The notes below the pieces were generated by a model. The model ran no database searches, was not told where the DNA came from, and was given only the letters and a program-made list of their open reading frames with translations. This document shows, one piece after another, positions 1 through 64,000 of a DNA stretch of 64,000 nucleotides. A program made the translations under genes and the position numbers. Origin of the DNA: Gammaproteobacteria bacterium (GTDB taxonomy: Bacteria > Pseudomonadota > Gammaproteobacteria > Steroidobacterales > Steroidobacteraceae); assembly GCA_037200125.1 (NCBI GenBank), contig JBBCGS010000002.1, forward strand, positions 763,488 to 827,487, written 5' to 3'. The first letter of the stretch is position 1. Every line of letters begins with the position of its first letter.

Positions 1-383
1 AGTGCGCTCCCTCCCGTCGTGCGCGCGCCCGCCGTATCGATGATGTCCTTGATGGCAAGCGGCACGCCGTGCAGCGGCCCGCGAAGCTTGCCGGCCTTCT
101 GCTCGGCATCCAGCTGCGCCGCCTGCGCGCGGGCCTGGGCCTTCAGCACTGTGATGAAGGCGTCGAGTTTCGGGTCGAACACCGCGATCCGCGCGAGGCT
201 CGCTTCGGTGAGCTGGGTCGACGTCACGGAGCCCGATCGAACCGCGGCGGCCGCCTCGCTCAACGTCAACGTCGAGAGATCGGACGAGCTCGCGACCGCA
301 CTTGCGAGGCCGACTCGGGAGACCGCTTGAACCGCCATCGCGCCCGCCGCAACGGCGGTGAACTCACGTCGTGTCATCTTCAT
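1..383 (-). CDS. Amidase (amidase-signature family), 5' part only; gene continues past window start
   Basis: Reverse-strand translation from ATG at 383: MKMTRREFTAVAAGAMAVQAVSRV... Twin-arginine (RREF) signal. GAKLRGPLHGVPLAIKDIIDTAGARTTGGS is a typical amidase-signature N-terminal region. No stop before position 1. Confidence 0.7.
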   Translation of the reverse strand, partial: MKMTRREFTAVAAGAMAVQAVSRVGLASAVASSSDLSTLTLSEAAAAVRSGSVTSTQLTEASLARIAVFDPKLDAFITVLKAQARAQAAQLDAEQKAGKLRGPLHGVPLAIKDIIDTAGARTTGGSA

Positions 384-583
384 TTTTCTGGAACCCTGCT
401 CCGGTGACTGGCCAAGCGTCTTCCCCTTCAGACGGGCGATTCGGCCGCCGCCCCACCCGAGCACGTGTGCGTTTGTGACTTTTTGTGGTTCGTCCCCATC
501 GCCGCGACCGCCGCGCGCCCTATCCGGGCGTATGCAGGCAGCCGGCGAATTTCTCAGGATGTTTTGAGCAACGCTCGCGCGCG

Positions 584-1486
584 CTATCTCGTTCTCGACC
601 GCGCTACTCGACGATCGAAATTGAAGACTTTCGGCGCGCCGAACCTGAGCTTCCGAAAATCCGCGTGGAGTGGGTTCAGCAGGTAATTCCACTCCTCGAC
701 CACGATTGCCGAAGGCACCTTCAACACCGCGGTTTCACCCCGTTCCAGCCACTCTCCGCCGACTTTCTGCAGTTCCGTCGGCGCGTCCGCCGCATACCAA
801 TTGGCCGGCAGGTCTTTCGACGACACGCTTTGCACACGAACGCCTGACGGAATCGTGGCGCGCCCCAGCACGGTCGCCGGAACCCAACCGCGACGTCGAT
901 AGTTGACGGTGTACTCAAGCATCGCCAGCGAGATGCTGGCAGACGCGTACACGACCGGTCTTCCCCGCGGCGTCCACCGGCCGCTTGCGAATAACCCGCC
1001 TTGACCACCGAACAGTTGCGCCCGGTACGCATGCTTCCCGAGTCGAAAGACCGTGAGCGTCACGCATAAACCCCATGCTCCATTTGATAGAGCATGTTCG
1101 ATACCTTCTCGGCACCGGGGTCGGTCGCAATCGCCGCAAGCGGCGAACGGCCCGCGCAGCGCATCGCTAGGCTCACGAAGCCACGCCACGGCGTTCTCGC
1201 GACTCTCGAGCACCATCACGGCGAGAGCCAGAATTCGCGCAAGTCGCACGAGACGATCCGAAGTCGCTGGATCCAGTCGAGCACGACGTTTCCAGCGCGC
1301 GCGGGTCCGCAGACTGACCTGAAGGAGGCGATCCTCCTCAGCCGGCGTCAGTCCCAACGCCGCGATGACCGCCTCATAGGCGCGCACGGGAAGACCTCTC
1401 TCTACCTCGGCGAGCAGGTCAACGCCCGCAGCCCGCGTGCCGAACAGTCGTGGACCGCCCAGGAAGTCGATGACACTCGATGGCAC
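584..1486 (-). CDS. Xre-family (DUF2384) antitoxin and RES-domain toxin (ParS/ParT, MbcA/MbcT-like) encoded as one continuous 300-aa ORF
   Basis: N-terminal about 140 aa match the DUF2384 antitoxin pattern. The C-terminal half contains the RES core GGLFASGRWTPRGRPVVYASASISLAMLEYTVN. An internal in-frame GTG (..GAWGLC-V-TLTVFRL..) near 1060-1070 could be an independent toxin start. Confidence 0.75.
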   Translation of the reverse strand: MPSSVIDFLGGPRLFGTRAAGVDLLAEVERGLPVRAYEAVIAALGLTPAEEDRLLQVSLRTRARWKRRARLDPATSDRLVRLARILALAVMVLESRENAVAWLREPSDALRGPFAACGDCDRPRCREGIEHALSNGAWGLCVTLTVFRLGKHAYRAQLFGGQGGLFASGRWTPRGRPVVYASASISLAMLEYTVNYRRRGWVPATVLGRATIPSGVRVQSVSSKDLPANWYAADAPTELQKVGGEWLERGETAVLKVPSAIVVEEWNYLLNPLHADFRKLRFGAPKVFNFDRRVARSRTR

Positions 1487-1764
1487 AAGGAAGACCTCTG
1501 ATGCAAATTGGCAGCTATTCTAATGCCATTTGCCGGGCGGCGCGCCGGGAGTGGCCCACGACTCAGAATGCCACCAAAGCCCACCAAACGACTGACTCTC
1601 GGCCAGCGTACCGAATCGGCGACCGCAGACCGGCCACGCAAACCCGCCCGATCGCCTCGAGCACTCGAACATCATGAGCCAGCGCGTAGCCTCGCGTTGA
1701 ATCCGCACGGGGGCTGCCCTAGTCTCCCCTGAGCAACCAATCCCGCGTCCCGCCGAGGTTAGTC

Positions 1765-2244
1765 ATGAGCATCGTCAAACTGCGCGTCAACGGCGCGACT
1801 CACGAGGTGGACGTCGATCCGTCGACGCCTCTCCTTTACGTGCTGCGAAACGACCTCGATCTGCATGGGCCTCGCTTTGGATGCGGGATGGGCCAGTGCA
1901 GCGTGTGCACCGTCATCATTGACGGGGTGGCCACGCGCTCCTGTATCACGCCGGTATCAGCGGTGCGCGGTAGCGTCACAACGCTCGAGGGGCTCTCGAA
2001 GAACGGGAAGCGGCATCCGCTGCAACAAGCCTGGATCGACGAGCAGGCCGCGCAGTGTGGCTATTGCCAGAACGGCCAGATCATGACGGCCAAGGCACTG
2101 CTCGACAAGAATCCGAATCCGAGCGATGCCGAGATCCGCGCGGCGATGGACGGCGCACTGTGCCGATGCATGACCTACTACCGAGTCCAGGCGGCGATCC
2201 ATCGCGCGGTGCGCGCGACGAAAGCCGCGGGAGAAGGCAAGTGA
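1765..2244 (+). CDS. (2Fe-2S)-binding small subunit of a molybdopterin oxidoreductase (IorA/CoxS/aldehyde oxidase gamma-subunit type)
   Basis: Two [2Fe-2S] cysteine clusters: CGMGQCSVCTV and CGYCQNGQIMT...CRC. It is 159 aa and its stop overlaps the start of the next gene. Confidence 0.9.
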   Translation: MSIVKLRVNGATHEVDVDPSTPLLYVLRNDLDLHGPRFGCGMGQCSVCTVIIDGVATRSCITPVSAVRGSVTTLEGLSKNGKRHPLQQAWIDEQAAQCGYCQNGQIMTAKALLDKNPNPSDAEIRAAMDGALCRCMTYYRVQAAIHRAVRATKAAGEGK

Positions 2245-4628
2245 GCAACCTCCTGCAGCTGCCGAAGGCGGTGGAAGATGCAATCCCCGGGCTCACTCAG
2301 GCCTCGCGCCGAAGCTTTCTCAAAGCTTCCGGCGCACTGGTGATCAGCTTGAGCGTCGGCACTATGCCCGGCACAAACGCATTCGCGCAGACAGCCGCGG
2401 CTGCGGCCCCCGCCGGCCCCTACCCTGATCCCGACTTCCTGCAGGTCGACACGTGGATCGTGATTCATCCGGACAACAGCGCAACGTTCTACGTCGGCAA
2501 GACCGATGGCGGCCAGGGCACGGGCACGGCCTTCCGGCAGATGATGTGCGACGAACTGGACATCGCCTACGACAAGACCCGCCTCGTGATGGGTTGCACG
2601 GACATCACGCCTGACCAGGGCGGCTCGGGAGGTTCCGACGGCGTGGAGCGCGATGGCCTGGTGATGCGCCGAGTGGCGGCCGAAGCGCGGCGAGTCCTGC
2701 TGGACCTCGGTAGCCAGCATCTCGGCGCGCCGGTCGAAATGCTCGCGGTGGCCAACGCCACTATTGCGCTGAAGTCCGATCCCGCGAAGAAGGTGAGCTA
2801 CGCTCAACTGGTCGGCGGGAAACGCTTCAACGCCGCTCTCACCGGACGCAACGTCGACGCCGCGACCGGCAAAGCCCCCATAAAGCCGGTCACCGAGTTG
2901 CGCGTCGTCGGACAGTCACTGAAGCGCTACGACATTCCCGGCAAGGTGGACGGATCGTTGAAGTGGGCTGTGGACATGAAGCTGCCGCGCATGGTCCACG
3001 CGCGCAACGTCCGGCCGCCGTTCGCAGGCGCGACGCTACAGCGGATCGACGAATCGTCGGTGGCCGATGTGCCCGGCTTCATTCGCGTCGTCAGCCGTGG
3101 CAACTATGTCGCGGTGATCTGCGAGCGCGAAGAGCAGGCGATCCGCGCCGCGAGACAATTGAAGACGGAATGGAAACGGCCCGCCGCCGCGCCGTTCCCG
3201 TCCTCCGACGAGTTGTTCGACTACATGCGGCGTGCCACGCCCACTTCAGCCGGCGAGGCAAAGGTTGAGGGTGACCCGACCGCGGCGCTCGCGAGTGCCA
3301 GGCAGGTTGTCGAAGCCGACTACGAAGTGCCCTTTCAGGGACACTCATCCATTGGACCGGCACACGCGCTGGCCGACCCTTCCGACGGGCAGATGACGAT
3401 CTATTCGAACGACATGAAGTCGTACGGCCTGCGCATCGGCGTCGCGAAGTTCCTCGATATGCCGAAGGAGAAAGTGCGCGTCGTCTATATGGATGGCCCG
3501 CAAGTGTATGGCCGCACCGCTGCGGACGATGCCGGTTTCGAAGCCGCGTTCCTCGCCAAAGAGCTCGGCCGCCCGGTGCGCATGCAGTGGATGCGTGAAG
3601 AAGAAACGGGCTGGGATACCAAAGGCCCTGCGCACGTCTTCAAGATGCGCGGCGGGCTGGACGATCAAGGCAAAGTGGTGGCGCTCGAGTACGACGCCTG
3701 TGCCGCGGACTACAACCACCTTTGGTACAACGAACCCGACACGGTGCTGATTGCGCAGCTCATGGGCCGGCGCCCTCCCAGCCCGGCGAAGGGCAGTGTC
3801 GAAGCGCCGACCTCGATGTACGCCATTGCGAATCGGCGCACGACAACGCGCATCGTCGCGCTGCCGATGATCTGGGAGACACCGCTGCGGACCGGTAATC
3901 TGCGCGATCCCAATGGACCGCAGGTAACGTTCGCCTTCGAGTCGTTCATCGACGAGCTGGCGGCGGCGGCCAAGGCTGACCCCGTGCGGTTCCGCCTCGA
4001 TCTGCTCGAACAGGCGAAAGAAGATGAGGTGTTCCGCAAAGCGCGCTCCCTCGCCGCTGTGCGTGCCGCCGCAAAGACTTTTGGATGGGACGCGCGCCCG
4101 TCACCGAAGCCATTCGCGGCGGCATCGAGCGGCAAAACACTCTCGGGCCGAGGCATCGCGTACACCTACCGCAGCAACACCATTGCCGTCGTCATCGCCG
4201 AAGTCGAAGTGAATCGGGAGACCGGGCGTGTGTGGGCCAAGCGGCTCGTGTGCGCACACGACTGCGGACTGGTGATCAATCCCGAGGGCCTGAGTCACAC
4301 CGTGGAGTGCGGCATGTTGCACGGTCTGAGCCGTGCGCTCTGGGAAGAGGTCACCTTCGACACGGAGAATGTCACGAGCGTCAACTGGGCTTCATACCCC
4401 AGCTTGCGGCATTCGGACACGCCGCAATCCATCGACGTCGTGCTGGTCAACGGCGATCCGACGCCGGGCCGCCCCGACCTCGCGCCCTACGGCGCGGGCG
4501 AATGCAGCCACAAAGCCGTGATCGCCGCGATTGCCAACGCGATTTACGACGCAACGGGGGTTCGAATACGCCGGGCGCCCTTCCGCAGCGAGCGGGTGTT
4601 GGCGGCACTCGCGGCTGCGAGCACCTGA
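2241..4628 (+). CDS. Molybdopterin-binding large subunit (xanthine dehydrogenase/aldehyde oxidase family, IorB-like) with Tat signal
   Basis: GTG at 2241 overlaps the small-subunit stop (GTGA). Tat motif SRRSFLKASGALVISL. About 795 aa with homology along its length to Moco dehydrogenase beta subunits. The 2055 start given in the ORF track is an upstream alternative-start extension. Confidence 0.88.
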   Translation: MSNLLQLPKAVEDAIPGLTQASRRSFLKASGALVISLSVGTMPGTNAFAQTAAAAAPAGPYPDPDFLQVDTWIVIHPDNSATFYVGKTDGGQGTGTAFRQMMCDELDIAYDKTRLVMGCTDITPDQGGSGGSDGVERDGLVMRRVAAEARRVLLDLGSQHLGAPVEMLAVANATIALKSDPAKKVSYAQLVGGKRFNAALTGRNVDAATGKAPIKPVTELRVVGQSLKRYDIPGKVDGSLKWAVDMKLPRMVHARNVRPPFAGATLQRIDESSVADVPGFIRVVSRGNYVAVICEREEQAIRAARQLKTEWKRPAAAPFPSSDELFDYMRRATPTSAGEAKVEGDPTAALASARQVVEADYEVPFQGHSSIGPAHALADPSDGQMTIYSNDMKSYGLRIGVAKFLDMPKEKVRVVYMDGPQVYGRTAADDAGFEAAFLAKELGRPVRMQWMREEETGWDTKGPAHVFKMRGGLDDQGKVVALEYDACAADYNHLWYNEPDTVLIAQLMGRRPPSPAKGSVEAPTSMYAIANRRTTTRIVALPMIWETPLRTGNLRDPNGPQVTFAFESFIDELAAAAKADPVRFRLDLLEQAKEDEVFRKARSLAAVRAAAKTFGWDARPSPKPFAAASSGKTLSGRGIAYTYRSNTIAVVIAEVEVNRETGRVWAKRLVCAHDCGLVINPEGLSHTVECGMLHGLSRALWEEVTFDTENVTSVNWASYPSLRHSDTPQSIDVVLVNGDPTPGRPDLAPYGAGECSHKAVIAAIANAIYDATGVRIRRAPFRSERVLAALAAAST

Positions 4629-4801
4629 ATCGCGAAACGCGACTGGCGGGCAAGGGCAGAGATGCGTGTGAGCTGCGTGCGACCGCCAGCGCATATCACC
4701 CACCGCGGCCCGGCATCCGCGGCGGTGCATTGTCGGCACGAACGCCCGCAAACCCGTTAAAGTGCTGCCCGACCTACACATGACTCCGAGGCCAGATCAC
4801 C

Positions 4802-4918
4802 ATGTCAATGAACTCACACTATGCACGGTCGCCGGCACCTGCGACTCCCGAACAAAAGCCCGCCGCCAAGAAGGCGCAAAGCAAGCCGGCAAAGTCGAAG
4901 CCCGCGAAGAAGAAGTAA
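4802..4918 (+). CDS. Possible small Lys/Ala/Pro-rich protein (38 aa)
   Basis: ATG at 4802, TAA at 4916-4918, GAGG about 13 nt upstream. Translation: MSMNSHYARSPAPATPEQKPAAKKAQSKPAKSKPAKKK. It is below the 60-aa cutoff of the ORF track. Confidence 0.25.
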   Translation: MSMNSHYARSPAPATPEQKPAAKKAQSKPAKSKPAKKK

Positions 4919-5005
4919 TGCGCTGATCCCCGCCGGCCGGCGTTCGCGCGCCAGCCGGGGTGGGACGGCTCATGGTTCGTTCGCCGGTCACGCCACTCCT
5001 CGCTC

Positions 5006-5920
5006 TTGCACGCCGCACAGCCTCCCCGCCATCGCCCGGTCCTGGGCATCGGTCTGAAACTCGCTTCGCTCGTTCTGTTATCCGGCATGACGTTATGCGT
5101 CAAGCTGCTCGGCCAGGACACTCCGAGCGGCCAAATCATCTTTGCGCGAGGGGTGATCTCAGTCGCGGTCCTCGCGCTGATTGCGTGGCGTACCCACAGA
5201 CCGCATCTGCTGAAGACGAGCAACTGGCGCGGTCATGCCCTGCGCTCATTGGCCGGAACCGTGAGCATGTTCTGCCTGTTCGCGGCGGTCACGATGATTC
5301 CGTTGGCCGACGTCACCGCGATCACGTACGCGTCGCCGATGTTCATCACAGTGCTCGCCATGGTGTTTCTCGGTGAGCGGATTCACCGCTATCGCTGGAC
5401 GGCGCTGGCGCTGGGTTTCGTGGGAGTGCTGATCATGATTGGTCCCCATCTGTCCTTCGGGGCAGAGGGATCGATGGGCTCGCTGGCCGCGCTGGGCGCC
5501 GCCTTGTCCGCGGCGATCGCGATGACGTCCCTGCGCGCCATGAGTGGCGGCGAGCATGCGATCACGATTACGTTCTACTTTTCCCTCACGTTCATGGTCT
5601 GCGCGGGCCTGACCGCGATCCAGGGGTGGCCGGTGCCGACGCTGAGCCAATCCCTGCTGATCGTCCTCGCCGGTTTGTTCGGCGTGTTCGGCCAGCTCTT
5701 GATGACGTACTCCTATCGCTACGCCGAAGCGTCCACGATCGCGCCGCTCGAGTACACGAGCATGATCATGGCCGTCATCCTGGGCTATCTGTTCTTCGAC
5801 GAGATCCCGAAGCTCTCGGTGTGGATCGGCGCGCCGCTGGTCATCGCCGCGGGATCGATCGTGTTGTGGCGCGAGCATTTCCTGAAGAAGCAGATCAGCG
5901 CCGTCGGCTCGGAAGCGTGA
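5006..5920 (+). CDS. DMT-superfamily (EamA-like) transporter
   Basis: Ten predicted TM segments in a duplicated EamA pattern. TTG start at 5006; the true start may be the ATG at 5087. Confidence 0.8.
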   Translation: MHAAQPPRHRPVLGIGLKLASLVLLSGMTLCVKLLGQDTPSGQIIFARGVISVAVLALIAWRTHRPHLLKTSNWRGHALRSLAGTVSMFCLFAAVTMIPLADVTAITYASPMFITVLAMVFLGERIHRYRWTALALGFVGVLIMIGPHLSFGAEGSMGSLAALGAALSAAIAMTSLRAMSGGEHAITITFYFSLTFMVCAGLTAIQGWPVPTLSQSLLIVLAGLFGVFGQLLMTYSYRYAEASTIAPLEYTSMIMAVILGYLFFDEIPKLSVWIGAPLVIAAGSIVLWREHFLKKQISAVGSEA

Positions 5921-6142
5921 GAGCCACTCATCGGGAAACCCGCTCGACTTCGCGGTTCCCCCGCTGCGAGGTCCTGCCGCGAGAGTCTTGTCGCGCGCTC
6001 CTTTCGGTGATTGGCGGACTTCGGAACGGCTTTTCTTACACGTCCCGCAACCTTTGCGGCCTCCGCGGGCACATACCTTTCTTGCCTGTCTCCAGTTCGA
6101 TCCAGACCCCGGAAAACATCGGCTTTCACAGGGTTTTCCAGT

Positions 6143-6166
6143 TGCTAATACGAATGCTTCCTATTA
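6143..6166. promoter_or_regulatory. Candidate Fur-box-like AT-rich element upstream of the siderophore receptor
   Basis: GCTAATACGAATGCTTCCTATTAG is an AT-rich partial dyad (AATA...TATT) in an otherwise GC-rich leader, about 85 bp upstream of the receptor ATG. Confidence 0.25.
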
Positions 6167-6250
6167 GGGTCGCGACCGCTCACCTGCGGTTGAAGCCGCC
6201 GTGAGTCTTACCGATTCCTTACAAGTTTTCCGATTCGGGACTGAAAAGAC

Positions 6251-8635
6251 ATGAAAGCCAAACGCCGTACTCCCTTTGCCGGGGCCTTGATCGCCGGCTT
6301 ATCCATGCCGGTCGCGACTGCGGTGTTTGCCGCGGATCCGCCGCAGCCCCCGCCCGAGAAAGCAACCGCGCTGCCTCGTGTGAAGGTCGAGACAACCGAA
6401 GAGGACGGCTTCACCACTGACAGCACCGGCACCGCGACGCGCACCGACACGCCGATGCGTGACATTCCTCAGTACATCAACACCGTGCCCCAGCAGTTGA
6501 TTCGCTCGCAGGGCGCCACGTCTTTGCAGGATGCGCTTCGCAATGTCCCCGGCATCTCTTATGCGGCGCCCGAAGGCGGCACGCAGGCCAACCAGGTGTT
6601 CTTCCTGCGCGGCTTTCCGCTGAGCGCGGATCTCTTCATCGATGGCGTGCGCGACCTGGGTGAGTACAACCGCGATCTGTTCGACACCGAATCGGTCGAG
6701 GTGCTCAAAGGCTCCTCTTCTTTGTTGTTCGGCCGCGGCTCTACCGGCGGCCTCGTCAATCAGGACAGCAAGGTCGCCGATCGCGATGTGCATCGGGAAG
6801 TGGCGCTGCAGGCGGGGTCGTTCGACCAGAAGCGCGTGACGGCCGACTTCAGCACCGTCGCCGACAACAACAACTCGGCCTTGCGCGTCGTCGGGCTGCT
6901 CGAGGATTCGGGCAGCTATCGGTACCCGGAGCCGGTCAAGAAAACCGGCCTGGCGCCGAGCTTCTGGACACAGATTGGCGACGCCACCAACGCCACGCTG
7001 TCGTACTACTACCTGAAAGAAGACAGCGTCACCGACTACGCTCAGCCGGCGCTCTTCATCAACCAGGGCAAGGGCACCTTCCTGGGATTCAGCAAGGTGT
7101 CGCCTCGCACGTATTACGGCTTCGCCAACAACGACTTCTCCCACTACGACACGAGCATCGCGACGTTCAAGGTCGATCATGCGTTCAGCGACTCGCTCAA
7201 GCTGAAAAACACCCTGCGCTGGGCCAACTATCAGCGACAGACGGAAGCGACCATCACCGAAGGCATCGTGCCCACCGCGACCGATGGCACGCCCGTTACG
7301 GCGGCGACGCCCCTCAGCCTCATCCAGGTGATCCGCAATCACGACACCAACCGCAGCCGCGACAACGATGACGACGCGCTGATCAACCAGACCGACCTCA
7401 CCTGGAAAGTCAGCACCGGCGCGATCAAGCACTCCCTGCTCGCGGGCCTGGAACTGTCTCGTGAGCGGCTCCATCGCCAGAACTACCTGCTCGACGCGAA
7501 TCCAACGACCGCCGGCGTGCAGGCGCCTTCGGTGACCTCGCCGATCCTGGCCCCGCAATTGGTCGGCCCGCAGGTTTACACGAAGACTCCCAACCTGCTG
7601 GCGCTCGCCGAAGGCAAGAGCGTTGCCTTCCTCGTGCAGGATCAGATCGAGTTCTCCGAACAGTGGAAGGCGCTGGTCGGTGTGCGCCATGAACGATACG
7701 AGGCCGATGCGAGCGCGGTGTCCATCGCTCCCCCCGGCACAGTCGGCGCGGGCGTCGCGGCCGGCCCGTTCTCACGTACAGACAACATGGTCAGTGGCCG
7801 CGTTGGCCTCATCTGGCAGCCGACCGAGAAGTTGTCCTGGTACGTGTCGTGGAGCGATTCGTTCAACCCATCGGGTGAACTGGGCACGGGCGACAGTCCG
7901 ACGGGTTTTGGCGGTCGTACGGCGCAGACCAACCTGTCCGCGTCCAGCCAGAACGTGGATCCGGAAAAGAACCAGAACTACGAGCTCGGCGGCCAGTGGG
8001 ATGTCGGCGCGATCCAGCTGCGCTCGGCGATCTTCCGCAACGAAAAGACCAACGCGCGCGAGGTCGATCCGACAAACACAACGACAGTCACCGACGGCAA
8101 GCGCCGCGTCGACGGCATCGAGCTCGAAGCCAGCGGTTCCATCACGCGCGACTGGGACCTCTACAGCGGCTTCGCCTACATGGATGGCAAGATCATCGAC
8201 GCCTCGCCGTTCGGCACGATCGCCAACACCAACGGCACGCCGACCGGCCCCATCACTGATGTGCATGCCTTCTGCGCGCTGGCCACCACCCGTTGCCTCA
8301 ACGTGAATGGCAATACGCCATTTGGCGTCGCGAAGATCGCAGGCAACATCTGGACGGTGTACCGGCTCGGCGGTGGCTTTGAAGTCGGCGGCGGCGTACG
8401 CGGCCAGAAAGGCACCTGGCTGACCGATCGCAACGACCCGGGGTCGCAGATTCCCACGTACGTCCTCGTCGACGCGACGGTGGCCTATGTGCAGCCTCAG
8501 TACGAACTACGGCTCAACGGCAACAACCTCACCGACAAGCTGTATTACTACGGCGGCTACAACAATCGGCCGGACCGGGTACTGCCGGGCGCTCCGCGTT
8601 CCATCTCCGTGACACTGCGCTACTATTTCAAGTAG
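6251..8635 (+). CDS. TonB-dependent siderophore receptor
   Basis: Signal peptide, plug-domain motifs ([38 protein letters not shown]), long beta-barrel and C-terminal aromatic residue (..RYYFK). Confidence 0.9.
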
Positions 8636-8715
8636 TCGGATATTCGCGTCCCCGGCCATGCCGGCCGGGGACGCGGGTGTCGCGCGAAACGCTCACGCCC
8701 GCGCAGGGAGCCATC

Positions 8716-9396
8716 ATGCTGTTACAGATCCCCAAGGTGCTCACACCTGAGCAGGTCACGCGCTTTCGCGCGCGGATCGATGCTGCGCAGTGGGTCGATG
8801 GCAACATCACCTCGGGCCACCAATCCGCACAGGCCAAGTACAACCAGCAGTTGCCCGAGGAGTCCGTCGAGGCGCGCGAGATCGGCGAGGAGATCATTGC
8901 GGCGTTAGGGCGCAGCCCGCTGTTCTTTTCAGCGGCGCTACCCAAGCAGGTGTATCCGCCGCTGTTCAATCGCTACACGAGCGGCATGAATTTCGGCAGT
9001 CACGTTGACGGCGCGATGCGCGTGCATGCGCAGAGCGGGCGACGTATCCGCACCGACATCTCCGCCACCTTGTTCCTGACAGCGCCCGAGGATTACGACG
9101 GCGGCGAGTTGCTGGTGGAAGACGCTTACGGCGTGCACACAGTCAAGCTGCCCGCGGGGGATATGGTCATCTACCCCGCCACCAGCCTGCATCGCGTTAC
9201 CCCGGTGACGCGCGGTGCGCGAGTGTCTTCGTTCTTCTGGATCGAGAGCATGATTCGCAGCGATGAGCAGCGCAGCCTGCTGTTCGACATGGATATGGCT
9301 TTGGTGCGCCTGAGCCAGCAGGCGCGCGAGAACCCGTCGCTGATCACCCTCACCGGCTGCTATCACAACCTCCTGCGGATGTGGGGTCAGTCCTGA
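8716..9396 (+). CDS. piuC: PiuC-type Fe(II)/2-oxoglutarate-dependent dioxygenase (PKHD-type hydroxylase)
   Basis: Begins [14 protein letters not shown]. Has the HxD...H facial triad (HVDG...H). Classic pairing with a preceding siderophore receptor. Confidence 0.85.
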
Positions 9397-9860
9397 TTGT
9401 GAGCTACCGCCACTTCGTGATCCGCCGTTGAGGAAGGGCTCCACGGAGCCATGGCGGCGCAGATGAGTAGCATCGTCGTGAGCACCATCCTGGCCGGCCG
9501 CCTGAGCCACGCTTCGACCTGCAAACTGCGCGGCTCGCCACGAACAGACCATTCGCAGAAGTGCTCGCAGTTGTTCGTAAACAGACGATAGCGGCGCTCG
9601 CCTACGCGGGAGCGAGCGCGGCACACGATCTCCGCGGCGTCGAAGGCCGGTGCGGGGCTCGGCCTCAGCCAGAACGGCCGGCCGCTCGCGAAGCGGCCGA
9701 GCGGGACTTCTTCCACCGGGCCTCTCCGCAAGCCGTTCGCCAGACCCGCGTAGTGCACGACTTTGCCGTCGCCCACATAGATTCCATGATGCAGGTATCC
9801 GCGACGGGGCGTGATCACATGTGCGCCCAACGGCAATTCACGCGCGGATATCGCTTGCAT
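9387..9860 (-). CDS. LRAT/NlpC-P60 superfamily (permuted papain-like) protein with C-terminal TM helix
   Basis: H-box [16 protein letters not shown] and catalytic-Cys motif NCEHFCEW. C-terminal hydrophobic stretch [19 protein letters not shown] at 9860 verified on the reverse strand. The ORF track extends to 10082 from an alternative start. Confidence 0.6.
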
Positions 9861-10015
9861 GGTGGCGCTCTCCCATCGGGATCTCCTGACCGACAGGATG
9901 CGAGAACGGCACTGCGGGACCGTTTCCGCGGATTCCCGGCGCATTTCGGATGAAACCGATCGGGAGGATGGCACGATGGTGCAATTGACCGCCCCGATGC
10001 TCATAGTGTGATCAC

Positions 10016-11467
10016 GTGACGCCGCCTGAAAACCCCGCCCTAGTGCCGCCAGCCGAAGACTCCAGCCGCCGAATGCTCCCATGGCTGGTCGCGGTCGCGT
10101 TCTTCATGGAGTCGCTCGACACCACCATCCTGAACACGGCGGTGCCGACGATCGCGCACGATCTCGGTGTCGCGCCGCTCAGCATGAAAGCCGTGCTGTC
10201 CAGCTACACCCTCAGTCTGGCCGTGTTCATCCCTCTCAGCGGGTGGATGGCGAACCGCTTCGGCACGCGGCGCGTGTTCGCCTCGGCGATCGGTCTTTTC
10301 GTGGCGGGCTCGTTCTTGTGTGGCATCGCGCGCAACGTCCATTGGCTCGTGGCGTTCCGTATTCTGCAGGGTTGCGGTGGAGCGATGATGCTGCCGGTCG
10401 GCCGCCTGACGATGGTGCGCACGTTCGCCAAGTCGGAGCTCATTCGCGCGATGAGCTTCGTGGCCATTCCGGGGCTGATCGGTCCGATGGTGGGGCCGGT
10501 CGCGGGCGGCCTGATCGTGGGCTATCTGCACTGGAGCGTGATTTTCTTCGTCAACATCCCGATCGGTCTTGCGGGGCTCTACATGGTGTACCGGCATCTG
10601 CCGGATTACCGCGAGACGCAGCGAGTTCCGCTCGATACCGTTGGGTTCGTTCTGTTCGGCAGCGGCGTTGCCCTGTTGTCATACGTGCTCGAGGTGTTCG
10701 GCGAGCACACGCTCAGCGCGCGCGAGATCGGCGGGTTGCTCGCCTTGTCGTTCACGCTGCTGCTGGGGTATTGGCTTCATGCCCGCTCCGAAACGCATCC
10801 GTTGTTGCAAGTCGTGCTGTTTCGCATACGCACGTTTCGTGCGGCGGTGAGCGGCAGTTTCTTCACGCGACTCGGGATCGGCGGGCTGCCGTTTCTGTTT
10901 CCCCTGCTCTACCAGGTTGGCATGGGCTTCACGCCGGTTCAGTCCGGCGCGCTGATGATTCCGCAGACGTTCGCGGCCATGAGCCTGAAGATGACCATGC
11001 CGAAGCTGCTGGCACGGTTTGGCTACCGCAATATCCTGATCTCGAACACGCTGATGCTCGGCCTCCTCATCATGCTGTTTGCGACTGTTGGGCCAGGCAC
11101 GCCGGTGTGGTTGATCGTCGCGCAGGTGTTCTGCTTCGGGTTCTTCACATCGCTTCAGTACACGAGCATGAACACGCTCGTGTACGCCGATGTCGACCCG
11201 CAGAGCGCGAGCAGCGCAAGCACCATCGCGAGCACCGGGCAACAGATGGCGATCAGCTTCGGCGTGGCGACGGCCTCGCTGGCCACGGCGTTCTTCGTGC
11301 CCGACCGGTTCAATTCGAGCGCGACCGAGATGATTCACGGCATTCACCAGGCGTTGATTGCGCTCGGCGTGCTGACGATCGTCTCGACGGTGATTTTCGT
11401 GCGGCTGAAGCGCGATGACGGCAGCTCCGTGAGCCAGCATCGGGCGGAGTTGCCAGCGGCGGAGTGA
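10016..11467 (+). CDS. MFS transporter, DHA2 (14-TMS drug:H+ antiporter) family
   Basis: GTG start. 14 hydrophobic segments and a typical MFS motif region GxxxDrxGrR-like (MANRFGTRRV). Confidence 0.9.
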   Translation: MTPPENPALVPPAEDSSRRMLPWLVAVAFFMESLDTTILNTAVPTIAHDLGVAPLSMKAVLSSYTLSLAVFIPLSGWMANRFGTRRVFASAIGLFVAGSFLCGIARNVHWLVAFRILQGCGGAMMLPVGRLTMVRTFAKSELIRAMSFVAIPGLIGPMVGPVAGGLIVGYLHWSVIFFVNIPIGLAGLYMVYRHLPDYRETQRVPLDTVGFVLFGSGVALLSYVLEVFGEHTLSAREIGGLLALSFTLLLGYWLHARSETHPLLQVVLFRIRTFRAAVSGSFFTRLGIGGLPFLFPLLYQVGMGFTPVQSGALMIPQTFAAMSLKMTMPKLLARFGYRNILISNTLMLGLLIMLFATVGPGTPVWLIVAQVFCFGFFTSLQYTSMNTLVYADVDPQSASSASTIASTGQQMAISFGVATASLATAFFVPDRFNSSATEMIHGIHQALIALGVLTIVSTVIFVRLKRDDGSSVSQHRAELPAAE

Positions 11468-11531
11468 CTCACCGAAGCCAGCCGGGAGGTGCTCGGCCAG
11501 CCGCAGCCCGGCCCGCGCTTGGGCGGCGCTC

Positions 11532-13256
11532 ATGGCCGCCCCTTTCTTCAAGGGGAGTCCGACACAGAACCCGGCAGCGTATAGTCGCCCCGCAACCGGG
11601 GAGAAACCGTTGGTAAAGGCTTCCGATCTGCTCGTCGCCGCCCTCGAGAACGAGGGCGTGGACCGGGTGTTTGGCATACCGGGTGAAGAGAATCTCGATG
11701 TCGTGGAGTCGCTTCGCAAGTCCTCCATTGAGCTCATCCTGACACGGCACGAACAGGCCGCCGCATTCATGGCCGCGACCCACGGCCGGCTCACGGGCAA
11801 GCCCGGCGTCTGCATCGCGACGCTCGGACCTGGCGCGCTGAATCTTTCCACGGGCGCGGCATACGCGCTGCTGGGCGCGATGCCGATGATCATGATCACC
11901 GGCCAGAAAGGCATCCGCTCGGCCCGTCAGGCGCGCTTTCAAATGGTCGATACCGTCGCGGCGATGAAGCCGCTGACGAAGCTCTCGCGCCAGATCGCCT
12001 CCGCGACAATGATCCCCACCCTCGTGCGTGAGGCGTTCCGCATCGCCAGCGAGGAGCGGCCCGGGCCCGTTCATCTGGAGCTCCCCGAAGACATCGCGCA
12101 CGAGGAATGCGACGACACGCCGCTGATCCCGCCCCATCCGGTCGAGCTTCCGGTGGCGAGCCCCGAAGCGCTCGATCGGGCGGCGGCGATGATCCTGCGG
12201 GCGCGCAAGCCGCTCGTCATGCTCGGCGCGGCGGCCTCGCGACCGCGCTCGACCTCGGACCTTGCCCAGTTCGTCGTCCGCTCGCGCATTCCCTACTTCA
12301 CTACCCAGATGGGCAAAGGGACGGCGCCGGGAGGCACCGAGCTCTACATCGGCACCGCCGCCTTATCCGAGCGCGATTACGTGCACGAGGCGATCGAGCG
12401 CGCGGATCTCATCATCACCATCGGTCACGATACGGTGGAGAAGCCACCGTTCATCATGGGCGCACAGGGGCCGCAGGTAATCCACGTCGGCTATCTGCCC
12501 GCGAACGTCGAGCAGGTGTATTTTCCCCAGGCGGAAGTGATCGGCGATCTCGGCACATCGCTTCGGCTTCTCGCCGATCGCATCGAAGGCCGAATGCCGA
12601 ACGCGCAGGCGCTGCTGCCGCTTCGCGAAGGCATCCTGAGGCGAATCGCCTCCCGGGACACCGAAGATCGCTTTACCCCGCAACGGATCGTGCACGACGT
12701 ACGCGCGGTGATGCCCGCGGACGGCATCCTCGCGCTCGACAACGGCATGTACAAAATCTGGTTCGCGCGAAACTATCGCACCCGAATCGCGAACACGCTG
12801 CTCCTCGACAACGCGCTTGCGACCATGGGCGCGGGCTTGCCCTCCGCGATGATGGCCGCGCTGCTGTATCCGACACGGCGCGTGATGGCGGTGTGCGGGG
12901 ACGGCGGCTTCATGATGAACAGCCAGGAGCTCGAGACCGCGGTTCGCCTTCGACTGAACCTCGTGGTGCTCATCATCGCGGACGGCGCCTACGGCATGAT
13001 TCGATGGAAACAGGCCGTCGATCGGTTTCCGGATTTCGGCATGTCATTCACCAATCCGGACTTCACGAAATACGCGGAGGCCTACGGAGCACGCGGCACG
13101 CGCGTGGAAACGATCGGGGAGCTGGTGCCGACGCTCGAGAAGGCGTTCACGGACGGCGGAGTCCATCTCGTCGCGGTTCCCGTGGACTACTCGGAAAACG
13201 AGCGCGTACTGGTCCAGGAACTGCGTCAGCGCCTGCCCGTGACGAAGGAAGCCTAA
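11532..13256 (+). CDS. Thiamine-diphosphate enzyme of the acetolactate-synthase/2-ketoacid decarboxylase family (AlsS-like)
   Basis: N-terminal TPP-PYR domain (GIPGEENLDVVESL...LTGKPGVCIATLGPGALNL) and C-terminal TPP-binding GDG(X)24-27N motif (VCGDGGFMMNSQELET...). 574 aa. Confidence 0.85.
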   Translation: MAAPFFKGSPTQNPAAYSRPATGEKPLVKASDLLVAALENEGVDRVFGIPGEENLDVVESLRKSSIELILTRHEQAAAFMAATHGRLTGKPGVCIATLGPGALNLSTGAAYALLGAMPMIMITGQKGIRSARQARFQMVDTVAAMKPLTKLSRQIASATMIPTLVREAFRIASEERPGPVHLELPEDIAHEECDDTPLIPPHPVELPVASPEALDRAAAMILRARKPLVMLGAAASRPRSTSDLAQFVVRSRIPYFTTQMGKGTAPGGTELYIGTAALSERDYVHEAIERADLIITIGHDTVEKPPFIMGAQGPQVIHVGYLPANVEQVYFPQAEVIGDLGTSLRLLADRIEGRMPNAQALLPLREGILRRIASRDTEDRFTPQRIVHDVRAVMPADGILALDNGMYKIWFARNYRTRIANTLLLDNALATMGAGLPSAMMAALLYPTRRVMAVCGDGGFMMNSQELETAVRLRLNLVVLIIADGAYGMIRWKQAVDRFPDFGMSFTNPDFTKYAEAYGARGTRVETIGELVPTLEKAFTDGGVHLVAVPVDYSENERVLVQELRQRLPVTKEA

Positions 13257-13258
13257 CG

Positions 13259-14650
13259 ATGCCCCCAACGTTGCGTGTCGTTCAGGCGTTCGATCGCGCC
13301 GCCTTCGCCGAGCTCGAGACCGATGACCAGCAGGCGCTCGAACGCAAACTCGAGCTTGCGGCCCGGACCCTGCGCAATCGCGACGGGCGGTTACCCGCGC
13401 ACGAGAGGATGGCCCTCCTTCATCGCGCCGCCTCCCTTCTCGAGGCGCGTCAGCCGCAGTTCGCGAAGCTCATCGCGCAGGAAGGCGGCAAGCCCGCGAA
13501 GGATGCCGCGGTCGAAGTCGTGCGAGCGATCGATGGCCTGCGAAATGCCGCCGAAGAACTGCGGAATTTCGCCGGCCGCGAAGTCCCGATGGGCCTCACG
13601 CCCGCGAGCGACGGCCGCTGGGCCTTCACCACGCGCGAACCGATTGGCGTCGTGGCGGCGCTGTCCGCATTCAATCACCCGCTGAATCTGATCGTGCACC
13701 AGGTAGCGCCCGCCATTGCGGTGGGCTGCCCCGTGATCGTGAAGCCGGCGCCGGCAACACCGTTGTCGTGTGTGAGGCTGGTCGCCCTCCTGCGAGAAGC
13801 GGGGCTGAGCGAATGCTGGTGTCAAACGCTCATCACCGCCGACAATGCGCTCGCGGAACGTCTGGCCACCGATCCGCGGGTTGCGTTCCTGTCTTTCATC
13901 GGCTCGGCCCGTGTGGGCTGGTACTTGCGAACGCGCATTGCCCCTGGCACGCGATGCGCGCTGGAGCACGGCGGCGCCGCGCCGGTCATCGTCGATCGGA
14001 GCGCGAACCTCGATCGCATCATCGAGCCCATCGTCAAAGGCGGTTACTACCACGCGGGCCAGGTGTGCGTCTCCGTCCAACGCATCTTCGTGCACCGGTC
14101 GATACTGGCGGCATTTACCGAGCGGCTCGCCACACGCGTGCTTGCCTTGCATACGGGCGATTCGCTGCTGCCCGAAACAGAGGTCGGGCCACTCATTCAT
14201 CCTCGGGAGACCGAGCGTGTCGAATCGTGGATCGAAGAAGCGCGGGCGGCGGGCGCCAGGATGATCGGCGGTGGCCGCTATTCCGAGACGACGCTGCTGC
14301 CGAGCGTTCTCGTCGAACCGACCGCCGATGCCAAGGTATCGCAGCTCGAAATCTTCGGCCCCGTGACCTGCGTCTATGGATTCGATGAGCTCGATCGCGC
14401 CATAGAGGCCGCGAACGCGCTGCCCTTCGCGTTCCAGGCGAGCGTCTTCTCGAACGACATCGGTCCGGCGCTTCGGGTCGCTCAGCGGGTGGATGCGTCA
14501 ACAGTCCTGATCAACGACCATACCGCGTTCCGCACCGACTGGATGCCGTTCGCCGGCCGACATCAGTCGGGCTACGGCACGGGCGGCATCCCCGCATCCA
14601 TGAAGGACATGTCGCAGGAAAAGATGATCGTCCTGCGACAGGAACTCTAG
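13259..14650 (+). CDS. NAD(P)-dependent aldehyde dehydrogenase
   Basis: ATG at 13259, 3 nt after the TPP-enzyme stop. Catalytic region EHGGAAPVIV...GQVCVSVQRIFV (Glu/Cys active site). 463 aa. The 847-aa ORF at 12107..14650 in the track is an upstream same-frame alternative-start artefact. Confidence 0.9.
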   Translation: MPPTLRVVQAFDRAAFAELETDDQQALERKLELAARTLRNRDGRLPAHERMALLHRAASLLEARQPQFAKLIAQEGGKPAKDAAVEVVRAIDGLRNAAEELRNFAGREVPMGLTPASDGRWAFTTREPIGVVAALSAFNHPLNLIVHQVAPAIAVGCPVIVKPAPATPLSCVRLVALLREAGLSECWCQTLITADNALAERLATDPRVAFLSFIGSARVGWYLRTRIAPGTRCALEHGGAAPVIVDRSANLDRIIEPIVKGGYYHAGQVCVSVQRIFVHRSILAAFTERLATRVLALHTGDSLLPETEVGPLIHPRETERVESWIEEARAAGARMIGGGRYSETTLLPSVLVEPTADAKVSQLEIFGPVTCVYGFDELDRAIEAANALPFAFQASVFSNDIGPALRVAQRVDASTVLINDHTAFRTDWMPFAGRHQSGYGTGGIPASMKDMSQEKMIVLRQEL

Positions 14651-14686
14651 CCACACCGTTCACCACCTGACACTCGCGGAGAACCC

Positions 14687-15091
14687 ATGAGCAATCACTA
14701 TCACGCACTGGTCTGGCTCGACCATCGCGAAGCGAAAGTATTTCACTTCAACGCAACGGAATCCGAACACGTCGTCGTGAAAAGCACGCACCACGGAGAG
14801 CATATTCATCATCACGCCAACTCTGGCGACAGCGGCCATGTTCCCGTCGATCATGCGTACCTGGAAAAGGTGGCTCATGAGATAGCGAGTGCGGGCGCCA
14901 TCCTCGTCGCGGGACCGGGGAACGCAAGGAAGGAGCTGATGAGCTATCTCGAGAGCCGCAACCCCGCCCTGGCGGCGAAGGTCACCGGCCTGGAGGCGGC
15001 GGACCACCCGACCGATGGCGAATTGCTGGCACACGCGCGCAAGTTCTTCCATGCGGACGACCGGATGCATTCCCAGATTCACCCGCGCTGA
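14687..15091 (+). CDS. Small conserved His-rich hypothetical protein (134 aa)
   Basis: Clean ORF 37 nt after the aldehyde dehydrogenase stop. His-rich segment HHGEHIHHHANSGDSGHVPVDH. It may belong to the bacterial 'host-attachment/translational-machinery protein' group, but I cannot confirm this without a search. Confidence 0.55.
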   Translation: MSNHYHALVWLDHREAKVFHFNATESEHVVVKSTHHGEHIHHHANSGDSGHVPVDHAYLEKVAHEIASAGAILVAGPGNARKELMSYLESRNPALAAKVTGLEAADHPTDGELLAHARKFFHADDRMHSQIHPR

Positions 15092-15194
15092 GGCGCACCA
15101 TCACGAATGCCCTCTCGGCGGTGAGGGCATTGTTGCCGCGCGCAAACGGTAAGAGACACGTGTCGCGGCGCAGGCGGCGTCGCATTCTGATAGT

Positions 15195-18100
15195 TTGTTC
15201 ACCCTTATCCGGAAGATACCGAAAAGGGGACAGCAGGAAGTGACAGGCGCACCGCGCCCCGCTACCGCCCAGGTAGCGACGGTCTCCGCAATGATTCTGG
15301 GCTCGGCGCTCATCCTCGCGCTGTGCTACGTGCTCTACCGCCACGAGGCCGCGCAAGCCGTCACCCGGCAGGAAGAACGCGAAATCGTCCGGGTGGACCT
15401 GCTCACGCAGTTGATGCAGGACCAGCTCAGTCCCGCCGTCACCCACCTTCGCTATCTGGCGGACGGCGATGCGCTACGCGGCTACCTCGAAAACGGCGAC
15501 GCCGGCGCGCTCGAACGCGCCGCGCGACGGGCCGCCTTCTTCAGCGTGGAAACGCCGATCTACGACCAGGTGCGCTTCATTGACGCGAGTGGGCAGGAGG
15601 TCTTCCGCATCAATCAGGGCGGCGCCCGGGTCCCGCCGGATCAGCTGCAGAACAAGGCCGACCGGCGCTATGTTCAGGAAGCGAACCGGCTCGCGGCCGG
15701 CGAGATCTATATCTCCGCATTCGATCTCAACATCGAGAATGGGCGGATCGAGCAGCCGCTCAAGCCCACCGTGCGGTTCGCCATCCCGGTGTTCGATGCC
15801 GCGGGCCGGCGTCGCGGCGTATACGCCATCAATTTACTGGGGGGCCAGGCGATCACGCGGCTGCGGGAAGCCTCTTCGACGTTCGGCCATCGACTGCGAC
15901 TGCTGAACTCGCGCGGCTACTGGCTCAAGGCGGCGGACCCGAATCTCGAATGGGGGTTCGTGCTCCCGGACCGCGCTGAGTACACGCTGGCGCGGTCCGA
16001 CCCCGCATTGTGGTCGCGGATGGTGGCGCGGACCAACGGCCAGCTCACGACCGACAACGGGATTTTCACCTGGAAGAGACTCACGTCCGCGAACTACGTG
16101 CGTGCCGGCATAAGCGTTCGCAGCGACGACCCTTACCTCATCATGGCGTCCGAGGTACGCGGCGCCGAGTGGGACGCGCTGACCGTCGCGCCTCAGCGAA
16201 TCTACAGCACCGTCGCCGCGGCCCTTTTATTGCTCATGCTGATCAGCGTGTGGCTGTTTCGTGGCCGCCTGCTCGCGATGCGCGAACTGCGCGCCGCGAA
16301 TGACCGGCTCGAGCAGCGGGTCACCGAACGCACAGCGGAACTGGGCAAGACGCTCGAAGAACTGCGCTACCGCGAGGAGTTGCTGGAAGAGACCGGCCGG
16401 CTCGCAAGCGTCGGCGGCTGGGATTTCGACCCCGCCACCGGCGCCGGTCGCTGGACGACGGAAGTCGCGCGCATTCACGACCTCGATCCGGCGAAAGAAC
16501 CGAACAAGGAACTGGGGCTCACGTTCTATCCCGGCGAGTCGCGCCAACGGCTCCAAACCGCGCTTCAGGAGGCCCTGACGCACGGCACGCCGTACGACCT
16601 CGAGCTGGAGTTCGTCAGCGCGCTCGGCGTGCGCAAGTGGGTACGGACCATCTCGCGTCCGGTGATGCATGAGGGCAAGGTCGCGCATATGCGCGGCGCC
16701 TTGCAGGACGTGACGGCTCGCAAAGTGGGCGAGCTGAAGCTCAGCGCACAGTTGCAGCGGCTGCGATTGCTGGAGCAGATCACTCGCGCGATCGGCGAAC
16801 GGCAGGATCTCCCGAGCATCCTGCAGGTAGTGGCTCGCACGCTCGAAGAAGAGCTGCCGTTGGATTTCTCCTGCGTGTTTCTCTATCACGCCGACGAACG
16901 CATGCTCACCGTTGCCGCGGTGGGGTTCGCAAGCACACAGCTCGGCGAAGCGATGTCCCTCGTCGATCACGCGCGCATTCCCATCGACGAGAACGGGCTG
17001 TCCCGCTGCGTGCGCGGCCGGCTCGTGTACGAACCCGATATCGCCGAGCATCACTTCCCGTTCCCTCAACGGCTGCTGGCCGCCGGCCTCCGAGCCATGG
17101 TGGCGGCGCCGCTGCAGATCGAGAGCAAAGTCTTTGGCGTGCTCATCGCCGCGCGCCGCGAGCCAAACAGCTTCAGCAGCGGCGAATGCGAGTTCCTGCG
17201 ACAGTTGAGCGAGCACGTGGCCCTGGCCGCCAACCAGGCGCAGATGCACGGCGCGCTGGAACGGGCGTACGAAGAGCTGCGCACCACTCAACAGGCGATC
17301 ATTCAGCAAGAGCGGCTGCGAGTGCTTGGGCAGATGGCAAGTGGAATCGCGCACGACATCAACAACGCCATCTCGCCGATCATGCTCTACACGGATTCGC
17401 TGCTCGAGAACGAGACCGGCCTGAGCGAGCGAGCGCGAAGCAGTCTGCTCACCATCCAGCAAGCCGCGAGCGATGTGGCGGAAACCGTCGCGCGCATGCG
17501 AGAGTTCTATCGCGCACGCGACTCGCAGAGCGAGCTGCAGCCGATGCTTCTCAACGATCTGGTCCGCCAGACCATCGAGCTCACCCGCGCACGATGGGAG
17601 GCGATTCCTCAGCAGCGCGGCATCGTCATCGAGATCAGAACGGAGCTGGGCGTCCGAACGCAGGCCGCCCTGGGGATCGACAGCGAAACCCGCGAAGCGC
17701 TGACCAATCTCGTGTTCAACGCCGTGGACGCCATGCCTCGGGGCGGAACGCTCACGCTTCGCACCGGCACGCGCGCGGCGGACGGCCAGCCCGAGCGGGC
17801 GATGATCGAAATCATCGACACGGGCAGCGGCATGGACGAGCAGACGCGCCGCCGCTGCCTCGAGCCGTTCTTCACGACCAAGGGCGAGCGCGGCACGGGC
17901 CTGGGGCTCGCGATGGTGTACGGAGCCATGCAGCGTAATGGCGGCTCCATCGAGATCGATAGCGCGCCCGGCGCGGGCACCACGATTCGCCTGCTCTTCA
18001 CGATCGCCGGCGCATCGGAGAAGGCGAGCGACAGCGCCCTCTCCCTCAACGTGCCCTCCGGACTCACACTGCTGCTGGTGGACGACGACCCGACCGTGCT

Positions 18101-18458
18101 CAAGTCGCTGCGCGATACGCTCGAGCTGGACGGCCACACCATTCTTACCGCAAACGGTGGCCGGGACGGGATCGATGTGTTCCGCAGCGCCTGCCGCCCG
18201 GGCGGCCGCGCGATCTCAGTCGTCATCACCGACCTGGGCATGCCGCATGTGGACGGTCGTGCGATGGCAGCCGCGGTGAAGGAAAGCTCACCGCAGACAC
18301 CCGTCGTCATGCTCACCGGCTGGGGCGAACGGCTGATCGCCGAAGGCAACACGCCGAAACATGTGGACCGCGTACTGAGCAAGCCGCCGCGCATCCGCGA
18401 GCTGCGCAAGGTGCTCGCGGAACTGCTCGTTCCCGAGGGGAAGCAGGACCGCGCTTGA
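15195..18458 (+). CDS. Hybrid sensor histidine kinase (periplasmic Cache-like sensor, TM, coiled coil, PAS, GAF, HisKA, HATPase, C-terminal receiver)
   Basis: HisKA H-box GIAHDINNAISPI, N/G-boxes (NLVFNAVDAM, GSGMD, GTGLGLAMV) and receiver LLLVDDDPTVL...VVITDLGMP. The true start may be at MILGSALILALCY (about 15291). Confidence 0.9.
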   Translation: MFTLIRKIPKRGQQEVTGAPRPATAQVATVSAMILGSALILALCYVLYRHEAAQAVTRQEEREIVRVDLLTQLMQDQLSPAVTHLRYLADGDALRGYLENGDAGALERAARRAAFFSVETPIYDQVRFIDASGQEVFRINQGGARVPPDQLQNKADRRYVQEANRLAAGEIYISAFDLNIENGRIEQPLKPTVRFAIPVFDAAGRRRGVYAINLLGGQAITRLREASSTFGHRLRLLNSRGYWLKAADPNLEWGFVLPDRAEYTLARSDPALWSRMVARTNGQLTTDNGIFTWKRLTSANYVRAGISVRSDDPYLIMASEVRGAEWDALTVAPQRIYSTVAAALLLLMLISVWLFRGRLLAMRELRAANDRLEQRVTERTAELGKTLEELRYREELLEETGRLASVGGWDFDPATGAGRWTTEVARIHDLDPAKEPNKELGLTFYPGESRQRLQTALQEALTHGTPYDLELEFVSALGVRKWVRTISRPVMHEGKVAHMRGALQDVTARKVGELKLSAQLQRLRLLEQITRAIGERQDLPSILQVVARTLEEELPLDFSCVFLYHADERMLTVAAVGFASTQLGEAMSLVDHARIPIDENGLSRCVRGRLVYEPDIAEHHFPFPQRLLAAGLRAMVAAPLQIESKVFGVLIAARREPNSFSSGECEFLRQLSEHVALAANQAQMHGALERAYEELRTTQQAIIQQERLRVLGQMASGIAHDINNAISPIMLYTDSLLENETGLSERARSSLLTIQQAASDVAETVARMREFYRARDSQSELQPMLLNDLVRQTIELTRARWEAIPQQRGIVIEIRTELGVRTQAALGIDSETREALTNLVFNAVDAMPRGGTLTLRTGTRAADGQPERAMIEIIDTGSGMDEQTRRRCLEPFFTTKGERGTGLGLAMVYGAMQRNGGSIEIDSAPGAGTTIRLLFTIAGASEKASDSALSLNVPSGLTLLLVDDDPTVLKSLRDTLELDGHTILTANGGRDGIDVFRSACRPGGRAISVVITDLGMPHVDGRAMAAAVKESSPQTPVVMLTGWGERLIAEGNTPKHVDRVLSKPPRIRELRKVLAELLVPEGKQDRA

Positions 18459-18470
18459 AGAGGAGCCCCG

Positions 18471-19832
18471 TCAATACGAGGCGAGACTGTGGTCGCCAGG
18501 TGCGACGGCGGCGGTGGGCGCAAGCATCATCACCACCTTCGAGCGGGACGAGATCTTCGGTTGTTTCTTTGCCGGCACATACTCGTTCCAGACGAGGGCG
18601 AAACCGGCGCCCCATGGCGCAATCGCCGGGACCAGGGACCAGGGATCGCTGCGTGAAAGCCGATGCGCCTCTTCCCTCGGAGCGCCTGCGTCGTCGAACG
18701 TCTGGAAGTAGATTTCGTACTGCCCTTCGGTGTCGTCGGACCACGCTAGTCCCACGACACCACGATTCCACGCGAGGTACGCGCCAACGGAGCTACCACT
18801 CGATGTCGTGACCCTGTGGGCTCTCTGATCCACGGGGCTCTGGAACAGCGCGTCGGCATCACCGGCAAGCAAGTAGACCTCGGTGTTGCCATCGCGCGAG
18901 TCGAACCACGTCAGCGCGCCCTTGGCACCCTCGAACGCGATATCGGGATAGACGGACGCCGCTCCATCGTCATTCGAGAGGCGTTGTACTGAAACGGCGT
19001 CCGCTTCGGCGCGCACCAGATAGAGCTCGGATTGGCGCGTCCCGATCTTGGCATCGAACACCACCCATGCCCGCCCCTGGCCGTCCAGCGCGGCATTCAG
19101 GTTCCAGGTCGTGCGGCTCGCGACCGCCGCGCGCCGTCGGGGTACGACTTCACGGCCCTCGAGATCGAACCACGCGAACCACACGTCTGGCGCGTGGGGG
19201 CCCGAACCTTCGACCCAGGCGCAGAACACGCGATCGCCAGCGATGCGAATCACCGGGTTGCGCCCCATGTGGCCGTTGGCCGAGAGTCGTACTGTCCAGC
19301 GCGCGACGCCTTCACGTGTCCATGAGCCCAGGCGCGCCGTGAGCTCGCCGCTCCCGGGCATCTTGTCGTACCAACCTATGAAGATCTGGTCACGAGCCAT
19401 CTGCAACGACGGTTCATATGCGTTCCGTCGACCGTGGGTGAGCTGCAGCTCGCGCGAGACCGGCTCCGCGCCTCCAGTGAGACGCGCGAAGATCTGCGCG
19501 TACTTGCCACGGGTGTCGTACCACGCGACGGCGAGATCGCCGGTTCCCGGGGCGATGCTCGCCTCGTAGGCGCCGACATCCGAAGTGCTCATGACGAGGG
19601 GCGCGCCCGCCGCGACTTCGGCGCCCGATGCGCTCAATGCGCTCAATGCGCTCAATGCGCTCAATGCGCCCGATGCGCCCGATGCGCCCAATGCGCCCAA
19701 TGCGCTCGAAGCCGACGCCGACGCGCTGACCGAGGTGCTCGCGCCAACCGCGACAAATGCAAACGACGCGGCAACAGCCGCCACGGCCGCAAGCGCCGCT
19801 CTTATGCCCCGCCGGCCCGCGCGCCGTTCCAT
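18471..19832 (-). CDS. Secreted PD40-like (TolB-type) beta-propeller repeat protein with (S-A-L)n linker
   Basis: Signal peptide [28 protein letters not shown]. Repeated motifs AWYDTRG.., IGWYDKMPG.., FAWFDLEG.., LTWFDSRDGNTEVYLL, LAWSDDTEGQYEIYF fit the PD40 repeat consensus. The start overlaps the end of the CobN-like gene by about 30 nt. Confidence 0.7.
   Translation of the reverse strand: MERRAGRRGIRAALAAVAAVAASFAFVAVGASTSVSASASASSALGALGASGASGALSALSALSALSASGAEVAAGAPLVMSTSDVGAYEASIAPGTGDLAVAWYDTRGKYAQIFARLTGGAEPVSRELQLTHGRRNAYEPSLQMARDQIFIGWYDKMPGSGELTARLGSWTREGVARWTVRLSANGHMGRNPVIRIAGDRVFCAWVEGSGPHAPDVWFAWFDLEGREVVPRRRAAVASRTTWNLNAALDGQGRAWVVFDAKIGTRQSELYLVRAEADAVSVQRLSNDDGAASVYPDIAFEGAKGALTWFDSRDGNTEVYLLAGDADALFQSPVDQRAHRVTTSSGSSVGAYLAWNRGVVGLAWSDDTEGQYEIYFQTFDDAGAPREEAHRLSRSDPWSLVPAIAPWGAGFALVWNEYVPAKKQPKISSRSKVVMMLAPTAAVAPGDHSLASY
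19621..19710. repeat. 9-bp tandem repeat, about 10 copies (GCGCTCAAT/GCGCCCGAT/GCGCCCAAT)
   Basis: Directly visible. On the minus strand it encodes the in-frame (LSA)n / ALGASGASGALSALSALSALSASG linker of the PD40 protein. Confidence 0.9.
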
Positions 19833-22800
19833 CTGGAATGCCACCGTGAACGCCACGCAAACAGGAACATCAGCAGCGGGAGTGCGATCCACAGGAAGTC
19901 CCACGGCGTGTCGCGCACGAGCGCGCGGCCCTGGCTCACGGCCTGCGTGGCCTTCTGCTCCTGCTCCATCAGATAGCCGCGAAGCTGCGTGCTCGCGCCG
20001 ACGGGCGTCGCTTTCTCACCCGGTGCCTTGCCGTTCGCCGCGCTGCCAGCGGCTTTGCTGTCACTCGCCGCGCTGCTGGCCGTTTTGCTGTCACTCACCG
20101 TGTCCCTAGCTGCTTTGGTGTCACTCACCGCGCCGGCGGCGTTCGCCTGTGCGTACCGCGCTTCGTTCTGCTTCACGAACGCTTCAGCCGCACGCGCCGC
20201 CACCGGAATACTCCTTCGAATCTGCACCTCCATGGATTCGCGGAACCGCTCCAGCGCCGGCGCCGGCACATTCAACTCGCGACCGCGATCGAGCACATAT
20301 TCGAGCAGGCGTGGATTGCCGCACGTGAACTCGGCGCAACCGACGCCGTGCTCCTGCACGCTCTTCACGTATTCCTCGATCAGCCTTGTTTCGGTGGCGG
20401 CGTCGGCCTTCCAGTAGCCTTTGCGAATCGTCTCCACCATGCGCGCCGTCATGTCCTGATACGCGAAGGGCGAGTCCTTGTCGAAGAACGCTTTCAGCCC
20501 GAGCTTGTGTTTGTCCTGCACGTAGACGTCGAAGGTTTCCTTCCACATCGCGTCGTCGACAAGATCGGGCGCGGTCGCCTTCCAGCCCCAGAGATACTCG
20601 ACGAACGCGCGCATTTCGCCCGCGCCCGCATAGCCCTCCTTCTTCATTCCCTCGATCCACGTCGGGTTGACGTAGCGCGAGCGGAACTCGGTGCCGAGGA
20701 ACTCGTCCATCGAGGTCATCTGTGGCTTGCTGGGATTGCGAGTGTTCGTCACCACCATCTCGGGGCTCTTCCCATCGAGACTGCGGATCGCGTTCGCAAG
20801 ACCGCCCATGTACATGAACATGTCGTCGTTATCGAGCGCGCCGTACAGCATCGTGGAACTGCTGTGCACGACTTGGTCCGTGCCAGAGAGCGCCATGCGA
20901 AACACATCCGGCATCGCCTCGCCCCAGAAGCCATTGCCGTAGCCGTGACCCAGCTTGTTGATATAGTCGTCCGCCATGCCGCGATCGGTATCCCAGGTGC
21001 CGCTCGCCGCCGCGATCGTCGAGGTGTTCAGGTTGAACTGGCCGGGGGGCTCATCGAAGATGCGCACGCCGGCGTACCGATCCGCATCCTTCTCGCTGTA
21101 GCCCTTCGCGATGAGCGTGGCTTTCGCTTTCAGGTAGTGCTGGCGCACGAGGTTTTCCGCCTCGTCCATCGCCTTCACCTTCTGCACGGCATCGTCCATC
21201 AGGCGCGTGACGTTGTTGAACATGCCCTCGGCCGCCGAGGCGATGACGATATCGACGCGCGGCCGCTTCAGCTCCCGGCGCGGTATCACGCTGACGCCGA
21301 CGACTTTGCCGCGCACATCCCACACCGGTTTCGTGCCGAGCAGATGGAAGATCTGCGATTCGAGCACGCCTTCGTGCCGCATCGTCTCGTCGCCCCAGAT
21401 CACGAACGAGACTTTCTCGGGATAGCGCCCGTGCTTCGCCACGTATTGGGCGAGCATGTCGTCGGCGAGCTTCACGCCGAGCGCATACGCGGCGGGCTTG
21501 GGCACCTTGTCCGGATCGATGCCGAAGAAGTTCTTGCCGGTCGGGTAGGAGTCCGGGTTGCGGATCGGCTCGCCGCCAGTGCCTCCCGGGAGGAAGTGAC
21601 CCGATAGCGCACGCACGAAGTTACCAAGCTCCGCCGCGCCACTGGCGACAATCCGCTGCTCCATGTCGCCTGCGGCAACCTTCGCCTTGTTCGGGAGCAG
21701 GCTTCGATCGGCGCTCACGATCGCATCGATGGTGCTCTCGCGCAGCGGCTTCTCCGGCGTCAGCCCGAACGTGTGGAGCCCATAGGGAATGTTCTCGTTC
21801 TTCAGCACCAGCAGCTGATTCTCGACGCGATGAATCGCTTCATCGTCGAGCGGCTTCGTCGGGTCGAGGCCGAGATCCTTGGCGAGGCCCAGCTTCGCAA
21901 CCTGCTCCGTAATCGACTTCGCGTATGCTTCGGCAAGCTGCGGATTCTTGGTCTCATTCACCGAGTGATCGTTGATGGACTCGCTCAACGCCGCGAGATC
22001 CGCATACAGCCCGCCCTTCTTGAACGGCGGCACCATGTGATCCACGAGCGCCGCCATGCCGCGGCGTCGTGCAACGAGCCCTTCCCCGACCACATCGACG
22101 TTGTAGATGTAGATGTCTGGAAGGTCGGCAATGAGCGCATCGGGCGCGTCTTCCTCGGAGAGCCCGGCATCCTTGCCGTCGAGCCATTCGAGCGTGCCGT
22201 GGGTGCCGACATGCACAACCGCGTCGGCTTTGAAGCTGTTCTTCAGCCACGCATAACTGGCGACGTACTGATGATGAGGCGCGAGATCCTTCGCGTGATA
22301 CATCTTCTCCGCATCTTCACCCCAACCGCGCGCCGGCTGCGGCATGAGGATCACGTTGCCGTACTGGACGCGCGGAATGACGAGCGACATCTCGCCGCGT
22401 TCGGACGTGGTCATCAATTTCGTGCGCGACGGCGGCCCCCAGTCGTTCACGATCTTGTCGCGCAAGGCCGGCGGGAAACCGTCCAGCCAGCGCGTGTATT
22501 CCTTCACGCTCACCTGCGCCGCTCCGCCGTGCGTGAGCAATTCCGCCAGCTCACCGGGCGCGTAGCCGCCGACGTTGCGCGCCTTCGTCGTGATGTCGCT
22601 CAGCACACTCTTCGCCGCAAGATCCGCGTCGCCGAGGTCGTAGCCCTCGCGCTTCAACCGCTGAAGCATTCGCGCCAGCGATTCGGCGACGTTGAGATAG
22701 CTCGCCCCGATGTTCGCCTTACCCGGCGGGTAGTTGTAGTAAAGGATCGCGATGTGTTTATCCGCGTTGCGCTTCGAGCGCAGCGTGGCGTAGCGCAGCC

Positions 22801-23902
22801 CGCGCGCCACCGCCATCGAGACCCGCGACGGAATCGGATGCGTGACGACCACCGCGAGCCCGGTCTCCCGATCGCGCACTTTTTCCTTGCTGCCGACCAC
22901 GGTCGGCGCGACGGTCCCGGCCAGTTCCGGCACCGCCATCAGGAACGTGCCTTCGAACATCGAGAGCCCGGTCGCGGAGGATCGCCACTCCTTCTCGCTA
23001 CGCCCATAGAGGCTCACGAGGTTGATGATCGGCACATCGACTTTCGCCAGCACGTTCGACGAATCGAAATCCGCGAAGTTGAAGATGAATCCGAGCGCGA
23101 CATCCGCGCGCGCCGCGCCGTGCTCGTCCAACAGCATCTTCTCGGTGGCGAACGCGCCGGGATAGCCGAAATACGGAATGGCGTCGGCGCCCTGCCGCTC
23201 CACTTCCGCGATCATCGAATCGAGCAGCTCGGTGTCGCCGGTGTAGTAAGTCGACTTGTAGAAGCCGATTGCGACGCGTGGGCGGCCGGCGTGCGCCTTG
23301 CCGTTTTCACGGCGCCACGCGTCGAACTCATTCCAGGTGGCGAAAGCTCGCCCGCCTGAGGCGGAAGGGTAGTAGTAGCCGAAGTCCAGACTCCGCTCGG
23401 GCTCGGGCACCGTGAGCCCGGCAACGCCGGCCTTGGTGAGCGCGTACTTCATCAGCGCGAGCTGGTTGGTGGCACCCGCATGAGCCCAGTACGCGCGGGC
23501 GCGAGCATCCCAATCGACACCTTGTTCGAGATACCGCTCCTTCGGCAGCAGGCCCTCGCCGACGCCGAGAACCACGCCGTGACGACGCACGTCGGCGAGC
23601 AGGTCCACGCTATGCGCCTGGTTGAAGCGCTCGAGCATCTGCTCGTTCATCGTGTCGAGCACGAGCACGTCGGCGCCGGTCATCGCCTTCGCATCGGTTT
23701 CGTCGAACACGGATTCGGCGAGATAACCGAGAGTGACCTGGTCCTTGAGATCCGGCCGCTCGGCGAGCAGTTGCCGGTAAGCGCGCACCGTGCCGGGGAT
23801 GTTGCCGTCGGAATAGAGATAAACGATGCGAACGGGCTTCGCGACGGCCGCGAACGCCATGAACAGCAGCACTAGCGCAAGACTAAGGCTTCGCACCCGC
23901 AT
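19802..23902 (-). CDS. CobN/Mg-chelatase-H-like large chelatase subunit, extracytoplasmic: N-terminal signal peptide, C-terminal TM anchor (HmuS-like)
   Basis: CobN-family homology along about 1300 aa (e.g. [42 protein letters not shown]). N-terminus [21 protein letters not shown] is signal-like. C-terminus has an Asp/Ser/Lys low-complexity region then the TM helix [20 protein letters not shown] at 23902 verified; 23932 ([10 protein letters not shown]..) is an alternative. The ORF track's extension to 24121 is read-through of the hexanucleotide repeat. Confidence 0.85.
20044..20132. repeat. Three imperfect copies of an approximately 30-bp repeat (..TTTGCTGTCACTC(A/G)CCG..)
   Basis: Directly visible. 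It encodes the [29 protein letters not shown] low-complexity segment just before the C-terminal TM anchor of the CobN-like protein. Confidence 0.7.
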
Positions 23903-24458
23903 CACCCGGCGGCTGTGCGCCACTGGCGCCATCGCTTGGGCCGCCTCTGTCTCGGCCCCCGGCGCCAGTGCCGGTGCCAGTGCCAGTGCCGGTGCCAGTG
24001 CCAGTGCCGATGCCAGTGCCAGTGCCAGCGCCAGTGCCGGTGCCGGTGCCGGTGCCAGCGCCGGTGCCAGTGCCGGTGCCAGTGCCGGTGCCAGCGCCGG
24101 TGCCAGCGCCGGTGCCGGCATCCGCGCCTTCCGGCACGTAGATGACCTGCCCGTTCGCGAGCCGATACGCCACGCCGAGTCGCTCGCCGTTACCGGACAG
24201 CGCCTTGTCCGTCACCTTGTACGCTTTGATCTCGGTGCCCTTCTTCGTGATGATCTCGCGCTCCCCTTGCGCATTCGTCTTCACGAGCGTCACTTCGCTT
24301 TGCGCATCGACGAGATCGCCCATGCGATAGACGGAGAACAGCGTGATCATCAAGCCCACGATGAACACGATCGACACGTCGAACAGGTTCGCGACACCCG
24401 CGAGGGGATCTTCCTCAGGCGGTTCGTCCGGCGGCGGCAGTCGAAGAAAGCGACCCAC
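23883..24458 (-). CDS. DUF2149-family protein (ExbD/TolR-like partner of MotA/ExbB-type channels) with C-terminal (Gly-Thr/Gly-Ala)~28 tail
   Basis: N-terminal TM helix ([17 protein letters not shown]) and an about 110-aa core typical of DUF2149. The ORF reads without a stop through the GCCGGT/GCCAGT hexanucleotide repeat, giving ...[19 protein letters not shown]...[27 protein letters not shown]. Confidence 0.7.
23962..24120. repeat. Hexanucleotide tandem repeat (GCCAGT/GCCGGT/GCCAGC), about 27 copies
   Basis: Directly visible. One minus-strand frame gives the (GT/GA)n tail of the DUF2149 protein. Another gives a (PA/LA)n peptide in frame with, and upstream of, the CobN-like start. Confidence 0.95.
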
Positions 24459-24474
24459 GGTCAGACGCTCGCGC

Positions 24475-25119
24475 TCATCGGGCCTCGCCTGCCAGATGGC
24501 CTACCGGCTGGCCCGCCAACTCGCCCGCCACACGCTCGGCGAGATAGCGCTGTTCGCGCACCGCTTCGCTGGCCCACTTCTGGCGGATGGTGGTTACGAC
24601 ATAGGCCGCCGTCCCCGTCGCAAGCCCGATGATGGTCGTCGTGAACGCAACCACCATCTGCCCGGCCATCGCCTGCAGATTGCCGCTCGAGAGTGACGCG
24701 AGCGAGGCGCCCATGGGAATGAGTGTGCCGATGAGGCCGAGACTCGGACCAATGCGCACCAGCGCCCGCGCGAGATTCGCGCCGTGACGGGCCCGCTCTT
24801 CCTGCTCGAGCACGAGGTTCTCCAGATCGCCGCCGCCGAGCGGACCCTGCGCGACGCGCCCCGATACCTGCTCGACCAGCCCACGCAACGCCAGCGGCAA
24901 CTCGTTTCTGCGCTCGACGCTGGCGGCAAGCACCGGCCCCTTGTCGAGCCAGCGCGAGAGACGAAAGTCCCCGCGATCCCGCCGCCGCGCCAGCCACTCC
25001 ACCACGCACGCGGCGCCCACGAAGATCGTGGCGAACACGCACAGCCACAGCAGCACCATCACCGGGAATCTCAGCACCTGCCCCAACGCGAACAGGCCGT
25101 TTTCAAGCATCGACAACAT
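24475..25119 (-). CDS. MotA/TolQ/ExbB proton-channel family protein
   Basis: Three TM segments and the conserved C-terminal channel region [21 protein letters not shown]...[15 protein letters not shown]. 214 aa. Confidence 0.85.
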
Positions 25120-25121
25120 CG

Positions 25122-25742
25122 TCAGTTACGCCTCCAGCGTCGCGAGGCCGCGCCAGCCAGCGCGACCGCACCCACGCTCACCAGAACCCAAACCGGAATC
25201 GCGGTCGCCGCTTCCCCACGCGCCGAGGCGTTGAGCACCATCGCCGAAGTCCAGCCCGAGAGGACCTCGGGCACGGCGGCGAGGCAGATGCCCGACGCCA
25301 GCAGGAACAGCGCCGCCTCGTCACGAAGCTTGCGCGGCGCAAAGTCCGGCCGCAGCGCCACGAGCCCCGCGGCAAGCACCGGGAGCATCGCGCAGCACGG
25401 GAAGGCGATCATGGCCGGCGCGCCCTGGCTGACGAGAAAGGCACCGCCCTGCGCAGCGATGAAGCCCCCGCCGAGCAGCGCCACACCGTTTGCTATCCGG
25501 TACCACCTCGGCTGCCGCAAGTCGCCTTCAGGAGTCCCGACAAGTTGTATCAGCGCGAGCGACGCAATCAGGGCCGCGAGCACCACAGGCGGCACCTGCC
25601 ACTCCCCGATGAACAGCACCAGCCCCGCGCCAAAGCCGGCAATGAGCAGCGGCCCGACCAGACTGTGCCGAATCGCAGGCGCACCCGCCGCAAGCACCAC
25701 CGAGGCCAGCGCGAACAGCGTCCAGAAAGTGAAAAGACTCAT
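25122..25742 (-). CDS. Polytopic inner-membrane protein (6-7 TM), first gene of the CobN-like operon; possibly the DUF2162-type companion of DUF2149/ExbB-like proteins
   Basis: Almost entirely hydrophobic, 206 aa. Its stop is 3 nt before the ExbB-like start. I did not recognise a family at sequence level; the assignment rests on context only. Confidence 0.55.
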   Translation of the reverse strand: MSLFTFWTLFALASVVLAAGAPAIRHSLVGPLLIAGFGAGLVLFIGEWQVPPVVLAALIASLALIQLVGTPEGDLRQPRWYRIANGVALLGGGFIAAQGGAFLVSQGAPAMIAFPCCAMLPVLAAGLVALRPDFAPRKLRDEAALFLLASGICLAAVPEVLSGWTSAMVLNASARGEAATAIPVWVLVSVGAVALAGAASRRWRRN

Positions 25743-26016
25743 GGGTCGATCATCAACCGAGCGGTCCGCTCTTATTCAGCCAACGTACCGTCGCGCCGCT
25801 GTACGGTTTTGAAGTTAGGCGCAACCAACATATAGTCCGCGCCCACGAGCTCCGCTGTCGCCCTGTTACCGTTGATAAACATCTCGTGACGTAGGGCTTT
25901 TTCCGCAGAAACGTAGCGTAACGTCGCAGCGGCAGCGGTCTATCGCTTTTAACTTTTCAGCCGCACGACGCCCCGCCCATACTTGCGGCTATAACGAGAC
26001 CATCCTTAGGGATCCC

Positions 26017-27975
26017 ATGCACAAGAAGACTACTGCAGTCGGCGCAGCCGCCTGCCTCTTTGCCGTACCCGGCACCCTCCTCGCCCAGACCGCCCCGAAG
26101 GCCGATGACCTGAACGAAGAAGTCGTCGTCACGGCAACCCGCGCGGGCGACGGCATCCGTGCCGACCTCCTCGGCACCTCGTTCACGGTGCTGACGCCGG
26201 CGGACCTGGAACAGCGCCAGACCCGTTACCTGTCGGACATCCTCCGCGACGTGCCGGGCATCGCCGTCAGCCGCAGCGGCGGGGCCGGTCAATTCACCCA
26301 GGTCCGCATCCGCGGCGCCGAGGGCAACCAGACGCTGGTGATGATCGACGGCATCAAGGCGAGCGACCCGTACGCGGGCGAGTTCGACTTCGCGACCCTG
26401 ATCGCCGATGACGTGGCGAAGGTCGAGGTGCTGCGCGGCCAGCAGAGCGCGCTCTACGGCTCGGACGCGATCGGCGGCGTCATCAACTACATCACCCTCA
26501 CCGGCAGAGAAATGCCAGGCACACGCCTGCGGCTCGAGGGCGGCTCCTTCGGCACCGTCGATCTGTCGGCCCGCACGGCCGGGGTCGCGGGGCCGCTCGA
26601 CTACTCGCTGAGCGCCGGCTACCAGAACACCGATGGCACGCCGACGGCGCGGAACGGTTCGCGCGACCTGGGCTCGGACAACACGGCGGCCTCCGCCAAG
26701 CTCATCTATTCAGTGAGCGACGACGCCCGCGTCAAGGCGGTCGTGCGCTACAGCCGCACCAAGGCGGACGCGAACGATCAGGACTTCAACTTCCCGCCGG
26801 GCCCGAACTACGGGTTCGTCGTCGACTCGCCGGGCAGCTACTACGAGAACCGCGCCGTATATGGCCTGCTGCGAGGAGAGCTCGACACCTTCGGCGGCAA
26901 CTGGTCGCACGCCCTTCAGGTGCAGGGCGTGGACGCGAAGCGCGATGGCTTCTCCAATAACGACTTGAGCGGTGGCGACGACGGTGGACGCCAGCGGTAT
27001 TCCTACGAAACGACGGTGCGTTTCGGCAGCGACGCCGTGAAGCAGAGCCTGACTGGCGCGCTCGACTACGAGCGTGAGACTTTCCAGAATCGTGGCCCCT
27101 TCCTCACCGACGAGCAGGGTCTCGAGCGCAGCCTGACCACCAAGGGCGTGGTAGCGCAGTACGAAGCGATCATCAATGACCGCATCGGCCTCGGCGCCTC
27201 GCTCCGCTACGACGACAACAGTCGCTTCGACAGCGACACGACGTATCGGCTGCAGGGCAGCTACAAGCTCGATAGCGGCACGCGCCTGCACGCCGCGGCG
27301 GGCTCGGGCACCAAGAACCCGGGGATCTTCGAGCTCTTCGGCTTCGACCCGGATACCTTCACCGGCAATCCGAATCTCAAGCCCGAAAAGTCGCACGGCT
27401 GGGAAGCGGGCGTGGAGCAGAGCTTCCTCGACCACCGCGCGCGCATCGACGTGACTTACTTCGACAACAAGCTGCGCGACGAAATCTTCACGACATTCGA
27501 CGCGAACTTCTTCTCGAGCCCGCTGAACAAGCCGAACGACTCGACGCAGAAAGGCGTCGAAATATCGCTCAATGCGCGCATCGGGGACGCCTGGAGCATC
27601 GACGCAAGCTATACCCACCTCGATGCGAAGGAGTTCGACACCGCCACGCGGAAGATGGTCGAGGAAGTGCGGCGCGCACCGAACATCGCAAGCCTGAATG
27701 TCGGCTGGCGCGGCATCGAGCAGCGGCTCGGCTTCGATCTCACCGTGCGCTACAACGGCGCGCAGCTGGACAGCAACTTCACCCTCGTGATCCCGACGCC
27801 GCAGGTGCGGCTCGACTCCTTCACGCTGGTCGACCTGGGCGGCGATTTCAAGATCACCGACAAGGTGCAGCTCTACGCCCGCGTCGAGAACGCGTTCGAC
27901 GAGAAGTACGAAGAGGTCTTCACGTTCCGGACGCCGGGCCGTGCGGAATACGCGGGAGTGCGCGTCAGGTTCTGA
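26017..27975 (+). CDS. TonB-dependent receptor, BtuB/metal-chelate type (about 650 aa)
   Basis: Signal peptide, TonB-box-like EEVVVTATR, plug motifs (DILRDVPGIAVSRSGGAGQFTQVRIRGAEGNQTLVMIDGIKAS, VEVLRGQQSALYGSDAIGGVINYIT) and C-terminal Phe (..GVRVRF). Divergent from the CobN-like operon. Confidence 0.9.
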   Translation: MHKKTTAVGAAACLFAVPGTLLAQTAPKADDLNEEVVVTATRAGDGIRADLLGTSFTVLTPADLEQRQTRYLSDILRDVPGIAVSRSGGAGQFTQVRIRGAEGNQTLVMIDGIKASDPYAGEFDFATLIADDVAKVEVLRGQQSALYGSDAIGGVINYITLTGREMPGTRLRLEGGSFGTVDLSARTAGVAGPLDYSLSAGYQNTDGTPTARNGSRDLGSDNTAASAKLIYSVSDDARVKAVVRYSRTKADANDQDFNFPPGPNYGFVVDSPGSYYENRAVYGLLRGELDTFGGNWSHALQVQGVDAKRDGFSNNDLSGGDDGGRQRYSYETTVRFGSDAVKQSLTGALDYERETFQNRGPFLTDEQGLERSLTTKGVVAQYEAIINDRIGLGASLRYDDNSRFDSDTTYRLQGSYKLDSGTRLHAAAGSGTKNPGIFELFGFDPDTFTGNPNLKPEKSHGWEAGVEQSFLDHRARIDVTYFDNKLRDEIFTTFDANFFSSPLNKPNDSTQKGVEISLNARIGDAWSIDASYTHLDAKEFDTATRKMVEEVRRAPNIASLNVGWRGIEQRLGFDLTVRYNGAQLDSNFTLVIPTPQVRLDSFTLVDLGGDFKITDKVQLYARVENAFDEKYEEVFTFRTPGRAEYAGVRVRF

Positions 27976-28057
27976 TCGGATGACCGCGGCGGCGATGCGC
28001 CGCGGATTTCGTGGCGGTCAGGCCCGCTTCGAGGGCCTGATGTTCAAGGCAAGCCTC

Positions 28058-29266
28058 TCAGACCCACAAGCGAGTGGCGAGCCAGAACGTGCCGCATCCC
28101 GCCACAACCGCCGCGCTGGCATCGATCACAAAGGCGCGGGTACGTTCGAAGCCGCGCATGCGGAACAGCAGCAGTGCCCCCACGAGCAGACCGGCCACGA
28201 CCGTTTCGATGAGCAAGGCACCGAGATTGATGCTCGTCAGCAAGCTGACCTCGACCTGCGACGCTAGCCGCGCCGGCTCAATTGCCGCCGCCCACAGAAA
28301 TCCGTCCAGGAAGCCGAGCACCGCCGCGAGTAGCGGTGCCACCATCGGCGAGGTTTCACCGCGCGGAGTAGCTGCGGAGAACCCGGCGGAAATGACCGCT
28401 CCACCCAGCAGCAGCCACGCCGCCGCCGCGCGGTCGATCGACGCGGCGACGATCGCAGCGAGCAGCAGCAGACCGATCCATCCGGCGACGATTGGCCGCC
28501 GTTTCTCCGTTCGGGCAAGAACCACCGCGAGCGCTGCAAGCGCGGCAAGCAGGCCGACGAACGCGTGCACCGGTGTTGCGACGGGCGTGATCCAACCGGC
28601 CTGCGAGATCGCGATGGAGGCGCTGTAACCCAGCGCGAGAGCCAGAACCGCGTAAGCCAGGTCGCGACGTCTCCGGATGACCAGCGCCAGACCCAGAACG
28701 ACGCAAAGCAGGTCGGCGTTACGCAAGACCCGCTCGGCACCGAGGCGCAGATACATCGCCGCGTCCGGCCTTCTCAGCGCACCGTCGTCGGGAAGTTGCC
28801 ATTGCCGGTCGCTCGCCGTGAAGAGATGCTCGACGTCACGCCCCGCCTGGTAAACCCGCGCAATGTGGAGATGATCCGGAATACGCGCGAACAACGCGTC
28901 ATCCCGCAGCACTATCTGGCGTGGATCCTCACATCGATAAAAGATTTCGAAGCCATACAGACCAGCGCCCACCGACAACGGATCGACCCGGCCGAGGTCA
29001 TAGCCCTGATCGAGCGCCTCGCAGGCACCGCTTGCCGAACGTACCGACACCGTTCCGAGCAGGTACTGCGCGAGCTTCGCAACAGTGGCAACGGGCATGT
29101 CGCGCCCGATCAATCGCTGGGCGTCAGGAACGGGTAACAGGAATCGCAGCGTGACGGTTTTGCCGGAGATCACCCAGGTGGAGTAACTCACGCTCTGCGT
29201 TTCGGCGCAGGCCTGGCCCACCCACAGCGCCAGCAGGCCGAGCACGATCCAGCGCGGCGCTTTCAC
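28058..29266 (-). CDS. HupE/UreJ-family Ni/Co transporter with N-terminal periplasmic domain
   Basis: Signal peptide plus an about 170-aa soluble domain, then six TM helices of HupE/UreJ type. Its start overlaps the stop of the upstream SurA-like gene. Confidence 0.75.
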   Translation of the reverse strand: MKAPRWIVLGLLALWVGQACAETQSVSYSTWVISGKTVTLRFLLPVPDAQRLIGRDMPVATVAKLAQYLLGTVSVRSASGACEALDQGYDLGRVDPLSVGAGLYGFEIFYRCEDPRQIVLRDDALFARIPDHLHIARVYQAGRDVEHLFTASDRQWQLPDDGALRRPDAAMYLRLGAERVLRNADLLCVVLGLALVIRRRRDLAYAVLALALGYSASIAISQAGWITPVATPVHAFVGLLAALAALAVVLARTEKRRPIVAGWIGLLLLAAIVAASIDRAAAAWLLLGGAVISAGFSAATPRGETSPMVAPLLAAVLGFLDGFLWAAAIEPARLASQVEVSLLTSINLGALLIETVVAGLLVGALLLFRMRGFERTRAFVIDASAAVVAGCGTFWLATRLWV

Positions 29267-30216
29267 TGTGGCTGCTCGGGCGAATAGACGATTTCCGCTT
29301 GGCTGCGCAGCGCCTTCAGAGTCTCTTGAGTCGCGCGCTGTGCTTCGTCCGTTCGCAGATCGTCGTACACACGCGACCTGGCGGCGGCGAAGTCGGCCAC
29401 CCTCGCCGGCTCATGCCGCTGCATGATGAGAATGTGCACGCCGTCGGTCTCGACGACCGGGTCCGAAACTTCACCGTCACGCAGTGCTTCCGCAACCGGA
29501 TAGAGTTTCGGGCCCAGCTGTCGCCTGGCCAGGAGGTCTGACGCGGCGGCCTGCTCCATGCGCCCGGAGCTCACGAGGCCGAAATGCTCCCGCACCTGAT
29601 CGAGCGGTACACCTGCGCGCAGCTGATAGACCGCTTCAGCGGCGTCGGCCAGCGCCTGTGCGGTGGTCTGATCCGCATTCTGGTAACCCCCCACACCCAG
29701 CACGAGATCCACCAAGGTCATGTCGCTTCTCTGCGTGTAGCGCGAGAGGTTCGCCTCATAGAACGCGCGCAAATCCGCTTCGGTGGGCGTCCGGGCGAGC
29801 ACCTGCGCGGCAATCTGATTGTTGACCGCGACCGTCATGATGTCGCGCACGTCGATGGTGGTTTCCGGCAGATCGAGCGCCAGCGCGCGCTGGACGAGCA
29901 GTTCCTCGTCGATCATCCGCTCGAGCACCGCCTTGCGCGCGGCCGGGCTCGCTTCATCGAAACCGACGCCCTCATCACTCTGCGTCTGAGTGATCCAGTC
30001 GCTGACGAGAACGCCCTTCTGGTTGACGAGGGCGACGTAACCGGGCGGCACTTTCACCAGGTGCCGGGGGGCCGTGCGAAACAGCCCCAGCCCCGCGAGC
30101 ACGAGCCCGACGAATACCGCGAAAGCAGACAGTACCGCCGAGCGATGCGGGGTAGACGACGCCACATCGAGCAGGCGTCGGATCCGCAGCGAGCGTTTCT
30201 CCGGAGCAACCGACAT
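29263..30216 (-). CDS. Periplasmic SurA-N-terminal-domain chaperone-like protein (PPIase-family-like)
   Basis: ATG at 30216 verified (MSVAPEKRSLRI..). A signal-anchor is followed by a SurA_N-like helical domain (EELLVQRALALDLPETTIDVRDI...). No clear parvulin catalytic motif was recognised. Confidence 0.6.
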   Translation of the reverse strand: MSVAPEKRSLRIRRLLDVASSTPHRSAVLSAFAVFVGLVLAGLGLFRTAPRHLVKVPPGYVALVNQKGVLVSDWITQTQSDEGVGFDEASPAARKAVLERMIDEELLVQRALALDLPETTIDVRDIMTVAVNNQIAAQVLARTPTEADLRAFYEANLSRYTQRSDMTLVDLVLGVGGYQNADQTTAQALADAAEAVYQLRAGVPLDQVREHFGLVSSGRMEQAAASDLLARRQLGPKLYPVAEALRDGEVSDPVVETDGVHILIMQRHEPARVADFAAARSRVYDDLRTDEAQRATQETLKALRSQAEIVYSPEQPQ

Positions 30217-30218
30217 CT

Positions 30219-30956
30219 TCAAGGCTCTCCGGCGAGTTTCATTTCTGTCTGGGGCGGATGAGAGGCTTCGTGGAGGTAAACCGCCAGCGCGCGAATCTCC
30301 ACGAGACTCAGCGCCCTCCGCCATCCGGGCATGATGTGGCGCTGACCGTTGTAGATGGCATTGAAGAGCGCCTGCCGGTCGCCCCCGCTGTTCCACACAT
30401 TAGCGGTCAGATCCGGCGCCCCGTAATCCGTATTGCCGCGTCCATCCGGTCCGTGGCAATCGAAGCAACCCGCCGCTCCAAGAAACAGCTCGCGTCCGTC
30501 GGCGGCGGGCGCCGGCTGGAAGGCACGCCCGCTGAGTTGCAGGACGTACTCGACGACACTCTGGATCTGGGCGCTACTCAAGACTCCCGTCAGCCCGAAG
30601 GCAGGCATCGAGGTTATGTCGCGCCCCTTCGACTCTCCGGAACGAATGCCATACAACACGGTGCGTTCGATGTCGTAGACGTCGCCGCTGCCGTAGAGGG
30701 AAACGGCGTCGACGAGGTTTGGAGCGCCCAGGTCCGACCGGCCGCGCATGTCCGCGCCGTGGCAGGACGCGCAATGTTTCGCATACACGGGTGCCGCTTC
30801 GTCGGCGGCGAAGCGTACAAGGGCGGGGTCCGAGGCGGCAGCATTCGGCAACACTGACAGGAGGCGGTCTTCCATGCGAGCGTGCCGACCGTACAGCAGC
30901 GCGGCCACGACGGAGATGGAAATCAAAAGGACCAACAGTGCCGCGGTCTTTATCAC
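30219..30956 (-). CDS. Dihaem c-type cytochrome
   Basis: Two CxxCH motifs (CASCH, CFDCH) after an N-terminal membrane anchor/signal (VIKTAALLVLLISISVVAALL). GTG start at 30956. Its stop abuts the SurA-like start. Confidence 0.75.
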   Translation of the reverse strand: MIKTAALLVLLISISVVAALLYGRHARMEDRLLSVLPNAAASDPALVRFAADEAAPVYAKHCASCHGADMRGRSDLGAPNLVDAVSLYGSGDVYDIERTVLYGIRSGESKGRDITSMPAFGLTGVLSSAQIQSVVEYVLQLSGRAFQPAPAADGRELFLGAAGCFDCHGPDGRGNTDYGAPDLTANVWNSGGDRQALFNAIYNGQRHIMPGWRRALSLVEIRALAVYLHEASHPPQTEMKLAGEP

Positions 30957-31013
30957 GATCTGCGATGCCCTACACTCTGCGCTACTATACCGCGCCGCCC
31001 TACCGTAGCACCC

Positions 31014-32987
31014 ATGGTCACCCCCGAAACGGATCACACGAAGTCGGCCGAGCTCGTAGTGCCTCGCTCTCATCGCCTCGTGCGACGACTGGCCATGGTG
31101 TACGGAGCTCTCGCCCTCGCGATGGCCGGGCTGCTGTGCGCGGACGCGTTACCGCGCGGGATCGCGCTCCAAGCCGTCGCACATGAAGCGATCGTAGGTG
31201 GGCTCGCCGGGACGGTGCTGCCAACGCTGCTCCTTGCGTTGGCCGGCTTGCTCGGCACTCTTGCGCTGACGACCGCACGCTTCCGCTCCGGATCGCCCGC
31301 CGCCGCGAACGCCCGCTGGTCGCGACTTCTGCAGAACCCCGGATCCGCAGCGCGCCTCGGCCAGGCAGTCGTCATACCCGCCAGCGCGGTAGTCATCTAC
31401 GTGGTCGTGCGCTTGCTGTGGCCCGGCTCTGCTCCGTCGGTCAGCTCCACGAGCGCCAACATCGGTGGCGCGCTCACCTTCGCGCTGACGTTCACTTCAC
31501 TGGTCGCACAACGCACGATCGCGGAGTTCCCGGAACCGCAGTTGCCGGAAGCGCCGGCGCTACGTCGCTTGCTCCTTCTCGTGACCGTCCTGCTCGGAGT
31601 CGCCGCCTGTATCGAACTCGGTCGTGGCGCGATGCTCGATTGGGTGCGGTGGCCGCAGTACGCGATTGCGGTAGTCACGGTCCTGATTGCCGTTGAGCTT
31701 TCGCTGCGCGCGTTCGCACGCCTGTTCCTGCCGAGCCCTGCCGCCGCGAAGGCCAGAGCGGTGGTGGATAGCGTTCTGGTCGCTGCGCTCACGGGCCGCC
31801 CACGCTCACCCGGCTCGTTGTTACGCACCCACCTGGGCCTCGACTTCGCGCGCAGCTGGGCTCTCTCCTTCCTGAGCGCCGCCCTCCTGCCCGCGCTGTT
31901 GATCACGGCGTTGTTCTGCTGGGGCCTCACCGGATTGAAGCTCGTCGATCTCGGACACCGCGGTATCTACGAACGCTTCGGCGCCCCGGTCGAAGTGCTC
32001 GGCCCGGGTTTGCACCTGATACTGCCATGGCCCTTTGGGCGCCTGCGCCCCGTCGAGTTTGGCACCATTCACTCCGTGGCCATCGGCGTGGACAGCATGG
32101 CAAAGGACGACGCGCAGCAGATCGGTGCGGAAGATGTCCCGCAGGCCAGCCTGAATCGGCTGTGGGAAACCGCGCATTCCGGTCAGGCTTACTATCTCAT
32201 TGCGAGTCTCGGCAGCGGCCAGCAAGGCTTCCAAAGCGTCGCCACCGAGATCAGCGTGCTGTATCGGGTCGGGTTGTCGGACGAAGCAGCCCTGCAGTCG
32301 AACTACGCGGTCGCCGATCCCGAATCGCTGATTCGACAAGCGGGCAGCCGCATGGCGCTGCGCTACTTCAACTCCCGGACGCTCGAGTCGGTGCTCGGCG
32401 CGAGTCGCGAGACGGTGGCCGCCTCGATGCGTGACGCCCTCACCGCGGACGTGAACAGTCATCGCGCGGGGCTCGAAATCGTCTCCGTGCTGATCGAGGA
32501 AATCCATCCGCCCGCTGGCGCCGCCGCGGCTTATCACGCCGTGCAGGCGGCGCAGATCAACGCGAGCGCGAGCATCTCGAACGAGCGGGGGCGCGCGAAG
32601 CGCGTGGCCGGCGTCGCTCAGCAGGAGGCGCACCAGCTCACCGCGTCCGCCGATGCCACCGCCACCGAACGGTTGCGCGCGGCCGATGCCGATGCGTACC
32701 GTTTTGCCGCCGAGCGTCGAGCCCATGCGGAGGCCGGTCAGGCGTATCTGTTCGAGCGCTCGCTCACCGGCCTGCGGGCGGCGCTCGCGCAGAAACCGCT
32801 GATCCTGATCGATCATCGCCTGAGCGCGGCGCAAGCGCCGATCTTCGACCTGCGCTCCGCCGAACAGCAGAACGATACGTCCAGCGACCCGCTCAACGAG
32901 CTGCTATCGCCGCCGCCCGCGCCGGAAGGCGGCATACCGCCGAGCGCGCGCGAGCCGTTCGGGCCCGAGGCGCGGCCGTCGAAATGA
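31014..32987 (+). CDS. SPFH/band-7 (HflK-like) protein with large N-terminal polytopic membrane domain
   Basis: About 330 aa with 8 or more hydrophobic helices. Then an SPFH domain (LKLVDLGHRGIYERFGAPVEVLGPGLHLILPWPFGRL...) and an HflK-type Ala/Glu/Arg-rich coiled C-terminus. Confidence 0.75.
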   Translation: MVTPETDHTKSAELVVPRSHRLVRRLAMVYGALALAMAGLLCADALPRGIALQAVAHEAIVGGLAGTVLPTLLLALAGLLGTLALTTARFRSGSPAAANARWSRLLQNPGSAARLGQAVVIPASAVVIYVVVRLLWPGSAPSVSSTSANIGGALTFALTFTSLVAQRTIAEFPEPQLPEAPALRRLLLLVTVLLGVAACIELGRGAMLDWVRWPQYAIAVVTVLIAVELSLRAFARLFLPSPAAAKARAVVDSVLVAALTGRPRSPGSLLRTHLGLDFARSWALSFLSAALLPALLITALFCWGLTGLKLVDLGHRGIYERFGAPVEVLGPGLHLILPWPFGRLRPVEFGTIHSVAIGVDSMAKDDAQQIGAEDVPQASLNRLWETAHSGQAYYLIASLGSGQQGFQSVATEISVLYRVGLSDEAALQSNYAVADPESLIRQAGSRMALRYFNSRTLESVLGASRETVAASMRDALTADVNSHRAGLEIVSVLIEEIHPPAGAAAAYHAVQAAQINASASISNERGRAKRVAGVAQQEAHQLTASADATATERLRAADADAYRFAAERRAHAEAGQAYLFERSLTGLRAALAQKPLILIDHRLSAAQAPIFDLRSAEQQNDTSSDPLNELLSPPPAPEGGIPPSAREPFGPEARPSK

Positions 32988-33040
32988 GGACGCGCGATTT
33001 CATGAAGGCCCTTTACCCGACCGCCGCCGAGCCATAAGTC

Positions 33041-34153
33041 ATGTCCAACGATCACACCGCACGGCCTCATGATGATGACGATCACGATCATGACCATGAC
33101 CATGACCATGACCATGACCATGACCATGACCATGACGATGATCACGACCACGATCATGATGACGATCATCACGGGTTCGGCGCGCCGGCGCGCATTGGTG
33201 TCGCCGCGGCCATCCTGGTCGCCGCCGTTGCGGCGGCCTGCATCGTCATGATCCCAGCGGGCGAAGCGGGCGTTATCACGCGATTCGGTAATCCGAGTCG
33301 CGTCGTCACCGATCCCGGGCTCGCGTGGAAGTTACCGGTTCCCTTCGAGAACACGATTCCCATCGATCTGCGGCTGCGGACCACCTCCACCGGCTTGCAG
33401 GATGTGGGAACACGTGACGGTCTGCGCGTGCTCGTGCAGGCATACGTCGCGTGGCAGGTGCCCAACGATCCGCAGCGTATACGGCAGTTTCTGCGCTCGG
33501 TGCGCAACCAGCCGGACGAAGCCGCGCGCCAGCTGCGCAGCTTCGTGAGCGCGGCCATGCATATCACCTCGAGCAACTTCGAGCTCAGCGAGCTCGTCAA
33601 CGTGAGCGCCGACCGGGTTCGTCTCGAAGCGTTCGAGAACCAGCTGCGCGAGCAGGTTGCGCCTCGCATGCTGGAGGTCTACGGCATCGATATCCGCCAG
33701 GTCGGCGTCGAGCGGATGACGCTCCCCGATGAGACGCTCGCGGCGACCGTCGAGAGAATGCGCGCCGAACGAGAAACCGTCGCGGCCGAACGTACCGCCG
33801 AAGGTTTGCGGCAAGCCGCCGCCATCCGCGCCGATGCGGACCGCGATGCGCGCAAAGTAGTGGCCGAAGCGAAAACCCAGGCGGCACGTACCGAGGCCGA
33901 TGCGCAACAAGCGGCCGCGCGCACTTACGCGAAGGCTTATCAGACGGATCCGGGGCTCTACACCACGCTGCGTTCGCTCGATTCGATGAATCAGGTCATC
34001 GGCCGCAACACGAGTGTCGTGTTACGGACAGATGCCGCGCCGTTTCGAGTGTTGGTCGATGGCCCCGCAGGCGCAGGTGGACGTGCAAGCACCTCAGTAG
34101 CCGCGGGGGCGCCTGTCGCTGCAGCCGACGCGGCTAAAAAGAAGACGCCGTGA
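33041..34153 (+). CDS. SPFH/band-7 (HflC-like) protein with N-terminal (His-Asp)n metal-binding tract
   Basis: N-terminus MSNDHTARPHDDDDHDHDHDHDHDHDHDHDHDDDHDHDHDDDHHG, then a TM helix, an SPFH domain and an HflC-like coiled-coil tail. Confidence 0.85.
   Translation: MSNDHTARPHDDDDHDHDHDHDHDHDHDHDHDDDHDHDHDDDHHGFGAPARIGVAAAILVAAVAAACIVMIPAGEAGVITRFGNPSRVVTDPGLAWKLPVPFENTIPIDLRLRTTSTGLQDVGTRDGLRVLVQAYVAWQVPNDPQRIRQFLRSVRNQPDEAARQLRSFVSAAMHITSSNFELSELVNVSADRVRLEAFENQLREQVAPRMLEVYGIDIRQVGVERMTLPDETLAATVERMRAERETVAAERTAEGLRQAAAIRADADRDARKVVAEAKTQAARTEADAQQAAARTYAKAYQTDPGLYTTLRSLDSMNQVIGRNTSVVLRTDAAPFRVLVDGPAGAGGRASTSVAAGAPVAAADAAKKKTP
33068..33175. repeat. GATCAY/GACCAT hexanucleotide repeat encoding (His-Asp)n
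   Basis: Directly visible (gatcacgatcatgaccatgaccatgac...). The antisense 'MMIVIMIVVV..' ORF 32813..33172 is a translation artefact of this repeat. Confidence 0.9.
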
Positions 34154-35244
34154 ACGAGCCGGCGCACACCGCTGGCGCGGGCGAACACCCGGAGCGGGTG
34201 GGACCGCCCCCGGTACCACCACCGGGTCCGATCGCGCAGTCCGTCGCCATCGGTTTTCGCGCGGTGTATGTGGCGGGCGTTTTGCTCCTGTTGCTCTGGT
34301 TGTTGAGCAACGTGCACGAGATCCCCTCCGATAGTCAGGCGGTCGTGCAGCGATTCGGTCGCATCGTCCGAACCAAGGAAGCGGGGCTGCTGATTGCCTG
34401 GCCGCGGCCCATCGAGCAGATCCGGCTACTGCCCGGGCCCGACAGGCAACTGAGCCAGGAAGTCGGAACGTTGCCGCCGGCAACGGAAAAGGCGCGAAGC
34501 CTGGTGGGGCCATTCGCCAAGACACAGTCGATGCCGGCGAATGCCTCGGCGTATCTCACCGGCGATGGCAACGTCGTACTCCTGAGCGCGGCGCTGATCT
34601 ATCGCATCAGTGACGCGACCCGCTACTCGCTAGCGCAGACGCACGTGTCGCCGGCGCTCGATCGCCTCTTCCACTCCGCAACGGTGCGCGTCACGGCGGG
34701 ACGGAACCTGAATGACTTTCTGGTCGTACAGACCGGCAGTCAAGGGGCCAACAGCGCCGCGATAGCCCTGCGCAGCGAAGTGCGCGACGCGCTTCTGCAA
34801 TCCATGAACGCGCGCCTGCATGAGCTCGCGAAAGGCGGCGCGTCCCTTGGAGTCGAAGTCGAACGCATCGACATGACTGCCTGGCTGCCTCCGCAGGCCA
34901 AATCGGCATTCGATGCGGTGCTGATCGCCACCCAGGCCGCCGATCGCGGCGTGGCGGTTGCGCGTACCGACGCGGAGCGGCGCCGGCAGGAGGCCAATCG
35001 CCTTCGCGATCAGTTGTTGAGCGGAGCGCAGGCCACCGCGCAAGAACTGCTCAGCAGCGCAAGCGTGAACACCGCGGGCATCCTCGCGCTCGAGCAGGAA
35101 GCAACGCCCCAGACACGCGGCACACTGCTCTTGCGGGAGTATCGTGAGCAGGTCACCAACATCATGAACCGCGCCGGATCGGCCACACTGGTCGATCCGC
35201 AAGGCGGAACGCGCCTCGTACTACCGGGAAGAAAAGCCAAATGA
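34150..35244 (+). CDS. SPFH/band-7 (HflK-like) protein
   Basis: ATGA overlap with the previous gene. N-terminal TM (AVYVAGVLLLLLWLL), an SPFH domain and an Ala/Arg/Glu-rich C-terminal region. Confidence 0.8.
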   Translation: MNEPAHTAGAGEHPERVGPPPVPPPGPIAQSVAIGFRAVYVAGVLLLLLWLLSNVHEIPSDSQAVVQRFGRIVRTKEAGLLIAWPRPIEQIRLLPGPDRQLSQEVGTLPPATEKARSLVGPFAKTQSMPANASAYLTGDGNVVLLSAALIYRISDATRYSLAQTHVSPALDRLFHSATVRVTAGRNLNDFLVVQTGSQGANSAAIALRSEVRDALLQSMNARLHELAKGGASLGVEVERIDMTAWLPPQAKSAFDAVLIATQAADRGVAVARTDAERRRQEANRLRDQLLSGAQATAQELLSSASVNTAGILALEQEATPQTRGTLLLREYREQVTNIMNRAGSATLVDPQGGTRLVLPGRKAK

Positions 35245-37193
35245 GCGGCATGCACCATCTGTCTTCCGCCGCCGGTCATCATGGCCCGCGCCCCGGAGCA
35301 CTCCTCAACCGCGTCGAACGGCTGATGCTCGGGTTGCGCTTGTCGCTCGCCCTCGCGGCGCTGTGCCTGCTGCTCGTGGCGACGGCGATCAGTTACTTCC
35401 TGCCTTCCGAACGAGGCATCGCGGAGCTCGTCGCCGGCATCGCCGCCGCGCTCGTTGCGGTTCCGGTTTTTGTCGAGGCATGGGCGAGCCTGCGCCACCC
35501 GAGCCTGCACGGCATTACGGATCGTCTCGTCGCGCTGGCGCTCATCGCCGCGTGGGCGACCGGCGATCTCATGACCGCCGCGCTGTTGCCCATCATCATG
35601 ACCGTGGGCCATGTGCTCGAAGAGCGCAGCATGCTGGGCTCCCACGAAGCCGTGAAAGCACTCACGCGCCTGACCGCCGGCGATGCCCGTCGTCTGTTGC
35701 CCGGCGGGGCTACGGAAACGGTTCCGAACGAGCAGCTGCGTGTCGGCGACGTCATCGAGTTGCGTGCCGGCGAACGCGTGCCGGCGGACGGAGTCATTCG
35801 CAAGGGCAACTCGAGCCTCGACCTGGCATCGCTCACCGGTGAGTCGGTGCCGGTCGAAGTGCACGAAGGCGACGCCGCGCTGGCCGGCGCGATGAATCTC
35901 GACGGCCTGGTGCACCTCGAATTGACTCGCGTGGGCCAGGAAAGCACGGTCGGCCGCATCATCGAACTGATGCGCGAAGCCGAACATGCCAAGCCGCCGG
36001 TAACGCGACTCCTGGACCGCTATGCCGGGCAATACATGACGCTGGTGCTGCTGGTGGCCGGCGGAACGTGGCTTCTGAGCGGCAACGTGCCGGCGATGCT
36101 CGCGGTGCTGGTGGCTTCTTGCCCGTGCGCACTGGTTCTCGCGGCACCGGCAACCGCCGTGGCGGCGATCGCGGTGGCCTCCCGGCACGGCATCCTGATC
36201 AAGGGCTCGGGGTTCCTCGAGCACCTCGCGGATGTCTCCTCCGTCATCTTCGACAAGACCGGAACGCTGACCACGGGCGAGCTGCGCATGGCCGCGCTGG
36301 TGCCGGCCGAAGGCGTCGACCCCAACGCGCTTCGACAGCTTGCCGGTAGCCTGGGCGCCGGGAGCAACCATCCGCTCAGCCGCGCCGCCGCCGCGGCGGT
36401 TCCCAAATCCGAACGTCTCGTGATCGACGACGCGCGCGAGCTTGGTGGATTCGGCGTCACAGGCCTCTATGCCGGCGAAGTGGTGGCGCTCGGCCGTGCC
36501 GACCTCTTCGAACGCATCTCGGTGGCGGCGCCTCCTCCGCCCTCGCACAACGGACCGATCGCCGGCGTGAGCCGCGACGGACGCTTCCTCGGCTGGCTGC
36601 TCTTTTTCGATCAATTGCGCGTGAGCGCGCAAGGCGCCGTTCAGGATCTGAAGGGGCTCGGCATCGAACACATGGTGCTGCTCACGGGCGATCGCGAACC
36701 TGTCGCGCGGCAAGTGGCGGACGAGATCGGCATTCAGGAGATCTGGGCCGACATGCTGCCCGAGCAGAAAATGGATCGGGTGATGCACGAGATCAAGATC
36801 GGCCACCGCCCGATGGTGGTCGGTGACGGTATCAACGATTCGCTCGCGCTGCGCGCGGGCGCCGTGGGTGTCGCGATGGGGACGCAGGGCGCCGATGTGG
36901 CGCTCGCCTCCGCCGATATCGCACTGATGACCAACGATCTGCGGCGGCTCGGCACCTGCATCCGCCTGAGCCGGCGCTGCCGGCGCACGATCTATGTGAA
37001 CGTCGGGGTCGGGCTGGGATTCACTTTCGGGCTGATCGTGCTGTCCGGGGCGGGTGTTCTGGGACTGCAGGCGCCGATCATCGCGGCGCTGCTCCACAAC
37101 GTCAGCACCTTCATTGGGCTCGGGAACGCGGGCCGGCTGCTGTTGTTCGATGAGACGCAGACCGCAAATGCGGCCCCGTCGACGCATGGCTAA
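35241..37193 (+). CDS. Heavy-metal-translocating P1B-type ATPase, short P1B-4-like form (no N-terminal HMA domain); predicted Co/Ni/Zn exporter
   Basis: ATGA overlap with the upstream SPFH gene. TGES, SCPCAL in TM6, DKTGTLT, GDGINDS. The C-terminal helix HNVSTFIGLGNAGRLL resembles the P1B-4 HEGST..N..RLL signature. 650 aa with no CxxC metal-binding domain. Confidence 0.88.
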   Translation: MSGMHHLSSAAGHHGPRPGALLNRVERLMLGLRLSLALAALCLLLVATAISYFLPSERGIAELVAGIAAALVAVPVFVEAWASLRHPSLHGITDRLVALALIAAWATGDLMTAALLPIIMTVGHVLEERSMLGSHEAVKALTRLTAGDARRLLPGGATETVPNEQLRVGDVIELRAGERVPADGVIRKGNSSLDLASLTGESVPVEVHEGDAALAGAMNLDGLVHLELTRVGQESTVGRIIELMREAEHAKPPVTRLLDRYAGQYMTLVLLVAGGTWLLSGNVPAMLAVLVASCPCALVLAAPATAVAAIAVASRHGILIKGSGFLEHLADVSSVIFDKTGTLTTGELRMAALVPAEGVDPNALRQLAGSLGAGSNHPLSRAAAAAVPKSERLVIDDARELGGFGVTGLYAGEVVALGRADLFERISVAAPPPPSHNGPIAGVSRDGRFLGWLLFFDQLRVSAQGAVQDLKGLGIEHMVLLTGDREPVARQVADEIGIQEIWADMLPEQKMDRVMHEIKIGHRPMVVGDGINDSLALRAGAVGVAMGTQGADVALASADIALMTNDLRRLGTCIRLSRRCRRTIYVNVGVGLGFTFGLIVLSGAGVLGLQAPIIAALLHNVSTFIGLGNAGRLLLFDETQTANAAPSTHG

Positions 37194-37262
37194 CGATCTG
37201 GGCTAACGATCTGGGCTAACGATCTGGGCCAAGGATTCGGCTAGCGATTCTGGCCCATCGTC
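37185..37262. repeat. 13-bp direct repeat GGCTAACGATCTG x3, followed by 2 degenerate copies
   Basis: Directly visible: ggctaacgatctgggctaacgatctgggctaacgatctgggccaaggattcggctagcgattctggcc. It spans the 3' end of the ATPase gene and the convergent junction with cbtA. Confidence 0.8.
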
Positions 37263-38086
37263 CTCTCGCCGACGTAGCCGAACATCACGCCGATCGAGCC
37301 CCAGAGAACCGTCTGCAGCCCGATCGAGGCAACGCGGAAACTCCACAGCGTGTCGGCTGGGAAGCCGACCGGCACTTCGTTGATCGTGGGCAGAACGGTG
37401 AAGGCGAGCGCGATCACGACGAGGTACACGCCCACCGCCGCGACCGAGCTATTCCAGGCGCCGTGGCGCGCGAGCAGTCGCCGCCGCGTCATCCACGCGA
37501 CGACGGTCGCGGCGATCGAGATCGCGACCATGAGGAAGTAGAGGCCGGTTCGCAGCCGGATGGTGTCGGGCTCGCCCACCGCGGGCGGATTGGCCGGATA
37601 CTTGAGCGCCGGCACGAGATACACCGACAACAACCCGAGCGCGGAAAGCAGCGCCGCCGTGGGGCCCGCCGAGATCGCGCCGATACGCCCGTATGCCAGC
37701 GCGAACAACACCGCGAACAGGCAACCCAGGCCCGCACCGACAACCACCAGTCCGGTGAGAAGACCGATGCCACTCTGCACCGTTCGACTGAAGATCTCAG
37801 TCTCTTCATCGCCGTGATGGTGACCCGCCGGCTCCGCGGCGGCCGCTTCGGCGGCCTCGTTGTGATGATCGGCAGGCTCGGTGCCGGCTGGCTCGGCGGC
37901 CTCGGCCGCTTCATGGTGGTGACCGGCCGCTTCGGCTCCCGCCTCTTCATGCGCTTCGGAGTGCGCGGATTCGAAGGCGATAGCCGTTTCCACCTGCGCC
38001 TCGCCAAAGGCTCTCGCCCACCCGAAGGCCAGCAGCCCGGCCGCGATGCCGATGATCAACCCGAAAAGAATGAGCCGACCGACCAT
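37241..38086 (-). CDS. cbtA: Cobalt transporter subunit CbtA
   Basis: About 280 aa membrane protein with a His-rich loop (AAGHHHEAAEA...ADHHNEAAE...AGHHHGDEE) and a TM layout typical of CbtA. It follows cbtB. Confidence 0.78.
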   Translation of the reverse strand: MVGRLILFGLIIGIAAGLLAFGWARAFGEAQVETAIAFESAHSEAHEEAGAEAAGHHHEAAEAAEPAGTEPADHHNEAAEAAAAEPAGHHHGDEETEIFSRTVQSGIGLLTGLVVVGAGLGCLFAVLFALAYGRIGAISAGPTAALLSALGLLSVYLVPALKYPANPPAVGEPDTIRLRTGLYFLMVAISIAATVVAWMTRRRLLARHGAWNSSVAAVGVYLVVIALAFTVLPTINEVPVGFPADTLWSFRVASIGLQTVLWGSIGVMFGYVGERTMGQNR

Positions 38087-38120
38087 GGTTAGTTTTCCTG
38101 CTTGCGCGTCTGATGCTGGG

Positions 38121-38357
38121 CTAGTGGCAAGGAAAGCCGAGCAGGTGGCGGGCGTCGTGCACGAACTCGTGCACCCCCATGCCGCTCACGACCGACGTCG
38201 CGCCCTGCTCCGCACCCACGAAGTAGTAAGCGAAAACCATGACCAGACTTCCGAGGACCGCCCACGGCATGACTTTCCTGACGGGAATCGCAACCGGCGC
38301 GGCGGCGGCTGGGGCGGCGGCGGCGGCACTTTGTTCGGTGGGTGTGGCCATAGGCAT
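38121..38357 (-). CDS. cbtB: Cobalt transporter subunit CbtB
   Basis: 78 aa with a single TM (VMPWAVLGSLVMVFAYYFVG) and a C-terminal His-rich end (HEFVHDARH). It sits immediately upstream of cbtA. Confidence 0.72.
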   Translation of the reverse strand: MPMATPTEQSAAAAAPAAAAPVAIPVRKVMPWAVLGSLVMVFAYYFVGAEQGATSVVSGMGVHEFVHDARHLLGFPCH

Positions 38358-38462
38358 TTCCTCAGGAAAAATGTGGAAACAAGTTTAAGGCGGAAAATTC
38401 CTGTCGCCGCGGGATAATGCGCGCTCAGCGCCGCCAGCGCCCACTACGTCCATTAGACGAAC

Positions 38463-39047
38463 ATGGCTCCTCGAATAACCCTCATCTGCCATGCGACGAC
38501 TCGCGCGCTTCGCTCAGCCACGTTCGGCGGCGATGACTCGCTCGACGACATCGGCAAGAAGAAGGCGGAAAGCCTGGCCGGTTCCCTCGGCCGGGTCGAC
38601 CAGTGCTGGACCAGTCCCGCTCACGCGGCACGCGAGACCGCCGTCGCCCTTGACTTAACGGCGAACCCGGACGAGCGCCTGCGCAACTGCGATTTCGGGC
38701 GCTGGGAAGGCCTGCGCTTCCAGCAACTGCTGTTGCGCGAGCCGCGCAAGCTGGTGCGCTGGATTCGCGATCCGAGCTCGGCACCGCATGGGGGCGAATC
38801 CATCCCGCAGGTTCTCGAACGGGTGGCGGCATGGATGCATGAGCGCAGTCGCGACCCGGGCCATACTGTGGCGGTGACCCACGCCGCCGTGATCCGCGCG
38901 GCGATCGTCCACGTGATCCAGGCGCAGGTGCCCTCTTTCTGGCGCATCGATGTATTGCCGCTATCCCGCACGGAGTTCCGCACCAATGGGCGGCGCTGGG
39001 TGCTGCGATCACTGGCTTCCATGACTGGGGGCGACGATGCGGGCTGA
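38463..39047 (+). CDS. Histidine-phosphatase (phosphoglycerate-mutase) family protein, CobC/alpha-ribazole-phosphatase-like, with atypical RHG motif (CHA)
   Basis: ITLICHATTRAL...GLSPLGR-like region and a C-terminal VAVTHAAVIRA (second catalytic His). 194 aa. Divergent from cbtB. Confidence 0.6.
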   Translation: MAPRITLICHATTRALRSATFGGDDSLDDIGKKKAESLAGSLGRVDQCWTSPAHAARETAVALDLTANPDERLRNCDFGRWEGLRFQQLLLREPRKLVRWIRDPSSAPHGGESIPQVLERVAAWMHERSRDPGHTVAVTHAAVIRAAIVHVIQAQVPSFWRIDVLPLSRTEFRTNGRRWVLRSLASMTGGDDAG

Positions 39048-39080
39048 GTTCGTTATCCGTCTGAAAGGTCAAGGCGCCCA

Positions 39081-40910
39081 ATGGAGCTGACCCAAAAGCC
39101 GCTGCGGATCTTCGCAAGCTGCGTCATCGCGGCGCTGGTCGCCATCGCGCTGGTCAATCTCTACCAGGCCAAACACTCCCTGCCGGCGAGCAAAACGATC
39201 CCGTACACGCAGTTCCTGGATGCCGTCGAGCAAGGCCGCGTACGCACCGTGAAGATCGACGGAAACGAGATCGTCGGCGCATACACCGATCGCGGGCTCT
39301 TTCGCACGTATGCGATGAACGATCCCGACCTGCTGAGGCTGCTGCGACAAAAAACGGTCTCCATCACGGCGACAGCCGCTCCCGCTGGCGGCGGCTCCGC
39401 GTGGCCCGCCGTGTTGAGCGCTTTGATCCCGACGCTGCTGCTGGTAGGGCTCGTGCTGTTTTTCATGCGTCGTATGCCGGGGCTCAGCGGCGCGGGGGGG
39501 ATGGGTCTCGGCAAATCCAAGGCGAAGCTGCTGACCGCGGCCTCCGGCCGGGTCACGTTCGCCGACGTCGCGGGCGTCGATGAAGCCAGGGAGCGTTTGC
39601 AGGAGATCGTCGACTTCCTGCGCGATCCACAGAAATTCCAGCGCCTCGGCGGACGCATTCCGCGCGGCGTATTGATGGTGGGCGCGCCGGGCACCGGCAA
39701 AACCCTTCTCGCCCGCGCGGTTGCCGGCGAAGCGAACGTGCCGTTCTTCACGATCTCGGGCTCGGACTTCGTGGAAATGTTCGTGGGCGTCGGCGCGTCG
39801 CGCGTGCGGGACCTGTTCACGCAGGCGAAGAAGAGCGCCCCATGCATCATCTTCATGGATGAGATCGACGCGGTCGGCCGGCGCCGGGGCGCGGGCGTTG
39901 GCGGCGGCAACGACGAACGCGAGCAGACGTTGAACCAGCTGCTCGTGGAGATGGATGGCTTCGAATCGAACGAGAGCATCATCCTGATCGCCGCGACCAA
40001 TCGCCCGGACGTGCTCGATCCCGCCCTGCTGCGCCCCGGACGGTTCGATCGCGAGATCGTCGTCAGCAATCCCGACGTGCTCGGCCGGGAGCGGATTCTC
40101 GAGGTTCACCTCCGCAAGGTTCCACTCGCGCCGGAGGTGGACCTCAAGCTCATTGCGCGGCGCACGCCGGGCTTCTCGGGCGCGGATCTCATGAACCTCG
40201 TCAACGAGGCCGCCCTTCTCGCCGCGCGTCGTGCCCGGGAAACGGTGGGAATGCGGGAGTTCGAGGATGCCAAAGACACCGTGACCATGGGCGCCGAACG
40301 GCGCACCCACGTGATGACCGAAGACGAGAAGCGCCTCACCGCCTATCGCGAGGGCGGCCGCGCAATCGTGGCGCTGCACGTGCCCGCGGCCGATCCGGTG
40401 CACAAGGCCACGATTCTGACGCGCGGCCGGACGACCGGAATGGTCAAGCAGTTGCCCGAGACGGATCAGTTGTCCGTCACCCTCGAGCAGATGAACTCAC
40501 GCCTCGCCATCATGATGAGCGGCCGGGCGGCCGAGGAAATGATCTTCGGCCCGGAGAAAGTGACTTCCGGAACCGCGGGCGACATCGAAGAGGCGACTCA
40601 GCTTGCGCGCACGATGGTCACGCGCTGGGGACTTTCCGAAGCGCTGGGAACCGTGGCGTACGGCGAGAACACCGACGAGGTGTTCCTCGGGCACTCGGTG
40701 GCGCGTCGGCAAAATATCTCGGAACAGACCGCCCAGGTGATCGCGGTCGAGGTGCGCAAGCTCATCGACGCGGCTCGCACGGAAGCGCAGCGCATCCTCG
40801 GCGAGCAGCGCGCCCAGCTCGAAACGCTTGCGCAAGCGCTGCTCCAGCACGAAACGCTCAGCGGCGAGGACATCCAGAACCTGCTGGCGCGTAACACGCC
40901 AGGCGCATAA
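39081..40910 (+). CDS. ftsH: ATP-dependent zinc metalloprotease FtsH
   Basis: Walker [18 protein letters not shown] zinc-binding motif and N-terminal TM/periplasmic domain. Confidence 0.95.
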
Positions 40911-40932
40911 CTCGAAGGCCGGCGTACCGCGG

Positions 40933-41190
40933 TTACGGCCGATCGGGAACGGCGAGCGCGCTTCGGCTTCTCGACCAGCCGCGGCCCTTTTCACCGAGGC
41001 ACCAGACATCCTGAGCCGGCTCTCCGTCACGTTGCGCGGGATCGACGGCGGCTACGATGTAGCGCTGGTCGGCCAGCCACTGGCGCACGCGCTGGCCCTC
41101 CCGCTGACGCAGAGCGAGAGCGCCGGAAAGCTCGGTCCATCGCAAAGGCCGATGCGTGAGCTCGAGAAGCACCAGCACTCGTTCCGCCAT
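40933..41190 (-). CDS. Possible small winged-helix DNA-binding protein
   Basis: MAERVLVLLELTHRPLRWTELSGAL...RVRQWLADQRYIV resembles a wHTH recognition region. Weak evidence. Confidence 0.3.
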   Translation of the reverse strand: MAERVLVLLELTHRPLRWTELSGALALRQREGQRVRQWLADQRYIVAAVDPAQRDGEPAQDVWCLGEKGRGWSRSRSALAVPDRP

Positions 41191-41382
41191 CGCGCGAGGC
41201 GATTCAACCGAGCTTGCGGCAGTGGATATCTGGCGTGGTTCGACCGTTGCCATGGGGCTAGTCCTTCCGCGAATGCTCGGCGGACTTCAGATTAGTGGCG
41301 CGGCCCAATCGATGACACGCGCGTCGCTCGGCGCGTTCGTGAGGCGGGCAGTCGCGAGGCCGCGCGCTATACTTCGCGGCGA

Positions 41383-42009
41383 ATGCGCAAAAAATCCAAG
41401 ACGCCCACCGAAACGAAAAGCTTCCGTTCGTTCGCTTCGTTCCGCCTGCACAAGCTCGCGAGACTTTCAGATCGCATGCACGAGCGGCAGTACCAGCGCG
41501 ACTTCGGGCTGAATCTGCGTGAATACCGCATCATCGGCCTGACCGGGTCGCTGGGCGGTGCCTCGTTCCGGCGTATCTGCGCGGAGTCGGGCCTCGACAA
41601 GGCGCATGTAAGCCGGCTCATCGCGCGACTCATCAAGCGTGGCTTCCTCAGCAAGCGGGCCGATCCAACCGACCAGCGAACGGTGAACGTCACTCTCACC
41701 GAGCGTGGCAAGGCGGTGCGCGATGGCCTGCATGCCGCTTCGGCCAAGCTGAATGAGCAATGGCTTGCAGCGCTCCCGGCGACCCAGCGAACGGCGTTCT
41801 TGTCCGCGCTGGATACGCTCCACGAGCGCGCGCAGGCCATCGCGGACGACCGCGAGCAGGCCGCCGCCGCCTCGGGGAGCAAGCGGATCGTCCGCAAAAA
41901 AGCCCCGGCCGGCGCGCGCCCGGCTCCGAAAGGCAAGGTCGTGCTGAACAAGGCGATGGCCACCCAGCTTCTCGGCGTGCTGAACGCCGCGCTCGGCAAG
42001 CGCGGCTGA
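41383..42009 (+). CDS. MarR-family transcriptional regulator
   Basis: wHTH core LNLREYRIIGLTG...SRLIARLIKRGFLSKRADPTDQRTVNVTLTERG matches MarR. Confidence 0.8.
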   Translation: MRKKSKTPTETKSFRSFASFRLHKLARLSDRMHERQYQRDFGLNLREYRIIGLTGSLGGASFRRICAESGLDKAHVSRLIARLIKRGFLSKRADPTDQRTVNVTLTERGKAVRDGLHAASAKLNEQWLAALPATQRTAFLSALDTLHERAQAIADDREQAAAASGSKRIVRKKAPAGARPAPKGKVVLNKAMATQLLGVLNAALGKRG

Positions 42010-42321
42010 GCCGCGAGCCCGGGCCGCGCGCGCCCGCACGCCTCGCTCGCAAGGCGATGAATCGCCGCGCAATGCCGTCTCAACTTTCGTTGACGGTGAC
42101 AACGTTGTATGTTCACCCGGTCGGGATGCCGTTTTTTGGCCGTGCCACGCAGCGTGGGGGGACGGTGCAGCCTGTTGGTGTGAATACCATCATTGGCCGC
42201 CCGTAGACACCGGTGGGTTGCCGAGCTAAGAAGGACGCATCGCGATACGGGGCAACGAGGGGACAACTGCTTGTACTGGCGGTTCGGCGTTGGCGTTGAT
42301 GAATACTCGAGGCGCATCGCC

Positions 42322-44724
42322 ATGGCGACCTGCGCCGCCGCGATGCTGTTCGGTTTCCATTCCCACTCCGCTCAGGCCGCTGACGCCGCCGCGGGCGCTT
42401 CCGCCGACAAACGCATTGCCATCGTCGAGAAGCTCTTCGATACCCACTGTTCCGAATGTCATAACGCCACGGACTGGGCCGGTGGGCTCGCGCTCGATAC
42501 CCTCGACGTCGCTCACATCGGGGAAGAAGCCGAGACCGGCGAGAAGATCATCGCCAAGCTGCGCGCCGGGGTAATGCCTCCTTACGGCAAGCACCGCCCG
42601 CTCCGCTCGGAGTTGCTGGCCGCGGTGAACGTCATCGAAGCGAAGATCGACGAAGCGGCGGCCCAAGCCCCCGCCTCTATTCCACCGCCGGGCGTGCATC
42701 GACTGAATCGCCGTGAGTACGCGAACGCCATCCGCGACCTGCTTGCGCTCGAGATAGACCCGGGGTCGATGCTGCCGGTCGACGACTCGAGCTATGGTTT
42801 CGACAACATCGCCGGCACGCTCGGCTCGTCTCCGGCGCTGGTCGGCGCGTACGTATCGGCGGCCTCGAAAATAAGCCGCCTCGCGCTCGGCCACGAAACC
42901 GAGCCGAAGCTTGCGACCTATCACGCGGCGCCGGACTACTCCCAGGATCGCCACATCGAAGGCCTGCCCTTCGGCACGCGCGGCGGCCTCATGGTGCGCC
43001 ACTATTTCCCCGCCGATGGCGAGTACGTTTTCAACTGGACGCCGGTGCGAACAAACGCTGGCGGGATCTTCGGGAATACGGCGGGCGAGAAACTCGAGCT
43101 GAGCGTCGACGGCCAGACCGTCAAGGTCTACGACATCGATGCCGAGATCGAACGCAATTCGCCAAAGGACGAGCATCCGGTACGCATCGCGGTGCGCGCC
43201 GGAATGCGCACGGTAGGACTCACCTTCGTGTCCCTGGCCGAGAGCCCGCGCGACGATCTCAACGCGCATTTCGAACGCACCACGCTCACGCAGAACCTGG
43301 ATGGGTTCAATTTCGCGCCGCACGTGAACTCGATGACGATTCTCGGCCCCTACAGCGGCAAGCGACCGGCCAGCACGGCGAGCCGCGACAAAGCCCTGAC
43401 GTGCCGGCCGGCTCAGCCCGCCGAAGAAACGGCGTGCGCTTCGAAGATCTTCACGGACCTGGCATTGCGCGCGTTTCGCCGACCCATTGGCGACGACGAT
43501 CTGAAGGCGATTCTCGCGCTGTATCGGAAGACGCGGGAGCAAGGCGGGGACTTCGAGGAAGGCGTTCAGATCGGGCTGCAGTTGATCCTCTCCGACCCAC
43601 ACTTCATCTATCGCACCGAGCCTGCGCCCGCCGGCGTTGCGCCCGGGCAGTCCTGGGCGGTGAGCGACCTGGAGCTGGCGTCGCGCCTTTCGTTTTTCCT
43701 GTGGAGCACGATTCCCGATCAGGAACTGCTCAACCTCGCGAGTGCCGGCAAGTTGCGTGAGCCCCGAGTGCTGGAGCAACAGGTCAGGCGCATGCTGGCC
43801 GATCCCCGCTCGCAGGAGCTCGTAAGCAACTTCGTCGGGCAATGGCTCCAGCTTCGCAACCTGAACGCCGCGGCGCCGGTGGCGGACATCTTCCCGAACT
43901 TCGACGACAACCTGCGCCAGGATTTCCGCACGGAAGTCGAGATGCTGTTCGCATCGCTGCTCCACGAAGATCGAAGCGTGCGGGAGCTGCTCGATGCGCG
44001 ATACAGCTTCCTGAACGAGCGTCTTGCCAGGCACTACGGCATTCCGAACGTGTACGGCAGCCAGTTCCGCCGGGTGGAGCTCGGTCCTGAGTTCGACATG
44101 CGCCGCGGCCTGCTCGGCAAAGGCGCGATCCTCACGGTCACCTCCAACGCGGATCGCACTTCGACGATCCGGCGCGGGCAGTGGGTCGACGTGAACATCC
44201 TCGGGGTGCGTCCTCCCGATCCGCCACCGAACGTTCCGGGGCTCGCCGCGCAAGAAGAAAACCCCGCCGGCGGCAAGAAGCTACAGACACTTCGTCAACG
44301 CATGACGGAACACGCGACGAACCCCGCCTGTGCCGCTTGCCATCAAATGATGGATCCCATTGGCTTCGCGATGGAGAGCTTCGACGGCATCGGACGCGTG
44401 CGCACGAAAGACGCCGGCCAGTCGCTCGACTTGTCCGGCTGGCTCGTCGATGGCACGCGGTTCAATGGCGTCTCGCAATTGCGCGAGGCGTTGATGACGT
44501 ACTCGCCGGAGTTCATCAAAACGATGACGATTCGGCTGATGACCTACGCCCTCGGCCGAGGCGTTGAGTATTACGACATGCCGGTCGTGCGAAGCATCCT
44601 CAAGGACGCCGACGCCAGGGACGACCGGTTCTCCGCGCTGGTTCTAGGCATCGTGAAGAGCGACTCGTTTCAGAAAAACCAGGCCGTCGAAAAGCGCGTC
44701 GCGGCAGTTCAAGGAGCCCAGTGA
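42322..44724 (+). CDS. DUF1592/DUF1587/DUF1588-family haem-c protein (PSD-type 'planctomycete cytochrome c' family)
   Basis: Signal peptide MATCAAAMLFGFHSHSAQA and a CxxCH site (CSECH) in the N-terminal domain. A second CxxCH (CAACH) lies near the C-terminus. About 800 aa, followed by a DUF1552 partner. Confidence 0.78.
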   Translation: MATCAAAMLFGFHSHSAQAADAAAGASADKRIAIVEKLFDTHCSECHNATDWAGGLALDTLDVAHIGEEAETGEKIIAKLRAGVMPPYGKHRPLRSELLAAVNVIEAKIDEAAAQAPASIPPPGVHRLNRREYANAIRDLLALEIDPGSMLPVDDSSYGFDNIAGTLGSSPALVGAYVSAASKISRLALGHETEPKLATYHAAPDYSQDRHIEGLPFGTRGGLMVRHYFPADGEYVFNWTPVRTNAGGIFGNTAGEKLELSVDGQTVKVYDIDAEIERNSPKDEHPVRIAVRAGMRTVGLTFVSLAESPRDDLNAHFERTTLTQNLDGFNFAPHVNSMTILGPYSGKRPASTASRDKALTCRPAQPAEETACASKIFTDLALRAFRRPIGDDDLKAILALYRKTREQGGDFEEGVQIGLQLILSDPHFIYRTEPAPAGVAPGQSWAVSDLELASRLSFFLWSTIPDQELLNLASAGKLREPRVLEQQVRRMLADPRSQELVSNFVGQWLQLRNLNAAAPVADIFPNFDDNLRQDFRTEVEMLFASLLHEDRSVRELLDARYSFLNERLARHYGIPNVYGSQFRRVELGPEFDMRRGLLGKGAILTVTSNADRTSTIRRGQWVDVNILGVRPPDPPPNVPGLAAQEENPAGGKKLQTLRQRMTEHATNPACAACHQMMDPIGFAMESFDGIGRVRTKDAGQSLDLSGWLVDGTRFNGVSQLREALMTYSPEFIKTMTIRLMTYALGRGVEYYDMPVVRSILKDADARDDRFSALVLGIVKSDSFQKNQAVEKRVAAVQGAQ

Positions 44725-46073
44725 TGTTCATTACGAAGAAGCACCTGAGTCGGCGCGCGGTTCTGCGCGGAACGGGCGCCCTGCTCGCATTGCCGCTCCT
44801 TGACTCCATGATTCCCGCCGGGACGGCGCTCGCGAAGACCGCCGCCAATCCGGTACCGCGTTTCGTCGCGGTCTTTGCCGCACACGGCTGGGCGACGACG
44901 TGGTGGCACGATGGACGCTGGACCGAGCAGCCCCGGACACCGGGGCGCAACGTCGGGCTCGGCTACATTCACGAACCGCTCGATCCCTACAAGGACATGC
45001 TCACCTTGTGCGCGGGACTGGACGCCACCTCCTCGATGCCCCCGGCGGGCTCGAGCGGTGGCGATCACGCTCGCGCAGCCGCCTCGCTCACGGGCGCGCC
45101 GCCGAAGAGAACCTCCGGTCCCGACATCCACTGCGGCGTGAGCGTCGACCAGGTGGTCGCGCAGAAGTACGGGCAGAACACGTTGCTGCCTTCCATGCAG
45201 CTCGGAATTGAGGATCCGGGCGCCAATACAGGTGTCTGCGGGTGGGGATACAGCTGCGCCTATTCCAACTCCGTATCCTGGGCCGGCCCGAGCAGGCCGC
45301 TCCCGCACGAGGTCAATCCGCTCGTGATCTTCGAGCAGTTGTTCGGAGACGGAGCGACGCCTGAAGAACGCATTGCCCGCCGTCGCGCCGATGCCAGCAT
45401 TCTCGACGCGGTGCTCGAGCGAGTCACCGACCTGAAGAAGACGTTGCCGGGCGATGATCAGTCGAAGCTCAGCGACTACCTGGAAAACGTGCGCGAAGTG
45501 GAGCGCCGGGCGCAGCTCGCCGCCTCGCGGTCGGGCGCGATTGCCGGTATGGAAAAGCCCGAGGGTCAGCCGCAGTCCATCGACGCGCGGATCAAGCTCA
45601 TGTGGGACCTGCAGCACGTCGCCTTCCAGGCCGACATCACGCGCGTGAGCTCCCTGCTCTTCTGCCGCGACGAAAGTGGAACGGTGTATCCGGAGTCGGG
45701 AATCATGACGCCGAATCATCCGGCCTCGCACCACGGCGAAGACCCGGCGCGTCGCAGGGAATGGGCGCAGGTCAATCGTTACCACATGGGCACGCTCGCG
45801 TACTTCCTGAAGAAGCTCAAGGAAACGCCCGACGGCGACGGCACGCTGCTCGACCATTCGTTGCTGCTGTGGACGAGCAACATGGGCAACGCCAACCAGC
45901 ACAGCCACGTGGGCGTCGGCCAGATGCTCGTCGGTGGCGGTGCCGGGCGCCACAAGGCGCGCCTGAATCTCGTCGAGAAAGGTCACACGTCGAACTTTCT
46001 GCTCTCGATTCTTCACATGTACGACATTGAAGCGGAGACCTTCGGCGACAGCGACGGTGTGGTCTCGATCTGA
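44721..46073 (+). CDS. DUF1552-family protein with Tat signal
   Basis: ATGA overlap with the upstream gene. Tat motif SRRAVLRGTGALLALPLL. Canonical partner of DUF1592 proteins. Confidence 0.8.
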   Translation: MMFITKKHLSRRAVLRGTGALLALPLLDSMIPAGTALAKTAANPVPRFVAVFAAHGWATTWWHDGRWTEQPRTPGRNVGLGYIHEPLDPYKDMLTLCAGLDATSSMPPAGSSGGDHARAAASLTGAPPKRTSGPDIHCGVSVDQVVAQKYGQNTLLPSMQLGIEDPGANTGVCGWGYSCAYSNSVSWAGPSRPLPHEVNPLVIFEQLFGDGATPEERIARRRADASILDAVLERVTDLKKTLPGDDQSKLSDYLENVREVERRAQLAASRSGAIAGMEKPEGQPQSIDARIKLMWDLQHVAFQADITRVSSLLFCRDESGTVYPESGIMTPNHPASHHGEDPARRREWAQVNRYHMGTLAYFLKKLKETPDGDGTLLDHSLLLWTSNMGNANQHSHVGVGQMLVGGGAGRHKARLNLVEKGHTSNFLLSILHMYDIEAETFGDSDGVVSI

Positions 46074-47770
46074 TGGTCCAGGGCGTGAAGAAACTCGTCC
46101 TGCATGCACTGTCGGGCATCGCGCTGGCCGTCATCGACGTCGCGGCGTTCGGGGCCGCGGCTGCGGCGCCAGCTGCCGCGATCGTCGCCGAGCCCCCGGC
46201 CGCGAGCCCCGTGGCGGACGCCGCGCAGCGACGCGACTTCGTGGCGGTGAAGGAACTGCTCGCCGGAAAGGCGGACGTAAACCAGCCGCAAGCGGACGGC
46301 ACGACCGCCCTGCATTGGGCGGCGCGCTGGGACACTCTCGACGCCGCTCGCCTGCTCATCAAGGCTCGCGCGGACGTCAACGCCACGACACCGTTGGGCG
46401 CCACCCCTCTTTACCTCGCCGCGCTGAACGGCAGCGCGCCGATGATCGAGCTGCTCTTGAGCGCGCGCGCCGATGCCAGGCGACGAGTTCTCGCCGACGA
46501 GTCGACTCCGCTCATGTTCGCCGCGCGTTCGGGCAACGCCGAGAGCGTTGGCTTGTTGTTGAAGGCCGGCGCCGACATCAACGCGGCGGAAAACTATCGC
46601 GGCACTTCCGCACTCATGTGGGCGGCGGAGCGAAACAATCTAGAGGTGGTGAAGCTCCTGCTGGCCCACGGCGCGAACGCGTCGCAGAGCTCGAAAGTCA
46701 CCGAGCGCGGCACGAGCGGGAAAGTCCCGGCGCGCAACGCCGCCCCTGCGGACCCGAATCTGGCCAAACCCCAGCCCGCCGCCAAAGCGTCGGGTCCCAA
46801 GGACCCCCAAGGCGGGCTGACGGCGCTCATCCTCGCCGTGCGCGAGAACGCATCCCCGGTCGTCGAAGCGCTGCTGACCGCAGGCGCACCCGTCAACCAG
46901 CAATCCGGCGACGGCAGCACCGCGCTGGTCGTTGCTGTTCAGAACGTCTATCTCGACCTCGCGAAGCTGCTGATCGAGCACGGCGCCGACGTCAACCTCT
47001 CGAACCAGAAAGGATGGAGTCCGCTTTACCTCGCGATCAAGGACCGCTCGATGGAATACGGCACGATGCCGCCGCCGCCGATCGATCGCGAGGCCCTGCT
47101 GGCGTTCATCAAGCTGCTCATCGCAAAGGGTGCGGACACCAACGCGCGCGTCAAGGATGACACCGAGATGCGCAATGCCATCAAGGCCACCTGGCTGAAC
47201 GAAGCCGGCGCCACGCCGTTCCTGCGCGCCTCCCTCTGCGGCGACTACACCGTGATGAAGCTTCTGCTGGAGCACGGAGCCGATCCGAAGATTCCAACGG
47301 AAGACGGCACCACCGCTCTCGCGGCGCTTTCGGGCGTGGGTTTCACCAAGGGCTTCATGCAGGACATCGAAGGTCCGGAGACCTCACTGCGGGCCATCAA
47401 GCTTCTGATCGACTCCGGCATCGACGTCAATGCCGCAAACAAGGACAACGTGACCGCGCTGCACGGCGCCGCCCATAAGAACTTCGCCGCTGCGATTCAG
47501 CTGCTCGTGGACCATGGCGGCGACCTTACCGTCGTAAGCCAGCGTCGCGGCACCTTCGAGCGCAGCAAGGAGTTCAAGGGAAATACCGTGCTGGACTGGG
47601 CGTACGGGGTGCAGACGGGTGGCGAAGCCTCGATCTTCCATCCGGAAGCGGTTGCGCTGGTGGAAAAGCTGCTCAAGGAGCGCAACCTCCCGCTGACCCG
47701 ATTTGGATTCACGGACGGCGGCATTGCCGGCCAGCCCGCCTCCGTCACGAAGACCACCACCGCGAACTAG
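46073..47770 (+). CDS. Secreted ankyrin-repeat protein (10 or more ANK repeats)
   Basis: Start overlaps the DUF1552 stop. Signal peptide, then repeated -G-TALH-AA--G---VV-LLL--GADVN- units. Confidence 0.8.
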   Translation: MVQGVKKLVLHALSGIALAVIDVAAFGAAAAAPAAAIVAEPPAASPVADAAQRRDFVAVKELLAGKADVNQPQADGTTALHWAARWDTLDAARLLIKARADVNATTPLGATPLYLAALNGSAPMIELLLSARADARRRVLADESTPLMFAARSGNAESVGLLLKAGADINAAENYRGTSALMWAAERNNLEVVKLLLAHGANASQSSKVTERGTSGKVPARNAAPADPNLAKPQPAAKASGPKDPQGGLTALILAVRENASPVVEALLTAGAPVNQQSGDGSTALVVAVQNVYLDLAKLLIEHGADVNLSNQKGWSPLYLAIKDRSMEYGTMPPPPIDREALLAFIKLLIAKGADTNARVKDDTEMRNAIKATWLNEAGATPFLRASLCGDYTVMKLLLEHGADPKIPTEDGTTALAALSGVGFTKGFMQDIEGPETSLRAIKLLIDSGIDVNAANKDNVTALHGAAHKNFAAAIQLLVDHGGDLTVVSQRRGTFERSKEFKGNTVLDWAYGVQTGGEASIFHPEAVALVEKLLKERNLPLTRFGFTDGGIAGQPASVTKTTTAN

Positions 47771-47843
47771 CGGCCGGGTCCCAAAGCTCACCACGCGCGC
47801 GCAATGGTGGATGCCGATTCATCAGGCGGGATAGACTGGCCGA

Positions 47844-48605
47844 ATGCTTCTGATTGGAATTGCCGCCGCCGCATTCTGCGCAACGCTGGCCGGCGGCTGG
47901 TTTGCGCTTCGACTCAAGGACAACCTGCATCTCGTGCTGGGATTCAGCGCGGGCGCGGTGGTGGCGGTGTCGTTCTTCGACCTGCTTCCGGAAGCGATGA
48001 GCCTGGGGTTGCCGTTCTATTCGCCCGCCGTGCTGATGTCGTTCACCGCGCTCGGCTTCCTGCTCTATCTCGTTCTGGATCGTGTTCAGCTGCTCCACGG
48101 CGCCCACGATCATGGTCATGATCATGATCATGATCACGGGCACGACCATTCGAAGAACGTGCGCCCGGTTCGACGCGGCGCTCTGGGAGCCGGCAGCCTC
48201 GTCGCGCACAGTTTCCTGGACGGGATCTCCATTGGCCTCGCCTTCCAGACCTCCCAACCGGCCGGAGTGATCGTCGCGGTTGCCGTCGTGGCGCATGACT
48301 TCTCCGACGGCATCAACACCATGAGTGTCGTGCTCAAGGACGGTGGGAATCGCCGGCAAGGCCTGCGCTGGTTGCTGATGGACGCGCTAGCGCCGATTGC
48401 CGGGGTGGCCTCCACGCTTCTCTTCACGCTTCCGGAAAAAGGGTTCGGCCTCGTGCTGGCCCTGTTCGCAGGTTTCTTCCTTTACATCGGCGCGAGCGAT
48501 CTCATTCCGGAAAGCCACCACGCGCACCCGAAATTTCTCACGACTGTCATGACGCTGCTGGGCGCGGGCGCGTTGTACGTCATCATCACGCTGGTGGGGC
48601 GCTAG
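47844..48605 (+). CDS. ZIP-family divalent-metal transporter (ZupT-like) with His-Asp-rich cytoplasmic loop
   Basis: 8 TM. Loop GAHDHGHDHDHDHGHDHSKN. ZIP signature HSFLDGISIGLAF...HDFSDG. Confidence 0.88.
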   Translation: MLLIGIAAAAFCATLAGGWFALRLKDNLHLVLGFSAGAVVAVSFFDLLPEAMSLGLPFYSPAVLMSFTALGFLLYLVLDRVQLLHGAHDHGHDHDHDHGHDHSKNVRPVRRGALGAGSLVAHSFLDGISIGLAFQTSQPAGVIVAVAVVAHDFSDGINTMSVVLKDGGNRRQGLRWLLMDALAPIAGVASTLLFTLPEKGFGLVLALFAGFFLYIGASDLIPESHHAHPKFLTTVMTLLGAGALYVIITLVGR

Positions 48606-48782
48606 GCGTCGCTCAGAGCCGCCGCGGCGAGATGGATTTCAGGGTAGACGGGGCCCGCATCCGTTGGGACAAGAGAGGTCGTCGCTATGTGGCGGACGTG
48701 GCGGCGCCGGCTCCAGCACAACGCGCCGCGCATCACTCTCGGTCGAAGCGTACTGAGAACACTTGCGGCGGCCAGGCGCGCG

Positions 48783-49877
48783 CTAGCAACCGCCTCCACA
48801 TCGCCGATCGGGTGTGCTCTTGCAGCCCCGCGCCATGCTACTTCCGAGGACCGCGCCCCCCTGTGCCGAATATCGAGGATTCGACAGGAAACACTCGTCC
48901 GTCAGCGTTTGAAGGAACGCGAGCAAGTCGGCTTTCTCCACTTCAGTCAGGCTCATCTCCCCAACGAGCTCGCTGCGATATGGACTCAACCGACCGTCTC
49001 CGGCCAGCGGTCCCGCAGCGATCCGCCGCCCGCCCGCCGCGTAGAAGTCGATGACCTCACGCAGCGTCTTGATGGAACCGTCATGCATATACGGCGCTGT
49101 GACGGCGACGTTGCGAAGGCTCGGCGCGCGGAAGCGTCCCATATCCTCCGGCGCGCCCGTGATTTCATACAGCCCGCGATTGGGCGCCGGAAACCCACCC
49201 TTCCCATCGATGTTATAGAGACCCGTGTTGTGAAACGGCGTCTCGACCACCCGAGCGTTCACGTACGTGACCTGATCGTTGAAGTTGAAACTGCCGTGGC
49301 AATGATCGCAGCCGGTTTTGTCGCCGAAGAACAGATCCTTGCCGCGCATTTCAGCCGCGCTGAGCTTCACTTCACCGCGCTGGTAACGATCGAACTTCGA
49401 GTCCGCCGATACGAGGCCACGCAGGAACACCGCGATCGCCTTGATGACGTGCGGGAAGCTCACCGCCGCGCCGTCGCCCTTGAACGCTTGCGCAAACGCC
49501 GTTCGGTAAGCGGCGTCCTGGCGGATGCGATTCAGTATCTGTGGAGCGTTCTGATCGGTCACTCCCATCTCGACAGGGTTATCACCGTATAGCGGCACTT
49601 CCATCTGCCGCTCGAGTGTCACCAGTGCCGGATTCGCCCAGGTCAGCGTGGCATTCCAGGCCACGTTTGCGAGACCCGGCGCGTTTCGCGGCGTGCGTTG
49701 CCCCGCCGACCCGACGGACACCGCACGGCCATCTGTAAACGCATGCTCCGGAGTCGCAGTGCGCGGCACGCCTCGGTATATTACTGTAAGCATTGAGAAA
49801 ACAGGGCGATTCGTAGCTCCAAGCCGACTGCCGGGAGACGCGTCCCACACGCACACCACCTTCGCGGCGCCGGACAC
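48783..49877 (-). CDS. Di-haem cytochrome-c-peroxidase/MauG-family protein with degenerate N-terminal haem site and no signal peptide (possibly truncated)
   Basis: C-terminal haem motif GKDLFFGDKTGCDHCHGSF and the conserved region FRAPSLRNVAVTAPYMHDGS are present. The position of the first CxxCH reads PRTATPEH. There is an in-frame stop just upstream of the GTG start. Confidence 0.6.
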   Translation of the reverse strand: MSGAAKVVCVWDASPGSRLGATNRPVFSMLTVIYRGVPRTATPEHAFTDGRAVSVGSAGQRTPRNAPGLANVAWNATLTWANPALVTLERQMEVPLYGDNPVEMGVTDQNAPQILNRIRQDAAYRTAFAQAFKGDGAAVSFPHVIKAIAVFLRGLVSADSKFDRYQRGEVKLSAAEMRGKDLFFGDKTGCDHCHGSFNFNDQVTYVNARVVETPFHNTGLYNIDGKGGFPAPNRGLYEITGAPEDMGRFRAPSLRNVAVTAPYMHDGSIKTLREVIDFYAAGGRRIAAGPLAGDGRLSPYRSELVGEMSLTEVEKADLLAFLQTLTDECFLSNPRYSAQGGAVLGSSMARGCKSTPDRRCGGGC

Positions 49878-49922
49878 GCGGTGCGCGGCACTGGTCCGGC
49901 TTTCGACCGCAATGTTATCTGA

Positions 49923-50324
49923 ATGCCGCTAGCCTCCAGCCCAGTCGTCTCACTCCCGCGGAGCAAAGCCATGACTGCAGGAATCGCATCGCTGCCAGCC
50001 CACGGTTTCGGTAGTGTCGTCATCGTTCGCGCACAGGAGTCGGCCGATACGCTTTCGGCATTTCGCGACCGCCGCTACGCGGTGAACGAGTCCGACTCGC
50101 TCAGCCTGGGGAATTTCGTTCGGGCGGCGCTGCAGACGCCGGTCGAGGTCTACAAGTTCTTCGAATCCGTCCATTTCAGCGGCTCGCATCGGCAAAGCGT
50201 GGAGATGGTTGCCGGCTATGAAGCGGACGTCGCGGCCGTAGACAGCTCCGCACTCGCCCACCTCGCAAGACTCTATCCGGCCCTCTTGGAGAAGGTGCGC
50301 GTGCTGTGCTGGTTGCCCGAGTGA
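49923..50324 (+). pseudogene. Internal fragment of a PhnD/SsuA-like periplasmic substrate-binding protein
   Basis: Aligns with the middle of the paralogue at 63298-64000 (..FSGSHRQSVEMVAGYEADVAAVDSSALAHL.. versus ..VSGSHRRSLEMIAANDADVAAIDCVTFAHL..). It lacks both the N-terminal signal region and the C-terminal about 70 aa. Confidence 0.45.
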
Positions 50325-50512
50325 GGGTCCCCGTTTAACCGGGACCCGTGCGGAACGCGCGACCATACGCGCGACGTGATTTCTGTTGCGGCGAGCGATG
50401 CGGTGGCCGACGTTCCCGCGAAGTTCCTGCCACGCGGGCACGGGGAACGACTGGAAGCGGGACGACCGGCCGCCCCGCTCCCATGCGTCAGCGATAACTG
50501 ATCCGATGAGCC

Positions 50513-50929
50513 TCAGGGCTTGAGCTGGGTACGAATCTCGCCGCTCTTGTGCTCGGCGCTGTGCACGTTCACGTACAGGTTGCCCGCTTTGAAGCTCTCG
50601 TACTGTGCGTCGGTCAACTTGGAACCTGCCGGCACGGCCCACTCGCTGTCGCCCTTCTTCTCGAGCGTGATCACGGGCGGGCCGTTCTTGCCTGCGGGCG
50701 CCTCGTGAATGTGGGCGGCGACACCGGTGATGCCGGTGGTCTTGATGCTGCCCGAAACGCTCTTGTCATCGCCAATCGTGATCTTGCCGGCGCCCTTGGC
50801 GGCGCTCGTCACGGCCGGCACTTCCTGCTCTCCGGTCAGTGAAACCGCCACGTCCTTGGCGCTCACCGCGGCAACCGCGGCCAGCAGCAACGCGCCCGCG
50901 GTCGCAGCCGCGAACATTCTGTTCTTCAT
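50513..50929 (-). CDS. Secreted CHRD-domain protein
   Basis: ATG at 50929 verified (MKNRMFAAATAGALLLAAVAAVSA). The CHRD-like beta region ends ..LYVNVHSAEHKSGEIRTQL. Confidence 0.72.
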   Translation of the reverse strand: MKNRMFAAATAGALLLAAVAAVSAKDVAVSLTGEQEVPAVTSAAKGAGKITIGDDKSVSGSIKTTGITGVAAHIHEAPAGKNGPPVITLEKKGDSEWAVPAGSKLTDAQYESFKAGNLYVNVHSAEHKSGEIRTQLKP

Positions 50930-51101
50930 ATTGGCCTCTCTCGAATGGGGTAAGGATGCGGGCCGGCCCCACAATGCCGGCCCTCGCGCGGGCACTCTAG
51001 ACCTGAGCGCAGCGTGAACCGAATGAATGTCTGCTATGTCGTCATGCCCCGGCAAGCGAAAACGTGCCGATGCGGCGCGCATGCGCTACCCTCCCGGAGC
51101 G

Positions 51102-52865
51102 ATGCGAAGTCCCACTGCCCTGGCGAGCCCACGCGCTCTGCGTGCCCTCGCTGTTTCGATATTCACCTGGTTGATCCTGACGCCCGCCGCGTGGGCTCAG
51201 CGCGACCCCGTTGAGGCCGAACACGGCATCGTTGCCTCGGCAAGCGTGCTCGCCTCCCGAGTCGGTACGGAAGTTCTCCAGCGCGGCGGAAACGCGGCTG
51301 ACGCCGCCGTCGCAACCGGCCTCGCGCTCGCGGTCACCTACCCTCGAGCGGGCAATATCGGCGGTGGCGGGTTCGCGGTACTGCGGCTCGCCGACGGCAC
51401 CGCCACGTCGATCGACTTCCGCGAAATGGCGCCTTCCGCCGCGACCCGCGACCTTTTCCTGGACGCGAACGGCAATGTCGTACCCGGCCGCTCAACGGTC
51501 GGACATCTCGCGTCCGGCGTGCCGGGCACGGTCGCGGGGCTGCAGCTCCTGTACGAAAAGTACGGTTCGCATCACTTCACGTGGGCTCAACTGGTGGAGC
51601 CTGCGCGCCGTCTGGCTGAAAAAGGCTTTGCCGTGAGTCCCGCGCTCGCACGCGACATGCAGGCCAGTTCCGCATTGCTCGGACGATTCGCAGAGTCCCG
51701 GCGCGTCTTCCTCCGGGACGCTCGTCCATATGAGCCGGGAGAGGTGTTCAAACAGCCCGACCTGGCCGCGACACTCCGGCGAATCGAGCGACAGGGCGCA
51801 CAGGAGTTCTATTCAGGAAAGACCGCGCAGCTCATCGCGCGCGAAATGGCGGCGAACGGCGGCCTCATCACGCTCGCGGATCTGGGCGCGTACCGCGCGG
51901 TGGAGCGGCCCGCGCTACAAGGAAGCTATCGCGGCTACCAGATCGTGACGATGGCCCCGCCGAGCTCCGGCGGCATCGCGCTTCTGCAGATGCTCGGCAT
52001 GCTCGAGCGACACGATGTGGCAAGCCTCGGCCTCAATTCCGCCGCGAAGATCCACCTCTTCACCGAGGTCATGCGCCGTGCGTTCCGCGATCGTGCGCAG
52101 TTCCTGGGCGACCCGGATTTCGTGCGGGTTCCGGTCGCGTCGCTGCTCGACCGCGCTTATCTCGACAAGAGCATGAGCACGTTCGACCGCGCGCACGCCA
52201 CGCCCAACTCCGCCTTGGCGCCCGCGGATCTTCCGCCGCCGGAGTCCACCGAGACAACCCAGTTCTCCATCGTCGATTCACAAGGCAATGCGGTCAGCAT
52301 CACGTACACACTGAACGGCCTGTGGGGCAACGGCGTAACGGTGGGGGGCGCGGGCTTTCTGCTGAACAACGAGATGGACGACTTCACGTCGAAAGTAGGC
52401 GTACGCAATGGATACGGCCTGCTACAGGGCGAATCCAACGCCGTGGGGCCGCGCAAGCGACCGCTCTCCTCCATGACGCCGACGATCGTACTGAAAGACG
52501 GGCAAACCTTCCTCGTGACCGGCAGCCCCGGCGGGCCGACGATCATCAACACCGTGCTGCTGGTGATCACGAACGTCGTCGACTTTCACATGAGCGTTAC
52601 TCAGGCCGTCGACACGCCACGCTTCCATCATCAATGGCAACCGGACGTGATCAATCACGAGCCGTTCTTCACCTCGCCGGACACGGTTGCGTTGCTCGAG
52701 GCGCAGGGCCACAAGCTCGCGACGCGCAAGCTCTACCCGAACTCTCCCGAGGCGGAAGGGCACACGTGGGGTGATGCGGAGTCGATCCTGATCGATCCGC
52801 GAACGAAGCGGCGACTTGGAGCCTCCGATCCGCGCAGCCCGGACTCGGCGGCGGTGGGCTGGTAA
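51102..52865 (+). CDS. ggt: Gamma-glutamyltransferase
   Basis: Signal peptide, then GGT N-terminal domain. The autoprocessing site T in ..SSMTPTIVL.. and the GSPGGPTIINTVL motif are present. Confidence 0.9.
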   Translation: MRSPTALASPRALRALAVSIFTWLILTPAAWAQRDPVEAEHGIVASASVLASRVGTEVLQRGGNAADAAVATGLALAVTYPRAGNIGGGGFAVLRLADGTATSIDFREMAPSAATRDLFLDANGNVVPGRSTVGHLASGVPGTVAGLQLLYEKYGSHHFTWAQLVEPARRLAEKGFAVSPALARDMQASSALLGRFAESRRVFLRDARPYEPGEVFKQPDLAATLRRIERQGAQEFYSGKTAQLIAREMAANGGLITLADLGAYRAVERPALQGSYRGYQIVTMAPPSSGGIALLQMLGMLERHDVASLGLNSAAKIHLFTEVMRRAFRDRAQFLGDPDFVRVPVASLLDRAYLDKSMSTFDRAHATPNSALAPADLPPPESTETTQFSIVDSQGNAVSITYTLNGLWGNGVTVGGAGFLLNNEMDDFTSKVGVRNGYGLLQGESNAVGPRKRPLSSMTPTIVLKDGQTFLVTGSPGGPTIINTVLLVITNVVDFHMSVTQAVDTPRFHHQWQPDVINHEPFFTSPDTVALLEAQGHKLATRKLYPNSPEAEGHTWGDAESILIDPRTKRRLGASDPRSPDSAAVGW

Positions 52866-52962
52866 GCCGAAAAACACCGGGAATCGCCGACTCCGCGCTC
52901 ATTCGAAGTGATTCGAATGGAGCCGCCGAGCCGGCGACTGTCGCGATCGATGCAGTTGCGGA

Positions 52963-55461
52963 TCAGAACCGCGCGTGCAACACCACCCCGACCCAGCGCC
53001 GCTGCCCGATGCCGTCATACGTGACGCGATCCGTTCCCGCGCCGCTCACACTGGTCGTGTACTGCGTGTCGAAGGCATTGCGTGCCAGCAGATCGACCTC
53101 GAACTTGCCCTCCTTGCCAATGAGTCCGACGCCGAGGTCCGTGACGGAATACGCCCCCTGCCAGGCATACCGCGACAACGTGACATCGAAGTTCTGCCGA
53201 GTGCGATACACGTTGGTTCCCCAGACGTGTGCCGTGAACCCCGAGAACACGGGGTGACGGTAATCCACGTCGACGGTGCCGGTGAACTTGGGCGCGGCGA
53301 CCACCGTCTTTCCGGTGTTATCGCACACCACGTTCTTGGCCGTGATGTTGAGCTCCCCCGGGCACGTGCCGGTGCGCCAGTCCGTGTAAATGGCATCGTT
53401 GTACGCGCCGCCGAGGCTGACACTCAGGTCGTGACTGGGACTCCAGGCGATATCGAACTCGAGGCCGCGCGCGCGAATCTCGGGAATGTTGCCCAGGACC
53501 GACTGATAGTAGAGCGTGCCGTCGTTCTGACGCTGAGTGGTCAGCTCATCGACGATACTCGTGACCTGCTGGTAATCCCGGACGCGCGTCTGATAGAGAT
53601 TGACGTTCAGCTGCAACGTGCGATTCAACAGCAGGCTCTTGATACCCGCCTCGATGTCGAACACCTTCTCCGGGTCGACATTCAGCGGTGCTCCGGTGCT
53701 GCTGAACTGAACGGAGCCGGACTTCTCCCCCGAAGCGACCGAGGCGTACAGCAACGAGTCGTCCGTGAGCTGATAGCTCGGGCTCACGAGCCAGCTCAGC
53801 GCGCTGCCTTTCACGGGCACGCCGATTTGCTTGCTGAACGATGCGCCCAGTGTCGTGGTCCGCGTGTTGTTGGCGGCCGCGATCTGCGCGGCGGTCGCAC
53901 CGAGCGTGGCACCCAGGGCGCCCAGGTCATTCAATGCCGAACCGTCGAAGAACGTCGGCAGCTTGGTCGTCGCGTTCGTCTTCTTCTCGTAGGTGTCGCG
54001 TAACCCGAGCGTGAGGGTGGTCTTGTCCGCCAGATGCCAGTTGACCTGGCCAAATCCCGCGTAACTCTTCGTGTCCGGGTTGATGACGGTCGTCGAGTAC
54101 ACGTTGTTCAGCGACGCGTTCAGGAGCTCACGGCCAGCCGCAGTGGCGTAGAGCGTGTTGTAGGACGCGTTGCTCGCGAACCACGCTCCCGCGTCTTGCC
54201 CGTAGAACGTTCGGCTATACGACGCATTCCAGCCGTGCAAATAGAACAGCCCGACCTGATAGTCGAAGCGCTCATTGACGGCCGACGACAGCCGAATCTC
54301 CTCGGACGTCTGGCCGGCATCGATATGGTTGCCGCCCCAGCCCACGTCGTACTTCGTGTAGTCCGAGTCGTTCTTCGCGTCGAAATAGTAGTTACGCACC
54401 GCGCTGATCGAAGTGAGCGTGGCACCGCCCAGATCCCAGTCCACCTGGACGCTGGCGCCATCATTCCGGGTGAGCACCGGCACGATCTGGTTGAGGTCTT
54501 CCTCCGTCCATACACCGACGAGCGGCACGTAGCCGGCGAAGGACGCCCGGTCGAAACGGCTGAGATACGTCGTCTTCGCGGCCGTCGCGCGCGGCGACCC
54601 ATCGTCATACGTCGTGGGCAGGGCCATCGTCGGCTGCGTGTTACTGCGCTCGTTCGACTCCGCATAGTCGAGATCGAGACGCACGGAGAGGTCCGACGAC
54701 GGCTTGTAAAGGAGCTGCACTCGCCCGCCCTCGCGATTCTTCTCGTGCGTGCGGCCACCCTGGGCATTGATGTTGGCGATGTCACCATCCTGCTTGTCGA
54801 CGAATATCGAGGCGCGATAGGCCAGCACGTCGTCGACGATGGCATCGGAGTACGACGCGTTCCCGCTGCGCGTGGTGCGAATGCCTGCGAAGAAGTTGGC
54901 CGAACCTTGCGGAGTGAAGCTCGGCGCGCGGCTGACATAGTTCAGCGCGCCGATGGTGGTGTTCTTGCCGAGCAGGGTTCCCTGCGGACCGCGCAACAGC
55001 TCGACGCGGTCGAGATCCGTGAAGTCCTGGTAGGTCATGCCGGGATGGGTGAGAAACACCCCGTTGACGATGACGCCCATCGACGCCTCGAGCGCATCGT
55101 TGCCCGCCGACTTGCCGATGCCGCGAATCGAGATGCCGGTGCGGCGTGAGTTCGGTGTCGTGGCTTCGAGACCCGGCGCCTTCTTGACGAGATCTTCGAG
55201 AGCAACCACCGCATCGCGCTCGAGTATCGCACCGCCGACCACCGACACCGGGATCGGCACATCCTGCACGGACTCTTCGCGGTTTCGCGAAGTGACCACC
55301 ACCGTCGCGATTTCCGGCCCCGCCGCGTCGGCGCTGTCGGCGGCATCAACCGCCCAGGCGCGCCCGGACGGCAGCAGCAAACCCGCGCCGAGCGCGGTGG
55401 AAATGATTGTAGTACCCAGCAGGTGCGCTGCGGGTTTGCGCTTGCGCGCCTCGATCGTCAT
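52963..55461 (-). CDS. TonB-dependent receptor (832 aa)
   Basis: Signal peptide, plug motifs (QDVPIPVSVVGG, ISIRGIGKS, VELLRGPQGTLLGKNTTIGALNYVS), 22-strand-length barrel and C-terminal ..HARF. Confidence 0.9.
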   Translation of the reverse strand: MTIEARKRKPAAHLLGTTIISTALGAGLLLPSGRAWAVDAADSADAAGPEIATVVVTSRNREESVQDVPIPVSVVGGAILERDAVVALEDLVKKAPGLEATTPNSRRTGISIRGIGKSAGNDALEASMGVIVNGVFLTHPGMTYQDFTDLDRVELLRGPQGTLLGKNTTIGALNYVSRAPSFTPQGSANFFAGIRTTRSGNASYSDAIVDDVLAYRASIFVDKQDGDIANINAQGGRTHEKNREGGRVQLLYKPSSDLSVRLDLDYAESNERSNTQPTMALPTTYDDGSPRATAAKTTYLSRFDRASFAGYVPLVGVWTEEDLNQIVPVLTRNDGASVQVDWDLGGATLTSISAVRNYYFDAKNDSDYTKYDVGWGGNHIDAGQTSEEIRLSSAVNERFDYQVGLFYLHGWNASYSRTFYGQDAGAWFASNASYNTLYATAAGRELLNASLNNVYSTTVINPDTKSYAGFGQVNWHLADKTTLTLGLRDTYEKKTNATTKLPTFFDGSALNDLGALGATLGATAAQIAAANNTRTTTLGASFSKQIGVPVKGSALSWLVSPSYQLTDDSLLYASVASGEKSGSVQFSSTGAPLNVDPEKVFDIEAGIKSLLLNRTLQLNVNLYQTRVRDYQQVTSIVDELTTQRQNDGTLYYQSVLGNIPEIRARGLEFDIAWSPSHDLSVSLGGAYNDAIYTDWRTGTCPGELNITAKNVVCDNTGKTVVAAPKFTGTVDVDYRHPVFSGFTAHVWGTNVYRTRQNFDVTLSRYAWQGAYSVTDLGVGLIGKEGKFEVDLLARNAFDTQYTTSVSGAGTDRVTYDGIGQRRWVGVVLHARF

Positions 55462-55476
55462 TGAGAGACCCTCGAA

Positions 55477-56331
55477 TCAATATGGTTTGGACTTGTCGCC
55501 CTGATATAGATGTTCGACGTCGTGCTCACCCTCGTGGCACTCCATCTCCCACCATTCGTAGTCCGGCTCATCCTTGTGCGCTCGGGAGAAGCTCGAGGCC
55601 AGCGTCCATGGCTGCGTGTACACCGCCGGATCCTCGTATCTCTGTTCCAGTTTGAAGTTGTTGGCGTCGATGAATGTGTAGCGCTCGGTGATGTGCACCT
55701 TGTCGCTCGCGAAATCACCCTCGTTGCTCAGGCGATGCTTCGAGTTGCTGTTCGTCACGTCGACGACGAGGGTGTTGCCCTCCCAATGGCCACGGGAGTC
55801 GGACATCCATAGTTTTATTTTTTCCGGGATGTGGGGACGCCCATCGAGTGGGATCACGCGATACGGATGATTCATGTCGAACACGAACACGACGTAGCCC
55901 GGATACTGGCGAATCTCGAGCTGCGACCAGAACAACGTGCGTGTCACGCCGCCGGGAACGCAGCGCGCTTGCGGGTCGATGTGTTCGGGCTTGACCCACT
56001 TTTCGATGTTCGCCTCGGTTTCCTGCTGTCGCGCGCGGGCCCAGGCCTGATAGGGAATCTGCCCGTCCGCCGGATCGACGACGCGAGAGTTCTCCGGCGG
56101 TGGCAGTTTCTTGCCGGCCTTCAAAGTCTGATCGATCTTTTCGAGCTGCTCGATACCCGGTGCGCGCGCCGGCCGGATCAGCGAGTAGGTGCCTTCGACT
56201 TCAGGTTTGTAGAAGCCGCGCACGTCGGGTTGACCATCCGGCAGATGGGCCGGCTGCCAGTCCGCCGCAGCAGCGGTACTCAGCGCCAGGACGCACACGA
56301 CACCCTGGCAAATTCGAGATGCGGTACTCAT
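55477..56331 (-). CDS. Secreted protein of unknown function, paralogue A (shared core WxSDSRGHWEGxTLVVDVT..)
   Basis: ATG at 56331 verified, signal peptide present. Shares about 40% identity blocks with the next gene (DSRGHWEGNTLVVDVTNSNSKHRLSNEGDFASDKVHITERYTF versus DSRGHWEGDTLVVDVTHFNDQTWFDRAGNFHSDALHVIERYTL). Confidence 0.7.
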   Translation of the reverse strand: MSTASRICQGVVCVLALSTAAAADWQPAHLPDGQPDVRGFYKPEVEGTYSLIRPARAPGIEQLEKIDQTLKAGKKLPPPENSRVVDPADGQIPYQAWARARQQETEANIEKWVKPEHIDPQARCVPGGVTRTLFWSQLEIRQYPGYVVFVFDMNHPYRVIPLDGRPHIPEKIKLWMSDSRGHWEGNTLVVDVTNSNSKHRLSNEGDFASDKVHITERYTFIDANNFKLEQRYEDPAVYTQPWTLASSFSRAHKDEPDYEWWEMECHEGEHDVEHLYQGDKSKPY

Positions 56332-57125
56332 GGATAGAACCGCTCGTAGTCGAACGTGTAGCACTCGTGCTCCAGAAGCTGGAAGTTCTTTTCCTTGTGG
56401 CGATAGAGAACCAGGTTGATGTTCCACGGCCGGGTGAACACCTTCGGATCCTCTATCGTCGCGCGGTACTCGATGTGATCAGGACCGATGAGGGTGTAGC
56501 GCTCGATGACGTGCAATGCGTCGCTGTGGAAGTTGCCGGCGCGGTCGAACCACGTCTGATCGTTGAAGTGGGTCACGTCCACGACCAGCGTGTCACCCTC
56601 CCAATGACCGCGCGAGTCGCCGAGCCACCAATCGATGTGCCCGGGCGGATGCGGCGCTCCGTTCGCATGAACCGTGCGCACGCTGTGCGCGTACTGGTAG
56701 AGGAACGTCAGCTCTTTCTCGGACTGAAAGATCTGAAAAGGCAAAGGCGTGTACGTGATGCGCGGTACGCCCGGCATGAAGCACTTCGCCAGCGGGTCGA
56801 GCTTCGCGCGCTTCGCGAAATTCTGATCACGACGCGCAAGCGCCCACGGCTGGTACGGAATGACGTCGCCTTCGACGATGCCGAGGCCTGCCGGCGCGTC
56901 CTTGCGTGCGGCATGCGGCTCGACGCCCCATTCCGCCGTGCTCAGCGCTTCCCATATGCCGGTGAGATCGGGTTTGCCATCTGTGCCGCGAGGCAAGCCG
57001 GGCCGGGAAGCCGTAGTGGCATCCTGCGCATTTACAACCGTCGCGGGGGCGCCGACTACGACAGCGAATGCAACGCTCGCAAGCAACGTGCGCCCGAAAA
57101 ATAGAGCCGTACGAGATCCGAACAT
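56328..57125 (-). CDS. Secreted protein of unknown function, paralogue B
   Basis: Signal peptide MFGSRTALFFGRTLLASVAFAVVVGAPATVVNAQD. Its stop overlaps the paralogue A start (ATGA). Confidence 0.7.
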   Translation of the reverse strand: MFGSRTALFFGRTLLASVAFAVVVGAPATVVNAQDATTASRPGLPRGTDGKPDLTGIWEALSTAEWGVEPHAARKDAPAGLGIVEGDVIPYQPWALARRDQNFAKRAKLDPLAKCFMPGVPRITYTPLPFQIFQSEKELTFLYQYAHSVRTVHANGAPHPPGHIDWWLGDSRGHWEGDTLVVDVTHFNDQTWFDRAGNFHSDALHVIERYTLIGPDHIEYRATIEDPKVFTRPWNINLVLYRHKEKNFQLLEHECYTFDYERFYP

Positions 57126-57131
57126 ATGCGG

Positions 57132-57536
57132 TTACTGCTTCGGAGCGTCGGCGTTATTGGAGCCCGCGTAGAAGTCCTGGCCGTTGGGCAGCCGGACGGT
57201 CGTCGCCGCCAGGATGGGCTTGCCGCTCTTGGCGAGGTATCCCTTGACGGTGACTTCGCCGCCGATCGGAAAGTCGGTCTTGCGCAGGCCCCTGCGCAGA
57301 AGCGCGTTCGGGCTGCCGAACTCGCAGGCCCAGTTGATTACATTGCCTTTCGGGTCCTTCACGTCGACATGGATCCACCCATGCGGGTTGACCCACTCGG
57401 TGCGTGTGAGCTTGCCCTTCAAGGTAGCGGGCTTGTCGATGTCGTATTCGGCGGCGAAGGCGTGGTGCGAAATCGCCGGCGCGCCAGCCGCGAGCATTGC
57501 GACGACAATTGCGAGGCGCAAGACCTGTTTATTCAT
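57132..57536 (-). CDS. Small secreted protein (about 134 aa) of unknown function
   Basis: Signal peptide MNKQVLRLAIVVAMLAAGAPAISHHAFA. Its stop is 3 nt upstream of paralogue B. Coordinates are from the ORF-track frame; my own base count of this stretch was off by one. Confidence 0.6.
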   Translation of the reverse strand: MNKQVLRLAIVVAMLAAGAPAISHHAFAAEYDIDKPATLKGKLTRTEWVNPHGWIHVDVKDPKGNVINWACEFGSPNALLRRGLRKTDFPIGGEVTVKGYLAKSGKPILAATTVRLPNGQDFYAGSNNADAPKQ

Positions 57537-57969
57537 AACTTCGTTCTCGAAAAAATCACCACGAAAATCGATCGGTTTCGCGCGGACGCGTGGGCGCCTG
57601 CGCAATCCGCGCTCTTCTCTTCCCGAAAATTGCTTTCCTTGTGACCGGACGGTCTACGGATCACCTGACAGGGAAGCCTCGATGCGAGGCTTACGCGTCA
57701 TGCACAGGCGAAGTGTTTCAAACTCAACAGCGGCGAACAAATACGATTTGCGAATCTCCGGATGACGGAGGGACATGAGAGCCGCCAGAGATCACGCTCT
57801 GTTATCTACTCTCGTACATGCCGGTTACACCTCGGGAAACCATCGAACATCCCATTTCGCTATCTAACCGAGTTGTTACGGCGACGTACTCTTACCGTCG
57901 CAACGCGAAGGCATCCAGCGCGATCGATCGCGCCCCGCAAGCCAGGGCGCGATTCAGGAACGGAAAAGA

Positions 57970-59343
57970 CTACAGCTTGCGCGCGACAGCGTCGCCGCCG
58001 GTCCGCGACGCATCGGTCAGCGTTGTCGCCGCGCCGGTTGCTTTCTCCGCGAGCAACTGCTCGATACGCTCGGTGAACTCCTTTCTCAACTGCGCGTGAT
58101 ACTGCCCACTCGCCCGCGACGCGAAACCCGAGTGCACCGTTCGCACCGTGCCGTCACGGCCAACGAACACCGTGGCGGGCCACGTGTTGAGATTCACGAG
58201 CTGCGGCACCTTCTCCCACATCTCAGCGGGCGCGCCCGCGATGAGATACGGGTATTTCACGCCGTATTGCTTCACGAACGCATGCACGCGCACGAGGCTG
58301 TCCTGCTGCTCCGGCTCCTCGAAATCGAGTGCAACGATCGCAAGACCCTTGTCGCGGTACTTCCGATCGAGCTCGACCAGGAGTTGCGCTTCATCATGGC
58401 AATTCGGGCACCAGGTGCCGGTCACGATCGCCAGCACCACCTTGCCCTTGAAATCCTCGTTCGAGACCGGCTTGCCGTTGACGTCCGGGAAGTTGAACGC
58501 AAACCGCTCCTTCGCATCGCGCGCCGTCGTGTGCGTCAGAAAGTTCGCGGGCTCCGGAAAGCCTTTGCTGCGCGCAACTTCCGGGCGGTAGGCGATGTAC
58601 TTGGGCGCCGCATCCCCATAGCGCTCTTCCGAGTAGCCCTTGCTGTCATTCCCCTGCAAGGCGTGGATGATCGCCTCGTTGTGCGCCAGCACGTCGAGCG
58701 TGCCATCACTGCGCGCACTGACTTCGATGACTCCCGGGCGCTGCCCGTCGAAGTGACTCAGCACCCACTTGCCGTCCTTGTACGCACCGCTGTAGGCGCC
58801 CGTATCGCCATCGACGCGCAGAATGGAAGCGGCCACCTCCGCCCCCTTCTGCCGCACGATGAAACGGAACGCCTTCTCGCCCTTGGACGAGGGCGAATCC
58901 AGCGGAATCTCCCACGCACCGTCGATCGACGGAACGTTCCGCGCGGTCGCGGCTGGCGCATCGACGTGACGAACGGCCCGGAAACCATACTTGAGGTGAT
59001 AGCCGGGCCCCGTCAGCTCGGTGTCGCCGATCAGCGCGCCGTCCTTCAGATCCGCGCTGATCGTCGTCAGGTAATGCTCGGCCTTCAGAACCAGTTTGCC
59101 GTCCTTGAACGTCGCATTCGTCGTCGTCTCGTACGGCTGAAAGCCATCGTAGAACGTTCCCTTGAGCGACGAATCGGTTCCGGAGATGTCCAGGCGGAAG
59201 GCCACCGGCGGTCCGTTATCGAGCAGCACCGCATCCCAGCGTCCGCTGATGGCGTCCGGCGAAGCGCCGGACGCACCAAACGCGACAGGTAACGCGCCAC
59301 CCACGAGAATCGCGAGAGTGGTTGTTCTCAGCAGCGTTTTCAT
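57970..59343 (-). CDS. TlpA/ResA-family thioredoxin-fold protein fused to a duplicated approximately 2 x 130-aa N-terminal beta-rich domain (paralogue 1)
   Basis: Signal peptide. Two similar modules (GRWDAVLLDNGPPVAFRLDISG..KGTFYDGF.. and GAWEIPLDSPSSKGEKAFRFIV..GAYKDGKWVLSHFDG..) precede a thioredoxin domain with WCPNC. Confidence 0.8.
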   Translation of the reverse strand: MKTLLRTTTLAILVGGALPVAFGASGASPDAISGRWDAVLLDNGPPVAFRLDISGTDSSLKGTFYDGFQPYETTTNATFKDGKLVLKAEHYLTTISADLKDGALIGDTELTGPGYHLKYGFRAVRHVDAPAATARNVPSIDGAWEIPLDSPSSKGEKAFRFIVRQKGAEVAASILRVDGDTGAYSGAYKDGKWVLSHFDGQRPGVIEVSARSDGTLDVLAHNEAIIHALQGNDSKGYSEERYGDAAPKYIAYRPEVARSKGFPEPANFLTHTTARDAKERFAFNFPDVNGKPVSNEDFKGKVVLAIVTGTWCPNCHDEAQLLVELDRKYRDKGLAIVALDFEEPEQQDSLVRVHAFVKQYGVKYPYLIAGAPAEMWEKVPQLVNLNTWPATVFVGRDGTVRTVHSGFASRASGQYHAQLRKEFTERIEQLLAEKATGAATTLTDASRTGGDAVARKL

Positions 59344-59374
59344 TGTCAGGATTCCTTGTCCTGCTGGGCAACGC

Positions 59375-60742
59375 TCAGCGAGCGTCGGCAACGAGCGCCG
59401 AAGAGCCAGCGTTCGCTTCCGTTGCGGACGTCAACTGCGCGGGCGCCTTCTCGGCGAGCAACTGCTCGATGCGGCCCGAGAACTCCTTCTTCAGCTGGGC
59501 ATGGAACTCACCGCTCGCGGGGGACGCGAAACCCGCATGCACCGCACGGACCGTGCCGTCACGTCCAACGAACACTGTCGCGGGCCACGTGTTGAGATTC
59601 ACGAGCTGCGGCACCTTCTCCCACATCTCCGCCGGCGCGCCGGCGATGAGGTACGGATACTTCACCCCATACTGCTTCACGAACGCGTGCACGCGGGTGA
59701 GCGAGTCCTGCTGCTCGGCTTCCTCGAAGTCCAACGCGACGATGGCCAGGCCCTTCTCGCGATACTTCTTGTCGAGCTGCACGAGGTATTGCGCCTCATC
59801 GTGGCAATTCGGGCACCAGGTACCGGTCACGATCGCAACGATCACTTTGCCTTTGAACTGCGGATCGTCGCTCGAGACCGGCTTGCCATTCACATCCTTG
59901 AAGTTGAAGGCGAACTTCTCGTTCGGGTCACGCGCCGTGGTGTGCGTCAGATAGTTGGCGGGCTCCGGGAAACCCTTCGCGCGCGCGACTTCCGTGCGGT
60001 AGGCAACGAGCTTGGAGGCATAACGACCGTCCGGAGCCGATTCGCCATACGCCTTTTCGCCGCCGCTCTTGGTCTCGGCCGTCTGCTGCGGGCGGTCCAC
60101 CCGCTGCTGAATTTCCAGTGTGCCCTCCTTCCCCGGCGTGACGACGATGACACCCGGACGTGAGCCGTCGAAGTGACTCAGCACCCACTTGCCGTCCTTG
60201 AACGTTCCGCTGTACGCGCCTGTGTCGCCATCGACGCGCAGGATCGAGGCCGCGACCTCGGCACCCTTCTGGTCGACGATGAGGCGGAAGGCCTTCTCGC
60301 CTTTCGAAGATGGCGCCTCGAGCGGGATCTCCCACGAACCCGCGATCGCGGGCGCGTTGACCGCGGCGGGCGGCGCATCCACATGAGGCGCGGCAACGAA
60401 TTTGTAGTCGGCGCGATTCTCGCGGTTCTGCGCGACGACGGTTCCGACGAGCTTGCCGTCTTCGAATTTCGCCGAGATCGTCGTGAGATAGTGCTCGATG
60501 TTCAGCGTGAGCTGGCCATCCTTGAAGCTCGCGCTCGTGGTGTCTTCGTACGGGCGGAAGCCGTCGTACAGCGTGCCCTTGAGCGTCGGCCCCGATCCGG
60601 AGATATCGAGCCGGAACGGAATGACGTTGTCGCCCCGGACGAGCTGGGCATCCCAGCGGCCGTCGAGCTTGTCGGCGGCCATTGCCGCCGCGCTGCCGGA
60701 TGCAATGACTGCAAGCCCGGCGATCTTCAAGAAGGTTCTCAT
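59375..60742 (-). CDS. TlpA/ResA-family thioredoxin-fold fusion protein (paralogue 2)
   Basis: Same architecture as paralogue 1 and about 60% identical (GRWDAQLVRGDNVIPFRLDISGSGPTLKGTLYDGF...WCPNCHDEAQYLVQLDKKYREKGLAIVALDFEE). Start at MRTFLKIAGLAVIASGSAAAMA. Confidence 0.8.
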   Translation of the reverse strand: MRTFLKIAGLAVIASGSAAAMAADKLDGRWDAQLVRGDNVIPFRLDISGSGPTLKGTLYDGFRPYEDTTSASFKDGQLTLNIEHYLTTISAKFEDGKLVGTVVAQNRENRADYKFVAAPHVDAPPAAVNAPAIAGSWEIPLEAPSSKGEKAFRLIVDQKGAEVAASILRVDGDTGAYSGTFKDGKWVLSHFDGSRPGVIVVTPGKEGTLEIQQRVDRPQQTAETKSGGEKAYGESAPDGRYASKLVAYRTEVARAKGFPEPANYLTHTTARDPNEKFAFNFKDVNGKPVSSDDPQFKGKVIVAIVTGTWCPNCHDEAQYLVQLDKKYREKGLAIVALDFEEAEQQDSLTRVHAFVKQYGVKYPYLIAGAPAEMWEKVPQLVNLNTWPATVFVGRDGTVRAVHAGFASPASGEFHAQLKKEFSGRIEQLLAEKAPAQLTSATEANAGSSALVADAR

Positions 60743-62127
60743 TTCCGCGTTCCTCTCTGCTGCAAATGGTGTGATTGCGCGTAGTCCAGCCATTCCTGCG
60801 GAAGACCGGGCTTGGTCTCGAGCAGGATTTCGAGAATCGCCTGACGGTCCTGGGCCGACAGCGAATCGAAATCGGCGTCTTTGTCCCGCCCGCTCAGGAT
60901 CTCGAGCAGGCGGTGATACACGTAGGTCTTCGACGGTTCGGGCAGCTCGTCGAAGGCGTCCGAGTAGATGAGATAGCTGCACGGGTAGCGAAAGATCCGC
61001 GTGCTCAGGTCGAAGTCCCGTAGCGACCGGCCTTTCGAGTCGCGCGGCCCGCGTGCGGCGAACTCTCGCGCGAAGGCGGACGACGCGATGACACTCTTCG
61101 CATCGAGCGACGGAAGCTCCGTTTCGTTCGCGAACAGCAGATAGCGCAGCAGCTGTTCGGCGGGTCGCTCGAACTGCTTGCGGGTCGCTTCAGGCAGTGG
61201 CGCATCCGCGGACACCTGCGCAACCGCGCCCTCCGCCGAACCCGCCGCGGCGGATTGACCGGCCAACGCATGCAGCGCGATCCGCGTCTTGTAGTTGGTG
61301 AGCGTGACGAGGTTGTGCATCTGGGTCTGGTGCCCGAGCACCAGAAGCGCAACCGCATCGCTTCCCGGCGTGAGATACGCGGAAGCGTCGAAAGGCTTCT
61401 CCAGCGTCGTGAGCTTCACGTCCTTCCCCGAGGCCCCGTCGGGTGCGGTCGCGTTCGCCAGCGTGCCGTCCGCGAGCTTGCCGGTGACATACCAACCGCC
61501 CCAGCGCTGGTTGAACGGACTGTCCTGGTCCGTGATGTAAGTCGACGCGCCGGTCACCAGCGTGCCGGTGCCGGTCGGCTGTACCGATCGCACCAGAACT
61601 CCGGGAATCCCGCGCGTACCCGCGGCGATGTGGCACTGGGTGCAGTCGAGCTCGGCTCGCTCGAAGGCGGGCTTGTCGGCCTTCTGCTCGTGCAGCAGGT
61701 AAAAGATGGCGCCCTGGCGCGCGTCGAAGGAAACGATCTCGATCTCCTTGCCCTCGTGCACCGAGCCCACGTACACGTCGTCGTTGTAATAGAGCGCGCG
61801 CGGATGCTCGGGCGAGATCTTGGGATATTGAAAGCTGGTCTTCGAGAAGACGAGCGTCTGCGAGCTGACGGGAACATCCAGCAGCTTCAGCACGGACTTC
61901 AGATACCCGTGATCCTTCTCGTCATAGACGAGATCCGCCTTGCCCTGCTCCAGCTTCTTCCGCGCCTTCGCGACCGGATCGTTGATGTCGTCGGAGCGGT
62001 AGAAGATCGGCGCGTCGCTGTAGGGGATGTAACCCTGGTTCTTCACGGCGATCTGCGCAAACGCCGCCGGCAACGTGGCGAATGAGAGCGCGAGCGCCAA
62101 CCCGAGCCGCCTGAGTTTCAGGTTCAT
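60739..62127 (-). CDS. Secreted mono-haem c-type cytochrome-domain protein (about 460 aa) of unknown function
   Basis: Signal peptide MNLKLRRLGLALALSFATLPAAFAQ. Single CxxCH (CTQCH). Its stop overlaps the start of TlpA paralogue 2. Confidence 0.65.
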   Translation of the reverse strand: MNLKLRRLGLALALSFATLPAAFAQIAVKNQGYIPYSDAPIFYRSDDINDPVAKARKKLEQGKADLVYDEKDHGYLKSVLKLLDVPVSSQTLVFSKTSFQYPKISPEHPRALYYNDDVYVGSVHEGKEIEIVSFDARQGAIFYLLHEQKADKPAFERAELDCTQCHIAAGTRGIPGVLVRSVQPTGTGTLVTGASTYITDQDSPFNQRWGGWYVTGKLADGTLANATAPDGASGKDVKLTTLEKPFDASAYLTPGSDAVALLVLGHQTQMHNLVTLTNYKTRIALHALAGQSAAAGSAEGAVAQVSADAPLPEATRKQFERPAEQLLRYLLFANETELPSLDAKSVIASSAFAREFAARGPRDSKGRSLRDFDLSTRIFRYPCSYLIYSDAFDELPEPSKTYVYHRLLEILSGRDKDADFDSLSAQDRQAILEILLETKPGLPQEWLDYAQSHHLQQRGTRK

Positions 62128-62549
62128 CGCCACTTCCCCTCGAACGCCGGCGGGCTCGTCTGCCCCTGATGACAACTGCCGCAGGTCACCGGCACGGCAT
62201 AGCGGGCGTCGCCTCCGAGTTGGGCCAGATACTTCTCGTTGATGTCCGTGAGCATGGAAATCATGATCCGTGCGCTCTGCTTCCTCGGGTTCTCGTCGGA
62301 GGCGTAGTCGAGCTTCAGTGTCTGCGGGTTCTCCACATGACAGTGGCTACACTTGACGCCGAGATCCTGTTCGAAGCGCTTCATGAGCTTGCCGAGCTTC
62401 GCCGCCGAAAGATCCTTGGGCAGCACCTGGAGGTTCACCGGCTTCGACCGGGGAATCTCCTCGCTGCCCTCTTCCGAATACGCGGCCACGGCTGCACCGA
62501 ACGAAAGACAACTCAACGCTGCGAGAACAACCCCGCGATAGACAGTCAT
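62124..62549 (-). CDS. Small dihaem c-type cytochrome (about 140 aa)
   Basis: Signal peptide MTVYRGVVLAALSCLSFGAAVAA and two CxxCH motifs (CSHCH, CGSCH). ATGA overlap with the downstream gene. First gene of the minus-strand cluster. Confidence 0.7.
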   Translation of the reverse strand: MTVYRGVVLAALSCLSFGAAVAAYSEEGSEEIPRSKPVNLQVLPKDLSAAKLGKLMKRFEQDLGVKCSHCHVENPQTLKLDYASDENPRKQSARIMISMLTDINEKYLAQLGGDARYAVPVTCGSCHQGQTSPPAFEGKWR

Positions 62550-62705
62550 AGGCCCGCGATACTCGATGTCCTGACGCAGCGGCAATGTATGCAGCCGCGA
62601 CCGCACCGAACAAGACACAAATGACCTGAAACAGTGCTTTCGCTCATGACGCTTTCTCATGTGGCGAATCCGATTCGCGATGTGACCACAATGTCACTGC
62701 CCCGC

Positions 62706-63167
62706 TCAGAATGTGTATGCGCCTTTCACGTAGTAATAACCGCCGCTGATACCGAGAGGGCCGTTCGCATACTGTCCCGCCGCGAAGGGGAATCCCGCCT
62801 TTTGATACGCCGCCAGCAGGTTCGCGTTCACCTTGCCGGGGTACCGGTTGAACACGTTCTCCGCGCCCACGGTGAGCTTCAGCGATTTCAGCACCTCATA
62901 CCCGAGATCGATGTTCGTGACCGGAATGACGCCTGAACGCGTGGTGTAGAACGTGACGGTGCTTCCCGTGGTGGCGCCGTTGTCGCCCTGAACGACCTGT
63001 GTCGTGTCGTGCGCGATCTCGTGCAGGCCGATCGTGATCGGGCCGTGCGCCCACTGCGCGCCAAGATTGATGTTGTAGTTCGGCTGCGCGTCGCTCAGGC
63101 CCGAGAACGCGGTGGGATCGAGAACGGTGAGGCCCTGTGCCGCAAGCTGCGGCGGTGTGGCGCGCAC
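62706..63167 (-). pseudogene. C-terminal fragment (about 150 aa) of a TonB-dependent receptor
   Basis: Ends with the canonical barrel terminus ..LTVGAENVFNRYPG...YYVKGAYTF, but there is no plug or N-terminal barrel upstream. The next gene starts 130 bp away. Confidence 0.5.
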
Positions 63168-63297
63168 GCCCGGAACAGTCGTCTTGTTGTAGTTGGCCTT
63201 GAGAGACCAGTCGACTCCGCCGAGCCGATCGAAATCGGTCAGGACGTGGACCGCCGTCGTCGTCGCCGGACGCTGGTTGGGCCTGATCTAGGGAAAG

Positions 63298-64000
63298 CTA
63301 ATGAACGTGAGGGTAGCGTAGCTCTACGGCGTCCCGTTCGAGCTTCAATACCCGGCTCAGCGTCGCATCCGGAGCCAGATCGATCCCGTCGAGAAGCAGG
63401 CGTTGCCGCACAGGCGTCAACGCGGAATCGACGAAGACCGCGGCGAGCGCCGAACGAAGTTTAGCGAGCGTCCCCGCGCCGATCGTACGCGCGGTCACCA
63501 ACGGCAGGCACGGGCTCGGCGGCGTCCAGCCCAGCACTCGGATTTTGCGAGTCAGGGGAAGATCGATCCTCTGCAGGTGCGCGAACGTCACGCAGTCGAT
63601 TGCGGCGACATCGGCGTCGTTCGCCGCGATCATCTCGAGGCTGCGCCGATGCGAGCCGCTCACGACCACCGAATCGAAGAACCGCGCGCCCGCCGCGAGC
63701 GGCGCCAGCGCCGCGCGCAACAGGTTCATGCCGCTATTGGAGTCGAGCTCGTTGACCACACAGCGCCGCCCTCGCATGCCGGCGAGGGATCCGACCGGAT
63801 CCTCGGCGCGCACGACTATGGCGCTCTTATAAAGGATGCCCACGCAGCCTGGCGCCGAATAGCGCGGCGTGGCAACGATGATCAGATGCTCGTCGAACGA
63901 CTTCGCGAGCGGATACTCGCACGCTTGCGCGAGCAACAATTCGGGGTGACGCCAGACCGCCCGATGATCCAGATCACGGGTCAGGCTGCGTGGCACGTTT
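63298..64000 (-). CDS. PhnD/SsuA/transferrin-family periplasmic substrate-binding protein, N-terminus beyond window end
   Basis: ..VVSGSHRRSLEMIAANDADVAAIDCVTFAHL.. is the PhnD-like core. The ORF reaches the window edge with no upstream stop. Confidence 0.65.
   Translation of the reverse strand, partial: NVPRSLTRDLDHRAVWRHPELLLAQACEYPLAKSFDEHLIIVATPRYSAPGCVGILYKSAIVVRAEDPVGSLAGMRGRRCVVNELDSNSGMNLLRAALAPLAAGARFFDSVVVSGSHRRSLEMIAANDADVAAIDCVTFAHLQRIDLPLTRKIRVLGWTPPSPCLPLVTARTIGAGTLAKLRSALAAVFVDSALTPVRQRLLLDGIDLAPDATLSRVLKLERDAVELRYPHVH

What the first reader, a model, noticed from the sequence alone, without database searches (positions are those of the whole stretch)
31014..37193. Three consecutive SPFH (HflK/HflC/flotillin-like) scaffold proteins translationally coupled to a short P1B-4-type metal-exporting ATPase
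The four genes overlap by ATGA or are spaced by about 50 nt, so this looks like one operon. The first SPFH protein has an unusual N-terminal membrane domain of about 330 aa with 8 or more helices. The second carries a 27-residue (His-Asp)n tract next to its membrane anchor. The third is a plain HflK-like protein. The ATPase lacks an N-terminal HMA domain and has the P1B-4-like HNVST...RLL C-terminal helix. I am not aware of a dedicated SPFH-scaffold + heavy-metal P-type ATPase module being reported. The scaffold could cluster the pump in membrane microdomains, the HD tract could hand metal to or from the pump, or the SPFH proteins could protect the pump from the nearby FtsH protease at 39081.
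Basis: partly seen in the sequence, partly recalled or inferred. Interest (0 to 1): 0.75.

Follow-up and report, generated by a model that had tools for sequence, protein, structure and literature searches.

The report
Scaffold-protein trio with a metal pump
Three membrane scaffold proteins (relatives of HflK/HflC) and a metal-pumping ATPase form one tightly packed operon found in at least four bacterial classes and on plasmids; its Pseudomonas aeruginosa counterpart (PA2439-PA2435, pump HmtA) is already known to switch on under zinc starvation, but what the scaffolds do for the pump has never been studied.

Summary
The four genes exist as described: S1 31014-32987, S2 33041-34153, S3 34150-35244 and the ATPase 35241-37193, with GTGA and ATGA overlaps. 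The arrangement is strongly conserved. 58 of 62 loci with enough sequence keep the order S1-S2-S3-ATPase, across Gamma-, Beta- and Alphaproteobacteria and Acidobacteriota. All 11 plasmids that carry the pump also carry S1.

The module is not unreported. It matches the Zur-regulated, zinc-starvation-induced PA2439-PA2435 (hmtA) cluster of P. aeruginosa. Published hmtA qPCR primers map onto the Pseudomonas module pumps at homologous sites, and all 19 Pseudomonas loci carry a Zur box upstream of S1.

The pump is not P1B-4. It has an invariant CPC plus HN(V/L)ST signature.

New here:
- S2's His-rich tail recurs in 49 of 72 homologues.
- The neighbouring FtsH has lost its zinc site (REGGR for HEXXH) and travels with the module.

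Transport direction, the metal carried and the scaffold's role remain inferred. No Zur box is detectable in this window.

The parts
31014..32987 (+). S1: 657-aa HflK-like SPFH protein with an N-terminal polytopic domain
   Evidence: Band_7 at aa 311-527. Best PDB sequence matches are HflK chains (7vhq_E 3.3e-6, 7vhp_E 1e-5). M1 and the PRSHRLVRRL stretch are conserved in homologues, which fixes the start.
31059..31727 (+). S1 N-terminal six-helix membrane bundle (aa 16-238) with a fold like the transmembrane domain of CDF zinc transporters
31839..31955 (+). S1 seventh membrane helix (aa 276-314), the anchor preceding the SPFH domain
   Evidence: With a positively charged N-terminus, six helices and a positively charged loop at aa 240-278, this helix would place the SPFH domain in the periplasm. 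This is an inference.
33041..34153 (+). S2: 370-aa HflC-like SPFH protein
   Evidence: Band_7 1.5e-30. TIGR01932 (hflC) scores 117.6 bits, below the 134.4 cutoff. Best PDB match is HflC, 9.4e-24.
33068..33172 (+). 35-residue His/Asp-only tract at the S2 N-terminus, encoded by a (CATGAC)n repeat
   Evidence: 49 of 72 S2 homologues carry a His-rich N-terminal tail with at least 4 His, including Pseudomonas, Janthinobacterium and alphaproteobacteria.
34150..35244 (+). S3: 364-aa HflK-like SPFH protein; GTG start overlapping the S2 stop (GTGA)
   Evidence: Band_7 3.1e-14. Best PDB matches are HflK chains (9paw_XA 2.6e-6, 7vhp_E 4e-6). Overlap shown.
35241..37193 (+). HmtA-type P1B ATPase, 650 aa, without an HMA domain. 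TGES at aa 199, CPC at 294, DKTGT at 338, GDGIND at 528, HNVST at 619. ATG overlaps the S3 stop (ATGA).
   Evidence: Published PAO1 hmtA qPCR primers map to homologous sites in the Pseudomonas orthologues.
37241..38086 (-). cbtA: CbtA-family metal permease subunit with His-rich loops, convergent with the pump gene
   Evidence: PF09490, 8.9e-74. Found beside the module or its FtsH paralogue in many loci.
38121..38357 (-). cbtB: small CbtB-like subunit upstream of cbtA
   Evidence: PF09489, 26.8 bits against a cutoff of 27. A CbtB gene sits at the same position in L083, L085 and L086. No cobalamin riboswitch in the window.
38463..39047 (+). Histidine-phosphatase (branch 1) gene immediately upstream of the FtsH paralogue
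   Evidence: PF00300, 2.1e-31. TIGR03162 (CobC) scores only 97.7 bits against a 162.9 cutoff. It is paired with the FtsH gene in every locus where that gene is complete; in L028 the contig starts inside ftsH.
39081..40910 (+). FtsH paralogue with intact AAA+ motifs but REGGR in place of the HEXXH zinc site (aa 423-427, nt 40347-40361)
   Evidence: REGGR is kept in 10 co-located orthologues from 3 classes. 87 of the top 120 homologue clusters have REGGR. All 3 FtsH-centred look-ups land next to S1 or the whole module.
28058..31073 (-). Divergent trio: membrane-anchored dihaem cytochrome c (30219-31073), Rotamase_2 PPIase-like protein (29263-30396) and HupE/UreJ_2 membrane protein (28058-29266)
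   Evidence: The trio is co-conserved with the module in Steroidobacteraceae and several Alphaproteobacteria. It lies either divergent upstream or directly after the pump on the same strand (L034, L039, L040, L052, L077, with L056 cut off after the cytochrome gene; also L085, L086).

Best explanation
This is a Steroidobacteraceae-type copy of the HmtA module, the conserved four-gene operon that in P. aeruginosa is PA2439-PA2438-PA2437-(PA2436)-PA2435.

Shown:
- The operon encodes two HflK-like proteins and one HflC-like SPFH protein, plus a distinct clade of P1B ATPase (CPC in TM4, HN(V/L)ST in M6, no HMA domain).
- The four genes are inherited as a unit across phyla and on plasmids.
- The Pseudomonas members sit behind a Zur box.

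Inferred:
- The three SPFH proteins have HflK/C topology (N-terminus in the cytoplasm, SPFH domain in the periplasm). They assemble into an HflK/C-like ring or cage that corrals and stabilises the pump in a membrane patch.
- In this lineage the cage also holds a zinc-site-less FtsH paralogue.
- The cytoplasmic His/Asp tail of S2 stands in for the metal-binding domain the pump lacks, buffering or handing over metal at the pump's cytoplasmic face.
- The CDF-like six-helix domain of S1 offers a second, proton-coupled route for the metal.

Proposed role: handling a scarce divalent metal (zinc first, possibly copper or cobalt) under starvation, rather than detoxification. The direction of pumping is unresolved.
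For: Conservation:
- 58 of 62 loci are colinear, with 4-nt overlaps as the median spacing.
- The same 11 PLSDB plasmids carry both the pump (at least 56% identity; the next best hit is only about 35%) and S1.

Link to hmtA:
- The literature describes PA2439, PA2438 and PA2437 as HflK/HflC-family genes next to hmtA. They rise 9- to 14-fold in a znuA mutant, Zur binds the PA2439 promoter, and the proteins increase under zinc depletion.
- The PAO1 hmtA primers translate to IEITRT and LLVLLI. They map to IEVTRTG and VLVLLIA in the Pseudomonas module pumps, with 1-3 and 5-7 mismatches out of 20 and a constant 123-nt spacing in five of the six genes tested (in L078 the weaker primer's best match fell elsewhere). 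15 of 16 hits with at most 2 mismatches in 1.43 Mb fall at that site.
- GTGTTATATCGTAACGC, or a close variant of it, lies upstream of S1 in 19 of 19 Pseudomonas loci. The predominant form fits the published Zur consensus and resembles the PA4063 box.

Components:
- HflK/HflC are the best structural-sequence matches for S1, S2 and S3.
- The His-rich S2 tail occurs in 49 of 72 homologues, usually with Arg just before the helix.
- The S1 N-terminal domain resembles CDF transporters.
- The FtsH(REGGR) paralogue co-travels with the module. In L011 the order is HisPhos-FtsH-S1-S2-S3-ATPase on one strand.

Context: the window also holds a PA1922-25-like set (TonB-dependent receptor, CobN-like, ExbB, DUF2149), CbtAB, a HupE-like protein and a ZIP transporter.
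Against: - No Pseudomonas-type Zur box exists upstream of S1, or anywhere in this window (best PWM score 4.2 bits against 20-32 for true boxes). Zinc regulation here is extrapolated.
- One study saw no zinc repression of hmtA mRNA (PMC8531726).
- The PAO1 protein sequences could not be fetched, so orthology rests on primers, gene content and the Zur box.
- No data show that the SPFH proteins touch the pump.
- A third of S2 homologues lack the His tail.
- The CDF resemblance is fold-level only (8-12% identity, no Pfam hit), and no canonical HxxxD/DxxxD site is evident.
- Every structurally characterised P1B pump exports, which sits awkwardly with an uptake role.
Confidence: 0.6

Rival explanations
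1. Detoxification platform. The pump exports excess Zn, Co, Cd or Ni. The SPFH proteins cluster it in microdomains, and the His/Asp tail feeds metal to it, like the PacL-Ctp effluxosomes of mycobacteria.
For: All structurally characterised P1B ATPases export, and the pump's best PDB matches are the exporters sCoaT and ZntA. Copies sit on plasmids, one of them conjugative and next to a Tn3 transposase. PacL1 offers a precedent for a His-rich scaffold encoded upstream of a P1B pump.
Against: The only studied member is induced by zinc depletion and bound by Zur. The Pseudomonas loci carry a Zur box and lie beside folE2 and COG0523-type genes. No MerR-, ArsR- or two-component metal-excess regulator is adjacent in the window or the plasmids. 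The neighbours are uptake-type genes: CbtAB, HupE-like, a TonB-dependent receptor and ZIP.
Confidence: 0.15
2. Proteostasis unit. S1-S3 are adaptors of an FtsH-type machine, as HflK/C are for FtsH. The pump is their regulated client: it is held, unfolded or removed according to metal status. The scaffold has no direct role in transport.
For: HflK/HflC are the closest solved relatives. A dedicated FtsH paralogue co-travels with S1, and in L028 and L083 it does so without S2, S3 or the pump. A PpiD-like PPIase is co-conserved.
Against: The partner FtsH lacks both zinc-binding histidines, so it is predicted to be unable to degrade. Pseudomonas and plasmid copies have no linked FtsH paralogue. The His tail and the CDF-like domain point to metal handling by the scaffold itself.
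Confidence: 0.15
3. Gene neighbourhood without physical coupling. The SPFH trio and the pump are co-regulated members of one stress regulon but act independently.
For: No interaction data exist. HmtA expressed alone in E. coli already changes cellular metal content.
Against: Strict colinearity with 4-nt overlaps is kept across several classes and on plasmids. Pump and S1 co-occur in 11 of 11 plasmids. The S1 N-terminal domain is found nowhere else.
Confidence: 0.07

Closest known systems
P. aeruginosa PA2439-PA2435 cluster (HflK-family, HflC, HflC-family, HmtA P1B ATPase)
   Same: Same gene content and order as reported. The pump belongs to the same clade by primer mapping. The Pseudomonas members of the family carry a Zur box.
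   Different: This window has no detectable Zur box. Here the module is flanked by FtsH(REGGR), a histidine phosphatase, CbtAB and a cytochrome c-PPIase-HupE trio, none of which is reported for PAO1. PAO1 has an extra small ORF, PA2436. In PAO1 the SPFH genes were only listed, never analysed.
E. coli HflK/HflC-FtsH complex (PDB 7vhp, 7wi3)
   Same: S2 matches HflC and S1 and S3 match HflK by sequence. All have a single anchor helix before the SPFH domain. An FtsH-family gene is linked.
   Different: Scores fall below the NCBIfam equivalog cutoffs. There are three subunits instead of two. S1 carries an extra six-helix domain and S2 a His/Asp tail. The genes are linked to a P-type ATPase rather than to hflX. 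The partner FtsH lacks the HEXXH zinc site.
PacL-Ctp 'effluxosomes' of Mycobacterium tuberculosis
   Same: A membrane scaffold is encoded just upstream of a P1B ATPase, with a His-rich metal motif (DLHDHDH in PacL1), and is needed there for pump stability and clustering.
   Different: PacL proteins are small DUF1490 proteins, not SPFH, and their metal motif is C-terminal. That system is induced by metal excess and exports. No homology to S1-S3.
P1B-4 ATPases (sCoaT, PDB 7qbz) and P1B-2 ATPases (ZntA, PDB 4umv)
   Same: These are the best solved relatives (5e-79 and 3.5e-77). The transmembrane layout is the same, with four helices before the A domain. M6 begins with His and ends in xNAxRLL as in sCoaT, and TM4 has CPC as in ZntA.
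   Different: The signature is a hybrid. It has neither the SPC/HEGxT of P1B-4 nor ZntA's M5 Lys and M6 Asp (the ADTGAT stretch), and it has no HMA domain.
Cation diffusion facilitators (ZnT/SLC30, YiiP)
   Same: The S1 N-terminal bundle has the same six-helix fold and the same predicted N-in/C-in topology.
   Different: No sequence similarity, no cytoplasmic C-terminal domain and no recognisable TM2/TM5 metal site. It is fused instead to a seventh helix and a periplasmic SPFH domain.
Plant chloroplast FtsHi pseudo-proteases
   Same: FtsH homologues that keep the AAA+ motor but lack the HEXXH zinc site.
   Different: They are eukaryotic, part of the Ycf2 import motor, and arose independently. 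The reviews read here describe FtsHi only in plants and algae.

Membership tests
P-type ATPase, class P1B | DKTGT phosphorylation site, TGES, GDGxND, a Cys-Pro motif in TM4, and the TIGR01525 score | tested here: met
   DKTGT at aa 338, TGES at 199, GDGIND at 528, CPC at 294. TIGR01525 scores 494 bits against a cutoff of 346.
P1B-4 subgroup (CoaT, CzcP, PfeT) | SPC in TM4 | tested here: not met
   (S/A)CPC in all 64 aligned family members; sCoaT has SPC at the aligned site.
P1B-4 subgroup (CoaT, CzcP, PfeT) | HEGxT in the last membrane helix | tested here: not met
   HN(V/L)ST is invariant: His and Thr are kept, but Glu is replaced by Asn.
P1B-2 subgroup (ZntA, CadA) | CPC plus a conserved Lys in M5 and an Asp in M6; usually an N-terminal HMA domain | tested here: not met
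   CPC is present. M5 reads GLGFTFG with no Lys, M6 has HNVST where ZntA has ADTGAT, and there is no HMA hit.
HmtA module (PA2439-PA2435 type) | Three SPFH genes followed by the pump in one transcription unit | tested here: met
   Window gene order and overlaps, compared with the published PAO1 gene list.
HmtA module (PA2439-PA2435 type) | Pump in the same sequence clade as PAO1 HmtA | tested here: inconclusive
   The link is indirect. The two published hmtA primers map to homologous sites in the Pseudomonas module pumps, and those pumps are 55-58% identical to the window pump with conserved synteny.
HmtA module (PA2439-PA2435 type) | Zur operator upstream, and induction by zinc depletion | tested here: not met
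   A Zur box is present in 19 of 19 Pseudomonas loci. It is absent from the window and from 40 non-Pseudomonas loci. Induction itself cannot be tested here.
HflK / HflC (FtsH modulators, TIGR01933 / TIGR01932) | Score above the equivalog cutoff | tested here: not met
   S1 scores 61.4 and S3 56.0 against 159.4. S2 scores 117.6 against 134.4.
HflK / HflC (FtsH modulators) | Band_7 domain after a single N-terminal anchor helix, with the SPFH domain in the periplasm | tested here: inconclusive
   The Band_7 domain and anchor helix are present. The periplasmic location is inferred from homology and charge distribution only.
HflK / HflC (FtsH modulators) | Functional partnership with a proteolytically active FtsH | not testable with these tools
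   Only gene linkage to an FtsH paralogue is seen, and that paralogue lacks HEXXH.
Cation diffusion facilitator (for the S1 N-terminal domain) | Six-helix transmembrane fold | tested here: met
Cation diffusion facilitator (for the S1 N-terminal domain) | Pfam Cation_efflux sequence match, a TM2/TM5 metal site, and a cytoplasmic C-terminal domain | tested here: not met
   No Pfam hit. No non-S1-type relatives by phmmer. The C-terminal domain is replaced by TM7 plus SPFH. Conserved polar residues (E58, N149, E201, E228) do not form the canonical motifs.
FtsH (TIGR01241), for the gene at 39081 | AAA+ Walker A, Walker B and SRH motifs, and an M41 domain | tested here: met
   806 bits against a cutoff of 600. 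[16 protein letters not shown] and the SRH motif are present.
FtsH (TIGR01241), for the gene at 39081 | HEXXH zinc-binding catalytic motif | tested here: not met
   REGGR at aa 423-427, conserved in co-located orthologues. Unrelated paralogues keep HEGGH.
PacL (DUF1490) scaffolds | DUF1490 domain | tested here: not met
   S1-S3 hit only Band_7-type (SPFH) families in Pfam. The resemblance is functional, not homologous.

The most novel reading that the evidence does not exclude
The three SPFH proteins build an HflK/C-like vault over a membrane patch that holds both the P1B pump and the CDF-like domains of S1. The result is a semi-enclosed periplasmic chamber in which metal is cycled or concentrated: pumped out by the ATPase and returned, or handed on, through the proton-coupled CDF-like path and CbtAB. 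In this lineage a zinc-free FtsH motor also sits inside.

Such a two-transporter compartment would explain how an 'exporter-type' pump yields net metal gain under starvation, which is the HmtA paradox. It would also be a new use of SPFH cages: a metal-handling organelle rather than a protease regulator.
Probability: 0.12. Interest if true: 0.85.

Novelty: new variant of a known kind. Interest (0 to 1): 0.55.

Why it matters
HmtA has been cited since 2009 as the odd P1B ATPase that imports metal. It has always been studied alone, outside its operon.

This analysis shows that the pump is never encoded alone. It is locked to three HflK/C-like proteins in at least four bacterial classes and on plasmids. 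One of these proteins carries a CDF-like membrane domain and another a His-rich tail. Any account of HmtA's direction and specificity probably has to include these partners, and that is directly testable in P. aeruginosa or P. syringae.

The analysis also gives SPFH cages a candidate client other than FtsH.

Finally, it flags a bacterial FtsH clade that has lost its zinc site yet stays linked to SPFH genes. The FtsH literature read here describes such pseudo-proteases only in plants and algae.

Tried and rejected
1. A cobalamin riboswitch or any other Rfam family in the window: none at gathering threshold. CbtAB here is therefore not evidently B12-controlled.
2. A Zur box in the window: neither the consensus pattern nor a PWM built from nine PAO1 boxes finds anything. 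Aligning the region upstream of S1 showed only a shared TACTATA-like element in part of the Steroidobacteraceae loci, probably the -10 box.
3. Fetching PAO1 HmtA directly failed:
   - The genome scan kept only the best 80 of 214 loci, and P. aeruginosa was not among them.
   - The search with a Pseudomonas pump was saturated by relatives at 90% identity or more.
   - The Lewinson 2009 paper and the P1B classification paper are not held.
   - The AlphaFold database library was unavailable.
   - The published qPCR primers were used instead.
4. The full-length S1 model with 15 sequences was poor in the SPFH half (pLDDT 54.6). It was used only as a lead and replaced by the N-terminal-domain model.
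5. Classifying the pump as P1B-4 or P1B-2: rejected on motif grounds.
6. Literature searches for SPFH together with P1B ATPase, or HflK/HflC together with heavy-metal ATPase, found nothing beyond the three P. aeruginosa papers.
7. Internal promoters or terminators splitting the operon: none above chance.

Full report
**1. What is in the sequence**

The region holds four same-strand ORFs:
- S1, 31014-32987, 657 aa.
- S2, 33041-34153, 370 aa.
- S3, 34150-35244, 364 aa, with a GTG start.
- A P-type ATPase, 35241-37193, 650 aa.

S2/S3 overlap by GTGA and S3/ATPase by ATGA. S1 and S2 are 53 nt apart. The scan of 30400-38500 found no promoter-like site and one terminator-like hit inside the pump gene, fewer than chance expects.

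Pfam finds Band_7 (SPFH) in all three scaffold proteins, and E1-E2_ATPase plus Hydrolase in the fourth protein, with no HMA domain. NCBIfam places the ATPase in TIGR01525, the heavy-metal P1B class (494 bits against a cutoff of 346). S1-S3 hit the HflK and HflC models only below their cutoffs. Against solved structures, S2 is closest to HflC (9e-24), while S1 and S3 are closest to HflK.

The His/Asp-only run in S2 is 35 residues long (aa 10-44) and is encoded by a (CATGAC)x11.8 repeat.

**2. Conservation**

The window matches a Gammaproteobacteria metagenome-assembled genome at 100% identity. Its nearest relatives are Steroidobacteraceae.

A scan of one genome per species returned 214 loci that encode an S1 relative, and 80 of them were fetched. 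I ran tblastn with the window proteins against these loci and tallied the gene order:
- 58 of 62 loci with at least 7 kb of room have S1-S2-S3-ATPase in that order.
- Two Acidobacteriota loci have S2-S3-ATPase followed by S1.
- One locus has S1 alone next to FtsH.
- The median S2-S3 and S3-ATPase spacing is -4 nt.

The hosts include Steroidobacteraceae, the Pseudomonas syringae, P. cichorii and P. fragi groups, Janthinobacterium, Acetobacteraceae, Rhodopila, Xanthobacteraceae, Hyphomonadaceae, Micropepsaceae, Bryobacteraceae and Terriglobia.

From the pump's side, the result is the same. In PLSDB, exactly the 11 plasmids whose pump is at least 56% identical also carry S1 about 3.5 kb away. The next-best plasmid pumps drop to about 35% identity. 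Two annotated examples, a conjugative Klebsiella aerogenes plasmid and a Rhizobium tumorigenes plasmid, show the same four genes with overlapping ends.

It clearly fails.

**3. The module is already on record**

In P. aeruginosa PAO1, PA2439 (HflK family), PA2438 (HflC), PA2437 (HflC family) and PA2435 (HmtA) rise 5.6- to 14-fold in a znuA mutant (PMC4542158). Zur shifts the PA2439 promoter in a gel assay (PMC8531726). The proteins increase under zinc depletion (PMC11761036). HmtA itself is cited as an atypical P1B ATPase that raises cellular Zn and Cu when expressed. Only three held papers mention PA2437-39, and none analyses them.

I could not retrieve the PAO1 proteins, so I tied the families together in three other ways.

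First, the published hmtA qPCR primers translate to IEITRT and LLVLLI. They map onto the module pump genes of the Pseudomonas loci at the aligned positions IEVTRTG and VLVLLIA, with 5-7 and 1-3 mismatches out of 20. The spacing is a constant 123 nt in five of the six genes tested; in L078 the weaker primer's best match fell elsewhere. Across 1.43 Mb, 15 of the 16 hits with at most 2 mismatches are at that site.

Second, all 19 Pseudomonas loci have GTGTTATATCGTAACGC, or a close variant of it, upstream of S1. The predominant form fits the published Zur consensus GWWAYWNNNTWHCR and resembles the PAO1 PA4063 box. It scores 18 bits on a PWM built from PAO1 boxes, which themselves score 20-32.

Third, two Pseudomonas loci I read in full (L062, L063) have ORFs nearby whose N-terminal sequences look like a COG0523-type GTPase, and in L063 also FolE2, typical Zur-regulon genes. 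I judged this by eye and did not search it.

The Pseudomonas pumps are 55-58% identical to the window pump and share its synteny.

**4. The pump**

Its best solved relatives are sCoaT (P1B-4, 5e-79) and ZntA (P1B-2, 3.5e-77). In 64 aligned family members the signature is invariant: (S/A)CPCALV in transmembrane helix 4 (TM4), HN(V/L)ST...GNAGRLL in the last helix (M6), and GDLMTAALLPI.M..GHVLEERS in M2. This is neither P1B-4 (SPC, HEGxT) nor P1B-2 (M5 Lys and the M6 Asp of ADTGAT). 'Exporting' remains an assumption.

**5. The scaffolds**

An AlphaFold2 model of S1 residues 1-315, built from 91 sequences, is confident (pLDDT 86.9, pTM 0.80). It shows six long membrane helices plus a seventh that leads into the SPFH domain.

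There is no sequence similarity to CDFs (8-12% identity, no Pfam hit). A phmmer search of 1.84 billion representatives finds the domain in only 164 proteins. The full-length ones are all about 610-690 aa with the domain at the N-terminus, so it exists only fused to SPFH.

Several features fit an N-in topology for S1 with the SPFH domain in the periplasm, as in HflK. These are the positive charges at the N-terminus and in the aa 240-278 loop, together with the even helix count before TM7. This is an inference.

A His-rich N-terminal tail on S2 (at least 4 His) occurs in 49 of 72 homologues, usually followed by Arg just before the helix. This argues for a cytoplasmic tail. A third of homologues lack it.

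**6. The wider island in this window**

Convergent with the pump are cbtA and cbtB, with no cobalamin riboswitch. Next come a histidine phosphatase and an FtsH paralogue.

That FtsH keeps its Walker A, Walker B and SRH motifs but has REGGR where the zinc-binding HEXXH should be. The same substitution is present in 10 co-located orthologues from Steroidobacteraceae, Bryobacteraceae, Acidiferrales and Alphaproteobacteria. More distant FtsH paralogues in other loci keep HEGGH. Among the 120 best homologue clusters, 87 have REGGR, 5 RESGR and 1 REGGH, against 23 with HE(A/G)GH.

I made three context look-ups starting from REGGR proteins, chosen without knowing their neighbours. All three show CbtB-CbtA and HisPhos-FtsH beside either an S1-type gene alone or the whole module. 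In L011 the order is HisPhos-FtsH-S1-S2-S3-ATPase on one strand.

Upstream, a dihaem cytochrome c, a Rotamase_2 protein and a HupE/UreJ_2 protein are co-conserved with the module. They lie either divergently upstream or directly after the pump.

Further upstream lies a set resembling the Zur-regulated PA1922-25 cluster: a TonB-dependent receptor, an ExbB homologue, DUF2149 and a CobN-like protein. A ZIP transporter lies downstream.

No Pseudomonas-type Zur box exists anywhere in the window. The context is therefore suggestive of metal scarcity, but the regulation here is unknown.

**7. How it most likely works**

Shown:
- The four genes are one conserved unit.
- The pump is a distinct P1B clade.
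- The scaffolds are HflK/HflC-like.
- Pseudomonas members are behind a Zur box, and the PAO1 cluster responds to zinc depletion.

Inferred:
- S1-S3 form an HflK/C-like ring that holds and stabilises the pump, and here also a zinc-free FtsH motor.
- The S2 tail acts as an in-trans metal-binding domain for a pump that has none.
- The S1 bundle may conduct metal.

The closest functional analogy is the PacL-Ctp effluxosome of mycobacteria: a scaffold with a His-rich motif encoded upstream of a P1B pump and required for its stability. It is not homologous and responds to metal excess.

The rivals are a detoxification platform, a pure proteostasis unit, and co-regulation without contact. Each is weighed in its own section of this report. 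The direction of transport cannot be decided from sequence.

**8. Verdict**

However, the module is the known, barely studied hmtA cluster, not a P1B-4 exporter.

The new elements are:
- the cross-phylum and plasmid conservation;
- the CDF-like domain of S1;
- the recurrence of the His-rich tail;
- the association with an FtsH that has lost its zinc site.

I rate it a new variant of a known kind, of moderate to good interest.

Noticed in passing
window 39081-40910 (+); motif at 40347-40361: The FtsH paralogue has REGGR instead of the HEXXH zinc site, with its AAA+ motifs intact. The substitution is conserved in co-located orthologues from three classes and in 87 of the 120 closest homologue clusters. 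The gene is always preceded by a histidine-phosphatase gene. The FtsH reviews read here describe zinc-site-less FtsH (FtsHi) only in plants and algae.
   Followed up: partly
window 37241-38357 (-): A cbtB-cbtA pair (annotated as 'cobalt' permease subunits) with His-rich loops in CbtA. No cobalamin riboswitch lies in the roughly 105-nt leader. The pair travels with the FtsH(REGGR) unit in other genomes, which hints at a role unrelated to B12.
   Followed up: partly
window 28058-31073 (-): A membrane-anchored dihaem cytochrome c, a Rotamase_2 (PpiD/SurA-like) protein and a 402-aa HupE/UreJ_2 protein form a trio. It is co-conserved with the module in about half of the loci, in two different arrangements. 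Its function is unknown.
   Followed up: partly
window 30950-31075: The longest reading of the cytochrome c ORF starts at 31073. That would overlap the divergent S1 start (31014) by 60 nt. The true cytochrome start is probably further in, but the two genes share almost no intergenic DNA.
   Followed up: no
window 19802-27975: A CobN-like protein (1439 aa), DUF2149, a MotA/ExbB homologue and an unknown ORF on the minus strand face a TonB-dependent receptor. This layout resembles the Zur-regulated PA1922-PA1925 cluster of P. aeruginosa.
   Followed up: partly
window 33089-33159: The His/Asp tract is encoded by a near-perfect (CATGAC)x11.8 microsatellite. The length and composition of the tail differ widely among S2 homologues, so it may vary by slippage.
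   Followed up: partly
window 37188-37253: A 13-bp unit (GGCTAACGATCTG) is repeated about 5 times. It runs from the last codons of the pump gene across the short gap into the 3' end of cbtA.
   Followed up: no
window 47844-48605 (+) and 41383-42009 (+): A ZIP-family zinc transporter and a MarR-family regulator lie a few kilobases downstream of the island. The MarR gene is the nearest regulator to the FtsH end.
   Followed up: no
window 42193-47770 (+): A run of genes encodes a planctomycete-type cytochrome/DUF1592/DUF1588 protein, a DUF1552 (HXXSHH) protein and a 565-aa ankyrin-repeat protein. An ankyrin-repeat gene also lies at the edge of the module locus L085.
   Followed up: no
L081 (Klebsiella aerogenes plasmid pYD-K10_1) 5134-10860; L082 (Rhizobium tumorigenes plasmid) 4862-10890: The four-gene module occurs on plasmids. 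One is a conjugative enterobacterial plasmid, where the module sits near a Tn3-family transposase and a DUF4198 gene. The module is therefore horizontally mobile.
   Followed up: partly
L028 1-4402; L083 9385-15240: In two Acidobacteriota-type contigs an S1-type protein follows FtsH(REGGR) directly, and S2, S3 and the pump are absent within about 10 kb. S1 may therefore also work with the FtsH paralogue alone.
   Followed up: no

Follow-up and report, generated by a model that had tools for sequence, protein, structure and literature searches.

Two conserved modules of secreted haem, thioredoxin-fusion and calycin-like proteins suggest a sulfur-scavenging system of soil bacteria

Introduction

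Periplasmic c-type cytochromes are encoded with thioredoxin-fold proteins in the Sox system, where the SoxXA cytochromes occur with the periplasmic thioredoxins SoxS/SoxW; these proteins act on protein-bound sulfur, and electrons pass from thiol or sulfur to haem. The mitochondrial Mia40-Erv1-cytochrome c pathway is a thiol-disulfide relay that passes electrons to cytochrome c; haem c potentials normally lie far above thiol/disulfide potentials. Among the TlpA/ResA/CcmG oxidoreductases, TlpA acts in copper-centre assembly, for Sco and CuA.

Sulfate starvation in Pseudomonas induces scavenging genes together with the antioxidants LsfA and Ohr (PMC12581299). Induction of LsfA under sulfate starvation is also described in PMC3596284, as is the ats/sft sulfate-ester gene cluster, in which the TonB-dependent receptor SftP is encoded.

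Here we describe a cluster of eight genes in a window of 64 kb (the whole stretch of DNA analysed, 64,000 nucleotides). These secreted genes form a genuine set that recurs widely and is so far uncharacterised. An earlier reading made from the letters alone (the sequence-only reading) had taken it for a single periplasmic electron-transfer and thiol-redox relay attached to an outer-membrane importer, perhaps for the reductive processing of a metal complex; that interpretation is supported in part.

Results

Organisation of the cluster

The eight ORFs are all on the minus strand, where the sequence-only reading had placed them (Table 1), and a crude script (not SignalP) found signal-peptide features, namely basic residues, a hydrophobic core and small-x-small sites, at 8/8 N-termini; the products thus look secreted, as had been proposed. 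The stop/start pairs of cytS and cyt478 (62124/62127), cyt478 and TlpA1 (60739/60742), and cal1 and cal2 (56328/56331) each overlap by 4 nt in the ORF coordinates, also as described before. Elsewhere the distances are 31 nt between TlpA1 and TlpA2, assuming that TlpA2 starts at the ATG at 59343, 15 nt between cal2 and TBDR-B, and 6 nt between DUF6152 and cal1 (stop TAA 57132-57134, ATG 57125), where the gap had been put slightly wrongly at 3 nt.

Table 1. Features of the cluster and its flanks, in window coordinates
Feature	Position	Strand	Description
cytS	62124..62549	-	small secreted dihaem c-type cytochrome, non-photosynthetic PufC-like family
cyt478	60739..62127	-	462 aa, secreted, monohaem (CTQCH), undescribed family
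TlpA1	59375..60742	-	secreted; duplicated beta-rich N-terminal domain (~270 aa) and TlpA/ResA-like thioredoxin domain with WCPNC
TlpA2	57970..59343	-	paralogue of TlpA1, in tandem
Spacer between modules A and B	57606..57969	.	364 nt, lower GC, palindrome and hairpin
DUF6152	57132..57536	-	small secreted protein; Pfam PF19649
cal1	56328..57125	-	secreted protein, predicted calycin/FABP-like barrel, DSRGHWEG family
cal2	55477..56331	-	cal1 paralogue, insertion of ~26 aa
TBDR-B	52963..55461	-	TonB-dependent receptor of the DUF6152-cal1-cal2 unit
TBDR-A remnant	62709..63287	-	C-terminal 193 codons of the receptor that usually precedes cytS
Terminator-like hairpin and T-run	52876..52894	-	69 nt past the TBDR-B stop; consensus scan
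CHRD-domain secreted protein	50513..50932	-	Pfam CHRD 101.8 bits
Gamma-glutamyltransferase (GGT)	51027..52865	+	TIGR00066 553.6 bits (cut-off 357.85)

The spacer shows the lower GC (0.558-0.582) and the perfect 16-bp palindrome (GCGCGATCGATCGCGC, 57918-57933) that had been noticed there. It has no Rfam match, and its folding is not significantly stable (z -1.76). The terminator-like hairpin past TBDR-B comes from a consensus scan in which the number of sites is not above that in shuffled sequence. Since the two halves of the cluster are separately conserved (see below) and a GC-rich hairpin lies in the spacer just past the TlpA2 stop, the cluster probably comprises two transcription units, as had been suspected.

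Two modules in related genomes

Comparison with relatives divides the eight genes into two separately conserved modules: module A consists of cytS (dihaem, PufC-like), cyt478 (monohaem), TlpA1 and TlpA2, and module B of DUF6152, cal1, cal2 and TBDR-B. Of the related loci whose sequence runs on for 1.5 kb or more past cyt478, 47/47 encode a TlpA fusion directly after it. cytS is present in 16 of the 20 cyt478 loci with at least 7 kb upstream, and two TlpA fusions in tandem are also found in L008, L170 and L171. Cultured carriers of these genes include Pseudoxanthomonas jiangsuensis and a Steroidobacter. Further, 16/25 long cyt478 loci encode a stand-alone DsbD_N-like protein; in relatives its gene lies between cytS and cyt478, and it has a C(x4-5)CxPP motif. 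This protein is reminiscent of the immunoglobulin-like carrier domain (nDsbD) of DsbD/ScsB, but module A differs in that its recurrent neighbours in relatives include neither a transmembrane DsbD nor CcdA, and the 64-kb window has no DsbD_N gene.

Most of 80 genome loci carry the DUF6152-cal1-cal2 trio, and in relatives it is accompanied by DUF6644 membrane pairs and receptors; receptors related to TBDR-B (50%, 41% and 35% identity) flank it in L079, L086 and L045 (Derxia lacustris). Module B can be read as a more general receptor-associated unit for periplasmic ligand binding or handling.

In 14 of the 24 cyt478 loci with at least 10 kb of flank, module A has DUF6152 and calycin genes no more than 10 kb away, in several arrangements; the linkage on which the sequence-only reading had staked its case is therefore conserved. 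One locus, L171, repeats the gene content of the window, with two TlpA fusions, a receptor, two calycins and DUF6152. However, module B of the cal1 type is near module A in 1/80 loci, and the calycins linked to module A in other genomes form a divergent subfamily (33-35% identity). Since cal1-type genes are rarely near module A or sulfur genes (see below), the adjacency of module B in the window may be secondary.

Module A usually has its own receptor upstream of cytS, which is at odds with the proposal that all eight genes make up a single relay coupled to the receptor downstream. What survives of this upstream receptor in the window shares 53% identity (E 2e-61) with residues 696-874 of its 874-aa counterpart, encoded upstream of cytS in L125. 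The remnant has 0 Met and 0 Cys and abuts the stop of a PhnD-like ORF, and the frame upstream of it is full of stop codons; it is probably a pseudogene. In the closest relative (L090, cyt478 90% identical) an intact receptor and a different calycin pair are found upstream of cytS. It is conceivable, then, that module A is here a decaying operon without a receptor, merely abutting an independent DUF6152-cal1-cal2-TBDR-B operon, and the 364-nt spacer with its hairpin, the remnant, the rarity of module A at cal1-type loci and the arrangement in L090 would all suit this. We consider it unlikely, given that 4/4 module A ORFs are intact, that module A is joined by DUF6152 and calycin genes in over half of the long loci, that L171 again has the combination seen here, and that Met+Cys in the module B proteins of the window lies below the medians of their families (cal1 1.29% vs 2.28%).

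Proteins of module A

cytS scores 110.5 bits with NCBIfam NF033196 (cut-off 70) and matches Pfam CytoC_RC (1.5e-10); 41/41 homologues share its two CxxCH motifs. cyt478 has one such motif, so that the two c-type cytochromes of the sequence-only reading are borne out. On sequence comparison cyt478 belongs to no known family, and modelling of it gave no reliable model.

TlpA1 and TlpA2 are 66% identical; both match Redoxin/AhpC-TSA at around residues 280-425 and carry the WCPNC motif already seen in them. TlpA1 scores 53.9 bits with Pfam Redoxin and 48.6 bits with AhpC-TSA at residues 278-407, TlpA2 matches the same domains, and the best PDB matches of the TlpA1 thioredoxin domain are ResA, CcmG (CcmG/DsbE) and TlpA. 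The thioredoxin-type WCxxC is conserved in 66/66 TlpA fusions. These proteins are thus like the TlpA/ResA/CcmG oxidoreductases in thioredoxin fold, secretion, WCxxC and best sequence matches, but they score well under the cut-offs of the TlpA, ResA and DsbE families (in NCBIfam, 62-67 bits vs 170 for ResA and 39-42 vs 230 for TlpA), their CPNC is invariant, their genes are always paired with cyt478, and they have the extra N-terminal domain. This domain has no match in Pfam, NCBIfam or PDB, and its internal duplication is supported by hhalign (80.8%, E 1.3e-5, 58 columns); the earlier description of it as duplicated therefore stands, and it belongs to no described family. It is not, as had been claimed, unique: the search gave 822 related clusters, and of the full-length members among the best 120 listed, most are fused to Redoxin.

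Proteins of module B

The DUF6152 protein (101.5 bits) has a predicted mature N-terminus of His-His; of the family members examined, 47/53 have HH after the signal peptide, and NPH belongs to the columns conserved at 80% or more. In the literature, neither DUF6152 nor DUF6644 was mentioned in any paper. cal1 and cal2 are paralogues (38% identity, E 4e-38) with no match in Pfam or NCBIfam, in keeping with the sequence-only reading; the fold, which that reading had left unassigned, is recognisable, and modelling points to a calycin/FABP-like barrel. They differ from the described calycins (fatty-acid-binding proteins, lipocalins, nitrobindins) in that they are members of none of these sequence families, are secreted, and are encoded in tandem pairs linked to a receptor. 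In cal1, moreover, the N-terminus is extended by 90 residues and many Arg, His and Asp residues are invariant, features suggestive of an anionic ligand or of catalysis. TBDR-B has plug and barrel domains but reaches the cut-off of no NCBIfam family; its best matches, below threshold, are siderophore and haemin receptors.

Sulfur genes and sulfur economy

A sulfur-assimilation marker (CysB-family LysR, Sbp/CysP, 1-Cys peroxiredoxin, MetN, M19 dipeptidase or CysK) is present in 17/25 long cyt478 loci, compared to 4/68 cal1-anchored loci. The CysB-family regulator, whose gene is either divergent from the receptor-cytS unit or immediately precedes it, has CysB as its best NCBIfam match (372.8 bits, below the equivalog cut-off of 436); Sbp/CysP is above its cut-off at 410 bits, and the 1-Cys peroxiredoxin adjoins module A in 5/25 loci. 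Since neither a CysB-like regulator nor an Sbp gene is detectable in the 64-kb window, sulfur control here is extrapolated from relatives.

The proteins themselves are poor in sulfur. Over some 800-875 residues, 12 of the 17 cognate module A receptors of normal length have 0 Met and 0 Cys. Median Met+Cys is 0% for CHRD and Sbp, 0.74% for the TlpA fusions (essentially just the CxxC) and 1.16-1.43% for cyt478, compared to 2.56% for other ORFs. Within-family controls gave 1.36% for calycins adjoining module A vs 2.78% elsewhere (p 5e-8), and 0.33% vs 1.66% for acidobacterial receptors (p 3e-6). The window values are 0.69% (TlpA1 and TlpA2), 0.91% (cyt478), 0.90% (DUF6152) and 0% (CHRD). Outer-membrane and periplasmic proteins are generally sulfur-poor, and an unrelated receptor in the window has 0.48%, so the 0.63% of TBDR-B is not diagnostic.

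The CHRD gene, whose mature product has 0 Met and 0 Cys, probably belongs to the neighbourhood of the cluster; 9/25 long cyt478 loci have a CHRD gene. Between it and TBDR-B, on the opposite strand, lies GGT; we infer that it may be functionally linked to the cluster, with glutathione as sulfur source. Relatives carry an M19 dipeptidase instead of GGT (4/25 long cyt478 loci).

Discussion

Our tentative reading, which we rate as somewhat short of an even chance, is that the cluster joins two conserved periplasmic modules, either native to a sulfur-limitation response or drawn into it: scavenging with periplasmic haem-thiol chemistry. Module A would be a haem-thiol redox unit for a sulfur-containing substrate imported by a TonB-dependent receptor (degraded here). 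Under sulfur limitation a CysB-type regulator would turn the genes on, and the receptor would import an organosulfur compound, possibly of disulfide, polysulfide or glutathione type, whose size or scarcity precludes uptake by porins. The calycins and DUF6152 would hold this compound while the CPNC domains subject it to thiol-disulfide chemistry, with the two cytochromes as redox partners, and the products would go to periplasmic GGT or dipeptidase, or to Sbp/CysP uptake. The cytochromes are favoured as partners since they almost always recur by module A, whereas membrane DsbD/CcdA do not. Given the potentials of haem c, thermodynamics do not favour a relay in which the cytochromes reduce the thioredoxin domains; the thiol to cytochrome direction proposed here is favourable and has a precedent in Mia40-Erv1-cytochrome c, a likeness that is purely functional, as the proteins are unrelated and no flavoprotein is consistently linked here.

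Like Sox, the system has periplasmic c-type cytochromes encoded with thioredoxin-fold proteins, but no SoxYZ, SoxB or SoxCD homologues were found, cyt478 is unrelated in sequence to any family recognised by the searches, and its context is assimilatory (CysB/Sbp) where Sox is energy-yielding. With receptor-containing scavenging clusters that respond to sulfate starvation, such as Pseudomonas atsACBR-sftR-atsK-sftP (PMC3596284), it shares a TonB-dependent receptor encoded alongside a LysR-type regulator and periplasmic/transport proteins for an alternative sulfur source, sulfur-poor proteins, and the co-occurrence of an LsfA-type 1-Cys peroxiredoxin and Sbp/CysP. It differs in that it lacks any sulfatase, sulfonatase, monooxygenase and ABC importer, and in their place encodes a pair of c-type cytochromes, CPNC thioredoxin fusions, calycins and DUF6152.

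The reductive processing of a metal complex, suggested earlier, found no specific support; recurrent neighbours and amino-acid composition point to a sulfur-limitation response. Were the system one of metal or haem acquisition, the receptor would import a metal chelate or haem, DUF6152 (through His-His) and the calycins (nitrobindin- or haemophore-like) would bind it, the cytochromes would act as reductants, and the TlpA-like domains would keep metal-site cysteines reduced. The sub-threshold receptor matches of TBDR-B, the HH and NPH of DUF6152, the established role of TlpA, and HbpS-like, PepSY_TM, cytochrome c'-like and ZIP genes near some loci are in line with this. However, the His-His is a sequence pattern only, neighbour clustering gave no recurrent Fur, iron, copper or haem-uptake genes where sulfur-assimilation genes were frequent, and the near-total loss of Met/Cys from receptor, CHRD and TlpA fusions is a signature of sulfur economy and not of metals, which makes such a role quite improbable.

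Alternatively, the genes could serve envelope redox housekeeping or antioxidant defence, the TlpA fusions being ResA/CcmG-type reductases that mature both cytochromes, or thiol peroxidases, with cyt478 of peroxidase type and the whole co-induced with LsfA/Ohr-type antioxidants under sulfur limitation, as the nearest solved relatives of the thioredoxin domain, the AhpC-TSA/Redoxin matches, the peroxiredoxin adjoining module A, the OsmC/MarR genes in L172 and antioxidant induction in sulfur-starved Pseudomonas (PMC12581299) might indicate. This is also quite improbable, since the motif is of thioredoxin type and not the peroxiredoxin T-x-x-C, the ResA and TlpA cut-offs are missed widely, a dedicated reductase is not normally required by general Ccm systems, and the conserved receptor, the DUF6152/calycin partners and the 270-aa extra domain are left unexplained.

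The sulfur-assimilation neighbours in relatives and the near-absence of sulfur amino acids suggest a so far unknown sulfur-scavenging system of soil bacteria.

Two conserved modules

The secreted gene cluster is made up of two conserved modules, the features of which are collected in the table below together with their surroundings. As the sequence-only reading had claimed, eight consecutive ORFs lie on the minus strand at 52963-62549, and 4-nt stop/start overlaps are present at three junctions (62124/62127, 60739/60742 and 56328/56331). The two TlpA-type genes are 31 nt apart and cal2 is 15 nt from the receptor gene; the gap between the DUF6152 gene and cal1, previously given as 3 nt, is 6 nt. 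A crude script found a signal-peptide-like N-terminus on all eight products. The spacer dividing the modules is lower in GC, as described, and contains the perfect 16-bp palindrome. Since the ORFs, junctions, domain searches and spacer agree with it, the observation is confirmed, corrected for the 6-nt gap and for a TlpA N-terminal domain that is not unique; its interpretation, a single redox relay tied to an importer, is supported in part. The main additions made here are the division into two modules, the calycin fold, a receptor remnant and a sulfur-starvation signature. An identical protein is among the annotations of a gammaproteobacterial MAG, under locus tags WDO68_07040 and WDO68_07060.

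Features of the cluster and its surroundings (window positions)
Feature	Position	Strand	Description
Second TonB-dependent receptor	26017-27975	+	Unrelated to TBDR-B; 3 Met, 0 Cys in 628 mature residues
Planctomycete-type cytochrome protein and partners	42193-46073	+	PSCyt1 + DUF1592/1588/1585/1587/1595
Same group	46073-47770	+	
Same group	47844-48605	+	
PhnD-like ORF	49923-50324	+	Phosphonate-bd; resembles a fragment
CHRD-domain secreted protein	50513-50932	-	Just beyond TBDR-B; mature part without Met or Cys
Gamma-glutamyltransferase (GGT)	51027-52865	+	Just beyond TBDR-B
TBDR-B	52963-55461	-	Module B, TonB-dependent receptor
cal2	55477-56331	-	Module B, DSRGHWEG paralogue
cal1	56328-57125	-	Module B, DSRGHWEG paralogue
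DUF6152	57132-57536	-	Module B
Spacer	57606-57969		364 nt
Palindrome	57918-57933		16 bp, perfect
TlpA2	57970-59343	-	Module A, thioredoxin fusion
TlpA1	59375-60742	-	Module A, thioredoxin fusion
cyt478	60739-62127	-	Module A, monohaem
cytS	62124-62549	-	Module A, dihaem
TBDR-A remnant	62709-63287	-	C-terminal 193 codons; 53% identical to L125 receptor
PhnD-like ORF	63298-63996	-	Phosphonate-bd

A search anchored on cal1 gave 80 genome loci from Acidobacteriota, Gemmatimonadota, Gammaproteobacteria, Methylobacter and Derxia lacustris, and a search anchored on cyt478 gave 80 metagenome loci. DUF6152-cal1-cal2 is a recurring trio in the former, often with pairs of DUF6644 membrane proteins (a Novosphingobium plasmid included); in proteobacterial loci receptors akin to TBDR-B stand beside it, with 50%, 41% and 35% identity in L079, L086 and L045. 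For module A, a TlpA fusion lies directly 3' of cyt478 in 47/47 loci with enough sequence, and cytS lies 5' of it in 16 of the 20 loci that extend at least 7 kb upstream. Module A was present in only 1/80 cal1-anchored loci. DUF6152 and a more divergent calycin (33-35% identity) were found within 14 of the 24 cyt478 loci with at least 10 kb of flank, and L171, from a related MAG, has cytS, cyt478 and two TlpA fusions together with a receptor, two calycins and DUF6152. Linkage of the two halves is therefore conserved in relatives, with a flexible arrangement, and this fits two transcription units acting together. That the halves are unrelated neighbours in this genome would agree with the 364-nt spacer, with the decay of the receptor and with a calycin of another subtype; given the co-occurrence in relatives and L171, we regard it as unlikely.

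In L053 (11281-12429), and also in L041, L028 and L049, all of Vicinamibacterales type, a 382-aa protein with an N-terminal c_type_nonphoto domain adjoins DUF6152; module B can thus have a PufC-like cytochrome beside it in the absence of module A.

Over 52000-64000, which includes the spacer and the region upstream of cytS, there was no Rfam match at E≤1; with fold stability also not significant (z -1.76), a riboswitch or other RNA in the spacer or 5' of cytS was rejected. A sigma-70 promoter scan gave zero sites, and terminator-like sites were no commoner than in shuffled sequence.

Receptors and the receptor remnant

TBDR-B is a TonB-dependent receptor by its Pfam matches (Plug 54.4 bits, barrel 101.7 bits) and its aromatic C-terminal residue (...HARF), and no substrate-specific NCBIfam family scored above cut-off with it. 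The cognate receptor of module A, TBDR-A, is represented in the window by a remnant, the frame 5' of which is full of stops; its intact counterpart, found 5' of cytS in relatives, is a receptor free of Met and Cys. The remnant runs up against the stop of a PhnD-like ORF, and this points to a junction made by deletion or rearrangement, or possibly to misassembly. Two such PhnD-like ORFs, paralogous and in opposite orientation, flank the whole region.

Elsewhere in the window, the planctomycete-type cytochrome protein is paired with a DUF1552 (HXXSHH) protein; next in order come an ankyrin-repeat protein of 565 aa and a ZIP transporter. Members of the ankyrin family also turn up in the vicinity of other DUF6152-calycin loci (4 loci, and L002).

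Domain and fold assignments

The small cytochrome, cytS, scored 110.5 bits with NCBIfam NF033196 (non-photosynthetic PufC-like c-type cytochrome) against a curated cut-off of 70, and two CxxCH haem-attachment motifs are present in 41/41 homologues; with its signal-peptide-like N-terminus it is predicted to be a periplasmic c-type cytochrome. Its neighbour cyt478 (462 aa) has a single CTQCH motif, conserved in 84/85 homologues, and is assigned to no family in Pfam or NCBIfam. Conservation is strong: at least 7,895 clusters match it, identity being 61-100% among the best 120 matches. It gave no fold match and no PDB relative, its structure model being of low confidence, and it was absent from the plasmid collection searched. 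An apparent cytS-DsbD_N fusion in L134, which would have been a Rosetta-stone case, proved to be an ORF-calling artefact, an over-extended frame without CxxCH.

TlpA1 and TlpA2 (455-457 aa, 66% identical to each other) have a C-terminal Redoxin/AhpC-TSA domain, scoring 49-54 bits with Pfam Redoxin (cut-off 26.6), and a ~270-residue N-terminal region without a match in Pfam or NCBIfam. The PDB matches of the thioredoxin domains are ResA, CcmG and TlpA; the WCPNC motif noted earlier is kept in 66/66 homologues, and fold, WCxxC motif and predicted secretion place the fusions in the TlpA/ResA-like thioredoxin superfamily. They fall well short of the individual families: 39-42 bits against a cut-off of 230 for TlpA (NF047696), 62-67 against 170 for ResA (NF002854) and 34-35 against 123 for DsbE (TIGR00385). 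By these scores they belong solely to the broader Redoxin/AhpC-TSA superfamily, outside the TlpA, ResA and DsbE families. The N-terminal region is made of two halves that are related to each other (hhalign 80.8%, E 1.3e-5). It had been thought unique; homologues exist beyond this locus and, among the full-length homologues listed, are mostly Redoxin-fused. A kinship of this domain with the calycins was rejected (hhalign probability <1%).

The DSRGHWEG proteins cal1 and cal2 are 38% identical and are in no described sequence family, as had been claimed: no Pfam or NCBIfam match was seen at E≤0.01, and the profile had no PDB sequence match. An AlphaFold model of cal1 from 35 sequences (pLDDT 79.8) has an antiparallel beta-barrel superposable on known members of the calycin superfamily (FABP/lipocalin/nitrobindin), to which both proteins would belong on the predicted fold. 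The cal1 family is very large (16,676 representative clusters when the limit is E≤1e-3, 9,114 when it is E≤1e-10); invariant Arg, His, Asp and Trp are numerous in it, and two Cys are near-invariant. The third protein of the trio is a member of DUF6152 (PF19649; 101.5 bits, gathering threshold 27). Because 47/53 of the members examined have HH after the signal peptide, the mature protein is predicted to begin His-His; an NPH motif lies within the columns conserved at ≥80%. No mention of DUF6152 or DUF6644 was found in the literature.

A search of the plasmid collection found only distant calycins (25-30% identity) on sphingomonad plasmids, adjoining DUF6644 and DUF6152. One of these, Novosphingobium humi NZ_CP117419.1 (5113-9088), has two DUF6644 proteins, a 431-aa hypothetical protein, a distant calycin (29% identity) and DUF6152, with ETF/beta-oxidation genes and a TetR regulator adjoining. 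The range of the DUF6644-calycin-DUF6152 triad thus includes sphingomonad plasmids, there in a non-sulfur context.

Sulfur-gene neighbourhood and sulfur economy

All ORFs of 168 loci were clustered and representatives scanned against Pfam and NCBIfam. The recurrent neighbours of module A are its own receptor (of proteobacterial or acidobacterial type), a stand-alone DsbD_N-like protein, a CHRD protein (9/25 long cyt478 loci), Sbp/CysP, a 1-Cys peroxiredoxin, MetN and an M19 dipeptidase. A CysB-family LysR regulator also recurs (8/25), either divergent from the receptor-cytS unit or immediately 5' of it. Of the long cyt478 loci, 17/25 have a sulfur-assimilation marker, versus 4/68 cal1 loci. 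The 64-kb window has no CysB-family regulator or cys genes, only the adjacent GGT. A lanthanide reading of the PQQ dehydrogenase neighbours of module B, the basis of which was motif similarity only, was dropped.

Three published findings are related: on sulfur starvation, scavenging genes are induced along with LsfA and Ohr (PMC12581299); the ats/sft cluster for sulfate esters has a TonB-dependent receptor among its genes (PMC3596284); and sulfur starvation also induces a desulfurase-encapsulin operon (PMC10836720). Such an operon lies 6 kb from module B in L003, a Methylococcales-like contig. The cal1 orthologue of that contig (10001-10840, P0014) is without both of the otherwise near-invariant cysteines and is placed between a rhodanese gene and a CysK/CysE/SrpI-like encapsulin operon.

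The proteins themselves are poor in sulfur. Of the normal-length module A receptors (~800-875 residues), 12/17 have 0 Met and 0 Cys. After removal of the first 30 residues, median Met+Cys is 0% for the CHRD and Sbp families, 0.74-1.02% for the TlpA fusions (one or two Met in addition to the CxxC) and 1.16-1.43% for cyt478, versus 2.56% for 805 other ORFs of the same loci. In the window the values are 0.69% for both TlpA fusions, 0.91% for cyt478, 0.90% for DUF6152 and 0% for the CHRD protein. Within-family controls dispose of the argument that low sulfur is just a property of envelope proteins: calycins adjoining module A have 1.36% versus 2.78% elsewhere (p 5e-8), and acidobacterial receptors 0.33% versus 1.66% (p 3e-6). 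Module A, the CHRD proteins and the cognate receptors are thus depleted. For TBDR-B the value of 0.63% is not diagnostic and was rejected as evidence, because the unrelated window receptor is equally poor (0.48%); receptors of this genome are generally sulfur-poor.

Proteins made under sulfur starvation are known to lose sulfur amino acids, and the composition of these components is, as far as sequence can tell, a clear mark of expression under sulfur limitation. A sulfur-limitation scavenging system is the reading we favour, tentatively, at close to an even chance. Acquisition of a metal or of haem would agree with the His-His motif of DUF6152, the nitrobindin-like fold, sub-threshold matches to siderophore and haemin receptors and occasional HbpS/PepSY neighbours; it fails to explain either the cys-gene context or the depletion of sulfur and appears improbable. 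Equally improbable is a redox housekeeping or antioxidant role, suggested by the ResA/CcmG similarity and the peroxiredoxin neighbours, which leaves the receptor, the calycins and the extra N-terminal domain without explanation.

Proposed mechanism and significance

In the scavenging reading, sulfur limitation would switch the system on and a sulfur compound, for example a disulfide, polysulfide or glutathione-type compound, would be imported through the TonB-dependent receptor. The calycins and DUF6152 may act as periplasmic binders or carriers and the CPNC domains would perform thiol-disulfide chemistry. DsbD/CcdA membrane components are not recurrent in these loci and cytochromes are almost always present, so the cytochromes are the candidate redox partners of the CPNC domains. 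On thermodynamic grounds electrons would more plausibly pass from thiol to haem than in the opposite direction, and Sox and Mia40-Erv1-cytochrome c offer precedents. Glutathione-type disulfides are a speculative substrate, attractive because of the adjacent GGT and the M19 dipeptidases of relatives. The fuller proposal, an unrecognised pathway in soil and freshwater bacteria of several phyla is rather doubtful. In it, organically bound sulfur would be taken up through a sulfur-free TonB-dependent receptor and processed by a periplasmic haem-to-thiol relay of the dihaem PufC-like cytochrome, the monohaem putative enzyme without a recognised fold and the CPNC thioredoxin fusions; members of a new, very large calycin family and the His-His protein DUF6152 would be the carriers.

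The components are of known broad kinds (TonB-dependent receptor, c-type cytochromes, thioredoxin fold, calycin fold), and four of them are in no characterised family. No described system in the databases and literature searched has this combination, and literature on sulfur starvation with receptor, cytochrome and thioredoxin yielded nothing on it. The Sox thiosulfate-oxidation system has SoxYZ, SoxB and SoxXA, whereas none of these is among the Pfam/NCBIfam matches of the window genes or scanned recurrent neighbours. We file the locus with sulfur-limitation scavenging loci having a TonB-dependent receptor, outside the ats/sft, Sox and TlpA/ResA families.

At least four components are without an assigned function: cyt478, the calycin family, the N-terminal domain of the TlpA fusions and DUF6152 (with DUF6644 in relatives). 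They occur with conserved gene order in Acidobacteriota, Gemmatimonadota, Alpha- and Gammaproteobacteria and Verrucomicrobiota. Complete absence of Met and Cys from a receptor of ~850 residues would serve as a simple, reusable predictor. Sulfur in soil is for the most part organically bound, and its bacterial mobilisation is only partly understood; the cluster is a candidate missing route. Should the haem-thiol coupling prove real, a new periplasmic redox chemistry would be joined to nutrient uptake by a TonB-dependent receptor; were the pathway true, it would be a bacterial counterpart of thiol-to-cytochrome c relays that serves nutrient acquisition.
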